Source: Desulfobacteraceae bacterium (GTDB lineage: Bacteria; Desulfobacterota; Desulfobacteria; Desulfobacterales; Desulfosarcinaceae). From it: a stretch of DNA of 64,000 bases. How positions within the stretch are numbered: position 1 is the first letter of the stretch; each line of letters starts with the position of its first letter. Shown here one piece after another: positions 1 through 64,000 of this stretch. The notes beneath the pieces are model-generated. The model searched no databases and was not told the origin of the DNA. It saw only the letters and a program-made list of their open reading frames with translations. The stretch lies in NCBI GenBank assembly GCA_050305555.1, contig JBNLFN010000052.1:15207-79206 (forward strand), given 5' to 3'. Position numbers and translations under genes: made by a program.

Positions 1-335
1 AGAAGGGCTAAATCTTTTCCTTTCCAATAGTATGAAGCAGAGTGTCCCATATCGTATTGACCCAGCTTAACCATATCCAGGACACCAAAAGGCGATTTGT
101 GCTTGTTGGAGGAATCGATTCGAATGGTAAATTTACCACCACTCATGGTTTTGACCATTTTGGCCATGTTGGTGACGGTATCCGTAAACGGGGGCAAGTT
201 TGATCCCCAGGTCATGGCCAGTTTCCAGGTCACCTTTTTCTCAGCAGCATTGGCCACACCGCTCAACAGGGTTGCCACAAATAAGAGGGTTAAAAAAATC
301 CCAACCCTACTGCGGGCATTTTTTGAAAACTTCAT
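1..335 (-). CDS. TRAP transporter solute-binding protein, N-terminal part (gene runs off left edge)
   Basis: Reverse translation from ATG at 335 gives MKFSKNARSRVGIFLTLLFVATLLSGVANAAEKKVTWKLAMTWGSNLPPF...YYWKGK. It has a signal peptide and aligns with the complete TRAP binding protein at 59258..60343 (PF..LD.V..G....YW.GK). AAGGAG lies upstream. It is absent from the ORF track because it is open at the edge. Confidence 0.75.
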   Translation of the reverse strand, partial: MKFSKNARSRVGIFLTLLFVATLLSGVANAAEKKVTWKLAMTWGSNLPPFTDTVTNMAKMVKTMSGGKFTIRIDSSNKHKSPFGVLDMVKLGQYDMGHSASYYWKGKDLAL

Positions 336-920
336 CAGGTATCTCCTTTGAATACGTTAAAGGGTATATATAGAATTGTTTTTCTGGGAGAGAGGGATCT
401 CCTTCTCGTTTACGTCACACCCAAAAAAACAAGGACAGCCGTCGTTTTTTTAAATCTTTCCTGCCAAGTGCTTTATGCATTTATTAAAGGACAAGGCCGC
501 TATAGACAAAAAAATATGGCTGAAGCGTCGCTTTTTGGGTCTGAAATGTATGATTTGGGGTGTGAATCAAACACGAATTTATAATGGCGGTGTTTTCCCC
601 ATTGTTGCAAAAGTCGGAGGGCTTCGAACAGACCACGGCGACCAAGGGTGAAGCGTACCAGGGTCGGCAGACCCGAACGTCGTTTTTTACAGATGAACGG
701 CCTGTTTTTGCGGACCAACGGTTGATTTTTACCCACTTTATATCTTTGTGGCCGTGCGGATTGTTCCAAAAGCGTTTGAAATACCAATGCATATTAATTA
801 ATTCAAGCGTTGGGAAAGGCTTAGATGGAATGCAAGCCCACCCATTTTACATCCGGTGCTTTTTGGTTTACACTGCGGGCATAGATCTGAAAGTGTTTGT
901 TGACTGGTTTAGAGATCGTT

Positions 921-1697
921 ATGGAAATTAAATGCCTGATTGTTGATGATGAAACGCCTGCCGTGGATGAACTGAATTTTATTCTCTCTGGGATTGCAGG
1001 AGTTGTTGTAATTGGGTCGTCCCATAGTGCCGCACACGCGATTAAAACCATTCGTGCAACCCACCCGGATCTTGTTTTTCTTGATATCAAAATGCCGGGC
1101 CGAGACGGTTTTGACGTGGTTCAGGCATGTGCATTCTATCAGAAAACGCCATTCTTCGTGTTTGCCACGGCCTATGATGAGCACGCTGTTAAGGCATTTG
1201 AAGCCAGCGCGGTTGATTATATTCTTAAGCCATTTCAGGTTGATCGTGTTAAAAGCAGCGTCGAGCGGGTTAAAAATTTAATGCTGACCCAGCGGCAGGG
1301 GAGCCTCTGCGGGCAATTGGAGAAATTGGTTGAGCGTATCCCTCCACCGGCCAACCCAATAGCCAAGATCAGCGTGGAGCACAAAGGTCGCATATTGCTT
1401 TTAGACCCGGACAAAATTGTTTATTGCAAAGCGGAAAAGAAGGAGATTCTGGTTTGCACCGATAGGCCATGTTACACCCTTCACGGGGCGGTAAGCCTTG
1501 ACACTTTAGAGCTTAGGCTCAAGACTTACGGTTTTTTCAGGTCCCATCGCGGCTATTTGGTAAATCTGGCCTGCGTTAAAGAAGTTGCTCCGTGGTTTAA
1601 TGGTAAATATATACTCACCACAACCGATCAAGCATCCACAGAGGTGCCGGTCAGTCGAAGACGGGTCAAACCGCTAAAAGCGCAACTGGGTTTATAG
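921..1697 (+). CDS. LytTR-family response regulator (receiver + LytTR DNA-binding domain)
   Basis: MEIKCLIVDDE...DLVFLDIKMPGRDGF receiver motifs; the C-terminal half is LytTR-like (FFRSHRGYLVNL). I prefer the ATG at 921 over the track start at 897. Confidence 0.85.
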   Translation: MEIKCLIVDDETPAVDELNFILSGIAGVVVIGSSHSAAHAIKTIRATHPDLVFLDIKMPGRDGFDVVQACAFYQKTPFFVFATAYDEHAVKAFEASAVDYILKPFQVDRVKSSVERVKNLMLTQRQGSLCGQLEKLVERIPPPANPIAKISVEHKGRILLLDPDKIVYCKAEKKEILVCTDRPCYTLHGAVSLDTLELRLKTYGFFRSHRGYLVNLACVKEVAPWFNGKYILTTTDQASTEVPVSRRRVKPLKAQLGL

Positions 1698-1708
1698 GTT
1701 TAGGCGAC

Positions 1709-3448
1709 ATGGATACCTTGTCATACGCAGAGAACATACTGCCCATCATCAAGTTGTTTTTGTCGCTGGCAGAGCATTTCGGTCTCATATCGGCCGTCGC
1801 CTTTATTTTGCTTTCAACGCGTACCTTGCAACGCATGATAGCAAGGGAATTGACCGTCCAGGACAAAATTGCGCTGATCCTCTTTTTTGGCGCGTTTGGC
1901 ATATTCGGCACCTATGATGGGGACCCCATACAAGGTGTCATTGCAAATCTGCGGGCCATCAGTATGATTCTGGCCGGCCTGATCGGTGGGCCTGTGGTGG
2001 GGATCGGCGCCGGATTGATTGCCGGCGGCCATCGCTTTTTCATTGAGATGGATGGCTTTAGTTCACTGCCATGTGCATTGGGCACCATATTGGAAGGAGT
2101 GGCTGCCGGCGTGGTCTCCATGCGATTGAAAAACGGTGCCCTGAATTGGCGCGTGGCGGTCATATTAGGTGTTTTGGGTGAATCCGTTCACATGGGTCTG
2201 GTGCTGTTGATGGCCCAGCCTTTTGAAACAGCGCTATCCGTGGTCCGGCTGATCGGTATCCCGATGATTATATCGAATGCGCTGGGCGCCGGTTGTTTGA
2301 TCGAAATGATTCGTATCGTGGTTCGCAACCGAGAGCGCAGAGCATCCATTCAAGCGCGCAAGGCCATGACCATTGCGAACCAGACCGTCATTCATTTGCG
2401 TGAAGGGCTTAATGAAGCTTCAGCGCTGGCCACGGTAAAAATTATTCATGAACAAACACGGGTGGCGGCTGTAGCGATTACGGACACAAGGCAACTATTG
2501 GCATATGTTGGCATCGATGATGATGACTACCGACCGGGTCAGGATTTGTGCACCAGTACCACCACCACGGTGTTAAGGACAGGAGAGCCGGTTTTTGCGT
2601 CTAGCAGCACGGCAGTGGGAGAAGAGGTGCCCGATCAGATGTTCCAATCGGCCATCGTGGTGCCGTTGAAAAAAACAGGCGAAATCATCGGCGCATTGAA
2701 ATTATATGGTGACAAAAAACACACCCTAAACCACATCGACTTTGAAATCGCCAATGGATTGGCTAATTTGTTTTCGACCCAGCTTGAACTTCAAGACATT
2801 CAAATCAAGTCCCAGTTATTGGACCGCGCCGAGATTAAGCGGCTGCAGGCTCAGATCAACCCGCATTTTCTGTTTAACTCCTTGAATACCATCGCTTCCT
2901 TTTGTCGCACCAACAGCCAGCATGCAAGACAATTGCTGTTGGAATTGTCCAATTATCTTCGCCGAAACATAAAAGACAAACGTCAATACATCCCATTGGA
3001 TGACGAGTTGAAGCAGATCAAGTCCTATCTGGCCATTGAGCACGCGCGTTTTGGCGACCGAATACAGTTTGAGATGGATATCAAATCCGACGCCAAAGAG
3101 TGGCCGATGCCGCCGCTCATCATCCAGCCCTTGGTTGAAAATGCTGTAAAACACGGGCTCTCATGCAAAGAAGAGGGCGGCAAAGTATGGGTGCATGCCG
3201 GCCAAAAAAACGGTGTTTTACATATTCAGGTCAAAGACAACGGCATCGGTATTTCGGAAAAAGCCATCGCACATGTATTCAGCAAGCACGGTTCGGATTC
3301 CGCCAATCCAAGTATGGGGCTGAGAAACGTGAACCAGCGGTTGGAGCACATTTACGGCCCCTCGTCCGGCATTCAAATAGAGAGTGCTTTTCAAAGTGGA
3401 ACAACGATTATCATGAACCTGCCATTGCCAAAGGACCTCGTCAATTAA
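1709..3448 (+). CDS. LytS/YehU-type sensor histidine kinase
   Basis: Multi-TM N-terminus, a central GAF-like region, the NPHFLFNSLNTI motif of LytS-type His_kinase, and a C-terminal HATPase (ENAVKHG, DNGIGI). It starts 12 nt after the response regulator. Confidence 0.85.
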   Translation: MDTLSYAENILPIIKLFLSLAEHFGLISAVAFILLSTRTLQRMIARELTVQDKIALILFFGAFGIFGTYDGDPIQGVIANLRAISMILAGLIGGPVVGIGAGLIAGGHRFFIEMDGFSSLPCALGTILEGVAAGVVSMRLKNGALNWRVAVILGVLGESVHMGLVLLMAQPFETALSVVRLIGIPMIISNALGAGCLIEMIRIVVRNRERRASIQARKAMTIANQTVIHLREGLNEASALATVKIIHEQTRVAAVAITDTRQLLAYVGIDDDDYRPGQDLCTSTTTTVLRTGEPVFASSSTAVGEEVPDQMFQSAIVVPLKKTGEIIGALKLYGDKKHTLNHIDFEIANGLANLFSTQLELQDIQIKSQLLDRAEIKRLQAQINPHFLFNSLNTIASFCRTNSQHARQLLLELSNYLRRNIKDKRQYIPLDDELKQIKSYLAIEHARFGDRIQFEMDIKSDAKEWPMPPLIIQPLVENAVKHGLSCKEEGGKVWVHAGQKNGVLHIQVKDNGIGISEKAIAHVFSKHGSDSANPSMGLRNVNQRLEHIYGPSSGIQIESAFQSGTTIIMNLPLPKDLVN

Positions 3449-3812
3449 GGGTAGATAGAACGCCTATTCGGGATAGTCCAATACCACCTCAAATGTGACC
3501 GTATCCACGACCACGACAGGGGACCACGACAGGGTCGCATCTTAATTATTCATTATTAACACTATCCAAACACAGATAGATATTTAGGTTTGATAGTCAT
3601 ATAAATGGGTTAGAGTTGATTGCCGGCGTTTTGTTCCAAAAGGATCATCGTGGGCAAAATCAATTACGGGTGTGTGAAATATTTGCCTTTATATAGAGGA
3701 TGTGTTCTAAATTATAGAATGGTGTCGTCATAATACCGTCGCCATGTCGTTGTCGTGTCGTGTTCTTTTGATCCTGCGTTGTTTCAGAACCCAATTCATG
3801 TGGAGATGATGG

Positions 3813-5390
3813 ATGATCAGAGTTGTGCTGGCTGTTTTTCTGGTGTTGATGATGGGTTGTTCAGGTGGCGGTTCGGGATCAGGTTCAGGAGGCGGTTCGG
3901 ACGGTTCTGACGCATGGACCATTGCCATTGATACAACGGGCAGCGGCACTGCATTAAATCCAGCTCTGCTTGGCCACTACGATCTTTCCGGCGTACTATA
4001 TGACTATGCCAATATCGGCGGACTGATATCCGCCATGGGCGAAGTCGGTTTTGCCCAATGGCGCATCGGTGCGGGGCGCTGGGAGCAAGGTTCTGAACTG
4101 CTGGCCATCCTTACCGATTCAACCGTATGCCCCCCTTCTTCCGGTATTTTTTCCACCACAGCCACCACGGATGCGCAGTTGATGGCGGCCAGGGACTGGT
4201 TTACGTACACCGACGGCAGCCCGGTGTCCCTTGGGGATACTGCCGATAACGGACGTTACTATTTGGACTACATTCGTTCAGTGGTTGATGCGACACAGCT
4301 TTTTGGCACCGAATCTTTTGTATCCATCGACATCATGCCCCGTGCCTTGTCCAATAATCAAACTGCCAATCGCGTGGATTGCGGTACCACCTTCATGAAC
4401 GCGGTCTCCAACAACCAGCCGCAGGATTCGACCGTTTTTGCCAGTGCGGTGACGGGTCTGGTTCAGCGTGTGGTTGAAGGGACCGGCACCCAAACCGGCA
4501 GTGAGCGCCCGCGCAATGTGACCTATTGGGAGGTTTGGAATGAGCCCGAGTTTTTATACTTCTGGCAACCGGGTTGGACAGATCCTTCGCTCTTTTTTGA
4601 TATGGCCGTGCCGGTTCTGGTTGCCCTGGATGCATATCGTACCAGTTCCGGCAATTCGGGGCTAAAATTCGGCCTGGGCAGTTTTGCCTATGAAGCAACC
4701 GCCATTGCCACCCTGAACCAATTTGACGTGGTGCCGGTGCCCATGGATTTTATCTCTTTTCATGGCTATGATGACGATCCGCTGGTGATTGTGGACAAGA
4801 TTGAGCAGGTGGCCGCGGCGGCCCAAAGTTCCACCAACTACCAGGATGTAGAAATTGTCCTGGCCGAGTGGGGTCCGGATTTGGCCACCCGTGTCGGAGA
4901 TCAGATCTATGCAGCGGGAATGGGGCCGCCACTGCATGCGGCTACTGTAATTGCCTTGGGTGCGGCTGCTGGTCTGGATATGGCGCATCATGCCATATTC
5001 TACGATTACCATCCCGCCGTCGCATTGGGGTTGGTAGATAACAGCGGCCAGCCGCGAACACTCTATCGGGGGTACGAGCTAATGGCCAAGGTGATCGTTC
5101 CGGGTGCGGTGCGTTTGTCGCCCGCAGGATTTGGTGATGGCAAGCTCGATGCGGGAATGGGGGCGGTCCTGGTCTCACGCGATGGCGGCGGCGCCATTCG
5201 CGTATTGCTTGTAAATCGGAATACCGGCCGACGCACCGTAACGGTTGAACTGAATGGTGTGGCGACGGCCCCCAATATCATATATGCCTTTGACGGGAGC
5301 GATGATCCCATCGATCCGTTAAGAACCGTCGCATCCACCGGGACGGATGTTGTGCTGCCCGCCAATTCATTGATGGTGCTCGAGTTTTAG
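3813..5390 (+). CDS. lipoprotein, clan GH-A-like glycoside hydrolase
   Basis: Lipobox LVLMMGC followed by a Gly/Ser linker. YWEVWNEPEF (acid/base NEP motif of TIM-barrel GH-A enzymes) and LAEWG (candidate nucleophile). GH family not assigned. Confidence 0.5.
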   Translation: MIRVVLAVFLVLMMGCSGGGSGSGSGGGSDGSDAWTIAIDTTGSGTALNPALLGHYDLSGVLYDYANIGGLISAMGEVGFAQWRIGAGRWEQGSELLAILTDSTVCPPSSGIFSTTATTDAQLMAARDWFTYTDGSPVSLGDTADNGRYYLDYIRSVVDATQLFGTESFVSIDIMPRALSNNQTANRVDCGTTFMNAVSNNQPQDSTVFASAVTGLVQRVVEGTGTQTGSERPRNVTYWEVWNEPEFLYFWQPGWTDPSLFFDMAVPVLVALDAYRTSSGNSGLKFGLGSFAYEATAIATLNQFDVVPVPMDFISFHGYDDDPLVIVDKIEQVAAAAQSSTNYQDVEIVLAEWGPDLATRVGDQIYAAGMGPPLHAATVIALGAAAGLDMAHHAIFYDYHPAVALGLVDNSGQPRTLYRGYELMAKVIVPGAVRLSPAGFGDGKLDAGMGAVLVSRDGGGAIRVLLVNRNTGRRTVTVELNGVATAPNIIYAFDGSDDPIDPLRTVASTGTDVVLPANSLMVLEF

Positions 5391-5435
5391 CTTTGGACTC
5401 CGGATAGTTTTAGGTAAAATCGCTTCTAGTATCCT

Positions 5436-5744
5436 TTATGAAGTGCTCAAGATGCTCAAGGCCGGGGCAAAATAAACGATGCCGTCATTGAAAATATGCT
5501 CTCTTGGCGTCACAGTGGCTTTAACGTGTATTGCGGTCCCACTATATGGCCAAACAATGACCCGGGACTTGAGGATCTGGCCCGCTACATCATCCGCGCC
5601 TGTTTCTCTGCCGAGCGTATGACCTATGTTGCGGCCAGGGACACATTGGATGGACATGCTGAGGATAGTTCACTGATCAAGAAAATATTGGTGCATTTAC
5701 GATTGTGGGATACAAGGACACCACGACCCGACCCAACTGGATGA
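5436..5744 (+). pseudogene. IS91-family (Y2, rolling-circle) transposase remnant
   Basis: ..YEVLKMLKAGAK* then, after a frame change, KINDAVIENMLSWRHSGFNVYCG...LARYIIRACFSAERMTY and a terminal IKKILVHLRLWDTRTPRP. These are conserved C-terminal blocks of IS91/Y2 transposases. The N-terminus is missing and an internal deletion is likely. Confidence 0.55.
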
Positions 5745-6233
5745 TACGCATATGCCCGCCATTGAAACTGAACTTGCCTACGATTACACCTGCTTCTGGC
5801 CGGCGTAGCCATAGGCTTCTATGGCGAAGACGGATCACAACGGCCGCCCATTGATTATTGGACCCAATAAGGGATCTAACCATGGCAAAAATTTTGTTTA
5901 CAGGCCATAGCGTATCACTGCGTTCAAAATCAGGCTATTTTGGCTTTCCGCCAAGGCGGCGATGTTGATTTCCGGGGTCGGAGCACAAGGACCGCGCAAT
6001 GGTCAGCCGACCAACTTTTCCTTACACAACACCTTGTATTGAAAGCAGTATTAACACACAAGCATCGCTTGCCTATACTCAGCCGCGTAAAAAGCAGCTT
6101 CTTATCCTTTATAGGAGAGAAATTGGGCCTATGATATAAACGACGTTGAACACAATGCCGTTGTGATCCGGACCCTATCTGATGTATTCTCCAGCCTCCA
6201 CGGCGAATCTGGATTGTCTCCTGCGGTGATTTA

Positions 6234-6593
6234 TCAGGATACAATCAGCTTTGCTTTCATACCGCTGTGCCCCCAGCCGCAAAATTTGGTGCACTTGATG
6301 GTGAATTCACCTTTTTTATCGGCCACGAATTCGATGGTCACCATCTCGTTTTTCGGCAACGCACGATCGATATTATACGCTTTGATCCCGAAACCGTGGT
6401 CTCGGTCCGTGGCAGTGATCTGCAGGACCACCTTGTCCCCCAGGTTCACTTTTATCGTATCCGGGGTAAAATCATATTTTTTGGCCATGATTTGAAACGT
6501 TTTGGTTTCCTGTGCATACAGATCGCTGGCACCGGCCAGCAAAGCAATCGCTACTAACAAATATATCCATCGATAAAATCGTTTATCCAACAT
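6234..6593 (-). CDS. cupredoxin-domain copper-binding protein (secreted)
   Basis: From MLDKRFYRWIYLLVAIALLAGA (signal) to ...HGFGI...CTKFCGWGHSGMKAKLIV (Cys-x3-Cys-x-x-His-x-x-Met copper-site-like). GGAGG lies upstream of the ATG at 6593. Confidence 0.65.
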   Translation of the reverse strand: MLDKRFYRWIYLLVAIALLAGASDLYAQETKTFQIMAKKYDFTPDTIKVNLGDKVVLQITATDRDHGFGIKAYNIDRALPKNEMVTIEFVADKKGEFTIKCTKFCGWGHSGMKAKLIVS

Positions 6594-6673
6594 GACACAC
6601 CTCCTTTTTCTACAACATTGGCATGATTCAACGATCAAGCAACCGGGTATCCGATCTCTTCCAATAAATAGGA

Positions 6674-6919
6674 TCAATGACATGCCGGCGGCTGCCCTCC
6701 TGTAGCCCTTTTCAGCCGGTCAAGGTATCGTTGCCAGAATCCTTTTTTCTTCTTTGCAGTGAACTTGTCCGGGTTCGCCTCAAATGCCGCCTTGCACCCT
6801 TGGGCGCAAAAATAAAATGCGACACCGTTGTGGCAATATTTTGCAGGTGCCTTGGCCGGATCCACCACCATGTTGCAGACCGGATCGATAAAATGATCTT
6901 TTTTGATAAGCTGAGCCAT
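6674..6919 (-). CDS. YHS/TRASH-domain metal-binding protein
   Basis: MAQLIKKDHFIDPVCNMVVD...YFCAQGCKAAFEANPDKF is the YHS domain pattern. Confidence 0.7.
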   Translation of the reverse strand: MAQLIKKDHFIDPVCNMVVDPAKAPAKYCHNGVAFYFCAQGCKAAFEANPDKFTAKKKKGFWQRYLDRLKRATGGQPPACH

Positions 6920-6964
6920 AAGGCACCTCTCATTTGTTTTTGAAACCATTTCAATGCATGATCC

Positions 6965-7327
6965 TTATTGCAGATCCTGCTTCATGCTTTCATATTCAAG
7001 TTTGCTGATTTCACCGCTGGCGTAGCGCCGCTTTAAAATCTCCAAGGCGTTGAAGTCGACCGAATCATTTCGAACGGTATCGTCCGATGAACTGTGGCGC
7101 GTAATCATACCTGAAACCAGCAGACCAAGGGCTGTTAGTACAGCCATCCAAAAAATAATCATGATAATGCCCCTACCTCCGCCTCCCATCATCATGTGGT
7201 GCGGCATAACCCAGGCACCATAGCCATAACCGAAATAGTTCTGGTGATTGTTGAGAAACCAGATGCCGATAGCGATTAATGCGACAGAAATTCCCAGGCT
7301 GATCAATGTACTGGTTTTCCTATTCAT
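6965..7327 (-). CDS. SHOCT-domain membrane protein with Met/His-rich segment
   Basis: Two TM segments, MPHHMMMGGGG, and a C-terminal ALEILKRRYASGEISKLEYESMKQDL (SHOCT motif). Confidence 0.65.
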   Translation of the reverse strand: MNRKTSTLISLGISVALIAIGIWFLNNHQNYFGYGYGAWVMPHHMMMGGGGRGIIMIIFWMAVLTALGLLVSGMITRHSSSDDTVRNDSVDFNALEILKRRYASGEISKLEYESMKQDLQ

Positions 7328-7489
7328 GAGATCCTCCTTTTTTTCACCGCAGACTCAAATCTCCAGGGCCGGTGTAAACCGTTGCCCCGGAGTTGACCGG
7401 CAATTGCCAGCAATAACCTCGTCGAAACCTTCGGCTCTGATAATCTTTGGGATTGTTTGTTATTCACAAAATCCTTGCTATCTCAATAC

Positions 7490-7505
7490 AGCAAACGCTA
7501 TGCCA
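7490..7505 (-). promoter_or_regulatory. sigma-54 (-24/-12) promoter candidate for the SHOCT-YHS-cupredoxin genes
   Basis: The minus strand reads TGGCAT-AGCGT-TTGCT with correct GG-N10-GC spacing, about 160 nt upstream of the ATG at 7327. Confidence 0.55.
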
Positions 7506-7711
7506 TCAATATAGGCTAAATAGGTATACAATAATATCTAATTGTTTTAATAGTGTTTTTCTGATGCAACTCCAAATAGTGAGGCGGTATTGAAATGGAT
7601 TTTAGATGAGTAGGCTGTGTAAAATCGAATCAGCAAGGCTGATTTTTAGAATGGGTGTGGGTAAAAAGAACCCGCTGATGGGAAAGCGTTTTCGAATGCG
7701 CGCTTTTATTA

Positions 7712-8056
7712 TTAAACACCATAGCCTTTTAGCCTATTGTGCAGTGTTTTTCGAGTGATACCCAACCTTCGGGCTGTTTCGCTCTTATTTCCGCCAGTGG
7801 CGTTTAAGATCGCTAATATAGCTTCTTTTTCTATCCCCTCCAGGGAACGTTGCCGTTCGTTGCCAAAAGCATTGACATCGATATCTCTTGCTGGTCTGGG
7901 TAGCTTGGACACAACAGGGTCGCCCAAATCCGATATTTTAAGCCGACCGTCGGCAAAATATCCATCATTGGTTGAACCTTGGCCTGATATAGGGCCAGTT
8001 GCACATAAATAAAGGCTCATTGGATCGTGGCTTAGACAGCTTTGCTTGAGCAGCAC
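7712..8056 (-). pseudogene. C-terminal fragment of a sigma-54 enhancer-binding protein (Fis-type HTH only)
   Basis: Ends ...LEGIEKEAILAILNATGGNKSETARRLGITRKTLHNRLKGYGV. No AAA+ domain precedes it, and the upstream part of the ORF overlaps the IS relic. Confidence 0.6.
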
Positions 8057-9060
8057 TGTCTTGCTCTATGATATTTTGTACCAGCACCATTATGTTTTGA
8101 ATGGCTGAAGTCAAATACTCCCGGATTTTGACCCGCCAAAGTCTTCTCCAGCGTGCGCGTTGGTATCCATATCTTGTGCTATGTGCAAAAGAGCGCTCCA
8201 TCAAGTGTTGGCGCTTGTTAATATCGCTCTTTGCCTGACGAGTTTGTGATTGCATCAGCATCTGGTCTAAATCGTCCTGGCGCACATGGCGTTTGACAGT
8301 TCGACCTTGTTTGGACCGAGAGCATTGCGGTTTGAGTTTGCAGTTGTTGCATATCTTTGCCGGTAATGAATACCCTAAATGGTTGCGCTTCTTTTTAAAC
8401 TTGCGTGGTCAAGCAGTTCGCCGGCAGGACAGATAAAAAGATCTTCATCCGGGTTATAAACAAAATCCGACGGTTTGAATATGCCCCTGCGTGTGCCGAC
8501 GTCTTTATTGTTTTTATCAAACGATTCAAAGGGCAGGGCAATGTTACGATCGCAGCAGGCCAGATAGTTGTCGATGGTGCCATATTTGCTGTCTGCCACT
8601 GCCGTCTTTACTGACTTGCCGGTATTGGCTTGATGCAGGTCAATCAACGGGGTTAACAGATGGGCTTCGTTTTTTCTCCAGGGCTGACATCGGTGGCGGT
8701 GATGACACCGCATTTTTCATCTATTGCACGATGAATTTTATATTTGACTCCAGAGCGCCCCGGCCCCATGCGAACAACTGAAGCATCAGGATCTGTAGTG
8801 GAGATATGTTTGCGGTTGGCTTTGCCCTTTTTGGGTTCGTGATCGTACTGCTGTTCCAGTCGGGCTTCTAGTTCGCGATAGCTTTTGTTTAAATTTCGCT
8901 TCAGTGAGTGTTGGTTGACCACTGAGTTATTAGAGGCATCGGCCTGAACCATGCTGGCATTCACGGCATAGGTGGCCCGGGCGGCCTCGATGCAGCAACA
9001 TATGACTGGCGCAACCCAGTGGTCGAGGTGATCATCGAGCGCATCCGGTAACCTGTCCCG
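7965..9060 (-). mobile_element. IS1182/IS5-like transposase gene, 5'-truncated and frameshifted
   Basis: Three consecutive minus-strand ORF pieces in different frames (8653..9144, 8375..8713, 7965..8285). They carry VQADASNN..DPDASVV, ADSKYGT..FVYNPDEDLFICPAGE and MERSFAHSTRYGYQRARWRRLWRVKI blocks typical of this transposase family. Confidence 0.65.
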
Positions 9061-9270
9061 GTGAAAAGAATCAATTTCGAACTGGCCCGTTCCACGGAAC
9101 AGGAGAAGCAGTCCCAGCTTGAGCGCCTGGCCGCCTTTCAGCAACCCCGCACCGAACAGGCGCCCGAAACCCTTGGGCGCCTCAAGGCCGTGGCCCTGGA
9201 GGGTGGCAATATCTTTGCGGAATTGATGGAGACGGTGCGGGTGTGCAGTTTGGGGCCTATCAAGACAGCC
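9061..9270 (+). pseudogene. fragment resembling the end of a methylmalonyl/isobutyryl-CoA mutase catalytic domain
   Basis: EQEKQSQLERLAAFQQPRTEQAPETLGRLKAVALEGGNIFAELMETVRVCSLG matches the ..RL..FR..RD......L..L...A..G.N.....V.A.R...T.GE. block of B12 mutases. No start context and no remainder of the gene. Confidence 0.4.
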
Positions 9271-9276
9271 TGCGGA

Positions 9277-11514
9277 TTACCCCCGGTGGGAAATCATGAT
9301 AGTGGGGCAGGACGTCTGCTGAAGTATCTCAAAGGCGATCGGTCCGAAAAGCTTGCGATGGCGTCCGAGCCTCTGCAGGCCAAGCACAAGGAGATCCGCC
9401 TGATCGGCCAGGCCGGCAACCGCTGGAACAATCCGCGATGTACGCTCAAGGCGAATTATCGCTGATGCATGAACCTCATCGCGTGCCAGGTTCTCAAGTT
9501 CGCGCCGCTCACGTTCGACTTCTTCATCAGAAAACTGTTCAGGCAGGAGTCGGAGAAAAGTAATCTCACGCGGCAAGAGGTGGTTTCGAAAGAGACTCGA
9601 CAGGAGCCTGGAGCGTAATTCATCATGGGACCCCTTGCCGGCGACCGGAACGAGAATGCGTTTAACGGTATGCATGGTCCAGCCTGGCGGTGCTCGCAGG
9701 ATAACGATATCCGAGTCGAGTCTGCTGAGAAGCCGCTCCAGGTTGCCCCCGTGAATTTTTTCGGTAACCTTTGAAAAACCCAAAAGCACGGATGCACAAC
9801 GGTAGTCTCGGGCCACGCGGCAGATTTCCGAAAAAGGATCCTGGGCAATCGTCGTCAACGCTTCAGGTGCCAGACCTTGGCTGAAAGAAGCACTCAGCGA
9901 TTCTTTCAGGACCGATTGCGCATCAATGAGCTGTTGCGGCACTTTACCAGGGACCCATTTGTCAGGTGCTATGACAACTGACAGGAGTAGCACATGGCCG
10001 ATTCCGTTCGGCGACAGGGCGGTCGCCAGGGCGACAAGGCCCTCAGCGCTCGCTGGGTTGGCAATGGGAACCAGGATAAGGGGTGCTCGACCGCGCATCA
10101 TGAGCAGCTTGGGATCGCGGCCTTCGGCAGCAGCATCGACGATTCTGGCATGCCGGGCAAAGCGAATGAGAAAAAGCGCAGCGCCTGAAATCAGCCAAAC
10201 ACCGGTTATGAGACCCGCGGATGGGACGTTGACCCCTTGAAATAGGGCCAAGGCCAGGCAGGCGACCCCGCCGACCAGCGGGACTAGAGGGAAAAGGGGC
10301 GCTCGAAATCCTCTGATAAGGTCACCGGATCTGGATCGGGCGAGATAGCCGATCACATGAACCAGGGCGAAGGTAACCAGGAAAATAAGGCTGGAAGCAG
10401 CACCCGCGGCGGCGAGGTTCGGTATGACCATAAGGATGGCAATGACAATCGCGCTGGTGACAAGAATCGCACTGACCGGTGTCGAAAATCGATAGCTGAC
10501 TTTTTCGAGAGGGCGAAAGAGCGTTCGGTCTTTCGCCATGGTTTGGGCCACGCGTGACGCTGCAAAGAGGTTCGCCTGGAGGGCGGAGAGCATCGACAGA
10601 AGGCCGGCCGCCATAACCAGCCAATACCCAGGTGCGCCCAGGTAGCGTCCTGCGGCCCGCGCGATGATGGTATCCGGATTTGCTGCGGCCATGTGCATGA
10701 TCGATTCTCCGGATCCTGTGCCCGCAGCGGTAACCACGATCAAGAGCGGAAGGTAAATAACCAGTGCGATGGTGAGCGACCAAAGCATTGCCCGGGGAAT
10801 GGTGCGCCGGGGCTCCTTGATTTCTCCGGCAACTGCGGCAATGAGGTCAAAGCCTTGCAGCGCAATGAAGGTATACCCCATCGCCGAGAAAAGGCCATGG
10901 AATCCCATGGGAAGAAAAGGGGTGAATTTTTTCGCAGAAATTGTGACACTCACCGAGCTTATGGCCACGAAACCGCCGATGATCAGAACGGTGAAAACGA
11001 CAACTTTCCCGATATTGACCCATTGTCCACCACCTCCGTTGGAGCGGATTAAACCCAACACATAAAGGCAACATGCGGCAATTGCCAGGACGTTTTGCGT
11101 GCCGGAAGCAGTCAGCCAGGATGGAGGTGGACCCCACAAGCTGGAATAGAGCGTACCTGCAGCCGCACAGAAAAAAGAGCCGAATCCCAGCGCATAGAGA
11201 ACTGCTGCGACGATGGAGGCAAACCAGACCACCCAGCCGACGGCAAATGCAGTTCCCACGGACAGGACCTTTTTTGCGAAAGTGTAGGTGCCGCCCGATT
11301 GGGGGAATAGCACGGAAAGTTCGGCAAAACTCAACGCCGTTAAGACCGCGATGACTCCGTTCAAGGCGAATGCCGCCAAAGCACCCGGACCGGTCGTGGT
11401 AAAGGCCACACCGGCCAGGGCAAGGATGCCCCCGCCTACGATGGCGCCAACACCGACGCCGATGGCGCCAAAAAGGCCGATGGTGCGCTTCGAGCTTGTG
11501 TGGTGGCCAGACAT
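9277..11514 (-). CDS. APC-family amino acid/polyamine permease fused to tandem universal-stress-protein domains
   Basis: N-terminal GLFGAIGVGVGAIVGGGILALAG and about 12 TM segments; the C-terminal ~280 aa have two USP-like repeats (ILVPI.., ILVPVAGKGSHD..). Confidence 0.8.
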   Translation of the reverse strand: MSGHHTSSKRTIGLFGAIGVGVGAIVGGGILALAGVAFTTTGPGALAAFALNGVIAVLTALSFAELSVLFPQSGGTYTFAKKVLSVGTAFAVGWVVWFASIVAAVLYALGFGSFFCAAAGTLYSSLWGPPPSWLTASGTQNVLAIAACCLYVLGLIRSNGGGGQWVNIGKVVVFTVLIIGGFVAISSVSVTISAKKFTPFLPMGFHGLFSAMGYTFIALQGFDLIAAVAGEIKEPRRTIPRAMLWSLTIALVIYLPLLIVVTAAGTGSGESIMHMAAANPDTIIARAAGRYLGAPGYWLVMAAGLLSMLSALQANLFAASRVAQTMAKDRTLFRPLEKVSYRFSTPVSAILVTSAIVIAILMVIPNLAAAGAASSLIFLVTFALVHVIGYLARSRSGDLIRGFRAPLFPLVPLVGGVACLALALFQGVNVPSAGLITGVWLISGAALFLIRFARHARIVDAAAEGRDPKLLMMRGRAPLILVPIANPASAEGLVALATALSPNGIGHVLLLSVVIAPDKWVPGKVPQQLIDAQSVLKESLSASFSQGLAPEALTTIAQDPFSEICRVARDYRCASVLLGFSKVTEKIHGGNLERLLSRLDSDIVILRAPPGWTMHTVKRILVPVAGKGSHDELRSRLLSSLFRNHLLPREITFLRLLPEQFSDEEVERERRELENLARDEVHASAIIRLERTSRIVPAVAGLADQADLLVLGLQRLGRHRKLFGPIAFEILQQTSCPTIMISHRG

Positions 11515-11864
11515 TGATCAGTTTTTAGACCTGTTGGGGATCCATTCGTCCATGAAAATTTAGCACGATTCTGACTCAAATGAAACCATGCGTCGTGATG
11601 ACCTGGGACGCAAGGTTTGGCCCGGTTTGACGAATGGGAAAAAATCCCCCAAAAAATATATTAATAAATATTGCAATAAGTTAAACACATGAAAGATTCT
11701 TACGGGGACATTATTCCCCAAATTTTATAAAGTGACAATGTTGTAGCAAACTCTATTTTCGGAAGTATATCGTGCGGATAAAAAAGAATCCAGCAATGGC
11801 TTGCTCCCCGCGGTGGCCCAAGCCTCGGTCACGACAACCTGCATATTTGGCACAAGAGGCATAA

Positions 11865-12255
11865 ATGGAACAACCTGCGAACTTTCAAATCGATCATCAC
11901 CTGACCAAGCGAATTTTGGTTTTCGGCAGCGGCAACCCGCTTTTCGGCGATGACGGATTTGGCGAGCGGGTTATCGAGCAAGAGATCCGTGAAGGCACGA
12001 GGACACAACAGGGTCGCGGCTACCCAAGGTGCCGGACAATCTCTGGGAGATTACGATACAGGTGCCTTGTTGGGAGCATATCGCAATGACACGCCTATTG
12101 CCGTTATCAACGTTTATCCATCGGACGGTTATTGGGGCGGTGACTTCATTCAGATGACGGAAAATGCGATGAACTGGTGTGCCCCTGCAACTTCCGGCCC
12201 CTCATTTGGCGGTGGCGGCGGTGGGTGCTTTATTTCCGATATCGTTTTTGATTAA
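11865..12255 (+). pseudogene. degenerate locus: hydrogenase-maturation-protease-like N-terminus, then an out-of-frame ORF ending GGGGGGCFISDIVFD
   Basis: KRILVFGSGNPLFGDDGFGERVIE resembles the GNxxxxDDGxG N-terminus of HybD/HoxM proteases, but the frame dies after ~50 aa. The second ORF (11950..12255) ends in a Gly-run+CFI motif like a truncated C-terminal sorting box. Weak call. Confidence 0.25.
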
Positions 12256-12281
12256 AACCATACCATTGTGACCCATACATA

Positions 12282-12309
12282 CGGGACCGGTGCATCGGTC
12301 CCGGATTTT
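12282..12309 (+). terminator. hairpin + T-rich tail downstream of the 11950..12255 ORF
   Basis: CGGGACCG-gtgcat-CGGTCCCG (8-bp stem) followed by GATTTTC. Confidence 0.4.
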
Positions 12310-12505
12310 CAGGATGAGGACGCAGAAAACCTGCCTTGGCGCCAACTCCGAGGAAAAAGTCAAAACCATCATCTACCGCGCTGGTTTTACCCGGAACACG
12401 GGTGATACCTACTATAAATAGCTGCATATCGATGATGAACCGTACCTGGCATGAACCAATGGGGTAATATGAAGTCGGCCACTGCTTGTTCCGTTGGTGC
12501 GTCGA

Positions 12506-14329
12506 TCAATAATAATACCAAATGCTGCGATAATTGGAAGTCTCTTCGCCGGCAGCTTTGAGACGTTTAAGATAATTATAGATGGGTACATCACGATAGA
12601 TATAGGTATCCACGAGGGCTAATTTTTCTTCCCAGGGATGGAATTCGTAGACCCGGCTGCCGTCCGCTAGAAATGAGATGACATCGTGATGCTGTCGCGC
12701 TTTCAGATAATTTTTACCCAATCCGGGAACATTGAAAACGATCTCATCGGTACGCACCGTACCCGGCAACAGGCGCGCCTCTTCGTTTTGCTCTTGCAGC
12801 AATCGTGGAATGGGCACACGGTATTCGTCGGTTTCTGCTTTTCCCTTGGTATTGAAGGTGTAGTAGGGTGTTACGCCGATCAGACGCAGTTTTTGCCTTA
12901 GAAGGGTTGCTTCGAAACGACGGGAATTAAAAAAAGTATAGACCAGCTGGTTGTAGACTTCCATACCGTGGCGACGGAACTTTTGGACGGCCTGCATGGA
13001 TTGCGGTGTGATTTCATAGGGGTGTTCAAAATGAGTGACGATGATAACTTCCCGTCGCCCGGGTACGTGGAAGCGGCTGATGCCATGCACCAATTGCTCA
13101 GTAATGCGGGCGGGTAAGGTGACCGGTGTTCGGGTGCCGATCCGGATGCGCTGGATGTTTGGGTTGGCCGCGACTTTGGAGATAATGCGCTCCAGACGTT
13201 TGTTTGAAAGCAGGAGCGGATCGCCGCCGGTGATCAATACTTCCTTGATCTCGGGCGTATTTTCAATCCATTGGATCGCATTTTCCAATTTTTCTTTGGA
13301 CAGCACCGCCTGGGTTGAGTAGACATCTTCGATTTCCCAGTTGCGTTGGCAATAGACGCAAATCTGAGGGCAAGTCATGACCGGCTTAAGGATGACAATG
13401 TCGGGGTAGCGCCGGGTGATACCTTCAATGGGCGATGTCTCCATTTCCAACATGAAATCCATGGTGTGGTTGTCATCGTTTCGGTGTTCGGCCAGTTTTT
13501 CCACATAGTGTAAGCTGGGCAATACCTGGGCGCGCACGGCCTTGTCGCGTTGCCCTCCGGCATCATAGTCCATCAGTGAAAGGTAGTAGGGGGTAATGCC
13601 GAAGGGAATTTTAGATTCGCGCGCCATCTTGACGCCTTGATACTCTGCGTCGGTCAACTTGACCATTTGTTTCAAGTTGTCGGCATCGCGAATAATATTG
13701 CGGGTTTGCCAGCGCCAATTGTACCAATCGTTTTCAGTGGCGCCAAAATAGCGTAGAATCCGCATTCTGTTACGGTTTCGTCGACGAACGGCATCATGGT
13801 CCAGGCCGCAGGCATAGCGCCGGGTGAGTGCTTCAGACTTTCGCGCCATCCGGGACAAGTCGGTCGAACGCATGCGAGCTGCCTTGCGGCCTTTATGTTT
13901 ATGGTAGGCTGGTACCTTGTCATCATAGATCCCCGTTTTTCCGACCACCCCTTTGATAAAATGCTCCAACTCGGCAAAAAAACCCGGTTTGGGCCTTTCC
14001 AGATGCTCATAGCTCTCTTTGGTCAGCAGATCGTTTATATATTTAAGGACACTAAAGCCGGCCATGTTTTCACTGCGCCTGGAGAGAATTTTAAGAAAAA
14101 TGGTGATGGCGTCACGGGCCAAAATATATTCTAGGGGGTGCATGCCCGGATTGCCCTTGTAAGTTGCTGCCAGCATGTCGGAGAGCCACCAGTTGATCTG
14201 GTTACGCTTGGCTTGATAATCCATATCGCTCAACATAATTCGTTCAAGATCAGGTGATATGCTTAAAATGTTGATTAAACGTTTTCTGATTTGTTGTCGG
14301 GTCGTCATTGTTATCGCTACACTCCACAA
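12506..14329 (-). CDS. KamA-family radical SAM aminomutase-like protein, long form
   Basis: CPQICVYCQRNWE (CxxxCxxC), LITGGDPLLL, and a lysine-2,3-aminomutase-like core in the C-terminal ~320 aa, preceded by a ~290-aa extension. Alternative start at 14308. Confidence 0.8.
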   Translation of the reverse strand: MWSVAITMTTRQQIRKRLINILSISPDLERIMLSDMDYQAKRNQINWWLSDMLAATYKGNPGMHPLEYILARDAITIFLKILSRRSENMAGFSVLKYINDLLTKESYEHLERPKPGFFAELEHFIKGVVGKTGIYDDKVPAYHKHKGRKAARMRSTDLSRMARKSEALTRRYACGLDHDAVRRRNRNRMRILRYFGATENDWYNWRWQTRNIIRDADNLKQMVKLTDAEYQGVKMARESKIPFGITPYYLSLMDYDAGGQRDKAVRAQVLPSLHYVEKLAEHRNDDNHTMDFMLEMETSPIEGITRRYPDIVILKPVMTCPQICVYCQRNWEIEDVYSTQAVLSKEKLENAIQWIENTPEIKEVLITGGDPLLLSNKRLERIISKVAANPNIQRIRIGTRTPVTLPARITEQLVHGISRFHVPGRREVIIVTHFEHPYEITPQSMQAVQKFRRHGMEVYNQLVYTFFNSRRFEATLLRQKLRLIGVTPYYTFNTKGKAETDEYRVPIPRLLQEQNEEARLLPGTVRTDEIVFNVPGLGKNYLKARQHHDVISFLADGSRVYEFHPWEEKLALVDTYIYRDVPIYNYLKRLKAAGEETSNYRSIWYYY

Positions 14330-14775
14330 TCTGAAATATAGGTTTCAGCTTCCCACCCCCATCTGGAGGCGGTTTCGATCTGGTTTTGCCGATCCGGTGT
14401 AAATCAATATAGGTAAAAACGGGATTGATGGAAGGAATTACCTATGCAGCACTTATCAAATATACCGTAAATAAGTTAGGAATGCAAATAAGGTGAATAT
14501 TACAGAAGTGGTTTTGTCATACCGCCAATGGTTTTTAAAAGCCAGCTGCCCATGATTTTGTCTATCCGATCAAAACCAACATGGGGAAAGCTGCCCTTAA
14601 ATAGGTGATCCGGAATCACGGCCAGATTCGTCAGAGGTCATGACATGGAGATATCACAGGCGGCAACGTTAACGCTTGTCTTAGTCCTTTGCTGCTCATG
14701 GAATGCCGTGGCCGATGAGGGAAAAGACGAATAGGGTGCAATCAAACTCGATACAGTTGAAAACTGCCCATAAAC

Positions 14776-14806
14776 AGAGCCCCTGGCCTGCAGGGGCTCT
14801 TTATCA
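14776..14806. terminator. orphan GC-rich hairpin (terminator-like)
   Basis: AGAGCCCCTG-gcctg-CAGGGGCTCT, a perfect 10-bp stem, followed by TTTATC. No annotated gene ends next to it. Confidence 0.35.
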
Positions 14807-14976
14807 TCCTCCCTGCCAATCAATTAACATGATCCATCTCAAATCGGACCAAAATCTGTCCCGGCCGGGCCGTTGCTAATCGTGACGAGGCTGCCGATTA
14901 CGATGGTGCCTGCGCTGAGGCATCATGCCATACGATACGATGTAACAAGCACACCCATCGGTTTTTCCAAAGAAAA

Positions 14977-15093
14977 ATGGCAGAAAGAAATCGCGCCTTG
15001 GCAACCAAGGCTTTGGCCAGCAAGCTGACCAAAGCGGCCTATTTTATGATGCGCGATCAAGTGCCCTTTGATGCTGCAAAACTGTTTAAGTAA
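14977..15093 (+). pseudogene. IS110-family transposase C-terminal remnant
   Basis: MAERNRALATKALASKLTKAAYFMMRDQVPFDAAKLFK* matches the conserved tail of IS110 transposases. No catalytic domain lies upstream. Confidence 0.5.
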
Positions 15094-15565
15094 TTGATTT
15101 GGGTGCACCAGCGAACCGGACTCGGGTCGGGCGAACAACCAGATGGTCTGATTGGCAGCTGTGCGCACCTGCCTTGTGTTCAGGTATTTGACTTGCCCAT
15201 GCCTGCAGCCATAACAGGGTTGGTTTAAACCATCAGATCTGAAAATATCCAATTGGAGTCGTCATGGTACCGACATATTTTTGGGGTTCATTAGAACCAG
15301 GGGTACCACCAGATCAATTGGTGATTGTACCTTGAACCAGATGGGTGACTGATGCAGGTCCATGACCTGCTATCCATTGTATAAAAATTGCGGGCGCAAA
15401 TCAGGATCGGAGCAAGGGGTGTTCACTTGGCCCAAAGATCGAGAGTCAACGAAGGAAAAATGAGTGTTTTCCTTATGGAGAAGTGTTTCCTTAGTTGACA
15501 AACCCGTTAATGGGCGACCCCAAGCATAGAATAGACCTTTCCCAACAATGACAGGCGGGTCCTGC

Positions 15566-16603
15566 TCAATTTTCATCTTTATCATATGCTTTTTTGCAGT
15601 TCGGACAAATACCGTGGCTGAACATCGCCTCCGAATGCTCAGATATATATTGTTCGATTATCTGCCAGTTGTCGTTATCATCTCTGATTTTTTTGCAGTA
15701 CATGCAGATTGGGAGGATCCCTTCCAGCTGTTTTATTCTGGCCAACGTTGCCTCAAGCTCTGCGACATGCTTGTCCAACTCTTTCTGCATGATTTCCAAC
15801 TGCTCATTTTTTAACTTCTCGGATACCAGCTCCCGCAGATTTTCGATCATGATCTTCATTACCCAAAGAATACTTCCTTTTTTGTCATCACCCACCATTA
15901 CGGCCAAAGAGAGGTCGCCATCAGCTACTGTTTGAGCGATTTCACGGACATAGTCCGGTTCACCGCCCAGGTCTCGTAACAAATGTCTAATGACCTGAAG
16001 CGATAGCACCCCTGACAAAAACGAACCAGCAATAACCAGGCTGATTGCAAGCAATAGGCCTTTTTGGTATGAATCGTAGCTCTTCTGGTATTCCTGTTTT
16101 GCAACAACCAGTTGAATGGCAACCAGCTCAGACAACTTCCTTGTAAGCGGGTCGATGGCAGGATAAAGCTCCGTGGCATTAAACCGCGCAAGCGCTACCC
16201 TGTCTTGCTTAAGAAGAATGTCTTTCAGCTTGTCGACTGCTGTATCAGCCTTTTTCATGAGCGGCGTAATCTCGGACACCTGAGTCTTTTCATCAGACAC
16301 GAGATAGGTAGATAGATAGGCCTTCCATTTATTTAAGATCTTTGGCTGTGCGTTAACAACGAGTTTTCGAGCATCTTCCAGATCGATAGCGCCGGCAAGA
16401 GCCTTATGCGACGTATCGACAATGTTCACCGCATACATATCAGATACTACCTTGAGCTGCTCAAGCGGCACAACCCTGTCTTTGTATACAGTATCGAGCC
16501 CATCATTGCTTATTTTGGCAACATACAACCCCATGCAGCCTACAGAAATCGCCACAAACTCCATCAGTATAAACACAGAAAAAAGCTTGGTTCCGATTTT
16601 CAC
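15566..16603 (-). CDS. membrane sensor: periplasmic 4-helix-bundle (MCP-N-like) domain, HAMP, coiled coil, C-terminal Cys/His module
   Basis: TM1, a ~170-aa helical periplasmic domain, TM2, HAMP (IRHLLRDLGGEP...IAQTVADGDLS) and a coiled coil. It ends LPICMYCKKIRDDNDNWQIIEQYISEHSEAMFSHGICPNCKKAY. No kinase, MCP signalling or cyclase domain. Confidence 0.75.
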   Translation of the reverse strand: MKIGTKLFSVFILMEFVAISVGCMGLYVAKISNDGLDTVYKDRVVPLEQLKVVSDMYAVNIVDTSHKALAGAIDLEDARKLVVNAQPKILNKWKAYLSTYLVSDEKTQVSEITPLMKKADTAVDKLKDILLKQDRVALARFNATELYPAIDPLTRKLSELVAIQLVVAKQEYQKSYDSYQKGLLLAISLVIAGSFLSGVLSLQVIRHLLRDLGGEPDYVREIAQTVADGDLSLAVMVGDDKKGSILWVMKIMIENLRELVSEKLKNEQLEIMQKELDKHVAELEATLARIKQLEGILPICMYCKKIRDDNDNWQIIEQYISEHSEAMFSHGICPNCKKAYDKDEN

Positions 16604-16796
16604 TGTGCCACCTCGCTTTATCCATTCAAAGTTGTGTCAATCTATCTCTCAATTTGTATCATGAAAGTTGCTAAAACGCATTGTCATTATTTCGTAAAGC
16701 CAACGCCCAGGAGGGGCCAACATAGGCTTCAGGGCACGCGGCGGGCAATCAGCGGTCCCACTGAAAGCCAGAGCACTATAGGGAACTTCCATTGCA

Positions 16797-17228
16797 TTAT
16801 TGATTGACCTGGTCCAATATCCTTAACCCTTCATCATTTGCTATTTTCCTACCCCGCATGGCGGCCTGGCTTATGGTCGGTTGTGCCATATTCGGCCTTT
16901 TGGCCAATTCAACGGTTGTCATCCCGAACTCCTGCGTGGCCCAATAGCACAATAAACTCCGTGCTCTCACGGATTGTCTATATTTACCGTGCATAAAAAC
17001 ATTTTTCGGCGTAATTTCCAACAGCTTTACCAACCCGTTAAAATCGTATCCCTTGGCACCAAGCGCGCACTTGCGCTCAAGGTTTTCCTGGGTCTTGCGC
17101 AAAACCGCTTCAACAAAATCACCATCACCCAAAATACGTTCATCCCCATTTTGTGCGGGCATTTTTTTTCGCAAGCTTTTAACCGCAGACCAGCCACCGG
17201 CACTGGGTATCAATCCGCCTCCTATCAA
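16797..17228 (-). pseudogene. N-terminally truncated REP-associated (Y1/IS200-like) transposase homologue retaining only the DnaA-C-like HTH part
   Basis: GGGLIPSAGGWSAVKSLRKK...GDERILGDGDFVEAVL...ARSLLCYWATQEFGMTTVELAKR matches the C-terminal half of the Y1-transposase+HTH family. The Y1 domain is absent. Confidence 0.55.
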
Positions 17229-17351
17229 CTCGGGACCTTTTGGGGGACGTTGATGACTACTGTTACCTAAATTATCCTTTTTTTAGGTTGAGTTTCAATA
17301 AGTACAATTAGTGATTCCTGAGAAATAAGTGCCGACTTTTGTAATTCTTTT

Positions 17352-18465
17352 TCAACCAATTGCCAGAGCACGGTTTTCGTTCAAACGCTGACATTGCTCT
17401 TTGAAAATTGCTTCTATGGGCCTCATGTGGTCTAAAATGAAGCAAAAAATCCGCTGTAAGACGTCGCTTGAGCCCTCATATGCTTTGGCCCATTGTTTGA
17501 TGTTGCAGGCAATTGCTTTACACACGACAGCAAAGCTGACTTTGGCGGCACGCCGTACACGCGACTTTCCTATGCCGTGGCTGCGCTTCAGCTCGGACAT
17601 GGTGGCCTCGATGCCTGAACGGATTTTGTAGCGCTTTTTCCACTTATCGGTTTGTTGATCGGCATACATTTGATCACGCAGCCTAAGCTTGGCGGTGATT
17701 TCAAGCCTAAACTGGCCTTTGCTGTTGCGTAGGTCGCACTCGCGTTGGCGGTTGTTGGGACCGCGTACCGGACATTGGCGCAGTTTGCTGCATGCACGGC
17801 AGACTTCACCGTTAAAAATGGCGTGCAAGGCGCTGCCTTTTTTATTGTTGGAATTTCGCATCCGGTGATCTATTGGCTTATGGCCTTGCGGGCATTGTAC
17901 CACAAAACCGTCTTTATCAAATTCAAACAAGCAGTCGATATGGCTCACCGACTGTGACTTGCCGGTCATCTTTAAACAAAACAATCAACTTGTTCAGATA
18001 CTTTGCAAGTTGTTCCAGTTTTACTTTGCGCTGAGCCAAGCCCAGACCGAACCAGCCGTCCGGCTCGCGCTGGTGCCATCTTATAATATTGTCGGCAATG
18101 CGTGAAAAACGCCTGTTATCAAGGCTCTTGATAAAATGGTCAATGGTTTTGGCAAACAGATCCAGCCGGCCTCAGGTGCATATATTCGATACGATGTGGG
18201 TTGAATCAACGCGTTGCTCGCTGGTCGATAGACCCAGCTTTTTTATGGCGGTTTTGCTGATACCATTAAACACCGTGCGCATGGTCGCCATATCCGGATC
18301 TTTGGTTGTCAAGCGTCTGCGAAACTCAACCAAAGAGCGCCGGGACAAATACGCATCATCGCTGACATCTATGGCGCAGCGCCAGCGGACATCAAAATCG
18401 AATGCATCCAGGGCCTGTTGATCGCTCAAGCTGTTTAGCTCCTGGAGCAGGCATAAACCCAGCAT
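17352..18465 (-). mobile_element. IS5/IS1182-superfamily transposase gene with an in-frame TGA and an internal deletion or frameshift
   Basis: The N-terminal piece (LLQELNSLSDQQALDAFDFDVRWR.., ..DSTHIVSNICT) stops at a TGA and continues in frame (GRLDLFAKTIDHF..). The C-terminal piece (17352..17984) has CPQGHKP and RSGIEATMSELKRSHGIGKSRVRR. The DDE core is largely missing. Confidence 0.6.
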
Positions 18466-18941
18466 ACGGGCGACACTGAAATTGGGCCGGCCCGTTTAGC
18501 CGTAAAGCGTGGCAAATTGATCCTCGGATTTGAGCAGGATCGCAAGGATCTCGGATCGGAACAACTGCGCCCAAGAATCTTTCAGCCTTACTTTTAGCGA
18601 GTCGTTCAGCCTAAAGCACCACCCCACTCAGGCCCTAAATATCCCTCCGCGATCCCAAATTCCGCTTCAAACCGTGTTCGCACCCTGCGTTCGGGAGGCG
18701 CACTGATCACATCACAAACCATTGAACACATTCATTTGATATCAGGGTTTTGACAGTGGGATTTGAATGCCGTGGTACGGCGTCCTAACGCCAGTCGAGT
18801 ATGTCTGATCGAAATGGGGCCTTACTCACCGTGCGACTATGAAATTTAGGTTGCATGTAGGCCGCTTTCCCCATTATGTTGGGCAAATACCGAAATTGAG
18901 AGTATCTGAAACATCATTTCCAACCACAAGGAGACAGGGTA

Positions 18942-20117
18942 ATGCGTGAAGCGGTTATTGTGAGTGCGGTGCGGACCCCTTTGGGCCGTTTCAACGGCAC
19001 CTTTGCCAATATGGGGGCCACGGATTTGGGGGGTCTGGTTATGGCGGAGGCGGTTAAGCGGGCGGGGATCGATGCCGCCGAAGTGAATGAAGCCATCATG
19101 GGCCAGGTGCTGCCCTGCGGTTACGGACAGAACCCGGCCAAACAAGCGGCCGTCAAGGCCGGCCTTCCCAAAGCGGTGGAGTGTTTTACCATTAACAAGG
19201 TGTGTGGATCTGCTTTAAAGTCCGTTATGTTGGCCGCCCAGGCCGTTCAGGTCGGTGATGCCGACGTGGTGGTGGCCGGCGGCATGGAGAATATGACCCT
19301 GGCACCCTACTACCTGGAAAAAGCGCGCTTCGGCTATCGCATGGGGCCGGGCCAGCTTCAGGATAGCATGGTGCATGACGGGTTGTGGGACATCGTCAAC
19401 GATTTCCACATGGGCATCTCCAACGAGCTGTGTTCCGAAAAATATAACATCTCCCGTGAAGCGCAGGACCGCTATGCTGCCCAGTCTTATGAACGTACCC
19501 TCAATGCCATTGAAGACGGTTTGTACAAAGATGAGATCATGCCTGTTTCTATTCCCCAGCGCAAAGGCGATCCCATCCTGTTTGATACCGACGAATGTCC
19601 CCAGGCCACCAGTTATGATGCCATGGCCAAAATGCGGCCAGCCTTTAAAAAAGGAGGGGTGACCACCGCTGGCAATGCCTCCATCATCAGCGATGGTGCC
19701 GCGGCTGTGGTGGTCATGGCGCGTGAAAAAGCCGAGACGTTGGGCTGCACCATCCTGGCCACCATCGGCGCCCAAGCCTCGTCGGCCATTGAGATGAAAT
19801 ATGTTCTGGTGGCGCCCATCTGGGCGGTGCCCAAATGCCTTAAGAAAGAAGGGATCACCTTGGATGATGTGGATTTGTTCGAGATCAACGAAGCCTTTTC
19901 AGGTTCTACCTGTGCGGTGATCAATGAGCTCAACCTCGATCCGGCCAAAACCAACATTGCCGGCGGCAGCGTAGCGCTGGGACATCCCATCGGGGCCAGC
20001 GGCTGCCGGGTGCTGGTGACCTTGATCCATAACATGATCCGCGAAGAGAAAAAAACCGGCCTTGCCAGCCTCTGCCTGGGCGGTGGCGAAGCCGTAGCCC
20101 TGGTCGTAAAGCGATAG
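18942..20117 (+). CDS. acetyl-CoA C-acetyltransferase (thiolase II)
   Basis: MREAVIVSAVRTPLGRFNG..., NKVCGSALKS (active-site Cys), C-terminal GLASLCLGGGEAVALVV. GGAGA RBS. Confidence 0.9.
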   Translation: MREAVIVSAVRTPLGRFNGTFANMGATDLGGLVMAEAVKRAGIDAAEVNEAIMGQVLPCGYGQNPAKQAAVKAGLPKAVECFTINKVCGSALKSVMLAAQAVQVGDADVVVAGGMENMTLAPYYLEKARFGYRMGPGQLQDSMVHDGLWDIVNDFHMGISNELCSEKYNISREAQDRYAAQSYERTLNAIEDGLYKDEIMPVSIPQRKGDPILFDTDECPQATSYDAMAKMRPAFKKGGVTTAGNASIISDGAAAVVVMAREKAETLGCTILATIGAQASSAIEMKYVLVAPIWAVPKCLKKEGITLDDVDLFEINEAFSGSTCAVINELNLDPAKTNIAGGSVALGHPIGASGCRVLVTLIHNMIREEKKTGLASLCLGGGEAVALVVKR

Positions 20118-20217
20118 CGCGCCAGTGGCTGAGTTGGGACCGATGGTCTGGTTTGTCTTTCATGGAAGAAAACAGATCAAAATGACCAAAAAGTAGTTTG
20201 AAAAAAAGGAGTATTAA

Positions 20218-21066
20218 ATGGACGTTAAAACTTTTGGCGTTGTGGGTGCGGGACAGATGGGCAGCGGCATTGCGCAAGTGGCTGCTATGAGCGGGTTGGA
20301 TGTCATCATGAACGATATGGACGATGCCCTGGTGCAACGCGGTATGAGCACCATCGATCGTTTTCTCGCCAAGGGTGTGGAGCGCGGTAAGCTGGCCGCC
20401 CAAGACAAAGACGCCACCCTGGCGCGCATCACAACCTCCATCGATCTTAAAGATATGGCCAACGTTGATTTCGTGGTGGAAGCCGCCACTGAAAATGAAT
20501 CCATCAAGTATCAAATCTTTGAAACCCTGGACCGTGTGTGCAAGCCGGAAGCGATTTTAAGCACCAACACCTCTTCGATTCCCATCGGCCGAGTTGCCGC
20601 CAGAACCCAGCGGCCGGAAAAAGTCATCGGGATGCACTTTATGAATCCTGTGCCCCTGATGAAGCTGGTGGAGGTGATCCGTGGTATCGCCACTTCGGAA
20701 GAGACCTTCAAGGTGACCTGGGACTTGTCCGAAAAGTTTGGCAAGGTGCCGGCTGAAGCCAACGATTTTCCCGGTTTTATCTCCAACCGCATCCTGATGC
20801 CCATGATCAACGAGGCAGTGTTTGCCCTCTACCATGGTGTGGGCAGCAAAGAGGCCATCGATACCGTCATGCAACTGGGTATGAACCATCCCATGGGACC
20901 GCTGGCGCTGGCGGATCTGATCGGTCTGGACACCTGCCTGGCCATTATGGAGACCCTTTACAATGGCTTTAACGATTCCAAGTATCGCCCCTGCCCCCTG
21001 CTGCGCAAATATGTTGAAGCCGGCTGGCTGGGCCGCAAGACCAAAAAAGGGTTTTATGACTATTAA
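20218..21066 (+). CDS. hbd: 3-hydroxybutyryl-CoA dehydrogenase
   Basis: VVGAGQMGSGIAQV Rossmann motif, ...HFMNPVPLMKLVEVI..., GFISNRILMPMINEA, GRKTKKGFYDY. Confidence 0.9.
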   Translation: MDVKTFGVVGAGQMGSGIAQVAAMSGLDVIMNDMDDALVQRGMSTIDRFLAKGVERGKLAAQDKDATLARITTSIDLKDMANVDFVVEAATENESIKYQIFETLDRVCKPEAILSTNTSSIPIGRVAARTQRPEKVIGMHFMNPVPLMKLVEVIRGIATSEETFKVTWDLSEKFGKVPAEANDFPGFISNRILMPMINEAVFALYHGVGSKEAIDTVMQLGMNHPMGPLALADLIGLDTCLAIMETLYNGFNDSKYRPCPLLRKYVEAGWLGRKTKKGFYDY

Positions 21067-21090
21067 ATTTTACCTTACCAAGGAGGCGAC

Positions 21091-21642
21091 ATGGCCAAAC
21101 GAAAACCTCCAGGGCCCATGCCTGTAGGCCAAAAGATCAAAAAGGCCCGTACCCAGAAAAAGATGACCCTGGATCAGGTCGCCAACGATACCGGATGCAG
21201 CATCGAATACCTCAAGCGCGTAGAGGGCGGTGAAGAGATGCCGCCGGTGGGGACCTTGTTGCAGATCGCGCGGGCCCTTGGCATCGAATCCGGCTTTTTT
21301 CTCAAAGAACAAGAGAAGCGACGTAAGGACCGTTCCAAGGCATTGGCCAAACGCACGGACAATTACGCCTACACCACACTGGCTTCAGGAGCGGATACCA
21401 AGCATCTCAAGGCGTTCCGGATTGAAATTGAGGCCCAGAAATCCCACAAAGGGGTGGGGTATCAACACCCGGGCGAAGAATTTGTCTACGTATTGCGCGG
21501 CGAGGTATCCGTTGCGGTGGGTGATCACATCACCCGCCTGGGTCCGGCGGATTCCGTCCATTTTAACGCTGCTGTTCGGCACCATATCAAAAACACCGGA
21601 AAAGAGGGCGCCGAACTTTTGGTCGTACTGTATACGCCCTGA
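21091..21642 (+). CDS. XRE-family HTH regulator with C-terminal cupin domain
   Basis: IKKARTQKKMTLDQVANDTGCSIEYLKRVE (HTH_3), then HPGEEFVYVLRGEVSVAVGD...VHFNAAVRHHIKN (cupin). Confidence 0.8.
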   Translation: MAKRKPPGPMPVGQKIKKARTQKKMTLDQVANDTGCSIEYLKRVEGGEEMPPVGTLLQIARALGIESGFFLKEQEKRRKDRSKALAKRTDNYAYTTLASGADTKHLKAFRIEIEAQKSHKGVGYQHPGEEFVYVLRGEVSVAVGDHITRLGPADSVHFNAAVRHHIKNTGKEGAELLVVLYTP

Positions 21643-21743
21643 GTATGGATGACGCTCACCATCGGCGTTACCGTACCGCAGATCAAAATGACGCCAGCGC
21701 AAGTCGGCGTCTATAAATGGCTACCCATATTGGAGTCTTCAAT

Positions 21744-22895
21744 ATGACCATTCAGCTCACAGATGAACAGTTGATGATCCAGACCATGGTGCACGAATTC
21801 GCCCGCGATGTGGTGGCGCCCGGCGCGGCCGAACGCGATCACACACGCCGGTTTCCCGGTGACATCCTTAAGCAGATGGGCGAACTGGGCCTCATGGGCA
21901 TGATGATTCCTCCGGAGTACGGCGGCAGCGGCGCCGACACGGTCAGTTACATGTTGGCCCTGTCTGAAATCGCCGCTGCCTGCGCGTCCACGGCGGTGGT
22001 GATGTCCGTACAAAACTCCATTGTGTGCGAAAGCCTGCTGCGTTTCGGCACCCCGGAGCAGAAAGAGAAGTATTTGAAACCTTTGGCCCAGGGACAGGCC
22101 ATCGGCGCCTTTGCTCTCACCGAGCCGGATGCGGGTTCCGACCCGGTGCGGCAATCCACCAAGGCCGTGCGTCAGGGCAAAGACTATATCTTGAGCGGCA
22201 CCAAGCGCTTCATCACCACCGGCAAGAATGCGGATATCGTTATTGTGACCGCCAAGACGGATCCCGCCATGCGGCACAAGGGTATCTCCGCCTTTATTGT
22301 CACCCCCCACACGCCTGGTTTTAAAGTCGGGCACGTGGAAGAGAAGATGGGGCTCAAGGCATCGGATACCACGGACCTGATTTTCGATGACTGCCCCATC
22401 CCGGAAGACCAGCGCCTGGGAGATGAAGGACAGGGCTTTGCGCTGGCCATGAAGGGCTTGGACGGCGGCCGCATCGGCATCGCCGCCCAATCCATCGGTG
22501 TGGCCCAGGCGGCGCTGAACGCAGCCGTCAACTATGCCACCGAAAGGGAACAGTTCGGTCAAAAGATCTCCAAATTTCAAGGTCTGCGCTGGATCATCGC
22601 CGACATGGCCACCGAGATTGAAGCGGCCCGCCAGCTAACCTATTCAGCCGCGGCCCTGAAAGACAGTGGTAAAAATTATACCTTGCAAGCCTCCATGGCC
22701 AAGCTTTTTGCTTCCGAAATGGTCAACCGGGTCACGGCGAAGGCCTTGCAGATGCACGGTGGCTACGGATATACCAAAGAGTACGCTGTGGAACGCTACT
22801 ATCGCGATGCCCGTGTGTTCACCATTTACGAAGGGACCTCGGAGATTCAACGGGTGGTGATCAGCAATCATATTCTGAAAGACAAACGCTTGTGA
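21744..22895 (+). CDS. acyl-CoA dehydrogenase (short-chain/butyryl-CoA type)
   Basis: MTIQLTDEQLMIQTMVHEFARD..., GAFALTEPDAGSD, QMHGGYGYTKEYAVERYYRDARVFTIYEGTSEIQ. Confidence 0.9.
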   Translation: MTIQLTDEQLMIQTMVHEFARDVVAPGAAERDHTRRFPGDILKQMGELGLMGMMIPPEYGGSGADTVSYMLALSEIAAACASTAVVMSVQNSIVCESLLRFGTPEQKEKYLKPLAQGQAIGAFALTEPDAGSDPVRQSTKAVRQGKDYILSGTKRFITTGKNADIVIVTAKTDPAMRHKGISAFIVTPHTPGFKVGHVEEKMGLKASDTTDLIFDDCPIPEDQRLGDEGQGFALAMKGLDGGRIGIAAQSIGVAQAALNAAVNYATEREQFGQKISKFQGLRWIIADMATEIEAARQLTYSAAALKDSGKNYTLQASMAKLFASEMVNRVTAKALQMHGGYGYTKEYAVERYYRDARVFTIYEGTSEIQRVVISNHILKDKRL

Positions 22896-23050
22896 ATCCG
22901 CCTTCTGGCTGCCTCTCGATCTCAATCTCCGTGTTGGGACAAGGTTTTCAATCCGTCGACATATGGACATGTGCCTGCGGTTGAAATTCCTGGCCCGCCT
23001 TGATCCTGGAGCCGAGAGACGGCCTGAAGGCGGATGCGGAGAATTTTTTT
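22896..23050 (+). terminator. long imperfect hairpin (23-nt arms, ~94-nt loop) plus T-tract directly after the acyl-CoA dehydrogenase stop
   Basis: 22896..22918 ATCCGCCTTCTGGCTGCCTCTCG pairs with 23013..23035 CGAGAGACGGCCTGAAGGCGGAT (20 Watson-Crick pairs and 1 G-U out of 23). TTTTTTT follows at 23044..23050. Confidence 0.4.
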
Positions 23051-23211
23051 GGGAAAAACTTGGGATGTAATACCCTAAGTTCAAATTCCAGTCGATGCAA
23101 CATAGTAAATGTGTAATATCGATTTGAAGGACGTGAAATAATAAATTGCTTTGGGCCGAGCTTGTGATGCAAAGCAGCCCTCACCTGCAAGCGACACAAT
23201 GATGTGTCATA

Positions 23212-23649
23212 TTGGAGATGTTGAAAATGACCGACGCCTCATTTGAAAAAGTGTCCCATTCGGAGCAACCGCTTTACGGCCCCCGCAAGCTGTTGTTGTG
23301 CGGCTTTGGTGCCGATACGCAGTCCAAATTCAGCACACTGTTGGAGATGCTGGGGCTGGCGGACCTGCCCCGGGTGTGGGCCACCGATGAACAGGGCGAC
23401 GTGGCGCTGGGTCAGTTGATGGCGCTGGAAAACGGCAGCGGGCGAGGCGAAGGTTCGAGCTTACCGCGGGCGGTGATCATGGCCGGCATTACCGAAAAAG
23501 AGTTGCATCATCTGATGGGCGGCGCCCGCAAAGCCGGCATGCGCAATGCCCTGTGGGCCACCCTGACCCCGGTGTCTGAAAGCTGGACCTTGGGGGCCCT
23601 GCTGGCGGAGCTGTCGGCAGAGCGTGAAGCCATGCGCCGGAAACGTTAA
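23212..23649 (+). CDS. DUF3783-like protein
   Basis: The pattern KLLLCGF...LLEMLG...RAVIMAGITEKELHHLM...ALWATLTPVSESWTLGALLAELSAEREAM follows the DUF3783 family layout as I recall it. Confidence 0.55.
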   Translation: MEMLKMTDASFEKVSHSEQPLYGPRKLLLCGFGADTQSKFSTLLEMLGLADLPRVWATDEQGDVALGQLMALENGSGRGEGSSLPRAVIMAGITEKELHHLMGGARKAGMRNALWATLTPVSESWTLGALLAELSAEREAMRRKR

Positions 23650-23819
23650 CCCTATGGATGTAAAAGCCGGAGGTTCGCAGCAGCGTGGTGGAGGCTTGCC
23701 CCGCATTGAAGCTCTCCGACTTTTGCATCCACAGGGTTGGGATTGATGCTTCACCGTGGATTGAATTTTTATCGACCCATTTTGCATCAATTGATGAACA
23801 AAGGCATCGGGGGAAAATT

Positions 23820-24284
23820 ATGCATCATACCATGCGGCGCAAAGACCGTGTCATGGAAGATGGGGCCACCTGGGAGTTGTTGAAAAAGGGCCTGTATGGG
23901 GTGTTGTCCACCGTTGACGACGACCGGCAACCTTATGGCGTACCGCTGAACTATGTATTAAGCGATGGCGCTATATATATACACGCGGCGGAGCAGGGCC
24001 ATAAATTGACAAATATCGCCTCCAACGACAAGGTGGCCTTTTGCGTAGTGGGGCACACGGAGCTGCTGGCCGATGCATTTTCCACCCGCTATCAAAGCGC
24101 CATTGTGTTTGGCCGGGCATCCTTGGTGGGTGAAGAAGAAAAAAGAGCGGCCCTGGTCGCGCTGCTTGAGAAGTATTTTCCAGAGCACATGGTCCGGGGT
24201 ATGGCCTATATCGATAAGCTGATCAACAGTACGGCGGTGATAAAAGTCGACATTGAAAAAATTTCCGGCAAAATGCGAAAATAG
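23820..24284 (+). CDS. pyridoxamine 5'-phosphate oxidase-family FMN-binding protein
   Basis: MRRKDRVMED..WELLKKGLYGVLSTVDDDRQPYGVPLNYVL..IYIHAA..GHKL. I prefer the ATG at 23820, preceded by GGGGGA, over the long track ORF. Confidence 0.7.
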   Translation: MHHTMRRKDRVMEDGATWELLKKGLYGVLSTVDDDRQPYGVPLNYVLSDGAIYIHAAEQGHKLTNIASNDKVAFCVVGHTELLADAFSTRYQSAIVFGRASLVGEEEKRAALVALLEKYFPEHMVRGMAYIDKLINSTAVIKVDIEKISGKMRK

Positions 24285-24302
24285 AGCGAATCAGGAGCAG
24301 TT

Positions 24303-24533
24303 ATGAATATGGAGTTTATATTTGCCACGCTTTTCAACTTGGGCATGAATCTGGTTTACACGGTTGTGGCGCTCTTTATCGGCGTGTCCGCATTGGTGGT
24401 CATCGATAAAAAACTACTCAAATCCATGGAGGTTGAAAAAGAGCTCAAAGCGGGCAATGTGGCCATCGCCATATTCTCCTCCACCGTACTGTTGTTTGTG
24501 GCGCTGATCGTCTCCTTCGGGTTCAAAGGGTAG
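24303..24533 (+). CDS. DUF350-like small membrane protein
   Basis: 76 aa with two TM helices flanking KELKAGNVAIAI, which is the DUF350 layout. Confidence 0.6.
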   Translation: MNMEFIFATLFNLGMNLVYTVVALFIGVSALVVIDKKLLKSMEVEKELKAGNVAIAIFSSTVLLFVALIVSFGFKG

Positions 24534-24541
24534 ATTCTGTC

Positions 24542-25357
24542 ATGAAGTACATTTTGCCAGTTTTGCTGCTGTTGATCATCTTGTCGGTGGGCCCGCAAAT
24601 CTATACCACCTGGCGCACCAACACAGAGCTTCAGCATAAGATTGATGTTTCTGTCCGGCAGCTGGGCAGATCGGGTCAAGGCGGGACCAATCGAGCCGGA
24701 CATGTTGAAGTGGATGGTGTGATGCGGGTGCTTACTGAAAAGCATATTCATCGTTTCCTGCGCCAGGATCACCAAATTTCTAACTTCTCACACGTTTGGG
24801 CGTGGGGCGGTGTGTCCCAGGCCACCATGACAGCCATGGGCATCGACAGGATGCACCATTTTGTCAACAGCTATCTGGTGGGGTACCAGCCTTTTGAGAC
24901 GCAGCGTATTTGGGTGCCCCTTTATACGCTGGGCCTGCGCAAACGCTACGAGTATGATCATTTGCAATACAGCGGCTTGAAAGAGGTCTGGCAAAATTCC
25001 CGACAGGCCTATTACTACACCCGCGGTGACTGTGAAGATCACGCCATAATTCTGGCCGACTGGCTCATCGAAATGGGAATTGACGCGCGCGTGGTTTTGG
25101 GCCGGTATAAAGAGCAAGGCCATGCTTGGGTGGTGTTTATGCGCAATGGCAAGGTCTTTCTGCTCGAAGCCACCAGCAAAAAAAAGTCGCGCCGCTCCGG
25201 GGCCATCCCTGAGGCGGCTGTGATGGTCAATTACCATCCCATGTACCAGTTCAACCGGGACAGCTTCTGGGTCAACACCGGCAGCCAGTTTATCACCCAA
25301 TATGCCGGCCCCCTGTGGAAACGGAACTCCCGGTTTGTCGCGCCAAAGCATATTTAG
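24542..25357 (+). CDS. membrane-anchored transglutaminase-like (Cys-His-Asp/Glu) fold protein
   Basis: N-terminal TM segment, then YYTRGDCEDHAIILADWL...GHAWVVF...LLEAT, which fits the transglutaminase-like core. Confidence 0.55.
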   Translation: MKYILPVLLLLIILSVGPQIYTTWRTNTELQHKIDVSVRQLGRSGQGGTNRAGHVEVDGVMRVLTEKHIHRFLRQDHQISNFSHVWAWGGVSQATMTAMGIDRMHHFVNSYLVGYQPFETQRIWVPLYTLGLRKRYEYDHLQYSGLKEVWQNSRQAYYYTRGDCEDHAIILADWLIEMGIDARVVLGRYKEQGHAWVVFMRNGKVFLLEATSKKKSRRSGAIPEAAVMVNYHPMYQFNRDSFWVNTGSQFITQYAGPLWKRNSRFVAPKHI

Positions 25358-25390
25358 GCGTGAAGGGTAAGTTCTGGGGCATCCTTTGTT

Positions 25391-26671
25391 CTATCCGGTC
25401 TTGGCCCCGACCATGGGTCGCAAAAAGCTGATCAACGCCAAACCGATCGATACCATGACCGTCATCAGAATGAATGCCGCGCGATAGGCACCTGTGAGGT
25501 CAAACACATATCCGGCCACAAAAGGGCCTACCGATCCCCCAAGGGTACCACAAAACAGCACCACGCCGAAGATCAATCCATGGGATTCGGTGCCGAACAA
25601 TTCCGCGACAGTGGGCGACATGACTGTGAAAAGGGCGCCATGCGCGAAACCATACATCACGGCAAATAGAAACAGCATCCACGCCTGGCTGGCCACCTGC
25701 AGCCATAACAAAGCGCCGATCAGAATAACGAAACCGATCATCAATGATCGTTTTCCGCCGATGCGGTCGTTGGCTGTTCCCATGACGATACGACCCAGCA
25801 TGCTGATCCCACCAATGGTGGACAACACAGCGGCTGCCGTTGTGGGGGCAAGGCCCTGGTCCCGCGCATGAGGCACAATATGGACGATGGTGGTCAACAG
25901 GCAGCTAAAAAGCATAAATTCGGCGACACACAGGTTCCAAAAGGACAAGGTCCGACTGGCCGCGCGTAGGGTCGCACTCCGGGGTTGTGCCGACCTTTTA
26001 CGGTTGTGCTGATCCGGAAAGTCCCCATCCGGCTGCAATCCAATGCTCAGCGGGTCCCGCTTCATCAACTGGGCGGCGCTTACGAGGCCGGTCAGCACAA
26101 GGATGCCGAGGATCAAGCAGGTCGGGCGCCAACCGATCCGGGCAATCAAAGCGGCAACCACGAGGGGCACCAATAGCTGGCCGCTGCCCGTGCCCACTTT
26201 GACCAGCCCCGACATCATTCCCCTGCGACGGGCAAACCATCGTGCGACGGTGGACAAGGTGATCACATCATGGGTGCTGAATCCAATACCCACCAATACC
26301 CCGTAGAGCAGATAGAGCTGCCACGGCAGGGTCATCCGGGACATCAATATGTAGCCAAGACCGAGAAAGATTCCCGAAACCGTCAATAATATGCGGGGGC
26401 CGATGCGATCATTGAGCGAACCGGCAACAACACCCATGGCGCCCATAATAAAAAATGCCAACGACGATGCACCCGAAAGAACGGCGCGAGACCACCCCAA
26501 AGCCGCTTCAAGCTCTTTGAAAAATACGCCATAGGCAAACATGGCGCCGACACACGCCGCCTGGGTCATGAATCCGGCCGCCACGATGTTATAGCCATAA
26601 AAGTAGTGCGATCTCAATTTTTGAAACCTTGGTATTGATATACCATGATGGGAATTTTCCTTGCCGATCAT
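25391..26671 (-). CDS. MFS transporter (oxalate/formate antiporter- or monocarboxylate-like)
   Basis: 12 predicted TM segments and the loop 2-3 motif GSLNDRIGPR. Confidence 0.8.
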   Translation of the reverse strand: MIGKENSHHGISIPRFQKLRSHYFYGYNIVAAGFMTQAACVGAMFAYGVFFKELEAALGWSRAVLSGASSLAFFIMGAMGVVAGSLNDRIGPRILLTVSGIFLGLGYILMSRMTLPWQLYLLYGVLVGIGFSTHDVITLSTVARWFARRRGMMSGLVKVGTGSGQLLVPLVVAALIARIGWRPTCLILGILVLTGLVSAAQLMKRDPLSIGLQPDGDFPDQHNRKRSAQPRSATLRAASRTLSFWNLCVAEFMLFSCLLTTIVHIVPHARDQGLAPTTAAAVLSTIGGISMLGRIVMGTANDRIGGKRSLMIGFVILIGALLWLQVASQAWMLFLFAVMYGFAHGALFTVMSPTVAELFGTESHGLIFGVVLFCGTLGGSVGPFVAGYVFDLTGAYRAAFILMTVMVSIGLALISFLRPMVGAKTG

Positions 26672-26677
26672 TTGGCT

Positions 26678-27550
26678 TTACACACGGGTTGTTTCTTTCC
26701 GTTGCTTTAAAAGCCCATAGGGGCCGTCCTTTTCTTTGGCGGAATGGTAATGCCTGATTGCAGATCTTACCCCATTCATCATGCTAACATCTCCGAAACA
26801 AAAATATTTGGCAAAATAATGTTCCTTAAGATTTAAAGCGTGGAATATCTGCTTTCCGGACATCCCTTTTTCCCAAAGCACTATGATATTGCCATATAAA
26901 TTCTCTAGAAAATCGAGTTTTCTTTTTAGATGTTCCTTGCCGGCTTCACGCTTTGGGCAGTGGCTGCACAATAGGGTATGAAAGTCTAAGGATAGAATCT
27001 TTTTCAATGATGCGATCTGACTTCCCATATTTTCGTCGGCACGAAAATACTTTATTTTATCCGCCAAATAAATATCTCCTGAAAACAGTATCCCCGCATC
27101 CTTGATAAAATAAACGGTATGATCCTCTGAATGTCCAGGTGTATGAACGGGGGTCATTTCTCCCAGGATGGTTTCAATTCTTTGCGGAACAATTTTTATA
27201 TTTGATGGCGTGGCTTTGCCCCATATGTAGTTTTGATAAGGTAAAATCTTAAATGCAACTGACAATTTTATCTTTGTTATGGGATGTCCGTATATGTGCG
27301 CGTTCATCTCTTTCTTGATCGCACAAGCATTTCCGCTATGGTCTTCGTGGTAATGGGTTAAATATACGCTTTGAATACGATGCGCCCTTGCAATTTCCAG
27401 GACTTCTTTTTTCATATGGGCCTGGGCTGTATCCAACATCACATCACCGAATACATAGCAGTAAACAGTCATGACCGGCGGGCCCAATAGGGACCAACCC
27501 AGTTGATAGGCCTGTATTTGATCGAAATTGTGTTTTTCTATAAATCTCAT
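26678..27550 (-). CDS. MBL-fold metallo-hydrolase
   Basis: LTHYHEDHSGN (HxHxDH) and TPGHSEDH. Start set at MRFIEK; the track ORF extends to 27697. Confidence 0.75.
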   Translation of the reverse strand: MRFIEKHNFDQIQAYQLGWSLLGPPVMTVYCYVFGDVMLDTAQAHMKKEVLEIARAHRIQSVYLTHYHEDHSGNACAIKKEMNAHIYGHPITKIKLSVAFKILPYQNYIWGKATPSNIKIVPQRIETILGEMTPVHTPGHSEDHTVYFIKDAGILFSGDIYLADKIKYFRADENMGSQIASLKKILSLDFHTLLCSHCPKREAGKEHLKRKLDFLENLYGNIIVLWEKGMSGKQIFHALNLKEHYFAKYFCFGDVSMMNGVRSAIRHYHSAKEKDGPYGLLKQRKETTRV

Positions 27551-27757
27551 ACTATCGACAGCATAGGCCGGGACAGAGCCCGGCCCTACGAAGATCATGT
27601 GTCCGGCAAGCGGTCCTTTCAGCTTAAGGCCGGGCTCTGCGCCGGTATGTTGGAACGCCATTGATCTGCAAAGCGCGATCGCCATAACCGGCAACACGCT
27701 TGAAGCGAATCCCTTTCAAGGGGTTGAGCCAATGCCGGGCTTTCTGGGCCAGAATAC

Positions 27758-28123
27758 TCACTTTTTAGGCGTTTGGTTTGGTCGGCCGCGCCCTAAAAGC
27801 TCAAAAACATTATCTGTTATGGTGTAAATGGTCGCATCCATCAACCCTTCGCAAAAAGTTCTGCCGGAAAGTTCAACGACCCTTGACAGGTCGCCGTATA
27901 TCATCTTGGCGCCCAGCGTTTTTAACAAATCCGGTGGCGGCCAGCCTCTTTCAACAGGAATTTCGTCGGGAATATCCATTACCTCTTCGGCCACGGCATC
28001 GCCTCTTTCATAGCCTTCGGCATCTTCGTGAAACCTGGCAGCCGCTTCGGCGTTTTGCGCAAGGACGAACCAATCTTCTTCATTGAAGTCGGTAGTCACC
28101 CAATAAAGCTTCATAAGGGTCAC
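27758..28123 (-). CDS. hypothetical acidic protein
   Basis: A 121-aa ORF in the same orientation as, and close to, its neighbours. No motif recognised. Confidence 0.4.
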   Translation of the reverse strand: MTLMKLYWVTTDFNEEDWFVLAQNAEAAARFHEDAEGYERGDAVAEEVMDIPDEIPVERGWPPPDLLKTLGAKMIYGDLSRVVELSGRTFCEGLMDATIYTITDNVFELLGRGRPNQTPKK

Positions 28124-28148
28124 CTGTTTTGTCGCAACACTACCGCAA

Positions 28149-28529
28149 TTATTTGTTTTTCAATAACTTTTCTAAATCGGCAAAAGGTTTGTCGGTGGCA
28201 ATGGGTTTGGACGCGACGCCCGGTGTTTCCGCCTCTAACCATTCCTGGTCCTGATAGCGTGAATGTTCATTGTCGTGGCAATACAGGCACAGCAGTTCCC
28301 AGTTGCTGCCGTCGGGCGGGTTGTTGTTGTGATCGTGATCCTTGTGGTGAACCGTAAGTTCCCGCAGTCGCTTGCCTTCAAATTCACGGCCGCAGCGCGC
28401 ACAGACCCAGGGATAGATCTTAAGCGCTTTTTCCCGATAACCCTGCTCCCGTCGCTGACGGTTGCGCAGGGCTTCATCAACAATCCGTTTCCGGTCCGTA
28501 CTGTCCGATCGTTTTTTGTCTGCGGGCAT
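28149..28529 (-). CDS. yajD: YajD-family HNH nuclease
   Basis: GYREKALKIYPWVCARCGREF...LRELTVHHKDHDHNNNPPDGSNWELLCLYCHDNEH...KPFADLEKLL is near-colinear with E. coli YajD as I recall it. Confidence 0.85.
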   Translation of the reverse strand: MPADKKRSDSTDRKRIVDEALRNRQRREQGYREKALKIYPWVCARCGREFEGKRLRELTVHHKDHDHNNNPPDGSNWELLCLYCHDNEHSRYQDQEWLEAETPGVASKPIATDKPFADLEKLLKNK

Positions 28530-28620
28530 ATTCTTACCTGAAACGTGTTGAATTTAGGATGATCGGAAACTTTTGATTAAATATTTGTGGGCAATCAATC
28601 TGGACCCCGTAAAAAAGGCG

Positions 28621-28977
28621 CTAGCGTTGGACGTCCCGGAATCTTGTGTCGATGGCGCTAATGCGTTCAATTCGGATGAGGGCATCAAAATAATCTTTTC
28701 TATCTAATTTTTCCAGATGCATTAAGTGGTTGCCGACGGCCTTAACATAACCGACAAAGGTTGCCCCTGAATCAACGGCTACATATACTTTTTTGCCGAT
28801 AAGCGATTTTAAGTTATCCGCCATGGAGGAATTCACATTATAGCCAATGCCTTCAATGAGAACGACTTTTGCCTTTGCCTCCGCATTCGTTGGTTGAATA
28901 GATATTGTCGCGCCAAACAAAATAGCCAAGACGAATCCCACAGTGCCAACCATTTTTAATGTTTTCATCATAATCAA
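28621..28977 (-). CDS. small secreted protein, unknown function
   Basis: Signal peptide MKTLKMVGTVGFVLAILFGATISIQPTNAEA. No recognised domain. Confidence 0.45.
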   Translation of the reverse strand: MIMMKTLKMVGTVGFVLAILFGATISIQPTNAEAKAKVVLIEGIGYNVNSSMADNLKSLIGKKVYVAVDSGATFVGYVKAVGNHLMHLEKLDRKDYFDALIRIERISAIDTRFRDVQR

Positions 28978-29072
28978 TCTCCATTCTATTATTAGTCATA
29001 TGATTCATAGCAGTAAAAAAAATAAATTTCAATTTTGATAGACATGCCATATCTTCCTGATGCCCATCAAAA

Positions 29073-30104
29073 TCATTGCGGGGTTATTCTCTGCGCTTTG
29101 TAAAACCCCAAGTTTCGTAATTTCTTAATGTCAAGCTGTACATTATCGAGTTTCATCTGCCATACGATTTCGTTTTCTTTAGTAACTTCAACTATCTTAG
29201 TTGTGCCCGTAATCAAAGTGTTGCCATTGGGGAGCCTATCCGCATCTCTTACAGGCGCCGCGGTGCGTTCAAAACCGAATGATTTCCAAACAATTTCATT
29301 CGTCCTAGGGTCAATCTCTATGGCTCGATGAGGACGACGGTGATTGGCCACAAGAATATTTCCATTGGGCAGCAACTCCGGGTCATGTTGATAACTAAAT
29401 ATTCCTTCTCCAACAGTTCGAACAACGGTCCCTTTGGGGTCAACTTCAATCAGAAAGTTGAAATTCCTTGGGCTGATCAGCGTGTTGCCATTGGTTAACC
29501 TGCTTACGGCATTGGTATGCGTCCAGCCTTCGCGAAAAATATCCTTATAAGGCAACTTGTAAAAGTGGGCTTTTGCATACCACGCCCAAACCATCTTTCC
29601 TTCTCTATTTATTTCCTTCACCTGGGCATCATCTTTCTTGTCCAAGCCACCGAATACTACAAGCGTATTGCCATTAGGCAGTCGATCTGCGTCATGGGAG
29701 ACTTTTTTGTCCAAGTACGACCATACGATATCCCCATTGCGATTAATTTCATATACGCCATGGAGCGGTAATACAAAAAGTATGTTATTGTTCGGCAACC
29801 ATTCAACGTCAAAACCGGGATTCGTGTATCTCCTCAAATGCCGTGGAAGCGCATATTCCCAAACGATGCGCCCTTGCATATCCACCTCTATTATTCTCGG
29901 CCTTTCAAACTTGTGGTTATCGGCCAACAAGGTCGTGCCGGGCCATACTTTATTCGGAACATAAATATCCACATGAATATCCGGTGCGGATTGATGCTCT
30001 TTGTAGGTAATCGCGTTGCTTCTGACAGACCCGCCGCATCCGCTAATAATTACACCGGCAATCACAATTGCAAACAATGGAAAAAAAGTCGAAAAGGATT
30101 TCAT
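29073..30104 (-). CDS. lipoprotein, beta-propeller with repeated (R)LPNGNTL motif (arylsulfotransferase-like)
   Basis: Lipobox VIISGCGG after MKSFSTFFPLFAIVIAG. Repeats: LPNNNILF, RLPNGNTLVV, RLTNGNTLIS, LLPNGNILVA, RLPNGNTLIT. Confidence 0.55.
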   Translation of the reverse strand: MKSFSTFFPLFAIVIAGVIISGCGGSVRSNAITYKEHQSAPDIHVDIYVPNKVWPGTTLLADNHKFERPRIIEVDMQGRIVWEYALPRHLRRYTNPGFDVEWLPNNNILFVLPLHGVYEINRNGDIVWSYLDKKVSHDADRLPNGNTLVVFGGLDKKDDAQVKEINREGKMVWAWYAKAHFYKLPYKDIFREGWTHTNAVSRLTNGNTLISPRNFNFLIEVDPKGTVVRTVGEGIFSYQHDPELLPNGNILVANHRRPHRAIEIDPRTNEIVWKSFGFERTAAPVRDADRLPNGNTLITGTTKIVEVTKENEIVWQMKLDNVQLDIKKLRNLGFYKAQRITPQ

Positions 30105-30246
30105 TTTCTGACCAAATATGTTGCTATTTTTTTGGCAACAACGCTTGAGTTCGCCTGCATTTTGTGGCAGCACATGGAGCAGGGCACGCTTTACACTATT
30201 CAATAACCCAAATCAGATGGTATGTAGAGCTGACCCCTTTTATGAT

Positions 30247-31071
30247 TTATATTGTTTGTCGTTCAATGAACCAATCTATCAACTGTCGGGCGATACTTAT
30301 TTTTCTCGGGATTCGCGGCAGTTCAGAAACGGAAAACCACCCGGCCTCCGCAATTTCATCATTGTCGATAGAAATCTCACCGCTTTTATATTCCGCCGTA
30401 AATCCAACCATTAAAGAATCAGGAAATGGCCATGACTGACTACCAAAATACTGGATATTTTTGACTTCAATGCTTACCTCTTCACGAATTTCTCGCCTGA
30501 TGCATTCTTCAAAACTCTCACCTGGTTCAACAAATCCCGCTAATACACTATACATGTCATCAGGTTTAAAGCGTTCCGATCGAGCCAGTAAAAGCTTTTC
30601 ATCACGCGTAATTGCAACAATAATTGCAGGTGACTGTCGTGGATAGCTAACAAGATTACATGTCCGGCATATTTTTGCCCGCTCATTCTCCATATTGGTT
30701 GTTTTCGAACCGCATCGTCCACAAAATTGAAAATCTCTATCCCATGCAACAATTTGAATCGCATAAAATGCAATGTGTAGCATATCTGAATTAATCATCG
30801 GATATATGCCGAAAAGATTTAAAAAGTCCATATCTTTTGGCAATGTGATTCCATCTGTCACTTCTGCAGAAAAACAACTAGTACCATTGTATCTTCCTAT
30901 GTATTGTGTTCGAGCACATGAAATTCCCACCAGATCAGGTGCTTCAAATCGAGGAATCGAATATTTGTTTATATCCCTATACCAAACTAGTAATTTGGTT
31001 CCAAAAAAAACGAACCAATAGGGGTTGCCTGTTGGTTTTGAAGGCAGGCGTAACTCTTTTACAAATGTCAC
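30247..31071 (-). CDS. nudC: NAD(+) diphosphatase (Nudix, zinc-ribbon type)
   Basis: FCGRCGSKT...KICRTCN zinc ribbon followed by the Nudix box GFVEPGESFEECIRREIREEVSIEV. Confidence 0.8.
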   Translation of the reverse strand: MTFVKELRLPSKPTGNPYWFVFFGTKLLVWYRDINKYSIPRFEAPDLVGISCARTQYIGRYNGTSCFSAEVTDGITLPKDMDFLNLFGIYPMINSDMLHIAFYAIQIVAWDRDFQFCGRCGSKTTNMENERAKICRTCNLVSYPRQSPAIIVAITRDEKLLLARSERFKPDDMYSVLAGFVEPGESFEECIRREIREEVSIEVKNIQYFGSQSWPFPDSLMVGFTAEYKSGEISIDNDEIAEAGWFSVSELPRIPRKISIARQLIDWFIERQTI

Positions 31072-31106
31072 TTCTAATATCCTGAAATATTTTTCTGAGA
31101 TAGCTT

Positions 31107-32744
31107 TTAATCGGTGGATCGAACCTGTGCCCGGGCCACCTGTCTTTTATACATGCCTTCAGTCAGATACAGAAAGAATCGCGGCAGCAAGCGGGTTGAC
31201 AGGCCGGTGGGTTTGTCGATGAGCTCAAACAGCCAGTTGAGCAGTTTCACCGGAGGTGTGGCGATGATGGCCAATACCCGTAATACCTGTCGGACCCATG
31301 GGAGCACCACAATCTTTTTGGTTAATCGGAGCATCCACGGGAAAATCCGGGTTTTTTCCAGCCAGCTGTGTTGGGTCATGGTCTCCAGGGCGCAGCAGAA
31401 CAGATAGGTCGGATCGAGAAACATGCCGCGGTGGCGGTAGAGTTTTAAAAGAGAGAGCAAAATCCGAAACGGTGTGCGTTGGCCGAATTTGACGCTGTAT
31501 TTGATGCGTTCCAGCTCTTTGCCGGTGATCATCTCCATGCCGGGCCTGAAGTTGCCGTCCTCGTCATAAATAGCACGATGGATGTCGGAATCTTCGGGAA
31601 ATCCCATCCGGTTGGTGACGATGGTATCGGCATTCCATTTGCGGCCGAACCAGAGCATGTCCATCATATCGGCTTCGGTTTCACCGGGGGAGCCGAAGAT
31701 AAAGTTGCAGACCAGCAAAATGTTGGTTTTGTTCATCAGGCGCATGGCCTTTTCAATGGATGCGACGCTCTGACCCTTGCCGTAAAATTTTAAGGTTTTG
31801 GGATTCAGAGACTCTACGCCAAAACTGAGCGCCAGAAAGCCGGCTTTTTCCAGCCTGTTAAGCACATCCTCGCCGTTTTTTTCCACATAGCGGTTGACGT
31901 GATCGATGCGTCCGGTGCCGCCGAACAGTTTCTGGATGTTGTTTGCGATGAGCATGCGGGAAAGTTCATCCAACGCCTTCATGCCGGCGGTCATATCATC
32001 GTCCACCCACCCCACAATGGGGGCTTCGATCTGTTGCATCTCATTGAAAAGGCTTTGGGCCGAGCGTCCCTGCCAGCGCCGGAACGAGCCGTCGAAATCC
32101 TTGCCGTACTGATAGCAGAAATTGCACTGATAGTTGCACCCGATGCCGGCCCGCACCAGGTCGATGGGAATGCCGATGGCGTGGTATTTATATTTGGGAT
32201 TACGCGCGCTGCGGACGGGAAAGATATCCTCGGGCAGGGGGTGAATGATGCGGTGGGTTTTGATGAGTTGGTCGTTTTTTCGGTAGGCGATGTTGGTGAC
32301 GGCTTCAAAATCTTCGCTGTCCAACAACTCCATGATACAGGTTTCCGGATTCTCCAGGATGATGACATCCACTTTGGGATAGAGTTCAAAGGCTTTTTCA
32401 GGATCGTTAAAATTGGTGCCCCCGGCCACAATTGGCGTGTGGGCGGGGATTTGCTCCAACACTTCATTGATCACATGGATCTTTTGTTTGACGAAGATAG
32501 AGCAGTCTTCAAAATGGCCGTAAAGACAGACCAGATCGGCGTTTTCCAGTTGGTCCCGAATGTCGATCTCAAAGCGCATGTCCAGCAATACCGCATTTCT
32601 GCCGGTGGCCAGTATGCCGGCTTGCAGGTATTCAGCCGCCACCGGCGGCATGGCATTGTGCGGATTGACATATGTAAAGGGAAAAACAACCACCACATTT
32701 TGGATGGTGTCTTTCTTTTTTTCCAGAAACGAGATGGTGTCCAT
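31107..32744 (-). CDS. B12-binding-domain radical SAM protein with hydrophobic C-terminal tail
   Basis: N-terminal Rossmann-like B12-binding region, GIGCNYQCNFCYQ (CxxxCxxC), and GGAGG before the ATG at 32744. Confidence 0.75.
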   Translation of the reverse strand: MDTISFLEKKKDTIQNVVVVFPFTYVNPHNAMPPVAAEYLQAGILATGRNAVLLDMRFEIDIRDQLENADLVCLYGHFEDCSIFVKQKIHVINEVLEQIPAHTPIVAGGTNFNDPEKAFELYPKVDVIILENPETCIMELLDSEDFEAVTNIAYRKNDQLIKTHRIIHPLPEDIFPVRSARNPKYKYHAIGIPIDLVRAGIGCNYQCNFCYQYGKDFDGSFRRWQGRSAQSLFNEMQQIEAPIVGWVDDDMTAGMKALDELSRMLIANNIQKLFGGTGRIDHVNRYVEKNGEDVLNRLEKAGFLALSFGVESLNPKTLKFYGKGQSVASIEKAMRLMNKTNILLVCNFIFGSPGETEADMMDMLWFGRKWNADTIVTNRMGFPEDSDIHRAIYDEDGNFRPGMEMITGKELERIKYSVKFGQRTPFRILLSLLKLYRHRGMFLDPTYLFCCALETMTQHSWLEKTRIFPWMLRLTKKIVVLPWVRQVLRVLAIIATPPVKLLNWLFELIDKPTGLSTRLLPRFFLYLTEGMYKRQVARAQVRSTD

Positions 32745-33060
32745 GGTGCCTCCAAGCAAGCCGTGGGTCAGTTCCGCCAATGGTCTTGGTAAAGGGAGTG
32801 AAAACGGTTGTGGCCCCGGATTGACGTGGGTCAGAGTATGCCAATATGGCAGTGTAATGTCAACAACTCGCATCGCCGAAGGGCTCGGGGGACGAACACA
32901 TCGTCTCGGTTGCCGGGATAGCTCAGATTCAGACGCGTTCCTATAGAGTTCAAGATCAAAGCTTGCGGTATTTTAAATTGCGATGCGTACTGTGCGCACA
33001 ACCCAGCGATTCAATATACCGCGCAATGGTGATGCTGGGCTTTATACGAACGCGTCCGTT

Positions 33061-34431
33061 TTACCCATGGATCTCCCGCTTCAGATCAATTCCGTGTTTT
33101 TTAATGCGTTTCCAGACGGTTACCCTGCTGACACCCAAGATCCGGCCAGTCTCCGATTGGTTGCCATTGGTTTGTCTCAAGGCGTTTAAGAGGGCTTCTC
33201 TTTCGGATGGACCGCTTTTGGCAGCCTTTGCTCGGTGTGGTTTTTTGGGTGTTTTTCCCAGAATTTTAGGTGGCAGGTGCCTGACATCAATGCCGCCGCT
33301 GGGGCACAAGACAAAGGCGTATTCAATGGCGTTGCGCAACTCGCGGACGTTTCCCGGCCAATCATAATGGAGCATCTTTTCCATGGCTTGTGGGGTCAGG
33401 CCCAAAATTTTTTTTCCGGATTTGGTCACATTCTGGCGAATAAAGCCTTGCACAATGGCGGGAATGTCTTCAACGCGGTCGCGCAAAGGGGGACAACTTA
33501 AGGGCACCACATTGATGCGAAAAAAGAGATCTTCGCGAAATTGGCCTTTGGCAATCAGGGATTCGAGGTTTTTATTGGTCGCTGAGACGATGCGCACATT
33601 GACTTTAACGGGTATTTGCTCCCCCACCCGTTCAATCTCTTTCTCTTCCAGTACGCGCAGCAGTTTGACCTGGGTGGATAGGGGGATGTCGCCGACTTCA
33701 TCCAGAAAAATGGTACCCTGGTGCGCAGCTTCAAAGCGCCCCACGCGCGAACGATCCGCGCCGGTATAAGCCCCCTTGGCGTGACCGAACAATTCGCTTT
33801 CCAGTAAATTCTCATTCAAAGCCGCACAATTGACCTTGATATAGGGTTTGTCTTGCCGATCGCCGGCTTCATGAATGGCCCGGGCCACCAATTCTTTGCC
33901 GGTTCCGCTTTCGCCGTGGATCAATACCGGTGCTTCGGTTTGGGCCACATTTTCGATCATTTCAAACAGCGCCTGCATCACCGGAGCTCGGCCTAAAATG
34001 CCGTGATAGCCCTTATCCAGATTAAGTGTCCGGCGTAACAAGTGGATTTCATCCTGCTGCCGCACAAAATCGGACATGTCCTTGAGGGTTTCGACGGCGC
34101 CGATGATCTCGCCTTGTGCATCGTATAAAATGGATGCGTTTTTAATGACCGTGATGGTCCGGTGCTCCTTGTGGACGATGGAACAGCGTTTGGCGCGCAC
34201 GCCGCCAACTTTATAAAGGCCGCACCATTGACGACCGGCCCCCTTACCGATGATGCGGCATCCGGTGCAGTCCAGGATGCGGCACGATTGACCGATCAGC
34301 TCTTGTGCTGAATAGCCGGTCACTTGTTCAGCCGATGGATTGACCGCCACAATTATGCCTTTGGGGTCAACCACCATTACCCCGTCTTGCAACGTGTCAA
34401 CGATGGTCTTCCAATGGGAGGATAGATCCAT
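33061..34431 (-). CDS. sigma-54-dependent transcriptional activator (Cys-rich PAS, AAA+, Fis HTH)
   Basis: PAS (DGVMVVDPKGIIVAVNPSAEQVTGY), AAA+ (GESGTGKELVARAIH, GAFTGA-type GAYTGA, ESELFGH), C-terminal NQSETGRILGVSRVTVWKRIKKHGI. Confidence 0.85.
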   Translation of the reverse strand: MDLSSHWKTIVDTLQDGVMVVDPKGIIVAVNPSAEQVTGYSAQELIGQSCRILDCTGCRIIGKGAGRQWCGLYKVGGVRAKRCSIVHKEHRTITVIKNASILYDAQGEIIGAVETLKDMSDFVRQQDEIHLLRRTLNLDKGYHGILGRAPVMQALFEMIENVAQTEAPVLIHGESGTGKELVARAIHEAGDRQDKPYIKVNCAALNENLLESELFGHAKGAYTGADRSRVGRFEAAHQGTIFLDEVGDIPLSTQVKLLRVLEEKEIERVGEQIPVKVNVRIVSATNKNLESLIAKGQFREDLFFRINVVPLSCPPLRDRVEDIPAIVQGFIRQNVTKSGKKILGLTPQAMEKMLHYDWPGNVRELRNAIEYAFVLCPSGGIDVRHLPPKILGKTPKKPHRAKAAKSGPSEREALLNALRQTNGNQSETGRILGVSRVTVWKRIKKHGIDLKREIHG

Positions 34432-34467
34432 TGCATGCCCTTTTTGCGTAAACGTGTTAATCCTGAA

Positions 34468-34483
34468 GTTAACACCTGTTAAC
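34468..34483. promoter_or_regulatory. candidate activator binding site (UAS) GTTAACACCTGTTAAC
   Basis: Lies about 90 nt upstream of the sigma-54 promoter at 34569. It is 15/16 identical to 35463..35478, and additional GTTAA(T/C) copies are adjacent. Confidence 0.45.
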
Positions 34484-34568
34484 ATAACAATGCCCCGCCC
34501 AACAGGCAAGTGTTTTTCATAAAAACTAGTTTATTCATAATTACAGTTAGATATTAATTATTTTCGGT

Positions 34569-34584
34569 TGGCATACGGGTTGCT
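34569..34584 (+). promoter_or_regulatory. sigma-54 promoter
   Basis: TGGCAT-ACGGG-TTGCT with correct spacing, divergent from the activator gene. Confidence 0.65.
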
Positions 34585-34626
34585 CTCTAACGCATGAAAC
34601 CGGAAAAATGCATTGAAACATATGAT

Positions 34627-34920
34627 ATGAATCGCCAGAGCACACAAACAATCGCCATTTTGGTAAAGCATCCGCATCGATTGACAGATGCCAGACGCTG
34701 TGCCGATCATTTCACTGCGCTGGGGGGCAAGGTATGCTTTTTCTGTTTGTGTCCATCGACACACCAGAATCCGCATTGGAACCTCCGGCCCCTGCTGGAA
34801 AGCCGGGCCGAATGCTACACAAACCACAGATTCCTGGCGGATCGATATGATCTGGCGTGTCTCTCTTTGTTCGCATTGGGAAAACGCCTTAAGGCAGCGG
34901 AATGGGTGATCCCCTTCTAA
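34627..34920 (+). CDS. DsrE/DsrF-like sulfur-relay family protein
   Basis: QTIAILVKHP...GGKVCFFCL...AECYTNHRFLADRY...AEWVIPF follows the DsrE/F/H fold pattern. The track start at 34594 would coincide with the predicted transcription start, so I chose the ATG at 34627. Confidence 0.5.
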   Translation: MNRQSTQTIAILVKHPHRLTDARRCADHFTALGGKVCFFCLCPSTHQNPHWNLRPLLESRAECYTNHRFLADRYDLACLSLFALGKRLKAAEWVIPF

Positions 34921-34929
34921 CGAGGGCCG

Positions 34930-35121
34930 ATGTCCAAAACACTTCATATATTGCGCAGTGAACCGGATGAAATGGTTTTCGACCTGGTGGCCGCTTTAGC
35001 AGATGAAGATGGTGCCACGGTTGTTTGTCTTTATGACGACCGTGTCTCAAAAGTACCGGTGGATTGGGACCGGCTGTTGGACGATATTTTTTCCCACACA
35101 CGGGTTATCTGCTGGTGGTGA
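34930..35121 (+). CDS. short DsrH/TusB-like protein
   Basis: MSKTLHILRSEPDEMVFDLV...ATVVCLYDDRV...VICWW. 63 aa, 9 nt after the previous stop and 2 nt before the next start. Confidence 0.4.
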   Translation: MSKTLHILRSEPDEMVFDLVAALADEDGATVVCLYDDRVSKVPVDWDRLLDDIFSHTRVICWW

Positions 35122-35123
35122 CC

Positions 35124-35429
35124 ATGTCCAAGATGCTGGGCATACTCATAATCTCAGCGCGCCATGGTGCGCATCTAAAGACCATCGCGCCGACGGCCAG
35201 GCGCAAAGGAATCCTTCTGCAGGTTCATATCAGCGGTGCGGGAGTGAAGCTATGCCTCCAGAAGCGGTTTCAAGCGGTCCTCGCCCTCGCCCAAGTGACC
35301 ATCTGCCATATGAGTGCGCAGCGTTTGGGTATTGCGGATCAAATCAAAACCCAATGCCCCGGCATGCTCACATCGGACCAGCGTCCGCCTCTGCCGTTCA
35401 ATCGATGCCCCAAGCGCATTGTCCTTTAA
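35124..35429 (+). CDS. DsrE-like protein with conserved Cys
   Basis: MSKMLGILIISARHG...GILLQVHISGAGVKL...VTICHMSAQRLGI (Cys in the DsrE/TusD active-site position)...KRIVL. Confidence 0.5.
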   Translation: MSKMLGILIISARHGAHLKTIAPTARRKGILLQVHISGAGVKLCLQKRFQAVLALAQVTICHMSAQRLGIADQIKTQCPGMLTSDQRPPLPFNRCPKRIVL

Positions 35430-35462
35430 CCCCGCCTATTGAAAAAAGAGATACATGAGGGT

Positions 35463-35478
35463 GTTAGCACCTGTTAAC
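35463..35478. promoter_or_regulatory. candidate activator binding site (UAS) GTTAGCACCTGTTAAC
   Basis: About 120 nt upstream of the sigma-54 promoter at 35597 and 15/16 identical to 34468..34483. GTTAAT follows at 35485. Confidence 0.45.
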
Positions 35479-35596
35479 CTAATTGTTAATCTTATGGGGG
35501 TGAAAGGTGTTGTGCGATGTCCATTGAAATCTGTTCAAAAACAGAATGTACTTATAAAACGGAATGTTAATTTCGTATACACAGCTTGCCGGCATT

Positions 35597-35612
35597 TGGC
35601 ATATGGGTTGCA
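35597..35612 (+). promoter_or_regulatory. sigma-54 promoter
   Basis: TGGCAT-ATGGG-TTGCA, 14/16 identical to the promoter at 34569 and 67 nt upstream of the ATG at 35679. Confidence 0.65.
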
Positions 35613-35678
35613 ATTAAGCGGGTATGTTAGCTGATAATTTTAAAAACCATATAACTGAGAACCTTTAAGGAGTAAATC

Positions 35679-36023
35679 ATGATCAAAAGAACCCTCATCA
35701 TCTTTTTCTCACTACTATTGGCGGTCTGCTTTGTCAGTGTTGCCGGTGCCGGTGAGACCGGGAACAAACGCAAAGGCAAGTATACCTACCGCAAAGTGTA
35801 CAAGGCCTGTTCTGAGCGCGGTGCCGTGGAATCTAAAACCCCGCCCATCAGCCCCAGTGATAAAACCATGGATCAATGGACCCGGGTTTTTGCCAAGAAA
35901 GATTTTGCCCAATTCGGGTGTGCTGAGGAGTGGGCTCAGCTGAGCGATGAAGATTTACAGGATATATACGCCTACCTGCATGCGCATGGAGCGGATTCGC
36001 CCACACCGGCGAAATGCAAATAA
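35679..36023 (+). CDS. secreted 114-aa protein (possibly haem-less cytochrome-c-like)
   Basis: Signal peptide; KGKYTYRKVYKACSERG sits where related small cytochromes carry CxxCH; ends DSPTPAKCK. No CxxCH present. AAGGAG RBS. Confidence 0.5.
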   Translation: MIKRTLIIFFSLLLAVCFVSVAGAGETGNKRKGKYTYRKVYKACSERGAVESKTPPISPSDKTMDQWTRVFAKKDFAQFGCAEEWAQLSDEDLQDIYAYLHAHGADSPTPAKCK

Positions 36024-36079
36024 CGCAAGACACCATGCCATTGATCTTTATCGTAGCCAAATTTTAAAAGGAGATTCCC

Positions 36080-37195
36080 ATGCAAGCAAAACGGATCTTT
36101 GCCGCTCTGATGGTATTCGCCGTTGTGGCTGTTTTTATGGCGGGTTGTTCGACGACGGCATCCGCACCGCAGCCAACGGTCCAGCCCGACTGGCGTTTTC
36201 ACGACATTGTCGATGTCGGCTTTGTGGCGCAATACGCCAAAGTGCCGCTGGCGGAAGATGTGATGATTATTGACGCCCGCCCCAAACGGGCCAAATTCGA
36301 CAAAGGTCATATTCCAATGGCCGTGAGTATTCCGGACAGCCGGTTTGACAAAATGACGGACAAGCTGCCCAAAGACAAGCATGCCCTGTTGATATACTAT
36401 TGTGGCGGCCTGAAATGCAAATTGAGCCATAAATCAGCGCGCAAGGCCGAAAAGCTGGGCTACAAAAACGTTAAAGTGTTTGCCAAGGGCTTCCCGGGGT
36501 GGATGAAAGTCAAAGGTCATTATGCGTCGGTGTCCGTTGATTATATGAAAAAGCAGATCGACGCGAAAGCCGACATGGTAATCATTGATGCGCGTCCCAA
36601 GCGCAAAAAATACGACAAAGGCCACCTGCCCGGGGCCATTTCCATTCCGAATTCTCAATTTGACAAGTTCAAAGCGCAACTTCCCCAAGATAAAAACAAA
36701 CCGCTGGTGTTTTACTGCGGTGGCTTTAAGTGCAAGCTCAGCCATAAGTCAGCCGCCAAAGCCATTGCCATGGGCTATACCAACGTGAAGGTTTTTAGTG
36801 CCGGTTACCCGGCTTGGAAAAGAGTGGTGGCCAGTGCGACACCTGTCAAGGTTAAAGCCGGCCGGGAAGAAGGCAGCATCGATATAGAAGTATTTAAAAG
36901 CATCATGGCCAAGAATCCCAAAAGTATTATGCTCATCGATGTTCGCGACAAAGATGAGTTTGAAACCGGTAGCCTGAAAACCGCCGTTAATATTCCAGTG
37001 GATGATTTGGAGGAAAAAATAAAGACCCTGCCTGAAAGTAAACCGGTGGTCTTTATTTGCGGCACCGGTGCTCGCAGTGGTGAATCCTTTTATATGGTAC
37101 AGGATATACGTCCCGGGATGAAAAACGTTTACTACCTGGATGCTGAAATGACCATACACAAGGACGGCAGTTTTGAGCTTAACAAACCGCTGTAA
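36080..37195 (+). CDS. lipoprotein with three rhodanese domains
   Basis: Lipobox FMAGCS. Two repeats IIDARPKR..KGHIP.A.SIP...YCGG(L/F)KCKLSHKSA..A...GY.NVKVF..G.P.W, plus a third domain ending FICGTGARSGESF. Confidence 0.8.
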   Translation: MQAKRIFAALMVFAVVAVFMAGCSTTASAPQPTVQPDWRFHDIVDVGFVAQYAKVPLAEDVMIIDARPKRAKFDKGHIPMAVSIPDSRFDKMTDKLPKDKHALLIYYCGGLKCKLSHKSARKAEKLGYKNVKVFAKGFPGWMKVKGHYASVSVDYMKKQIDAKADMVIIDARPKRKKYDKGHLPGAISIPNSQFDKFKAQLPQDKNKPLVFYCGGFKCKLSHKSAAKAIAMGYTNVKVFSAGYPAWKRVVASATPVKVKAGREEGSIDIEVFKSIMAKNPKSIMLIDVRDKDEFETGSLKTAVNIPVDDLEEKIKTLPESKPVVFICGTGARSGESFYMVQDIRPGMKNVYYLDAEMTIHKDGSFELNKPL

Positions 37196-37297
37196 GGCGC
37201 TCGTTTTTTGGGTGCGGCGCACAAAATAACTAGGCTCCGGCGGCCCTGGGGCTTGCCGCACCCGTTAACACTTTTTTCGCGTTTAGGAAAAGCACAA

Positions 37298-38938
37298 ATG
37301 CTTACTCAACGATGGTACGACCCTTTGGTATGGATGGTGATGGTGTTGTCGGGACTCGGTTTTTTGTGGTCGCCGGTATGGGCGGCGACACTGGAATCGG
37401 ATGGCCAGGCGCCAGGGCGCACCATGGCCCAACAGGCCACCAAGACTCAAAGACCCTGGACGACCGCCGACCACAGCAAACACCCGGCTTTACAAAAACG
37501 CTTTTCAAAAGGGCAGGAAATTACGCAGGCTTGTCTGTCGTGCCACTCTGAAGCCGAACAGCAATTTAAACAGACCATTCATTGGACCTGGATCGGTCAT
37601 ACCGATGCATCCGGAAAGCAGTTGGGGAAGGCGGGTGACTCGCTGAACAATTTCTGTATCGCCACCAACAAAATGGCGGACAAGGGATGTTTGGCCTGCC
37701 ATACCGGATGGCAGGGCAAGAATCAGGGGGTCAATTGTCTGCTGTGCCATTCCCAAAAGAAGGTCAACTGGTCCGAGGCATTTGAGGATTACCGATCCTT
37801 TTCCGTTTCAGACGATCCAGAGGAGCTGGAGATCGCGCAGGAGATCCAGGCGGAGATTCAGACCGCGGTACAAAGCATCACGAGGCCAACACGCCAAAAT
37901 TGCGGCGAGTGCCATTTCAAAGGCGGCGGTGGTGATGGTGTCAAACATGGTGATCTGGACACCTCTCTTTCCAAACCCAATAAGGCCTTGGATGTGCACA
38001 TGGGTATCGACGGGCAGAATTTCGAGTGTACCCGGTGCCACACCACGGTGCAGCATCATGTGGCCGGGCGCATCTACTCCAAACCGGCCTACACCGATCG
38101 CCAAAGCCTGATTGAAAACGATCTCACGGCTAAAATCACCTGTGAATCCTGCCACAGCAGCACCCCCCACGCTTCTGGCCACAAAGCCAATGACCACACG
38201 GATAAAGTAGCCTGTCAAAGTTGTCACATTCCCAATTTTGCCCGGGTGCTGCCCACTAAAATGTCCTGGGATTGGTCCCAATCCGGCAAGCTCAAAGAAG
38301 GCAAAAAATATAAAGAGAAAGGCCCTTTGGGCACTTTCGACTACATGTCCATCAAAGGCCGGATGAGGTGGGAAAAAAATGTGGTGCCGGAGTACGCGTG
38401 GTTCAATGGCGCCATGAGCACCCTGACCGTCAAAGACGCCATTGACCCGGCCCATACCGTCGCGGTGTCGGGCCCGGTAGGCTCGGCAAACGATGCCAAT
38501 TCGCGTATCTTTCCCTTTAAGGTGCACCGGGGCAGACAACCCTTTGATAAGATCAACAACCACATGCTGGCACCGCTGTTATCCGGCAAGCATGGGTATT
38601 GGACCACATTGGACTGGCAAGATGCGCTGACCCGGGGTATGCAGGCAATGGGCGTGCCGTACTCCGGCCAATTCGATTTTGTTTCCACGACCTACTACTT
38701 TCCCACCACCCACATGGTGGCGCCCAAAGACAATGTAGTGACCTGCAATGCTTGCCATACTCGTAATGGCGGCCGTCTGGCCGATATCTCCGGCGTCTAC
38801 ATGCCCGGTCGCGATCGGTTGAAGCTGCTGGATACCATCGGCTGGGTGGCGGTGCTGGGTGCCTTGCTGGGGGTCAGCCTGCACGGTTTGGGCCGTATAT
38901 TTACCCGTAGCAACGGCAAAGGCAAGAAGGAGGCGTAG
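37298..38938 (+). CDS. octahaem c-type cytochrome, tetrathionate-reductase (Otr) family-like, C-terminal TM anchor
   Basis: Eight CxxCH motifs: CLSCH, CLACH, CLLCH, CGECH, CTRCH, CESCH, CQSCH, CNACH. HWTW and NNFCI motifs as in Otr-type proteins. Signal/anchor after MLTQRWYDPLVWMVMVLSGLGFLW. Confidence 0.75.
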   Translation: MLTQRWYDPLVWMVMVLSGLGFLWSPVWAATLESDGQAPGRTMAQQATKTQRPWTTADHSKHPALQKRFSKGQEITQACLSCHSEAEQQFKQTIHWTWIGHTDASGKQLGKAGDSLNNFCIATNKMADKGCLACHTGWQGKNQGVNCLLCHSQKKVNWSEAFEDYRSFSVSDDPEELEIAQEIQAEIQTAVQSITRPTRQNCGECHFKGGGGDGVKHGDLDTSLSKPNKALDVHMGIDGQNFECTRCHTTVQHHVAGRIYSKPAYTDRQSLIENDLTAKITCESCHSSTPHASGHKANDHTDKVACQSCHIPNFARVLPTKMSWDWSQSGKLKEGKKYKEKGPLGTFDYMSIKGRMRWEKNVVPEYAWFNGAMSTLTVKDAIDPAHTVAVSGPVGSANDANSRIFPFKVHRGRQPFDKINNHMLAPLLSGKHGYWTTLDWQDALTRGMQAMGVPYSGQFDFVSTTYYFPTTHMVAPKDNVVTCNACHTRNGGRLADISGVYMPGRDRLKLLDTIGWVAVLGALLGVSLHGLGRIFTRSNGKGKKEA

Positions 38939-38941
38939 CCC

Positions 38942-39604
38942 ATGTTGAACAACAAAGTCGTTATCTACCTTTACTCACGATACGAACGGTTCTGGCACTG
39001 GCTCCAAAGCGCCCTGATCATTGTATTGCTGCTGAGCGGTTTTGAAATCCACCAGGGTTTTGTACTGTTTGGGTTTCACGGCGCGGTAAAAGTGCACAAC
39101 TATCTGGGGCTGACCTGGTTGATCGCCTTTGCTTTTTTTGTCTTCTGGGTTTTTACGACCGGTGAATGGAAGCAGTATATCCCCACCACCAAAAAGATGC
39201 TGCTTGTCGTGCGGTATTACGGTTACGGGATTTTTCGCGGTGAAGCCCATCCGGTGCCCAAGCGCAAAGAGGCCAAACACAACCCTTTGCAGCGACTCAC
39301 TTATCTGGCGCTGGCCGCTTTTTTGCTGCCGTTTCAAATGATTACCGGTCTTTTATTCTGGGGGTACAACTCATGGGCGGCCTGGGGCCTCGATTCCCTC
39401 TCTTTGCCGGTGCTGGCCGTATTGCACACCATGGGCGCTTTTGCCATATTGACTTTTCTGGTGGTGCATATTTACATGACCACCACAGGACACAGTATCG
39501 TGGCGCACATCAAAGCTATGATCACCGGCTGGGAAGAGGTGGAAAAAGGCGAAGCCATAGAAGAATGGGAAGTGGCCCACGAAAGAACGCCAACCGCCCC
39601 ATAG
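38942..39604 (+). CDS. membrane cytochrome b (PhsC/FdnI/HyaC-like)
   Basis: YSRYERFWHWLQSALIIVLLLSG, four TM helices with conserved His residues (HNY, HTMG, HIYM). Starts 3 nt after the cytochrome c stop. Confidence 0.75.
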   Translation: MLNNKVVIYLYSRYERFWHWLQSALIIVLLLSGFEIHQGFVLFGFHGAVKVHNYLGLTWLIAFAFFVFWVFTTGEWKQYIPTTKKMLLVVRYYGYGIFRGEAHPVPKRKEAKHNPLQRLTYLALAAFLLPFQMITGLLFWGYNSWAAWGLDSLSLPVLAVLHTMGAFAILTFLVVHIYMTTTGHSIVAHIKAMITGWEEVEKGEAIEEWEVAHERTPTAP

Positions 39605-39640
39605 CAATTGCATGAAAGTTTGTTCAATAAAATTGGATCA

Positions 39641-39672
39641 GGGTCGCTCCTTTTAGAGCGGCCCTTTTTTAT
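39641..39672 (+). terminator. rho-independent terminator of the cytochrome operon
   Basis: GGGTCGCTC-cttttaG-AGCGGCCC stem followed by TTTTTTATT. Confidence 0.6.
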
Positions 39673-40004
39673 TCAACTTTGGGGTTATATTTTCGCCTGG
39701 AAATAATCACGCGCCTATCAACGGGTAAAATCTTACCGCTGATGCGTCGGATTAATAAAAAATTATCGCGGCTCTCTATAAAGCTTAAGTAAGCAGCCAG
39801 TGTAACCGGATCTGTCACAAGGCCATGTTATAACAGCCTCAAAACCTGGAAAGTGCACGCAACCTTTATAGTTTCAAGTGTCAGTGTCGTCGTTCATTGA
39901 TCACTGGTAAAATTACGGACTGTAGCAGCTCTGTCATAGCCGTTCATAATGATCTATAGCTTTCGTCTTCGTGTTCTTAGCAAGAGACATCCGCGTTGAT
40001 TGGA

Positions 40005-40043
40005 GAAAAAAAGCACCGGCAAGGCGCGATGGCTTTGCCGGTG
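40005..40043 (-). terminator. rho-independent terminator of the MCP gene
   Basis: The minus strand reads CACCGGCAAAGCC-atcgc-GCCTTGCCGGTG followed by CTTTTTTT. Confidence 0.65.
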
Positions 40044-40088
40044 CAGCGATCTGATTTTAGGATCTTCTTTTCCGGGCAATCCTGATTT

Positions 40089-42203
40089 TTAGACTTTAAA
40101 ACGACCGACAAGTTCCTTTAATTGCACGGCCAAGTTGGAAAGTTTCTCTGCGCTGAGGTTGACCTGGCTGCTGTTGCTGGTCATCTCATCGGTCTGGTGA
40201 TTGACTTGATCGATGTCCTGGTTAATGGTGCTGGCCACTGTGGAGCTCTGGGCCACATTTTGATTGACTTCGCTGATGCCCTGGGAAGCATGGGTGACGT
40301 TTTTGGCGATCTCCTGGGTGGTGGCCGATTGCTCTTCCACGGCTGTGGCAATGGTGGAGACGATTTGATCGATTTCGTCGATAACCCTTGAGATGGTCTG
40401 AATGGCGTCCACCACGCTGCCGGAGCTGGTTTGGATGCCGCCCACCTGGCGTTTGATATCCTGGGTGGCTTCGGCCGTCTGTTTGGCCAGATCCTTGATC
40501 TCATTGGCCACAACGGCAAAACCTTTTCCGGCCTCGCCTGCCCGAGCAGCCTCGATGGTGGCATTGAGGGCCAACAGATTGGTTTGCTCGGATATCTCGG
40601 TGATGGCTTCGGTCACTTTGCCGATTTCTTGGGCCGACACACCCAGTTCGCCCACCGTGCCGGACGCATCTTTGGCTTGGGATACGGCTTCGGAAGTGAT
40701 GGACCGGGCGCGTTCGGAATTTTTTGCGATTTCACTGATGGTGCTGCTCATCTCTTCCGAGGAAGAAGCCACGATGGAAAGATTGGCTGTGGCTTGTTCC
40801 ATGGCGGCAGCCACGGAGCTGAGGTTGTTGCTCATCTCTTCGGATGAGGCGGATACGCTGTTGGATTGAATCGATGTTTTTTCCGCACGGTCCGACATCA
40901 GGTTGGCTATTTCGGTGAGCTCCGAAGAGGAGCCGGTCATGGTGTCGACCCCGGAGATGACCTCTTTGAACATCGATCCCACACTGTGGGTCATGTCGTT
41001 TAGGGCCCTTGCCAGAATGCCCACTTCATCTTTCTGATCGATATCCAGGTTCTGGCTGAAGTCTCCTTCAGCCATGGTTCTGGCAAAATCAACTCCCCGA
41101 ATAATGGGCTTGGTAATTGTACGGGTAACCAACAGAGCAAAGATCACGATAGCCGCCACAATGAACAGGGCGACGGAGGTCATTCGCCATTGTATTTTTT
41201 GGACCATTGCAAATGCTTCTTTGACATCGATTTCAGCCACCAAGGCCCAGCGTTGACCGGCGAACTCTACCGGGCTGTAACTGGCCAATACCTTTTGTCC
41301 CATGTAATTGGTGGTGATGATGGTGTTGGATTGGCCCGCCAGGGCAGCTTTGACGGCCGCGGTGCTCATTTTCCCTTTTTCCGGATGGGCAAAGGCGCTA
41401 TCTACCGTATAGCGTTTCGGGGCAAAGCGGGTATCGGATCGCATCAGTTGATCGGGACCCACCAGGTAGGTTTCGCCGGTTTCGCCCATGCCTGAACGTT
41501 CGCTCATGATCTGGTTGATGTGATCGGCTGAGATGCGAAAGATCACCACCGCTCTCGTGAACTCTTGTTCTTCAATTAGTGGGTAGGCGGCAAAAGCGCA
41601 GGGTCGGTTGCCGTCAGGACCATAGGGGGTAAAATCCAAAAAGACAGCTTTATGGCCATTTTGCGCCATCTTCCATATTTTGGCCAATGGGCTCGTTTTC
41701 AAAGGGCCGTAGACGAGGTTGGCTGCCAGATCACTTTTTCGCGTGGCTGAGTATTGGACATGCCCCCAGGGGGTGCTCACAAAATAGATATCAGCATAGC
41801 CGCCCTCTTTACACATGCGTGTAAAATTTCGAGCATCGACGGTTACGATTTCGTTATAGCCTTTGTCAAAGTTTCTTCCACTGGTGCGGCCTTCACGCGC
41901 AGTTTTAAACGCTTCGGTTTCAGAGATGTTGTTCAAATTGGCGTACATATCGAACTTTTCATACAGGTAATAGGCATCCTGGCTTAGAGTCAGGGTCTCT
42001 ATATCGTTCAAGACCTGTTTGAAATAGTCCTCGATCTGATTTTTTTTGGTCTGCTTGACAGCTTGAAGTTTTTCAAAAGCGGCTTGGTTGAGCGCCTTTT
42101 TTGTCGCTGCCGATGAAAGGATGCCTACGATGGACAGCGGCAATAGTCCGACGAGCAAAAAACAAACCAACAATTTGGGTCCGAGTTTGATATTCTTAAA
42201 CAT
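40089..42203 (-). CDS. methyl-accepting chemotaxis protein with double-Cache sensor domain
   Basis: TM segment, a ~300-aa periplasmic dCache-like region, TM segment, HAMP, and the highly conserved MCP hairpin [37 protein letters not shown]. Confidence 0.9.
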
Positions 42204-42451
42204 TTGAACTCCCTTAGCGCCAAGTGGTGTGTGCTAGCGCAGTCGTCGTTGAACCGGTGGTGCACCGGCTCACGGGTTTCCGATTTCAATGGAGCCAAAG
42301 GGTAATTGTCGCCGGAAATGCGGTTTAAGCGACGAGTCCTTTCCCCTTTTGTGTTGTCATTATTATCGTTCAATAGGGTTGAATCTTAAGATATTTATAA
42401 CATTTTTCTTTGTCCTGGCAGGAATTTAATTGGAAAGATCTGTTTCGATAT

Positions 42452-42970
42452 CTATTGCGCGTTGCGGAATGCTGCGATGGATTCCAGAAAGGTGTCGGCC
42501 TCTTTTTCGTCGGCAAAAGCGGACAGGGGAACGACAAAATGGAGTATACCGGTGGTGATGAGATAAAGGTGCTTTCGATCACGGCCGGCGCTAACCAAGT
42601 GGTCCCATGGGTATAAGGTTTGCTCGTTGCCGATGCGAACGGTCGCGCCTTCAGGGGCGATGCTTAAAAGGCGGTCTTTGTCAAACTGCCCGGTTTTATC
42701 TTTACGGCGTTCGCGTTTGAAATCTTTTTTAAACTGCACCACCACCGCGCGTGCCCGTAACAGCCATGCCAGGCTGCTGACGATCACAAAGCCGATCAAC
42801 ACATTCAGGCGGTTGTGGTTGATTGCAAAAACAAGGGTAAGCGCAATAATGATGGTCTCCATGACCATAAAGCGATACAGCATCATTTTCTTGCCCAGGC
42901 GGGTATTTCGCAGGAAATATTTTTGCAGGGCGACCAAATGTTCCAAAGTGTTGCGGTAGCGGACTTGCAC
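42452..42970 (-). CDS. YcxB-like membrane protein
   Basis: Two central TM helices with C-terminal ..YPWDHLVSAGRDRKHLYLITTGILHFVVPLSAF (bPH/YcxB-like). Confidence 0.5.
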   Translation of the reverse strand: MQVRYRNTLEHLVALQKYFLRNTRLGKKMMLYRFMVMETIIIALTLVFAINHNRLNVLIGFVIVSSLAWLLRARAVVVQFKKDFKRERRKDKTGQFDKDRLLSIAPEGATVRIGNEQTLYPWDHLVSAGRDRKHLYLITTGILHFVVPLSAFADEKEADTFLESIAAFRNAQ

Positions 42971-43071
42971 GTAAGGCCTCTCCGGTTAGATAGATTGACG
43001 GCAGTGAGTTTATACCCTGCAAATCGCGTTTATCTACAAGCAGTTTAAAGATAAAGGCCAACGGTGCATCT

Positions 43072-43800
43072 CTATACGCTGGCGGTTTGCCTTTCTTCGC
43101 TATCCACAATGGTCTGAATCACATACTCGATATGACGCTTGGTGGCCATATGGGCATTCATGGGATCGTGTGCTTTGATCGCATTAATGATGGCAATGTG
43201 TTGCTGGTGAATCGTTTCGAAACTCCGCGATTCGCGATACAGGGTGAACAGGTTTTCCTCGATACCATAAGATAGAAAATCGTGGAATTGTTTCATCATG
43301 AAAACCTGCAGTGGATTATGGGTGGCATAGGCAATGGCCATGTGAAACTGTGTGTCCGCATCAGATCCCAGGTTGCCGGCTTGGACTTCATCAACGATCT
43401 CTTTCAGGCTTCTTTCCAAAAAATCTATGTCTGAATCCTGGGCGCGCTGGGCCGCCAACGCCGCTGCGTTGCATTCCAGGCCCATGCGCACTTCAAGAAG
43501 ATCTTGCAGTGTGGCGTTTTGCGATGCCATAACCTTGGCCATGTAGGAGTGTGCCTTACCGCCCGGCGCACAGACAAAAGTCCCCTGCCCCTGCCGTTGT
43601 TCCAACATGCCCATTACCACCAATTTGTTGATGGCGTCGCGCACTGACGTACGACTCACCCGAAACGCATCGGACAATTCCCGTTCGGTCATGATTTTTT
43701 GGCCGGGTTTAAAATCCCCTCGCAGAATGAGGTCATGCAATTGATCAAATACCTGATCGGCAATCCGTTTGGGTTTGATAGGTTTTAGCACCTGGGACAT
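43072..43800 (-). CDS. FadR-family (GntR superfamily) regulator with FCD domain
   Basis: IADQVFDQLHDLILRGDFKPGQKIMTERELSDAFRVSRTSVRDAINKLVVMGMLEQRQGQGTFV followed by a helical FCD domain (LLEVRMGLE.., FHMAIA). Confidence 0.85.
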   Translation of the reverse strand: MSQVLKPIKPKRIADQVFDQLHDLILRGDFKPGQKIMTERELSDAFRVSRTSVRDAINKLVVMGMLEQRQGQGTFVCAPGGKAHSYMAKVMASQNATLQDLLEVRMGLECNAAALAAQRAQDSDIDFLERSLKEIVDEVQAGNLGSDADTQFHMAIAYATHNPLQVFMMKQFHDFLSYGIEENLFTLYRESRSFETIHQQHIAIINAIKAHDPMNAHMATKRHIEYVIQTIVDSEERQTASV

Positions 43801-43952
43801 GGTGCCCCTCCTTTTGCTCGAGAGCCCTGACTGAAATAAGCGGTGTGCCCGGTGGGCATTGCCTAATTTTTATGCCAAAGGGATATCACATGTCAAGGTT
43901 TTACCAAAGGACATTAAAGCAAACAATTGGCTTTGCCGTGGTATAGACACTA

Positions 43953-43963
43953 AGGTAATACCA
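43953..43963. promoter_or_regulatory. degenerate TGGTA-N-TACCA-like site (AGGTAATACCA) between the divergent GntR genes
   Basis: 10/11 match to the box found at 47426, 59188 and 62849, located in the shared regulator intergenic region. Confidence 0.3.
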
Positions 43964-44316
43964 TAAATCGATATTTTGCTTAGTATATTGAAATGAATTA
44001 AATATATTTAAAACAAATATATAAAAACATGCGATTTGAAAAACGGTGGATGGAAATACCGTATTGCCGGGTATTGTGGTGCCGTAGATGCTATAGGTCG
44101 TACCATAGTCCAAGACGACTTCAGTTTAGGGCGGGCGGATACCAGCGACCCGATGTCCAATATCCATGAAGCGGCGGCGAAAGATCATCTGACTTCTGAA
44201 TAGTCGGTGATGAGCCAGTATGCCTTTGATCCCGTGTTGGGTATTTAACCTTTGACACCAATGTGATACACTTCTATTTACAAGAAGTGGTAAAAAAAAA
44301 TACATAGGATAGCGGT

Positions 44317-45147
44317 ATGGAAAGGCAATTAATGGTTCCCAACACCCTTAAACCCAAAAAATTGGCTGACCAGGTATTTGAGCGCATTCGGGATCTTATC
44401 TTTAAGGGGGATCTTCGACCCGGGGAACAGCTTAAATCCGAACGTGAGTTGTCCGACATATTGTCCGTCAGTCGCCCCACCATCCGGCAAGCCATTCGCA
44501 AACTGATTGAGCTGGGATTGATCGAAAACCGCCAGGGACAAGGGACCTATATTTGCAACCCCAAAGAGGTCCGCGGTCACAACATGCTAAGGGAGATGAT
44601 CGATTGGGGCGAGGCCAGCCTGCGGGATTTGCTTGAAGTGCGCATGGCCCTGGAATGCCAGGCTGCCACATCGGCCGCTTTAAGAGCGACGGCAGCGGAT
44701 GTGGTTGCCCTGGAACGGCATGTGGAAGATATGCGCAGCTCCATCCAAACAGGCGAGCTGGGGATACTGGAAGATGTGCGTTTTCATATGACCCTGGCCT
44801 ACGCCACAAAGAATCAAGTCCAGATCATGCTGATGAAGAACCTCTATGATTTGCTTCACTTCGGCATTGAAGAGAGTTTGAAGCAGCTTTATATGGACCC
44901 CAAGAACCTTGAAACGATCATCAGTCAGCATAAACGCGTGTGCGATGCCATCCGGCAGCGTGATCCGGACGAAGCTTACGAGGCCATGCACCGTCACATC
45001 ACCTTTCTGATCAACACCATGTGCGACGAAAGCCGCATGCTGAAGCAAGACCTTGCCGTGCATTCCGATGATGCAGCAAAGGGCGATACGGGTTTTGCTG
45101 ATAAATCCCCCCGCACCGAATTATCGCCGGCTGCCAACGCACAATAG
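44317..45147 (+). CDS. second FadR-family (GntR superfamily) regulator with FCD domain and extended C-terminus
   Basis: LADQVFERIRDLIFKGDLRPGEQLKSERELSDILSVSRPTIRQAIRKLIELGLIENRQGQGTYI; LLEVRMALE; FHMTLA. Confidence 0.85.
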   Translation: MERQLMVPNTLKPKKLADQVFERIRDLIFKGDLRPGEQLKSERELSDILSVSRPTIRQAIRKLIELGLIENRQGQGTYICNPKEVRGHNMLREMIDWGEASLRDLLEVRMALECQAATSAALRATAADVVALERHVEDMRSSIQTGELGILEDVRFHMTLAYATKNQVQIMLMKNLYDLLHFGIEESLKQLYMDPKNLETIISQHKRVCDAIRQRDPDEAYEAMHRHITFLINTMCDESRMLKQDLAVHSDDAAKGDTGFADKSPRTELSPAANAQ

Positions 45148-45204
45148 TGTTGGGCTTAACACGCATCCAAACCACCGGCGTCTGAAAGCTGAAGGTTGAT
45201 CCAT

Positions 45205-45243
45205 AAAAAACCGCTGCTTGCCAAATGTGTGACAAACAGCGGT
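45205..45243 (-). terminator. rho-independent terminator of larA
   Basis: The minus strand reads ACCGCTGTTTG-tcacacatttgg-CAAGCAGCGGT followed by TTTTTT. Confidence 0.55.
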
Positions 45244-45279
45244 AAGCCATGCGGCTGTGTGATAGGTCAATGGACCGGT

Positions 45280-46599
45280 TTATACATTCATGGCCGGGGC
45301 GTGCATCGATCCTTTCTCGCTGGACCGGGCTATGGCTTCATCAACCAGCCCGACAACATAGGGCCCTTCATGTGAAACCGCAACGGATTGATGATCCATG
45401 GTCAGCTTGGTTATGGCGGCCTGGATATCGTCAATCTTGGTGATGCCGATATCCTTTAGCTCTTTTTCTTCTAAATATGGGGAGTAGACATAGACATTGG
45501 ATGCTTTGGCCAGGGCTTGGTAGGTGGTCTGCAGGCACCATTGGTCGATTTCAAAATTCTCCGGGTTGCAACGCTTGGCGACAAATTCTTCTGTGGAGCA
45601 CCCTTCTCTGACCATCTCGCAATATTCAACCGATCCCAAGCCTTCACGGCATTCGCAGGCGATGATGATGGACCCGCCCTCCCGTATGAGATCGCTGGCG
45701 GCAATCAACCCCTTGCTTACTTGATAAAACGTTGCATCCAGAGGGTAGCCACCGGCCGAAGTGATCACCAAGTCGACCGGTTTGGCGACCTTTTGCACGG
45801 ACATCTGTTCGACCTTTTTGCATCCGGCTTGGTGGGCTTCCGTATGGTGGCCGGCAAAGATACCGACCAGTTTGCGTTGTTTGTTAATGATCACATTGAC
45901 AATAAAGTCGACGCCTGCCAGTTGGGCGACTTTTTCGCCTGCTGCGTGGAATGGGTTGCCTTCCAGTTTGCAATTGGTCACATTCGGGTGGTCGATCATC
46001 GCAAAGGAGTGCATGAAGGTCATGGTTTTATAGCTGGAGATGCCGGGCAGTATGGATTTGCGTCCGCCCGAATAGCCGGCGTACATATGGGGTTCGATCA
46101 GGCCGGTTAAAATTTTTAAATCCGCATCCAGGTAGTGCTTGTTGATTTCAATGGCGGCACCGTCGATATCCGCGATATGTCGCAGGTCCTCCGCTTTGCG
46201 GCAGTAGTGGTTCTCAATACGGTAATTGGCCATGATCTCGGCGCCCACCATCTGTTCGAGCTCTTGATCTAAATTGGGCCGGTGCATGCCGGTGGCGATC
46301 AAAATAACAATATTTTCACGCGCGATACCTGAAGATTCCAATGTGTTTAATATCGGCGGCAGGATGATCTTGTTCGGCACCGGCCGCGTAATATCGGAAA
46401 TAACCACGCAGGCGTTTTTGCGGCCTTGGGCCACTTGGGCCAAGGGTGGTGCGCCAATGGGGTTGCTGATCGCATCTTGCACACACTTTTCAGGGTTGGG
46501 CAGGGGCGCAGCCGGGTTCGGATTCAGCATAATGGCATCTTCGGGCACTTCGATTTCTAACTCTTTTTCACCGCATAAAATTTTGGCCTTCATAGCCAC
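45280..46599 (-). CDS. larA: nickel-pincer-dependent lactate racemase LarA
   Basis: ...NPIGAPPLAQVAQGRKNACVVISDITRPVPNKIILPPIL...IVILIATGMHRPN... is the LarA/DUF2088 signature. GGAGGTG RBS. Confidence 0.85.
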   Translation of the reverse strand: MAMKAKILCGEKELEIEVPEDAIMLNPNPAAPLPNPEKCVQDAISNPIGAPPLAQVAQGRKNACVVISDITRPVPNKIILPPILNTLESSGIARENIVILIATGMHRPNLDQELEQMVGAEIMANYRIENHYCRKAEDLRHIADIDGAAIEINKHYLDADLKILTGLIEPHMYAGYSGGRKSILPGISSYKTMTFMHSFAMIDHPNVTNCKLEGNPFHAAGEKVAQLAGVDFIVNVIINKQRKLVGIFAGHHTEAHQAGCKKVEQMSVQKVAKPVDLVITSAGGYPLDATFYQVSKGLIAASDLIREGGSIIIACECREGLGSVEYCEMVREGCSTEEFVAKRCNPENFEIDQWCLQTTYQALAKASNVYVYSPYLEEKELKDIGITKIDDIQAAITKLTMDHQSVAVSHEGPYVVGLVDEAIARSSEKGSMHAPAMNV

Positions 46600-47245
46600 C
46601 TCCTGGGTAATATATTTAACCTTTTTTGATTGGCTCCTGGTCGGCTTTTCGCCTTGCCTATAACGATCTGAATGTTATTAGCATAATTTAATGGTAAAAT
46701 AATATTACCAGTAAATGATTGTCAATAATTTCTTTTATTTTTCTTGGAATTTTAGGATATCGATAAATTAACAATATAATCATTATGATATAATATAGTT
46801 TACATGCGGAAATTAATAATAAAATACATCAAACGCCATAAACGGTAAAAAAAATCGGCCTTATGTTGCATGATAAATAGTACGTTTTTCCCGAAGCAGG
46901 GTATTTATTGGTATAATTGATTTATTATTAGGGCTTCACACGTACCCCATGTTTAATTCTGAATAAGATGATATTATACAAACAGCTAAAAACAATTGAG
47001 AAATAAATAATCTGGAATGATGTTAAACCATAGGGTGGATGCAAAAATTATTTTACCTTGTCAGAAGGGATTGGTTTTTGAACCCGCAGACGCTATGGGT
47101 CTGACATGGGCGCGGTTCGGGATTGCTGAGACCGGTTCGTCTTGCCTTTACAGATAGCCTCCCATTTTGCCGTAAGTCTTTTAGTCTTTTCATATTTATA
47201 TTAATGCATTCATCTCCGTGGTTTTTTTGTTGTACGATCGTCCCT

Positions 47246-47261
47246 TGGTATGGATATTGCT
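47246..47261 (+). promoter_or_regulatory. sigma-54 promoter candidate for the 47.5-58.9 kb operon
   Basis: TGGTAT-GGATA-TTGCT with correct GG-N10-GC spacing, 265 nt upstream of the ATG at 47526. Confidence 0.55.
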
Positions 47262-47425
47262 CTCAGGAAATACTAAAGGTCTTACCAATAGGGCCGGCGG
47301 TGCTGGGCACCTAATAAGTAAAATATTTAATAAAACAAGTAAATTAATGGCGTATTAAAAAATATATCCGAAAAAAAATGATTTTATCAGTTGACGAAGG
47401 GGGAAAAGCGGTGTAGCCACATTAT

Positions 47426-47436
47426 TGGTAGTACCA
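47426..47436. promoter_or_regulatory. palindromic TGGTAGTACCA box (candidate FadR/GntR operator)
   Basis: A perfect 5-N-5 palindrome within ATTATTGGTAGTACCATAAT, between the sigma-54 promoter and the start codon. The same 11-mer occurs at 62849 and TGGTATTACCA at 59188. Confidence 0.5.
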
Positions 47437-47525
47437 TAATACCTATGGTGCACATGCCACTATATTCGGTTGACCTGCATTCTGGTGATGGGATTTTAAT
47501 AATTGAAAGGGGCGCAAAACAACGC

Positions 47526-49280
47526 ATGCAAAGGGTCGCAGATTCTAAGATAGCGAATGTGATGAAGATGAGATCGGATTATGTTTCGGGATGGCTGGTC
47601 TGTATGCTGATATTTTTCTTGTTCAATTCGGTTGCCGTGGCCGGCTGGCGCATCGAAGGCGCGCGGTTTTCCCAATCGGTACACGCCGACACCTCTTGTG
47701 TGGACTGCCATTCGGACATCGGGGATCCTGACCACCATCCGGACCCAGGACATGTGAAAAAAAAGATGGTGGATTTTTTTGATGCGCAAAGCTGTTTGGA
47801 GTGTCATGAAGAAGTGCAAGGTGAGATAGAGGACGATGCCGAGCATGGCGGTGAGACGGTTGAGGATGTTCAGCGCTTTCTCAATTGCATTGCCTGTCAT
47901 GATCCCCATTACGAAGGTGCGCCGGAGCATATCCCAACCGGCGAAACAACGTCCTATTCCGGGGACGATGAAAACTGCATGGCCTGCCACCAGGCGGTTT
48001 CACCCAAAGATCCTGACGCAGTCAGGAAAAATCGCGAGTTTTGTTCTGCCTGCCATGTCATTGGCAAGCAGATGCCCGCAAGTGTGCCTGTCATGGATCC
48101 GGCGCAATATGACCAATCTGCCCATGCTACCTTGGATTGTCTGACCTGTCATCCCAAAGCCGCGCAATACGAGCATCATCTCCAGATTTCCGCGGATTGC
48201 GGTCAATGTCACACGCGCCACGAAGCGTCAGTGACCCATGATGCCCACAGCAACGTATCCTGCCAAGCCTGCCATCTGGGGAGTGTGGTGCCCAAGCGAG
48301 ATGCCCAAACCCACGCCGTGCTTTGGGAGCGGGCGACGCTGCCCGGCACCGTCACGATGCTGCACAACTTTGTCAAACCGGATGGTCAAGGGTGCACCCG
48401 ATGCCATTACGATAACAATCCTGTTGGGGCGGCGGCCATGGTTTTGCCGTCCAAAAGCGTATTGTGCATGCCCTGTCATGCCGCCACACTCACTGCCGGC
48501 GATATGACCACCCTGGTTTCGTTGACTGTTTTTGCCATCGGTATGTTGGGATTTGTCTCCTTGTGGTTTTCCGGCAGCTTTGCCGGCAGTGCCGGCACCC
48601 ATGTGGTGACCAATGCCTTGCAGGCCCTGGCAAAGACCTTCGCCGTGCTGTTTTCACCCAAGCTCGGCAATATATTAAAAACCCTCTGGTACGATGTGCT
48701 GCTTCAGCGGCGTCTTTACCAGCGATCCCCCCGGCGGTGGGCCATTCACGCCTTAATTTTCTGGCCTTTTGCGATCCGCTTCGTTTGGGGAATCGTCGCC
48801 CTGGTTTTGACCACCGGGTTGAAAGACTTCCCAATTGCCTGGGTGTTGATCGACAAGAATCATCCTGCCACGGCTCTCGTTTTTGATCTGACCGGCCTCT
48901 GTTTGGTGGTCGGCATCCTATTGGCCATGATTCGCGGCAGTGAGGCGGATAAAACGCGCGCTCCAGGTCTGCCGGCACAAGATCGCCTGGCCCTGATTCT
49001 GATCGGCGCCATTGCTCTGGTCGGTTTTGTCATCGAGGGTATGCGTATCGCCATGACCGGCGTCCAGGGACCGGCGGCCTTTGCTTTTATCGGCTATGGC
49101 ATCAGCAAACTGTTCTCGGGCATGCAGGGACTCACCGAGGCATATGGGTATCTATGGTACCTGCATGCCGTTCTAACCGGTGCATTTGTCGCTTATCTGC
49201 CCTTTAGCCGCATGATGCACATCATCATGTCGCCTGTGGTGATGGCCATGAATACGGCCACTGAAAAGGAACACCATTAA
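47526..49280 (+). CDS. decahaem c-type cytochrome fused to a NarI/DsrM/HdrE-type membrane cytochrome b
   Basis: Signal anchor, then ten CxxCH motifs (CVDCH, CLECH, CIACH, CMACH, CSACH, CLTCH, CGQCH, CQACH, CTRCH, CMPCH). The C-terminal ~250 aa have five TM helices with IHALIFW, YLHAVL and PFSRMMHI motifs of the NarI-like family. Confidence 0.8.
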   Translation: MQRVADSKIANVMKMRSDYVSGWLVCMLIFFLFNSVAVAGWRIEGARFSQSVHADTSCVDCHSDIGDPDHHPDPGHVKKKMVDFFDAQSCLECHEEVQGEIEDDAEHGGETVEDVQRFLNCIACHDPHYEGAPEHIPTGETTSYSGDDENCMACHQAVSPKDPDAVRKNREFCSACHVIGKQMPASVPVMDPAQYDQSAHATLDCLTCHPKAAQYEHHLQISADCGQCHTRHEASVTHDAHSNVSCQACHLGSVVPKRDAQTHAVLWERATLPGTVTMLHNFVKPDGQGCTRCHYDNNPVGAAAMVLPSKSVLCMPCHAATLTAGDMTTLVSLTVFAIGMLGFVSLWFSGSFAGSAGTHVVTNALQALAKTFAVLFSPKLGNILKTLWYDVLLQRRLYQRSPRRWAIHALIFWPFAIRFVWGIVALVLTTGLKDFPIAWVLIDKNHPATALVFDLTGLCLVVGILLAMIRGSEADKTRAPGLPAQDRLALILIGAIALVGFVIEGMRIAMTGVQGPAAFAFIGYGISKLFSGMQGLTEAYGYLWYLHAVLTGAFVAYLPFSRMMHIIMSPVVMAMNTATEKEHH

Positions 49281-49344
49281 ACTGTGAATCATCCGGATTT
49301 GGATGGTATCGCATCATAACCCCCTTTGATGGAGGAATTGAACC

Positions 49345-50727
49345 ATGGATGACAATATCAAAAATGCCCTCAAAGCGATTGTGGGGGAGGAGAACCTGAC
49401 CGACCAGCTTATCGATATGGTGTCGTATTCCTATGACGCTTCTGAGCACAGCCACCGCCCGGATTGTGCGGTGTGGGCAACGACCACCGAACAGGTCTCC
49501 CAAATCATGAAGTTGGCCACTGAACACAAAATTTCCGTGATTCCCAGAGGGGCCGGCACCGGTCTTTCAGGTATGGCGGTACCGGTGCAAGGCGGTATCG
49601 TGCTGGACTTAAACCGCATGAACAAAATTCACAAGATCAGTATCGAAGATCGCCTTGCCGTCGTAGAACCGGGAGTGATCTATGCGGATCTGGACCAGGC
49701 GCTGGCCCCCAGCGGTTTTTGTTTTCCGCCCGATCCCGGTAGCGGAACCGTTTGCACCCTGGGCGGCAATGTGGCCACCAACGCCGGTGGCGTAAAAGGG
49801 GCCAAATACGGCACCACCCGCGATTATATTTTGGGCCTCGAAGTCGTACTGGCCGACGGCCGTGTGATGAATACCGGCTCATCCACCATTAAATGTGTTT
49901 CCGGTTTTGACCTGACGCGATTGATCGTGGGCTCGGAAGGGACCTTGGGTGTGGTCACCAAAATCACCATGAAGATCAATCCCCGGCCCAAGGCAAGCAG
50001 TACGGCAGTCGCCACCTTTGAAAACCTTGAAGATGCCGGCAAAGCGGTAACCCAGATCATGTCCTCGGGGATTATTCCGGCGGTGATGGAGATTATGGAT
50101 CGGCCGACCATCCAAGCCATTAATCAGAATACCGAGTTGGGTCTGCCGGAAGTGGACGCCATGCTGTTGGTGGAAACCGACGGCTATACCCAGGGGGAGA
50201 CGGACCACCAACTGGAAAAAGTGATCGCCGTATTCAATGCCAACAATCCGTTGGAAGTCAAGCAGGCCAAATCCAAAGAAGAGGCCATGGATCTGTGGAA
50301 GGCCCGCAAATCGGCTTATGCGGTATTGGCTCGCATCCAGACCCACTTCGTGCTGGAGGATGTCACGGTGCCCATGGGCAAGATCGCCGACCTGCTGCGC
50401 GGTATCGGTGAAATTTCCAAAAAATACAATTTACAAATTGCGACTTTCGGTCACGCCGGTGATGGCAATTTGCATCCCCAGATTCTCTATGATGGATACA
50501 ATCCTGAAGAGGTGGAACGCATGGAAAAGGCCGTGGCCGATCTATTCCAATTATCGATTGACCTAAATGGAACCTTGACGGGTGAGCACGGTATCGGCAT
50601 CGCAAAGGCGCCGTTTATGTCGATGGAGCACGATGACGTTGAAATGGATGTCATGCGCATGGTGAAGCGCACATTTGACCCCAACAATATTTTGAACCCC
50701 GGCAAGATGGCTCTGGAGGTGAACTAA
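49345..50727 (+). CDS. FAD-linked oxidase, GlcD/D-lactate dehydrogenase type
   Basis: VIPRGAGTGLSGMAVP, FAD_binding_4 layout, C-terminal GTLTGEHGIGIAK...DPNNILNPGKM. GGAGGA RBS. Confidence 0.85.
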   Translation: MDDNIKNALKAIVGEENLTDQLIDMVSYSYDASEHSHRPDCAVWATTTEQVSQIMKLATEHKISVIPRGAGTGLSGMAVPVQGGIVLDLNRMNKIHKISIEDRLAVVEPGVIYADLDQALAPSGFCFPPDPGSGTVCTLGGNVATNAGGVKGAKYGTTRDYILGLEVVLADGRVMNTGSSTIKCVSGFDLTRLIVGSEGTLGVVTKITMKINPRPKASSTAVATFENLEDAGKAVTQIMSSGIIPAVMEIMDRPTIQAINQNTELGLPEVDAMLLVETDGYTQGETDHQLEKVIAVFNANNPLEVKQAKSKEEAMDLWKARKSAYAVLARIQTHFVLEDVTVPMGKIADLLRGIGEISKKYNLQIATFGHAGDGNLHPQILYDGYNPEEVERMEKAVADLFQLSIDLNGTLTGEHGIGIAKAPFMSMEHDDVEMDVMRMVKRTFDPNNILNPGKMALEVN

Positions 50728-50728
50728 C

Positions 50729-51832
50729 ATGGAACCCAAATATGAATTTGAAAGAAAATACCGCGAACAGATCCTGCAGTGCTCCCGCTGTGGCTATTGT
50801 CAGGCGGTTTGTCCGGTTTTCGGCGCGACCCAGCGTCCGGCGTTTAATGCCCGCGGCAAAATGCTGCTGCTCAAAGAGGTCATGGACAACAAGATTGACC
50901 TTGACGACGAGATGATCGAAACGATGTTCCAGTGTACGACCTGCGCGTCCTGCCACGAAAACTGCCCGTCCGGCGTCAACGTACCTGAGATCATCAAGCA
51001 GGTGCGCAAGGACATGGTCAACATCGGATCGTGCCATCCGGCCTTCACCGGTATGAACGAGGTGCTGCAAAAGCATACCAATATTTATGCCGAAGACGAG
51101 CCCGAAGATTTCGATCGTGAGCGCAATCAGAAGGCCGATTATGTTTATTTTATCGGCTGTGTGGGCCAATACCGTGAAGATGAAGCCACCGAAGCTGCCC
51201 TTGATCTGCTCGACCGATTGGACGTCAACTATACTCTTATTGACGAAGTGTGCTGCAGTGGTGTACTTGAAGATGTCGGCCATAAAATAAATCGCACGCT
51301 GGCCGAGCAAAACATCGAAACCATCTTGTCAACCGGCGCGAAAACAATTATCACCGGATGCCCGTACTGCTACCGCACGTTTAAAAACAAAGAGGAATAT
51401 GTCGCATTGCGCGACAAAGGGTTGAACCTGGTGCACATTTCCCAGTTCCTGAAAGATTTTGATTTGGGTGTGTCCACCGATTTGAGGGTCACCTATCATG
51501 ATCCCTGTGACCTGGGACGTCATTGTGGTATCTATGAAGAGCCGCGCGAGACCCTGCGCAAGATTGCCCCCAATTTCGTTGAGCTGCCCCATAACCATGC
51601 CGGTTCCCTGTGCTGCGGCTCCGGCGGTGGCGCCCGTGGGGCCTATGCCAAAAACTCATTGGCCATGGCCCGACGTCGGCTCAATGAGGCATTGGACATA
51701 GGGGCGGATGTGTTGGTGACCGAATGCAACTCTTGTGTGCATAACTTATCCAACTCGAAGCTGCGCAAAGACAAGATCCGTATTTGCAATACGACTGAGT
51801 TTATCAATGAGTTAATGGAAGACGCAGAGTAG
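50729..51832 (+). CDS. GlcF/HdrD-like iron-sulfur protein (2x[4Fe-4S] + two CCG domains)
   Basis: CSRCGYCQAVCP and CTTCASCHENCP; CCG-type motifs CCSG..., HDPCDLGR, CCGSGGG, CNSCVHN. Starts 1 nt after the GlcD stop. Confidence 0.8.
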   Translation: MEPKYEFERKYREQILQCSRCGYCQAVCPVFGATQRPAFNARGKMLLLKEVMDNKIDLDDEMIETMFQCTTCASCHENCPSGVNVPEIIKQVRKDMVNIGSCHPAFTGMNEVLQKHTNIYAEDEPEDFDRERNQKADYVYFIGCVGQYREDEATEAALDLLDRLDVNYTLIDEVCCSGVLEDVGHKINRTLAEQNIETILSTGAKTIITGCPYCYRTFKNKEEYVALRDKGLNLVHISQFLKDFDLGVSTDLRVTYHDPCDLGRHCGIYEEPRETLRKIAPNFVELPHNHAGSLCCGSGGGARGAYAKNSLAMARRRLNEALDIGADVLVTECNSCVHNLSNSKLRKDKIRICNTTEFINELMEDAE

Positions 51833-51943
51833 CAGTGCAAAGGATCGCCATTGTGTCAGCGTTCAACGGTGCCGAACCTATACGATTTGATTGCATCACA
51901 ACGACCAAAATAACCTTAACGCAAGAGACGAGGAGGAACAGAC

Positions 51944-52369
51944 ATGGATATCAAGGGTTACAACATGCCCGAAGAGCTGATCTATGACAAAGACCATTTC
52001 TGGATCAAAAAAGAAGGTGATCTGCTGGTCATGGGTATGGATGATTTTGCCCAGAAACTGGCCGGTGAGATTGTTTACATTCAGCTTCCCGATGATGGGA
52101 AAAAAATAAAAGCAGGTAAAAAGTTTGCGAAAGTCGAATCGGGAAAATGGTTGGGTAAAGTGTATGCCCCGGTGAATGGCGTTATCGACTCCGTCAACGA
52201 AGATTTGGAATCCAATCCCGGCCTGGTCAACGAAGACAGCTATGGCAAAGGATGGATGTATAAAATCAAGCCGGCCGACACCGAAGGTTTGGAAAATTTG
52301 ACCCAGGGCGCAGATGCGCTGCAAACCTGGATGGAAGCAGAAATCGAAAAGTATGCCGACAATGAATAA
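51944..52369 (+). CDS. GcvH-fold lipoyl-carrier protein (LbpA-like), not in a glycine-cleavage context
   Basis: HFWIKKEGDLLVMGMDDFAQKLAGEIVYIQLP..G..IKAGKKFAKVESGKWLGKVYAPVNGVIDSVNEDLESNPGLVNEDSYGKGWMYKI. The Lys in ESGKW aligns with the lipoyl-Lys of the ESVKA motif. GAGGAGGA RBS. Confidence 0.85.
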   Translation: MDIKGYNMPEELIYDKDHFWIKKEGDLLVMGMDDFAQKLAGEIVYIQLPDDGKKIKAGKKFAKVESGKWLGKVYAPVNGVIDSVNEDLESNPGLVNEDSYGKGWMYKIKPADTEGLENLTQGADALQTWMEAEIEKYADNE

Positions 52370-53567
52370 AGCGAAAAATAGCCGTTACCGCGTGCAGCAA
52401 TGCATGCAAATGGCCGCCTGTACCAATTGCCAGTCCTGTGCCGATGTCTGCCCGGCGGTGAAGGCCTCCGGGGACGGCCAACTTTCCGCATTGCATCGCA
52501 TGAAGGGGCTGCAACGGATTCTGAAAAGCCGCACGGGGGGTTTTTTTTCCAAGCTGTTGGGTGCCAAGCCGCTGACCGACGAACAGTGGAAAACATACTC
52601 TGAAACGGTTTATCGTTGCACGTTATGCGGCAATTGCCAGGAGGTCTGCCCGGTGGGGATCCACCTTAAAGACTTGTGGCTTTCATTGCGTGAAGATCTG
52701 GTGGACACCCAGCATTTTCCAAAGAAAATCAACATGATCAAGCGCAATTTGGAATCCAGCCGCAATGTCTTTAACGAAGACAATGAAGAGCGCGCCGAGT
52801 GGGTAGAGGACATGGACGATCCGCCGGACGATCTCTATGTCAAGGACCAGGCCGAAGTGGTTTACTTTACCGGATGCACGGCAGCCTATTTTCCGGTCGC
52901 CCAGAAGATTCCCCTGGCCCTGGCCGACATCCTGGTCCAGGCGGATATTGATTTTTCACTCTTGGGCGAAGAGGAGTGGTGCTGTGGGTTCCCCCTGTTG
53001 GGCGCCGGGCTGAAGGATATGTTCGGCGAATTTGCCGAGCACAACATTGAAGCGGTTTTGGAAAAGGGTGCTTCCCAAGTGGTCTTTGCGTGCCCCTCTT
53101 GTTATGAGATGTGGAAAGCGCATTACCCGTATAAAGCGCGGGGTATTCAGATTTATCATAGCACCCAGTATCTGGAAAGCATGATTGAGCAAGGCCGTCT
53201 GCCGTTTAAAACCCTTGATTTGACGGTTACCTATCATGATCCGTGCGATCTGGGTCGCGGCGCACGGGAATTTGATGCCCCCAGGGCGGTGATTCAAGCC
53301 ATACCGGGCGTTAAATTTGTGGAACTGCCCAACAATCGCGAGAACTGCAATTGCTGTGGCGGCGGCGGGAACCTGGAGATGGTGGATGCCGACTTGTCGG
53401 CCCGGATTGCCCAAAACAAGGTGGAAGAGGCGGTTTCCACAGGCGCGGATGCCATTGTGACCTCTTGCCAGCAATGTGTGCGTACCATGTTGACCTATGC
53501 CAAGCGCAACAAGATTGCCATCGAGGTCCTGGACATCACCCAACTGGTACACCGGGCAGTGGTATAG
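52362..53567 (+). CDS. HdrD-like iron-sulfur protein (2x[4Fe-4S] + two CCG domains)
   Basis: CTNCQSCADVCP and CTLCGNCQEVCP; WCCGFP, CPSCYEMW, HDPCDLGRG, CNCCGGGGN, CQQCVRT. The ATG at 52362 overlaps the GcvH-like stop by 8 nt. Confidence 0.8.
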   Translation: MNKAKNSRYRVQQCMQMAACTNCQSCADVCPAVKASGDGQLSALHRMKGLQRILKSRTGGFFSKLLGAKPLTDEQWKTYSETVYRCTLCGNCQEVCPVGIHLKDLWLSLREDLVDTQHFPKKINMIKRNLESSRNVFNEDNEERAEWVEDMDDPPDDLYVKDQAEVVYFTGCTAAYFPVAQKIPLALADILVQADIDFSLLGEEEWCCGFPLLGAGLKDMFGEFAEHNIEAVLEKGASQVVFACPSCYEMWKAHYPYKARGIQIYHSTQYLESMIEQGRLPFKTLDLTVTYHDPCDLGRGAREFDAPRAVIQAIPGVKFVELPNNRENCNCCGGGGNLEMVDADLSARIAQNKVEEAVSTGADAIVTSCQQCVRTMLTYAKRNKIAIEVLDITQLVHRAVV

Positions 53568-53579
53568 CATTACGTTGGC

Positions 53580-54098
53580 ATGGGCCGGCGAGCCATACGG
53601 AATAAACTTACAGCACTTGAGCAGGCCGTTGTTGTGGAAAACCGGGATCAAATTCAGGTGCGGCTCGAGGGCGGGCAGGCTTGTGTGAGCTTTGCCGGCG
53701 GACGTTTTTTTGTCAGACAACAGAACCACCATGACGCGTCGGCCGGTTGTCCCATGCAATTGATGCTTGGCGCTTTAGGGTCGTGCATCATATTGACCCT
53801 CCATGCGGTCGCCCAACACAAAGGCATCGTGTTGCGCGATACCTACTTGGCACTCGAATATCACCGGAACTCAAACGATGGCACCCGTTTCGAGGTGACA
53901 TTGAACCTGGATGATCACCTGACGGACCGAGAGCGCAAGATCTTGTACCAGTCCGCTCGCATTTGTGAGGTGGGCAAAATATTGAAGAGTGATGTGCAGA
54001 TCGATTACCGCCTGTTGGAACCGCAATCAGCTCGAGCATCTAATCCGACAACGGGCGGCCCCGGCCCACGGGCAAGCAAAAGCATGGCGGAGCGATAA
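53580..54098 (+). CDS. OsmC/Ohr-family thiol peroxidase-like protein
   Basis: GCPMQLMLGALGSCIILTL (first conserved Cys) and SARICEVGKIL (second conserved Cys) in OsmC-like spacing. Confidence 0.7.
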   Translation: MGRRAIRNKLTALEQAVVVENRDQIQVRLEGGQACVSFAGGRFFVRQQNHHDASAGCPMQLMLGALGSCIILTLHAVAQHKGIVLRDTYLALEYHRNSNDGTRFEVTLNLDDHLTDRERKILYQSARICEVGKILKSDVQIDYRLLEPQSARASNPTTGGPGPRASKSMAER

Positions 54099-54136
54099 GA
54101 AAACCGCTTAACCTATCAAAGGAGTATACGGCAAGT

Positions 54137-55729
54137 ATGACCCCGTGGCGTTTACTTGATACACCGCCCATGTCGGCCGCAGACAATATGGCCTTGGACG
54201 AGACCCTGTTGGAGCTCAAAGGCGAGGGCCGGTCTCCGAACACCATTCGGTTTCTGCAATTTAAACCGCGTTGTGTACTGGTGGGCTATCATCAATCGGT
54301 TCAGGAAGAGATACGGCTGGATTATTGCCGGGAACATGGGATCGATATCAATCGCCGCATCACCGGCGGCGGCGCCATTTTTTTCGATGAGAATCAGTTG
54401 GGATGGGAAATCTACTGCGATAAGAGCTTTTTCGATATTGTGATTCCCACTAACCGTTTGTTTAAGACCCTTTGCCAACCGGTGGCCACGGCGCTGGGGC
54501 GCCTGGGCGTCGCGGCTGAATTTCGCCCCCGCAACGATATCGAGATCAACGGTCGTAAAATATCCGGTACCGGCGGTACGGAATCTGAAGGCGCATTTAT
54601 GTTCCAGGGCACCATGCTGGTTGATTTTGATGTGAATACCATGCTGCGTGCCTTGCGCATCCCGGTGGAAAAACTCAAGGCCAAAGAGATCGATTCAGTC
54701 AAAGACCGTGTGACCTGTCTGAATTGGGAACTGGGCTATACGCCCTCCCTTGCGGAAATTAAAACCGCGATTCAATACGGTTTTGAAAAGCACCTGGGCA
54801 TATGCTTGCAAACGGGCGATCTAACCGCCCAAGAGCAGGAAGTATTTGAGCGCAAGCGCAAGCGGTATCACGCTTGGGAGTGGATCGATCGGGTGAAACC
54901 GAGATTTCAAAAACGGGAGGCTGTCCAATCTTCCTATAAGGCCGATGCAGGAATGGTGCGCTTTACCCTGGTGGTCAATCTAGCCCAACGCCGCTTGAAA
55001 GATGTTTTCATCACCGGTGATTTTCTGTCTTTTCCCAGTCGTGCGCTGTACGATCTGGAGTCCGGTTTACGGGGCATGCCCCTGGACCGTGATAAACTGA
55101 TGGATGCCATTCGTTGCCATTTCGATGAAGGCCGCATCGTCATTCCCGGTATGACGGTTGAAGATTTTACAAAACCGTTGGACCAAGCCCTTGAAAAGGT
55201 AGAGATTACCAAAACCGGCATTCCATTGGAATTGGCCAATTTGATCTCTGTGGCCAACGGCTCTTTTGAAGACATTTTGCGCCAAGACCCATCTGTCCTG
55301 TTGCTGCCCTATTGCGCTAAATTGACGGATTGCGACCTTCGCTATACCAAAGGGTGCAACGTTTGTGGGCAGGAAGCGTGCACCATCGGTCCGGCCTGGA
55401 CCATGGGGCGCAAGTGCAAAATGAAAGTGCTGACGGTTACGAGTTTTGAAGACTTGTGGGCCGAGTTGACCCATATGCGGCAAAAAGGGATCACCGCCTA
55501 TATTGGGTGTTGCTGCCAACCTTTTTTTGCCAAACATGTGGATGATTTTAAACGCAGCCGAATGCCGGGCATCCTGCTCGATATCGACAACACCACCTGC
55601 TATGACCTGGACCAGGCCAAAGCGGCCTATGCCGGCAGTTTTGAAAGTCAAACCGAATTGAATCTGGATCTTTTGGAAGCCGTGCTCCAAGCCGGCGCCG
55701 ACATAAAAGCCCAAGGCGGGGTGGCCTGA
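54137..55729 (+). CDS. lipoate/octanoate-protein ligase (LplA-type, with accessory domain) fused to a C-terminal DUF116-like Cys-rich domain
   Basis: MALDETLL..., RRITGGGAIFFD, NDIEINGRKISGTGG (LplA catalytic motifs). The last ~150 aa read LLLPYCAKLTDCDL..GCNVCGQEACTIG...AYIGCCCQPFF...ILLDIDNTTCYD, the DUF116 pattern. AAAGGAG RBS. Confidence 0.8.
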   Translation: MTPWRLLDTPPMSAADNMALDETLLELKGEGRSPNTIRFLQFKPRCVLVGYHQSVQEEIRLDYCREHGIDINRRITGGGAIFFDENQLGWEIYCDKSFFDIVIPTNRLFKTLCQPVATALGRLGVAAEFRPRNDIEINGRKISGTGGTESEGAFMFQGTMLVDFDVNTMLRALRIPVEKLKAKEIDSVKDRVTCLNWELGYTPSLAEIKTAIQYGFEKHLGICLQTGDLTAQEQEVFERKRKRYHAWEWIDRVKPRFQKREAVQSSYKADAGMVRFTLVVNLAQRRLKDVFITGDFLSFPSRALYDLESGLRGMPLDRDKLMDAIRCHFDEGRIVIPGMTVEDFTKPLDQALEKVEITKTGIPLELANLISVANGSFEDILRQDPSVLLLPYCAKLTDCDLRYTKGCNVCGQEACTIGPAWTMGRKCKMKVLTVTSFEDLWAELTHMRQKGITAYIGCCCQPFFAKHVDDFKRSRMPGILLDIDNTTCYDLDQAKAAYAGSFESQTELNLDLLEAVLQAGADIKAQGGVA

Positions 55730-56790
55730 TGGACTTGCAGCCTTGCGATATTTTAGTGGTCGGCGCAGGGCCGGCCGGGGCGGCCGCGGCACGATCCGCC
55801 GCCCTTTGTGGTGCTAAGGTGCTGCTGGTGGAGCGTCGATCCATCGTGGGTATACCGGTGCAATGTGCCGAATTTATTCCGGCCCTGCTATTGCGCAAGG
55901 TCAACTTGGGACGTGGGTTTGTGGTCCAAACCATCAAAGGCATGAAAACCTTTCGCCCTGAAACACCGGAAACCGTTACCAAAGCACCCGGATATATCAT
56001 TCGCCGGGATCTGTTCGATCAGGCCCTTGTCCAGGCCGCCCAAGATGAAGGCGCTCGAGTCTTGACGGCTACCCGGGCTGTGGATCACTGGGACTCCGGA
56101 GCGGTTATCCTAAAACAGAAAGAGGGTCGCTACATTAAAGTGCAACCCTGGATTATTATCGGTGCCGATGGCCCCCATTCCACTGTGGGGCGCTGGGTCG
56201 GCGCCATAAACATGCATTTATTGCCCGCAGCCCAGGTGACCATGGCGTTGACCCGGCCGCTAAACTACACGGAAGTCTATTTTCGCCCTGATATTTTTGC
56301 AGGATATGGATGGCTTTTTCCCAAAGGCCGATTCGCCAATGTGGGCTTGGGATTGAAAAAAGACGACACTTCCAGTGAGCGCATTCGAAAACGCTTGGAT
56401 CGTTTTGTGGCGGACTTGAAATCTCAAAATAAAATTCAAGGCCATCCGGTTTCCTATACGGCCGGGTGGATTCCGGCCGAACCCGTGCGCCAAACCGTAT
56501 ACAACCACATTGCTCTGGTGGGCGATGCGGCGGGCCACACCCATTCCATTACCGGCGCCGGTATCTTCGCGGCGGTGATCGGCGGGCAGATGGCCGGCAA
56601 GTGGGCCGGCCGTGCCGTCAAAGCTAAAGACATCAATCTTTTGGCCCGCTATGACGATGAGTGGCAGGATTTGATGGCGGATACTTTGCAACGGGCTCAT
56701 GAACGGCGCCGTTTTATGGAAGCGCAATGGCATGATTTCAGGACCACGGTGCAGCACTGTTGGGTCGCCTATCGGGAATATTATGGGTAA
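55729..56790 (+). CDS. geranylgeranyl-reductase-family FAD oxidoreductase (LipT-like)
   Basis: DILVVGAGPAGAAAARSAALCGAKVLLVERR and LVGDAAGHTHSITGAGI. Its ATG overlaps the preceding TGA. Confidence 0.8.
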   Translation: MDLQPCDILVVGAGPAGAAAARSAALCGAKVLLVERRSIVGIPVQCAEFIPALLLRKVNLGRGFVVQTIKGMKTFRPETPETVTKAPGYIIRRDLFDQALVQAAQDEGARVLTATRAVDHWDSGAVILKQKEGRYIKVQPWIIIGADGPHSTVGRWVGAINMHLLPAAQVTMALTRPLNYTEVYFRPDIFAGYGWLFPKGRFANVGLGLKKDDTSSERIRKRLDRFVADLKSQNKIQGHPVSYTAGWIPAEPVRQTVYNHIALVGDAAGHTHSITGAGIFAAVIGGQMAGKWAGRAVKAKDINLLARYDDEWQDLMADTLQRAHERRRFMEAQWHDFRTTVQHCWVAYREYYG

Positions 56791-57733
56791 ATTAGAGCAC
56801 CGCTTGGAAATAGCCCGTACCCTTTCCTGGGAGAACTTGGGCAAACGCATCACCTTCTATCTGCCGGGCATGTTTCAGCTCAATGGCCATACCGGGCGCT
56901 ATCCCGCGCTCTCCATCACGGGTGCGGATTGCGCTCTGCAATGCGACCATTGCCAGGGCAAGATATTATCCGGCATGGTCTCTGCCACCACACCGGATGA
57001 CTTGGTTGCCAAATGCCGGCGACTGGCCCGAAAAGGTCATTTGGGCGTATTGATCAGTGGGGGCTGCGATGCGCAGGGCCGCATGCCATGGAAAGACTTT
57101 TTTCCGGCGATTGTCGCCGTCAAACAGAGCACCGGGCTGTTTGTTTCCGTTCATTGCGGCCTGGTGGACCCGGCCACGGCAGACCAGCTCAAACAAGCCG
57201 GCGTGGATCAAGCACTGATCGATGTCATTGGCGATGACGCCACCTTTCAGACCATCTACCATGTCCCGTTTGGGGTAGAGCGCATCGCTTCGGCCATGGC
57301 GGCCTTAGCCGCAGCGCAAATCCCCATGGTGCCGCACATCGTTTGCGGCATTGGCTACGGCCAAATCCAGGGTGAATACAAAGCCGTGGAGATGATTTCC
57401 CGATTTGATATTGCCCAGCTGGTGGTTGTCGCGTTGATGCGTATTCCGGGCACACCCGCTGCCAGTGCCGCACCTCCGCAAGCTGAACAGGTCGCCGATA
57501 TTATCGCTGAAGCCCGTATGCAGATGCCTGAGACACCCATCAGTTTGGGCTGCGCGCGTCAACGCGGTAACACGCTCTTGGAAGAGTTGGCCATCGATGC
57601 CGGTATCAACCGTATGGCGCTGCCATCGGAAGAGGCCCTGGCACGGGCCAAGGGCTATGGATTGGAGATGCAATTCCAACCCACATGCTGTTCGGTGACG
57701 GACAGTTACACTACGGCGGGGTGGCATGGATAG
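56783..57733 (+). CDS. radical SAM protein, LipS1/LipS2-type lipoyl synthase candidate
   Basis: SITGADCALQCDHCQG (CxxxCxxC), LISGGCD, C-terminal ..QPTCCSV. Overlaps the previous gene by 8 nt. Confidence 0.75.
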   Translation: MGKLEHRLEIARTLSWENLGKRITFYLPGMFQLNGHTGRYPALSITGADCALQCDHCQGKILSGMVSATTPDDLVAKCRRLARKGHLGVLISGGCDAQGRMPWKDFFPAIVAVKQSTGLFVSVHCGLVDPATADQLKQAGVDQALIDVIGDDATFQTIYHVPFGVERIASAMAALAAAQIPMVPHIVCGIGYGQIQGEYKAVEMISRFDIAQLVVVALMRIPGTPAASAAPPQAEQVADIIAEARMQMPETPISLGCARQRGNTLLEELAIDAGINRMALPSEEALARAKGYGLEMQFQPTCCSVTDSYTTAGWHG

Positions 57734-57838
57734 ACCGATCTGATGGTGTTGGCCAAATGGCGGCATTGTTCCATTTGGCTTTGTCGGTATGGACCCAAAA
57801 GCCATGGCAGGCCTAATGCCTGCAGAAGATGAGGGGGT

Positions 57839-58936
57839 ATGGAAGATAATAATTGTAAGAAAACCCAGGAGAGTCCGGAATATTTGCGCATGAGTTTGGC
57901 GGCGGCCATGACCTTGGGATTTAAACCCGGGCTGTTTTACCGCGGCGCCAAGCTATATTGCATCAACCTGCTATTGAATTACAACAGTGGGTGTGCTGCG
58001 CGTTGCGCCTATTGCGGACTTTCCAAGAAACGTGAGGGGCAATACAGCGAAAAAAGTTTTATTCGCGTGACCTGGCCCACCTATGCCCTGGACGATATTA
58101 TTGCGCGTATTTCCCGGCGTCTCAACCGGGTCAAACGCATCTGCATCTCCATGATTACCAATACGCGGGCCATCGCCGATACCCGGGACATTTGCGCCAG
58201 GCTGCGGGCCGGGTTTGATGTGCCCGTTTCAGTTTTGGTCTCTCCCACCATTGTTTCACGTCAGGATCTGCTCTCCTTTAAAGCGGCGGGGGCTGACAAA
58301 CTCGGGGTGGCCATTGACCTGGCGACACCCGAATTGTTTGAACAATATCGCGGAAAAGGTGTGGGCGGCCCCCATCAGTGGGATCGCTACATGGCGTGCC
58401 TGAGCTCGGCCATTGAGATTTTCGGCCATCACAATGCAGGTGCCCATTTGGTTACCGGGATGGGCGAGAGTGAAAAACAGATGGTGGAGATTATCCAGCG
58501 GGTACAAAACATGGGCGGCTGGACCCATCTGTTTTCCTTCTTTCCGGAAGCCGAATCCCAGATGAAGGATCATCCCATGCCGGATATGGCTCACTATCGC
58601 CGCATTCAACTGGCCCGGTTCCTTATCGACGAGAACATATCCCACGCCCGGCAGTTCGCCTATGACCCACATGAGCGCATCGTTGATTTTGGTATTCGGC
58701 CCCAACGGCTGGCAGCTGTGATCGACAGCGGCGAACCGTTTCGCACCAGCGGATGTGAAGGCTATGACGGTGAAGTGGCCTGCAACCGGCCATATGCCAA
58801 TTCGCGTCCAGGGCCGGATATTCGAAATTTTCCCTTTGCTCCCGATTCAGCGGACATTGAGCGTGTTCGGCGGCAAATGGGGCTGGCGGCATCGGTGGAT
58901 AAAAAATCAAACGAAAAAAAGAAATTAGCATCATGA
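57839..58936 (+). CDS. radical SAM protein, LipS1/LipS2-type lipoyl synthase candidate (biotin-synthase-like)
   Basis: NYNSGCAARCAYCGLS (CxxxCxxC), and later SGCEGYDGEVACNRPYAN as extra Cys ligand candidates. Confidence 0.75.
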   Translation: MEDNNCKKTQESPEYLRMSLAAAMTLGFKPGLFYRGAKLYCINLLLNYNSGCAARCAYCGLSKKREGQYSEKSFIRVTWPTYALDDIIARISRRLNRVKRICISMITNTRAIADTRDICARLRAGFDVPVSVLVSPTIVSRQDLLSFKAAGADKLGVAIDLATPELFEQYRGKGVGGPHQWDRYMACLSSAIEIFGHHNAGAHLVTGMGESEKQMVEIIQRVQNMGGWTHLFSFFPEAESQMKDHPMPDMAHYRRIQLARFLIDENISHARQFAYDPHERIVDFGIRPQRLAAVIDSGEPFRTSGCEGYDGEVACNRPYANSRPGPDIRNFPFAPDSADIERVRRQMGLAASVDKKSNEKKKLAS

Positions 58937-58955
58937 GTCAATCTATCCATAGTAT

Positions 58956-58971
58956 TGGTACATGTTTTGCA
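58956..58971 (+). promoter_or_regulatory. sigma-54 promoter candidate for the TRAP operon
   Basis: TGGTAC-ATGTT-TTGCA with correct spacing, 287 nt upstream of the ATG at 59258. Confidence 0.55.
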
Positions 58972-59187
58972 TTATTTACTGGGTAGGAATGAGGCCTCAC
59001 ACAATGCAATAGCTCGCGAGTGGCCGCAACATGTTGTTTAACGTGTAATTGCGGGCTGTTGCGTGAAGTTTGAATGAGCGTGCGTTACGGCGGTTGCATC
59101 GAAAAATTCAAATCATACGGGAGCTTAAAGGCGCATTCTTTTTGGACGATGCGAATTTCCAGATCGAGACTGCGCGAAAGTTCAAAT

Positions 59188-59198
59188 TGGTATTACCA
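59188..59198. promoter_or_regulatory. palindromic TGGTATTACCA box (candidate FadR/GntR operator)
   Basis: A 5-N-5 palindrome within AAATTGGTATTACCATTTAA, between the sigma-54 promoter and the dctP-like start. Confidence 0.45.
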
Positions 59199-59257
59199 TT
59201 TAACCTGCGTTGTGTGATTGAGGTGTCGAACCACCCTAAACCTAAAGGAGGCAGTAT

Positions 59258-60343
59258 ATGAGAAGAAGCACGATGATGAAAATGTTATTCGCTTTGTTTG
59301 CAGTGATGTTCATCCTCACCGCAACACCGGCCATGGCTGCTAAAGATAAACCCGTCTTGTTGAAGGTGCCTGTCACGTTTTCCACGGCGCTTCCCGGGCT
59401 TGGCGATGGCATTCTTTACATTTCCAACAATATCGCCGAAGTCAGCGGGAACAGTATCAAAATGAAGGTCTATGAGCCCAAAAAACTGATCGCGCCGTTT
59501 GAAATCCTGGACTCCGTATCCAAGGGCAAGATCAATGCGGGTTACTCAGTGGCCGGCTATTGGACCGGAAAGATACCCGCAGCGCCGTTGTTCTCCGCCG
59601 TGCCTTTTGGACCGGAAGCCGGCGAGTACCTGGCGTGGTTTTACTATGGCAACGGGATGAAACTTTACCAGGAGATGTACGATCAAGCGGGATTTAATGT
59701 AAAAGTATTGCTGGCTGCCATCATCGCCCCGGAGACCTCCGGCTGGTTCAAAAATCCGATCACCAGCAAAGACCAACTCCAAGGAATGCGCATGCGCTTT
59801 TTCGGTCTCGGCGGTGCGGCCATGCAGAAGCTCGGGGTTCAAACCAGTTTGCTTCCCGGCGGCGAGATTTTTCCGGCCTTGGAAAAGAACGCCATCGATG
59901 CCACTGAATTTTCCATGCCGGCCATCGACCAGCGCCTGGGTTTTTATAAAGTCGTGAAGTACAACTATTTTCCGGGTTGGCATCAGCAAGCCACCACCTG
60001 TGAGCTGCTGATCAACAAGGATACCTGGAACAAGATGAGCGATCATCAGAAAAAGGTCCTGGAAGTGACCGCCAAGGCGTCCGTGGCTGACAGCTTTGCC
60101 CACACCGAGGCCATCCAGGGCAAGGTGATTCGTGAAAATGCTACCAAGCGCGGTGTTAAAAACATGTATTGGTCCCAAGATATGCTGGATACCTTTAAGG
60201 CGGCATGGCAAGATGTCGCAAAGGAACAAGCCGCCAAGGATGCCTTTTTCAAAAAGGTCTGGGATGATTTTTCCGCTTTCCATAAGGATTATGCGTATTG
60301 GGCATCGCTCGGGTTTTTACCGCGTCCTGCCCCCCCCAAATAA
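59258..60343 (+). CDS. dctP: TRAP transporter solute-binding protein (COG4663-like DctP family)
   Basis: Signal peptide ..TATPAMAAKDK, then a DctP-type fold with GYWTGKIPAAPLFSAVPFG and RMRFFGLGG motifs. AAAGGAGG RBS. Confidence 0.85.
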   Translation: MRRSTMMKMLFALFAVMFILTATPAMAAKDKPVLLKVPVTFSTALPGLGDGILYISNNIAEVSGNSIKMKVYEPKKLIAPFEILDSVSKGKINAGYSVAGYWTGKIPAAPLFSAVPFGPEAGEYLAWFYYGNGMKLYQEMYDQAGFNVKVLLAAIIAPETSGWFKNPITSKDQLQGMRMRFFGLGGAAMQKLGVQTSLLPGGEIFPALEKNAIDATEFSMPAIDQRLGFYKVVKYNYFPGWHQQATTCELLINKDTWNKMSDHQKKVLEVTAKASVADSFAHTEAIQGKVIRENATKRGVKNMYWSQDMLDTFKAAWQDVAKEQAAKDAFFKKVWDDFSAFHKDYAYWASLGFLPRPAPPK

Positions 60344-60384
60344 TCATCAAAGCTTAAGTATTCATTCGTGATGCGCTCCCACAT

Positions 60385-60412
60385 CCCCCTCTCCCCCCTG
60401 AGGGAGAGGGGG
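60385..60412 (+). other. intercistronic GC hairpin between dctP and dctQ
   Basis: CCCCCTCTCCC-ccctga-GGGAGAGGGGG, a perfect 11-bp stem. Confidence 0.6.
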
Positions 60413-60434
60413 CAGGGAGCAAGGAAGGAATAAC

Positions 60435-60983
60435 ATGGATCAAGAGACGACAACGGCACCTAAATTCTGCGTGGTGATGGACGAGACCATCCGGCGGATC
60501 GGGCGCACCTTTGCGTGGCTCAATACCATCCTGGTTGGAGTGATCATTGTTCAGGTGTTTCTGCGCTATGTGATGGGAATGGGTCTGGTGGTCCTGGAAG
60601 AGTTGCAATGGCATCTTTACGCCGTCGGGATTATTTACGGGCTTTCCTATTGCGTGGTCCAGAATTCTCACATTCGTTTGGACCTTTTGCACGCCAACTT
60701 CAGTCAACGAAACAAGGAATGGGTTGAGCTTTTTGGAAATATGCTGCTCCTGAGTCCCATCGTCATTATCATTCTCATCCATGGCTGGAGTTTTCTTGTT
60801 GATTCATGGGTTATTAGAGAAAGATCGGACTCTCCCCTCGGGCTTCCGGCCCGTTACTTTATCAAATCATTCCTGGTAACAGGGTTCGGCCTTCTGGCGT
60901 TGGCCGTCATATCAAGAATGGTCAGGAGTGTCGCCTATTTACTAAGCCACAACAAACCGGAGAAACACAGCGATGCTGATTAA
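60435..60983 (+). CDS. dctQ: TRAP transporter small permease
   Basis: 182 aa with four TM segments and a DctQ-like N-terminal motif (..LNTILVGVIIVQVFLRYV). Overlaps dctM by 11 nt. Confidence 0.8.
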   Translation: MDQETTTAPKFCVVMDETIRRIGRTFAWLNTILVGVIIVQVFLRYVMGMGLVVLEELQWHLYAVGIIYGLSYCVVQNSHIRLDLLHANFSQRNKEWVELFGNMLLLSPIVIIILIHGWSFLVDSWVIRERSDSPLGLPARYFIKSFLVTGFGLLALAVISRMVRSVAYLLSHNKPEKHSDAD

Positions 60984-62361
60984 TGATTATCTCGTTATAG
61001 CCATGTTCCTGACCTTCATTCTCCTGCTCTTTACCGGCTATCCCATTCCCTTTGTTCTGGCCGGAGTGGCGGCCATTTTCACCCTGGTGGGTTATCTGGC
61101 GGACATTTATCTGGGCGCATTTACCGGGCTGGATTTCATGTATGTGGGGATGGTGGTCAACCGGATTTACAAATTAATGGACAACTGGGTGCTGGTTGCG
61201 GTGCCCATGTTTATCTTCATGGGGTTGATGCTGGACCGCTCGGGTGTGGCCGAAAAGATGATGAGCCGCATGCAGGCCCTTTTCGGACCTGTACGCGGCG
61301 GATTGGCCGTGGCCGTCACCGTTATCGGTATCGTCCTGGCCGCCTCCACCGGCATCATCGGCGCATCCGTGGTGCTGCTGGGCCTGCTTTCCATTCCGGC
61401 CATGCTCAAGCAGGGCTACTCCAAGGCCCTGGCCACCGGCACCGTCTGCGGCGCCGGCACCCTGGGCATCCTGATTCCGCCCAGCATCATGCTGGTGATC
61501 ATGGCGGATCAATTGGGACTTTCGGTGGGCGACCTGTTTATGGGGGCCGTCATTCCCGGCGTCATCCTGGGGACCCTTTACCTGGTTTATATCATTGGTT
61601 TCTGTGCTCTTAATCCAAAGGCCGCTCCGCTGGATCCCAACAGACCGCCCCTTCGTTTCAAGATGGTCTGGGATGTGTTTTTGACGATTTTGCCCACGGC
61701 AGCGCTGATTTTTGCGGTTTTGGGTTCCATTTTCATGGGCGTCACCACCCCCACCGAAGCCAGTGGCGTCGGCGCGCTGGGTGCCACGATTCTGGCGGCT
61801 GTGAACAAACGTTTCAACTGGAAGGTCCTCAAGGAGGTCACCTTCGCTACGTTCAACACCAACGGCTATATTTTCGGTATCTTTATCGGCGCCACCTGTT
61901 TCGCCCTGGTACTGCGGGGGATGGGTGGCGATGAACTGATCGAACGGGCGCTCACCGGGCTTCCCCTGGGGCCTTATGGCGTGATGGCCGTGATTTTAGG
62001 CGCGGTTTTCCTGCTGGGATTTTTTCTGGACTGGATCGAAATCACTCTGATTGTGCTCCCCCTGCTTGCGCCGGTGGTTAAAAGTCTTGGTGTTGAGATC
62101 GATGGTTACGGGGTGATTGATAACCCCTCCCTGATCTGGTTCTGTATATTGGTGGCGGTGAGCTTGCAGACATCTTTTCTGACCCCCCCTGTGGGATTTG
62201 CCATCTTCTACTTAAAGGGCGTGGCCCCCAAAGAGGTGGTGCTGTTGGACATTTACAAAGGGGTGGTTCCCTTTATCATCCTGCAGCTGATCGGCCTGCT
62301 CATCGTGGCCATTTTTCCGCAATTGGTGATTTGGCTGCCGGCGGTTGCCTATGGAAATTGA
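60973..62361 (+). CDS. dctM: TRAP transporter large permease
   Basis: 462 aa, about 12 or more TM segments, with a DctM-like glycine-rich helix pattern. Confidence 0.9.
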   Translation: MLINDYLVIAMFLTFILLLFTGYPIPFVLAGVAAIFTLVGYLADIYLGAFTGLDFMYVGMVVNRIYKLMDNWVLVAVPMFIFMGLMLDRSGVAEKMMSRMQALFGPVRGGLAVAVTVIGIVLAASTGIIGASVVLLGLLSIPAMLKQGYSKALATGTVCGAGTLGILIPPSIMLVIMADQLGLSVGDLFMGAVIPGVILGTLYLVYIIGFCALNPKAAPLDPNRPPLRFKMVWDVFLTILPTAALIFAVLGSIFMGVTTPTEASGVGALGATILAAVNKRFNWKVLKEVTFATFNTNGYIFGIFIGATCFALVLRGMGGDELIERALTGLPLGPYGVMAVILGAVFLLGFFLDWIEITLIVLPLLAPVVKSLGVEIDGYGVIDNPSLIWFCILVAVSLQTSFLTPPVGFAIFYLKGVAPKEVVLLDIYKGVVPFIILQLIGLLIVAIFPQLVIWLPAVAYGN

Positions 62362-62485
62362 TAATCTACAAACCGGTTTTTGCGGCGACCCGATCCAATA
62401 AAAAAAGGACCGGGCCGCTGATAAAAGCGTTTTTATTTTGCCCAAGGGTCTCCTCAAATCAATATCCCCTCTCCTTGGGTAATTT

Positions 62486-62510
62486 GGGCGATCTTCGGAT
62501 CGCCCTTTTC
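62486..62510 (+). terminator. rho-independent terminator of the TRAP operon
   Basis: GGGCGATC-TTCG-GATCGCCC followed by TTTTCTTT. Confidence 0.7.
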
Positions 62511-62674
62511 TTTGTGCTCAAAGCGCTGTTTGCCCGTAAGCGTCTTAAAAAACGGACACGCCCTTCAAATCATCGGTTCACTGTCTTCATCGTAGAGGCT
62601 TGCTAAACTCTCTTTTTCATGTAGTTTTTTTGCCATGGGGCCGCTTTGTCAGCGGGGTGTTCATTGCCCGCGTC

Positions 62675-62702
62675 TTTATAATCTAATGCATTAGATTATA
62701 AA
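62675..62702. promoter_or_regulatory. perfect 28-bp palindrome TTTATAATCTAATG|CATTAGATTATAAA
   Basis: 14+14 nt with no spacer and no mismatch. TTGACA lies immediately to its right (62704..62709). Function unknown. Confidence 0.5.
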
Positions 62703-62848
62703 TTTGACAATAAATCCGCTAGTTATTTTTATTTGTCCCTTAGAGTCTTAAAAATCGGACAAATCCGGAAAAAAAGACAAATCAACTGTTGCTCAGATCC
62801 ACACATCCATAACAGCCGGCGAGGCAGATCGTTATATTAAAGGTATTA

Positions 62849-62859
62849 TGGTAGTACCA
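62849..62859. promoter_or_regulatory. third TGGTAGTACCA box, orphan position
   Basis: Identical 11-mer to 47426..47436 within ATTATGGTAGTACCAATTAT. It lies between two convergent gene ends. Confidence 0.35.
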
Positions 62860-62966
62860 ATTATTGTATCATAGCCCTGCATTCCTGCTGTGGATATGGC
62901 CTGGGTGATCTGTCCCTATGGCCGGAATGGGTTTGCGGCGATATTGAATTTTCATGGCGGTTCAGT

Positions 62967-64000
62967 TCACCGGGGTTTAAATTTAACATCGTGTCGTTTG
63001 AGCAGGGCATAGAAGTGGGACCGTGACAATTTGGATATATCCAAAATTGTATTGACGTCGCCGTTGGATTGTTTGATCAAGTGCGTTAGATAGACCTTTT
63101 CCATTTGATGTTTGAAATTTTTAATGGAGGGCATGGGATCTTGCAGAAGCACGGTTGGATCTATGGGGTCGATTGCCGGCGGGGGGGCTGCTTTTTGACG
63201 GGTCTCGCCTGATTTGGGGGAGGCGCCGTCAAGCATGCTGCGGGCCACCTTTATACGAATATCGGAAGGGATGTGCATGGCGAACATGGTCATTTCATCA
63301 CCGGCAGCCACAAAGGCTTGTTCCAGAGAGTGAAACAATTCGCGTACATTGCCCGGCCAGTTGTAGCTGGTGATGGTATCCATAAAATCAGCATCGATCC
63401 CCTTGGAGCTGATTTGCGCCCTTTCGCTCAAATAATTGATATAGTAGACCGTCAACGCTTTGATATCGTCGACGCGCTGGCGCAAGGGGGGTAGGTTCAA
63501 CGAGATGGATTTAAGGCGATAATAGAGATCTTCGCGAAAGCGCCCCTGCTCGACCATTTTGGAAAGATCGCGGTTGGTAGCTGCTATCAGGCGAAAATCA
63601 CTGGAGATTTCCTTGCGCGCACCCACCGGACGGAAATTGCGCTCCTGCAGCACCCGTAAAAATATCTTTTGGGCATTGGGGTTGAGCTCGCCGATTTCAT
63701 CCAAAAACAGGGTGCCGCCATCCGCCTGTTTGACCAATCCGCTGCGGTCATGAATGGCGCTGGTAAACGATCCTTTTTTATGGCCGAACAAAATGCTCTC
63801 CATCAGGTGTTCGGGCAGGGCGGCGCAATCCACCACCACAAAGGGGTTGTTTTGGCGTGGGCTGTTGCTGTGAATGGTGCGTGCAAACAACTCTTTGCCG
63901 GTACCGGTTTCGCCATTGATCAGGACGCTGAAACTGCTTTCTGCAGCCTTAGCCACCATATCGAAGCATTTACGCATGGCCGGGCTGTTCCCGATGACGC
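62967..64000 (-). CDS. sigma-54-dependent transcriptional activator, C-terminal part (gene continues past right edge)
   Basis: GNSPAMRK.., GETGTGKELFARTIH, ESILFGHKKGSFTSA, GGTLFLDEIGEL, NVRELFH, C-terminal HTH ..NGDVNTILDISKLSRSHFYALLKRH. The frame is open to position 64000. Confidence 0.85.
   Translation of the reverse strand, partial: VIGNSPAMRKCFDMVAKAAESSFSVLINGETGTGKELFARTIHSNSPRQNNPFVVVDCAALPEHLMESILFGHKKGSFTSAIHDRSGLVKQADGGTLFLDEIGELNPNAQKIFLRVLQERNFRPVGARKEISSDFRLIAATNRDLSKMVEQGRFREDLYYRLKSISLNLPPLRQRVDDIKALTVYYINYLSERAQISSKGIDADFMDTITSYNWPGNVRELFHSLEQAFVAAGDEMTMFAMHIPSDIRIKVARSMLDGASPKSGETRQKAAPPPAIDPIDPTVLLQDPMPSIKNFKHQMEKVYLTHLIKQSNGDVNTILDISKLSRSHFYALLKRHDVKFKPR

Follow-up and report, generated by a model that had tools for sequence, protein, structure and literature searches.

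A widely conserved gene module encoding a GcvH-like lipoyl carrier, an HdrD-like protein and a multihaem membrane cytochrome in a Desulfobacteraceae bacterium

We showed that a GcvH-like lipoyl carrier of a distinct "GKW" subfamily (GcvH*), an HdrD-like CCG protein (HdrD2) and a membrane cytochrome form a conserved gene module, which in the analysed window (64,000 nt of a Desulfobacteraceae contig, JBNLFN010000052.1) is part of a ten-gene operon. Its recurrence in more than 100 independent contigs places the arrangement far outside what chance would produce. The module is widely conserved yet undescribed; searches of the literature for a published description found none, which agrees with the novelty proposed in the initial annotation. 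Sequence-based evidence suggests that a lipoylated protein may carry electrons back and forth between the cell envelope and dehydrogenases of the cytoplasm, and we see about an even chance that an HdrDE/Tmc-like membrane complex uses lipoyl-GcvH* as its dithiol/disulfide substrate.

The ten co-directional genes (47562-58936; Table 1) are separated, in gene order, by 64, 1, 111, -8, 12, 38, -1, -8 and 105 nt. The initial annotation had correctly described a same-strand run whose gaps range from -8 to 111 nt, but had counted eleven genes; its list of proteins and domains was reproduced by profile searches (Pfam, NCBIfam). The position from which it had started the operon, 47246, is not a gene start and coincides with a sigma54-like -24/-12 motif, a weak lead at most. 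Counts of such motifs across the whole window were not above chance, and the motif is no conserved feature of the regions upstream of the orthologous cytochrome genes (6/51). Another one (58956-58971) precedes the TRAP transporter genes. The open frame of the cytochrome extends from 47391 to 49280; its start is uncertain, most likely one of the ATG codons at 47562, 47568 or 47604. For HdrD2, whose gene overlaps that of GcvH* by 8 nt, the start at 52362 (401 aa) is supported by the lengths of orthologues (median 398 aa). The host genome is sulfate-reducer-like.

Table 1. Genes and sequence features of the operon and its surroundings (positions in the window)
Feature	Position	Strand	Basis or remark
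GntR/FCD-family regulator 1	43072-43800	-	family assignment among window ORFs
GntR/FCD-family regulator 2	44317-45147	+	family assignment among window ORFs
LarA-family NPN-dependent 2-hydroxyacid racemase	45280-46599	-	Pfam Lar_N + LarA_C; divergently transcribed
Sigma54-like -24/-12 motif TGGTATGGATATTGCT	47246-47261	+	2 mismatches to TGGCAC-N5-TTGCW
Decahaem cytochrome c fused to NarI/EtfD-type five-helix cytochrome b	47562-49280	+	10 CxxCH
GlcD-like FAD-dependent 2-hydroxyacid dehydrogenase (Dld-II/LctD/glycolate-oxidase type)	49345-50727	+	PF01565 + PF02913
GlcF-like iron-sulfur protein	50729-51832	+	2 CxxCxxCxxxC (Fer4) motifs, 2 complete CCG motifs
GcvH-like lipoyl carrier, "GKW" subfamily (GcvH*)	51944-52369	+	PF01597 133.8 bits
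HdrD-like CCG protein (HdrD2)	52362-53567	+	two 4Fe-4S motifs, two 5-Cys CCG motifs
OsmC-like protein	53580-54098	+	PF02566 48.2 bits; alternative GTG start 53634
LplA: catalytic domain, LplB-like domain, C-terminal Cys-rich DUF116	54137-55729	+	profile searches, motifs
GGR-family flavoprotein (LipT-like)	55729-56790	+	TIGR02032 192 vs cut-off 158.8
LipS1-like radical SAM lipoyl synthase subunit	56783-57733	+	NF053742 215.8 vs cut-off 230
LipS2-like radical SAM lipoyl synthase subunit	57839-58936	+	NF053743 221.2 vs cut-off 270
TRAP transporter DctP-DctQ-DctM	59258-62361	+	recurrent module neighbour

Conservation was examined in 79 loci from genomes and 80 from metagenomes, by a survey anchored on HdrD2 and a reciprocal one anchored on GcvH*. 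The conserved core consists of a multihaem-c::NarI-like b cytochrome (or b alone), the GcvH-like and HdrD-like CCG proteins and, as a rule, an LplA of its own; Desulfobacterota, Chloroflexota and some Actinomycetota possess it, with a soluble version in Bacillota and Syntrophia. In the HdrD2-anchored survey, Desulfobacterota repeatedly show the order cytochrome, GcvH*, HdrD2 and LplA, and the form with b alone is found repeatedly in Chloroflexota and Actinomycetota. In the reciprocal survey HdrD2 adjoins the GKW-type GcvH in 55 of the 57 contigs with enough flanking sequence, and the cytochrome lies upstream of the pair wherever the contig allows, which makes the previously noticed association a near-obligate trio. 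The CCG protein and the carrier form a constant pair, while the electron module (b, c::b or soluble FAD oxidase) varies, a situation parallel to that of HdrDE and HdrABC.

The Desulfobacterota module follows either GlcD/GlcF or an E1-E2-Lpd dehydrogenase of the acetoin/pyruvate type, and no locus was seen with both: none of the nine GlcD/F loci has Aco genes upstream, and E1-E2-Lpd is found directly upstream in 16 of the 20 loci without GlcD/F. Lpd and E2 are inherently lipoyl enzymes. In Bacillota, GcvH*, an FAD oxidase and HdrD stand at the place of the E3 gene in an acoABXC-like cluster, with no Lpd within 21 kb. Dihydrolipoyl dehydrogenase (E3/L-protein), which belongs to 2-oxoacid and acetoin dehydrogenases and to the glycine cleavage system, would have the same net task as that proposed here, reoxidation of a protein-bound dihydrolipoyl group; it is, however, a flavoprotein disulfide reductase with NAD+ as acceptor, whereas the operon encodes Fe-S/CCG proteins, for which a membrane cytochrome or quinone is the proposed acceptor.

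K68 of GcvH*, within ESGKWLG, aligns with the lipoyl lysine of the GcvH proteins of T. thermophilus and E. coli, as the retained lipoyl-Lys context had indicated, and the protein contains no cysteine. In HdrD-linked GcvH-like proteins of four phyla this lysine always lies in (E/Q)(S/A)GKW, in contrast to the canonical ESVKA, and the motif is present in 120/120 of the closest database homologues of GcvH*. The databases label these proteins plain GcvH. The GcvH* proteins therefore constitute, as judged from sequence, a separate subfamily of GcvH in which the lipoyl lysine is conserved and lipoylation is predicted.

The cytochrome carries an N-terminal signal/anchor helix, a c part with Pfam cytochrome c7/c3 domains (10-11 haem motifs in orthologues) and five C-terminal TM helices. 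Its b domain scores 21.3 bits with Nitrate_red_gam, below the Pfam cut-off of 22.9, and by fold the membrane part is matched best by EtfD and next by NarI. Three histidines (His453, His592 and His610) are invariant among 69 homologues, as against four in NarI, which counts against the reading that we prefer.

HdrDE of Methanosarcina and Tmc, Hmc and DsrMK(JOP) of sulfate reducers place the same kind of cytoplasmic FeS/CCG protein on a NarI-type five-helix cytochrome b and link a cytoplasmic thiol/disulfide couple to quinone or cytochrome pools; Tmc, Hmc and DsrJ resemble the operon also in having a periplasmic multihaem c. Unlike these systems, the operon joins haem c and b in one polypeptide and brings its own cofactor-assembly genes, and the proposed substrate would be a lipoylated GcvH-family protein instead of CoM-S-S-CoB or DsrC. 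The operon proteins score far below the cut-offs of the TmcB, HmcF, DsrK and DsrM equivalog models, another point against the preferred reading.

According to that reading, the operon would encode a thiol/disulfide oxidoreductase that is anchored in the membrane and resembles HdrDE, Tmc and DsrMK in type, with the lipoyl arm on K68 of GcvH* as its cytoplasmic substrate. HdrD2 would dock onto the NarI/EtfD-like b domain from the cytoplasmic side, and its two noncubane CCG clusters would interconvert dihydrolipoyl-GcvH* and lipoyl-GcvH*. Electrons would then pass through two cubane clusters to haem b and on to menaquinone or, via the fused decahaem part, to the periplasmic cytochrome pool. Cytoplasmic dehydrogenases would load GcvH*: in this window GlcD/GlcF, whose GlcF-type CCG subunit would reduce lipoyl-GcvH*, and in other genomes the E1-E2-Lpd complex of the acetoin/pyruvate type. 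In favour of this reading stand the domain architecture with its complete cofactor motifs, the results of both surveys, the invariant GKW motif, the constant pair with its varying electron module, the two alternative inputs and the Bacillota clusters, the retention by HdrD2 of positions that are changed in its relative EtfD, and the existence of a natural fusion of GcvH-like, FAD oxidase and HdrD-like parts.

Alternatively, the Fe-S chains of GlcD/GlcF and/or HdrD2 might feed the b/c cytochrome directly, in the manner of EtfD with ETF and Dld-II with lactate, and GcvH* might be, instead of a redox intermediate, a scaffold or relay for the lipoate of LplA, LipS1 and LipS2, as is Bacillus GcvH, with clients encoded elsewhere. 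We consider this unlikely. It draws on the fact that EtfD is the closest solved relative of the b domain and of HdrD2 (187 bits, TMq 0.69; next LutA and HdrB). Mycobacterial EtfD (PDB 9ojn; PMC13083937) shares the chain of b haem, two cubane and two CCG clusters, but is one fused polypeptide that takes electrons from ETF, unlike HdrD2. HdrD2, moreover, keeps both 5-Cys HdrB-type motifs, with Cys-Cys in CCG1 and Ser, not His, in CxxC; it is changes at these positions that make the electron wire EtfD non-catalytic, since its CCG1 has Cys-Thr and a linear 3Fe-4S cluster, a His completes the second cluster and both are shielded (PMC13083937). Retention of these catalytic positions argues against a mere wire. 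However, CCG completeness is not discriminating, because paralogues without a GcvH neighbour also keep all ten CCG cysteines. GlcF, GlpC and LutA likewise keep complete CCG motifs, and to our knowledge none of them has a known thiol substrate.

The role as relay is favoured by the presence of the GcvH* gene within one operon together with the lipoate-assembly genes, and GcvH proteins of Firmicutes also act as lipoyl-relay intermediates. A natural fusion of three GcvH-like domains, an FAD oxidase and an HdrD-like protein, found on two independent assemblies, lacks the lipoyl lysine in all three domains; that the parts are physically joined is thus no guarantee of lipoyl chemistry. On the other hand, GcvH* adjoins HdrD2 in many loci with no LipS1/S2 nearby and no E2, a LipL-type amidotransferase was not identified, and a mere assembly scaffold would not readily account for the 55/57 adjacency or for a GKW flank that is the same in all phyla.

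GlcD and GlcF are probably, from their sequences, a 2-hydroxyacid dehydrogenase of the Dld-II type acting on D-lactate. The GlcD-like protein falls below the TIGR00387 cut-off (509.6 vs 567.9), and in the PDB it is matched best by glycolate oxidase, LctD and D-LDH. The flavoprotein and 2x4Fe-4S/2xCCG subunit of Dld-II (S. oneidensis; D. vulgaris DVU3027-28; PMC4481167) and of GlcDEF glycolate oxidase match genes 2 and 3 of the operon, and this carrier-free D-lactate dehydrogenase architecture also speaks for a direct route; unlike the operon, these examples have no linked GcvH-like, second HdrD-like or fused multihaem/b cytochrome gene. LarA and the TRAP transporter might feed GlcD/GlcF in the mechanism proposed above. 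LarA lies upstream of the cytochrome in nine other loci and is a recurrent neighbour, but it scores below the lactate-racemase equivalog cut-off (NF033504, 397 vs 460), with malate-racemase models close behind, and its specificity for lactate is therefore putative. DctM or DctP adjoins the module in 11/115 related loci. GntR/FCD-family regulators are typical of hydroxyacid regulons. The lactate link of the initial annotation is plausible, with putative specificities of GlcD and LarA, and holds for the GlcD/GlcF class of loci, not for those with other inputs. Since the potential of the lactate couple is about -190 mV and that of the lipoyl couple about -290 mV, this transfer would be about 100 mV uphill under standard conditions and thus thermodynamically awkward.

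LplA::DUF116, LipT, LipS1 and LipS2 would build the cofactor on GcvH*. DUF116 is an additional domain of LplA beyond the earlier description, and a standalone gene in the lipS cluster of Sporomusa. The GGR-family flavoprotein is LipT by context, the lipS1-slpl(AB)-lipT-lipS2 set being known (PMC10332631). The LipS1-like and LipS2-like proteins are just below their NCBIfam cut-offs (216 vs 230; 221 vs 270). Their CxxxCxxC motifs are located at aa 78 in the long LipS1 ORF, which opens at 56699, and at aa 52 in LipS2.

Directly downstream of HdrD2 lies the OsmC-like gene, and it may be asked whether electrons flow inward: the periplasmic cytochrome or quinol pool would, by way of HdrD2, keep GcvH* reduced, and GcvH* would reduce this protein as a peroxidase, or in Bacillota AhpD/CMD-like proteins, whose genes occur in the clusters. 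Ohr, OsmC and AhpD are lipoyl-dependent peroxidases. Moreover, GcvH-L of S. aureus is reported to promote oxidative-stress resistance (PMC12440151). Such a defence role is nevertheless improbable: the OsmC-like and CMD genes are accessory (5/115 related loci each), the OsmC-like protein matches no NCBIfam model and no PDB sequence, and the module is tied instead to catabolic dehydrogenases, transporters and hydroxyacid regulators.

We regard it as equally doubtful that GcvH* serves as a genuine H protein whose partners GcvP and GcvT are encoded at another place, and that HdrD2 and the cytochrome stand in for dihydrolipoyl dehydrogenase and connect glycine cleavage or a reductive glycine route to the membrane. 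GcvH* does pass GcvH NCBIfam models (135.7 vs 117; 117.6 vs 115.85) and is 40-45% similar, over its full length, to solved H proteins. However, the window's large ORFs include no gcvT, gcvP or E2 gene, as noted initially, the flank of the lysine that contacts partner enzymes is altered in every member, the dedicated ligase implies that the usual maturation enzymes do not serve GcvH*, and the module is surrounded by genes of hydroxyacid or acetoin metabolism instead of C1 genes.

The sHdr-LbpA system (PMC6067878, PMC10332631) shares with the operon a GcvH-like lipoate carrier, CCG-domain proteins and the sLpl(AB)-LipS1-LipS2-LipT set, but the earlier comparison with it stands for the lipoate-assembly genes only, since GKW-subfamily proteins lack the two LbpA cysteines, sHdr and sulfurtransferase genes are absent from the operon, the partner is a membrane cytochrome and the context is hydroxyacid/acetoin catabolism in anaerobes. 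It is the only characterised pairing of this kind (PMC6067878, PMC10332631), and a triple-rhodanese/cytochrome cluster lies 10 kb upstream of the operon; that the lipoyl arm carries sulfane sulfur oxidised or reduced by the CCG proteins is nonetheless very improbable, given the missing conserved cysteines, an operon without HdrA, HdrC1B1/C2B2, DsrE, TusA or rhodanese genes, and a neighbourhood of organic-acid catabolism.

The carrier belongs to a set of ten co-directional genes with junctions of 64, 1, 111, -8, 12, 38, -1, -8 and 105 nt, and identical proteins are also present in the MAG GCA_050297975.1. The initial annotation had counted eleven genes and had placed the start of the operon at position 47246, which is not a gene start and carries a sigma54-like motif instead. 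The domains that it had named were all supported by Pfam and NCBIfam, and its statement that gcvT, gcvP and E2 genes are lacking agrees with the larger window ORFs, in which we found none. A sigma54 promoter at 47246 was considered and rejected; since the motif does not exceed chance expectation window-wide and is kept in only 6 of 51 orthologous loci, it is noted here in passing. An Rfam scan of the window gave no matches.

Features of the window and of individual surveyed loci (L numbers; coordinates local to each locus)
Feature	Sequence	Position	Strand	Description
Ten-gene set	window	~47562-58936	+	
Gene 1 (cytochrome)	window	~47562-49280	+	ten CxxCH motifs, N-terminal signal/anchor, C-terminal five-helix domain
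Gene 2	window		+	GlcD-like FAD enzyme
Gene 3	window	50729-51832	+	GlcF-like protein with 2x[4Fe-4S] and 2xCCG
Gene 4 (carrier)	window	51944-52369	+	141-aa GCV_H protein
Gene 5 (HdrD2)	window	52362-53567	+	second HdrD-like CCG protein; 8-nt overlap with the GCV_H gene
Gene 6	window		+	OsmC-like protein
Gene 7	window	54137-55729	+	LplA ligase with LplB-like domain and Cys-rich DUF116 domain (C-terminal ~150 aa)
Gene 8	window		+	GGR-family flavoprotein
Genes 9, 10	window		+	two radical SAM proteins (best models LipS1, LipS2)
Flanks	window			two GntR/FCD regulators, divergent LarA-family racemase, TRAP transporter, sigma54 activator
Sigma54-like -24/-12 motif	window	47246-47261	+	upstream of the cytochrome operon
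Sigma54-like -24/-12 motif	window	58956-58971	+	upstream of dctP
Sigma54 activator	window	33061-34509	-	
Sigma54 activator	window	62967-63977	-	
ORF	window	3813-5390	+	525 aa, no Pfam match
Radical SAM protein	window	12506-14329	-	unusually long, ~600 aa
Radical SAM protein	window	31107-32873	-	unusually long, ~600 aa
Beta-oxidation block	window	18942-22895	+	ordinary; thiolase, 3-hydroxyacyl-CoA dehydrogenase, HTH-cupin regulator, acyl-CoA dehydrogenase
Three-gene set	window	36080-39604	+	compact; protein with three rhodanese domains; 576-aa multihaem cytochrome with Cytochrome_cB (octahaem tetrathionate-reductase-like) domain; cytochrome b561/Ni_hydr_CYTB membrane protein
LplA::radical SAM (LipA-like) fusion	L026	6145-7746		directly upstream of cytochrome
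LplA::radical SAM (LipA-like) fusion	L077	5810-7483		directly upstream of cytochrome
LplA::radical SAM (LipA-like) fusion	L046	2910-4523		directly upstream of cytochrome
Standalone DUF116 gene	L080 (Sporomusa silvacetica)	15772-16341		ends the lipS cluster
GcvH/GlcD/HdrD fusion	L161	3234-7409		1391 aa
GcvH/GlcD/HdrD fusion	L162	3209-7384		1391 aa
GCV_H-domain protein	L013	16876-18120		415 aa, C-terminal GCV_H domain
GCV_H-domain protein	L013	18326-19123		266 aa, C-terminal GCV_H domain

The protein encoded by gene 4 has the GCV_H fold (PF01597, 133.8 bits; NF002270, 135.7, cut-off 117; TIGR00527, 117.6, cut-off 115.85). As had been claimed from its lipoyl-Lys context, residue K68 aligns with the lipoyl Lys in the ESVK motif of the solved H proteins of T. 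thermophilus (1onl) and E. coli (3a8i). The canonical flank ES-V-K-(A/T)-(A/V)-S-D is absent, and the window protein has ESGKWLGK in its place. Across 79 genome loci, every GcvH-like ORF with an HdrD homologue nearby had a flank of the form (E/Q)(S/A)GKW(L/V/A)G, the taxa represented being Desulfobacterota, Chloroflexota, Actinomycetota, Bacillota and Syntrophia. The same motif was found in all 120 of the closest database clusters, each labelled “glycine cleavage system protein H”, and in 49 of the best 150 matches from a library of 50%-identity representatives, a ranking which canonical ESVKA types enter from approximately rank 40. Judged by this Lys flank, the carrier is a distinct subfamily. 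Exactly one Cys occurs in 119 of the 120 closest homologues; in those inspected it lies within NxDCYGKGW, at a position taken by Ser (S99) in the window protein and by Pro in canonical GcvH.

A genome scan that started from an HdrD2 alignment and was mapped by phmmer revealed that the order cytochrome, (GlcD, GlcF), GcvH-like carrier, HdrD2, LplA, (LipT, LipS1, LipS2) recurs in many Desulfobacterota MAGs, while the order in Chloroflexota is b, HdrD, carrier, LplA. The reciprocal metagenome scan, seeded with the carrier, added 80 contigs. HdrD2 adjoined the carrier in 55 of the 57 of them with at least 1.3 kb of downstream sequence (after correction of three ORF-overlap artefacts), and the cytochrome was found upstream wherever the extent of the contig permitted. 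HdrD2 and the carrier account for thousands of clusters at 90% identity, and the cytochrome for 896 clusters at E <= 1e-30. The module is widespread, and the database labels of its parts (GcvH, nitrate reductase gamma subunit, HdrD) are misannotations.

The genes preceding the carrier differ between loci, as was apparent when cytochrome-containing loci with 3 kb or more of sequence upstream were compared. Nine loci carry GlcD/GlcF between the cytochrome and the carrier, and none of these nine has 2-oxoacid dehydrogenase genes upstream; of 20 loci devoid of GlcD/GlcF, 16 have E1alpha, E1beta, E2 and Lpd genes directly upstream, often joined by AcoX and a short-chain dehydrogenase, i.e. an acetoin/pyruvate-type lipoyl complex. 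A soluble version takes the place of the cytochrome in two Bacillota, namely Sporomusa silvacetica DSM 10669 and a Syntrophomonadaceae MAG, and in Smithella. The gene order there is acoA, acoB, acoX, E2, (CMD), LipB/M-like, LipA-like, carrier, FAD oxidase, HdrD, LplA, carrier, LplA, LipT, LipS2, LipS1, (DUF116), and no Lpd gene was found within 21 kb. A natural fusion protein of 1391 aa, present on two independent assemblies, joins three GcvH-like domains, all without the lipoyl Lys, to an FAD oxidase of the GlcD-like kind and to a 2xFer4/2xCCG part that is HdrD-like. The neighbours of the fusion gene encode a two-component system and a UbiA-family prenyltransferase.

The constant elements are the CCG protein and the lipoyl carrier; the electron module (b, c::b or soluble flavoprotein) is variable and the dehydrogenase input is interchangeable. 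This combination mirrors the logic by which HdrDE and HdrABC act on one heterodisulfide. The best-supported reading, to which we give an even chance, is that the lipoylated carrier is the dithiol/disulfide substrate of HdrD2. A wider proposal is more tentative, and we lean slightly against it: lipoylated GcvH-family proteins may constitute an unrecognised soluble dithiol/disulfide carrier of anaerobes, a third “heterodisulfide” beside CoM-S-S-CoB and DsrC. The carrier would be reduced, interchangeably, by GlcD/GlcF-type hydroxyacid dehydrogenases or by E1-E2-E3 complexes of the acetoin/pyruvate type, and reoxidised by a dedicated HdrD-like enzyme seated on a b or c::b cytochrome; in Bacillota, the HdrD-like enzyme would be paired with a soluble flavoprotein instead. 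In the window, the lipoylated carrier would stand between GlcD/GlcF and the transmembrane cytochrome. All of these steps we infer from sequence and gene context. The Aco-type context suits lipoyl chemistry, since dihydrolipoyl groups are already substrates of E2 and E3.

For an HdrD/HdrB-type CCG disulfide reductase, the definition applied was a pair of CxxCxxCxxxC ferredoxin motifs together with a pair of CX31-39CCX35-36CXXC motifs. Ferredoxin-type motifs occur twice in HdrD2, as do complete CX(30-35)CCX(34-36)CXXC motifs, and the GlcF-like protein shows the same pattern; in HdrD2 they lie at C20-C30 and C86-C96, and at C172/C207C208/C244/C247 and C295/C331C332/C369/C372, respectively. Thiol/disulfide conversion by HdrD2 is a prediction. 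CCG completeness was also tried as a mark of carrier-linked enzymes and discarded, as all homologues, including paralogues that lack a GcvH neighbour, keep the ten Cys.

The closest solved relative of HdrD2, in both sequence and fold, is mycobacterial EtfD, followed by LutA and HdrB. By fold, the b domain of the cytochrome likewise matches EtfD best and then NarI (probability 1.00), with low TM-scores attributable to the moderate quality of the predicted model (pLDDT 65). Since EtfD is the top match for both, the pair looks like a split EtfD/HdrDE module. The NarI-type criterion comprises five TM helices and four His as haem ligands, a pair each in TM2 and TM5. The b domain has five TM helices with H592 and H610 in TM5, 18 residues apart as in NarI, whereas TM2 contains a single invariant His (H453), giving three invariant His in total. 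Its matches to Nitrate_red_gam (21.3 against a Pfam cut-off of 22.9), DsrM and QmoC are weak. In Desulfobacterota orthologues, the b domain is joined to a part with 10-11 haem c motifs, and the versions from Chloroflexota and Actinomycetota are mostly b-only.

This resemblance bears on the strongest alternative, namely that electrons pass along a direct EtfD/Dld-II-like wire, the GcvH-like protein being a scaffold for lipoate assembly. In EtfD, the CCG clusters are non-catalytic and act as an electron wire: CCG1 has Thr in place of its second Cys, resulting in a linear 3Fe-4S cluster, His completes cluster D2, and the b domain is fused (PMC13083937). Alignment to the EtfD structure 9ojn places WCCG of HdrD2 against CTG and CPSC against CPHC, and the b domain of the window is a separate polypeptide. 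HdrD2 thus retains the Cys pair and has Ser where EtfD has His, which is a necessary, not a sufficient, piece of evidence for disulfide chemistry. We regard the direct wire as unlikely. Lipoyl-dependent peroxide defence through the OsmC-like protein of gene 6 is rated as quite improbable, because OsmC is found in only 5 of 115 loci; as a core component, the OsmC gene was rejected on the same count, and no sequence match to its product exists in NCBIfam or the PDB. Equally improbable, in our view, is that the module is a respiratory substitute for the L-protein of glycine cleavage, and neither gcvT nor gcvP was present among the scanned ORFs of the window.

Genes 7-10 resemble the lipoate-assembly set sLpl(AB)-LipS1/LipS2-LipT (PMC10332631). 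The ligase matches LplA-B_cat, Lip_prot_lig_C and LplB; the protein called LipT on the basis of its context belongs to the GGR family (TIGR02032, 192 against a cut-off of 158.8). LipS1 and LipS2, as assigned in the initial annotation, are the best models for the two radical SAM proteins, both of which contain CxxxCxxC, although the scores lie just below the cut-offs (215.8 against 230 and 221.2 against 270, respectively). The ligase gene following HdrD2 in the surveyed loci is usually of a divergent, short LplA+LplB type, and the window has only the long, DUF116-fused form. The DUF116 domain falls outside the described set, and the LipS1/S2-pathway literature examined does not mention it; DUF116 may be an unrecognised lipoate-assembly component. 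Desulfovibrio-type loci add the gene for an LplA::LipA fusion to the module and therefore have two complete lipoate-assembly routes side by side.

With the sHdr-LbpA system (PMC10332631), the module shares the maturation genes (the adjacent dedicated ligase and LipS1-like, LipS2-like and LipT genes, 54137-58936) but not the LbpA signature or the sHdr and sulfurtransferase genes. LbpA has two strictly conserved Cys near its N- and C-termini (PMC6067878), a feature that the window carrier lacks because it contains no Cys. In sHdr loci, LbpA is encoded with shdrC1B1A-hyp-C2B2 and sulfurtransferases, which are missing from the window set; no HdrA-like, DsrE, TusA or rhodanese gene was found among the ten. 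An sHdr-like sulfur carrier is a highly improbable reading.

The input in the window itself was examined with regard to lactate. Genes 2 and 3, encoding an FAD_binding_4 + FAD-oxidase_C flavoprotein and its Fer4/2xCCG partner, have the known Dld-II-type architecture (PMC4481167). Among the PDB neighbours of the GlcD-like protein, glycolate oxidase, LctD and D-LDH score similarly. As LarA scores below the lactate-racemase cut-off and GlcD below its equivalog cut-off, D-lactate is treated here as a putative substrate of GlcD. By textbook values, lactate lies at approximately -190 mV and lipoyl at approximately -290 mV, so transfer from lactate to lipoyl is uphill, which makes the GlcD/GlcF context less comfortable for the reading of the carrier as a lipoyl substrate of HdrD2. 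We hold the lactate link with less than even confidence.

Genes for a periplasmic multihaem c, a NarI-like b and a CCG protein of the cytoplasm lie together, as in Tmc, Hmc and DsrMK, and by architecture the module may work in the manner of HdrDE, Tmc or DsrMK. It does not belong to the HdrDE/Tmc/DsrMK families, since its equivalog scores are far below the cut-offs (TmcB 79 against 735, HmcF 60 against 750, DsrK 97 against 400, DsrM 24 against 300). The arrangement had been thought undescribed, and a full-text literature search likewise found no description. The nearest published idea is a speculative lipoyl electron carrier, “LarG”, of Pelobacter carbinolicus. Tanabe et al. report that LipS1/S2 are not confined to sHdr organisms and that, in Sporomusa, they have a link to canonical lipoate genes; the text examined contains no description of an HdrD/GcvH-like/cytochrome module.

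The module points to a concrete, testable partner for an HdrD-like CCG protein, i.e. a predicted lipoylated carrier with its own maturation genes. We know of no established physiological partners for most such proteins, and, to our knowledge, the route of electrons in sulfate reducers and other anaerobes from cytoplasmic oxidations (lactate, acetoin, pyruvate-type) to the membrane or periplasm is a long-standing question. If the proposal is true, sulfate reducers, Chloroflexota and others would possess a route that connects lipoyl chemistry with the membrane and periplasm independently of NAD, and lipoic acid would have a new role beyond the five classical complexes and sHdr. This would account for LipS1/S2 being common outside sulfur oxidisers, correct annotations in their thousands (“GcvH”, “nitrate reductase gamma”, “heterodisulfide reductase D”), and provide a protein-based redox couple open to in vitro assay.

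Two further observations concern neighbouring genes. The pair of GCV_H-domain proteins of locus L013 is encoded on a 5.2-Mb Deltaproteobacteria MAG contig, where a Glc-type module lies a few kb upstream. In the window, the three-gene set upstream of the operon, with its rhodanese-domain protein, looks like a sulfur-compound/cytochrome redox module.
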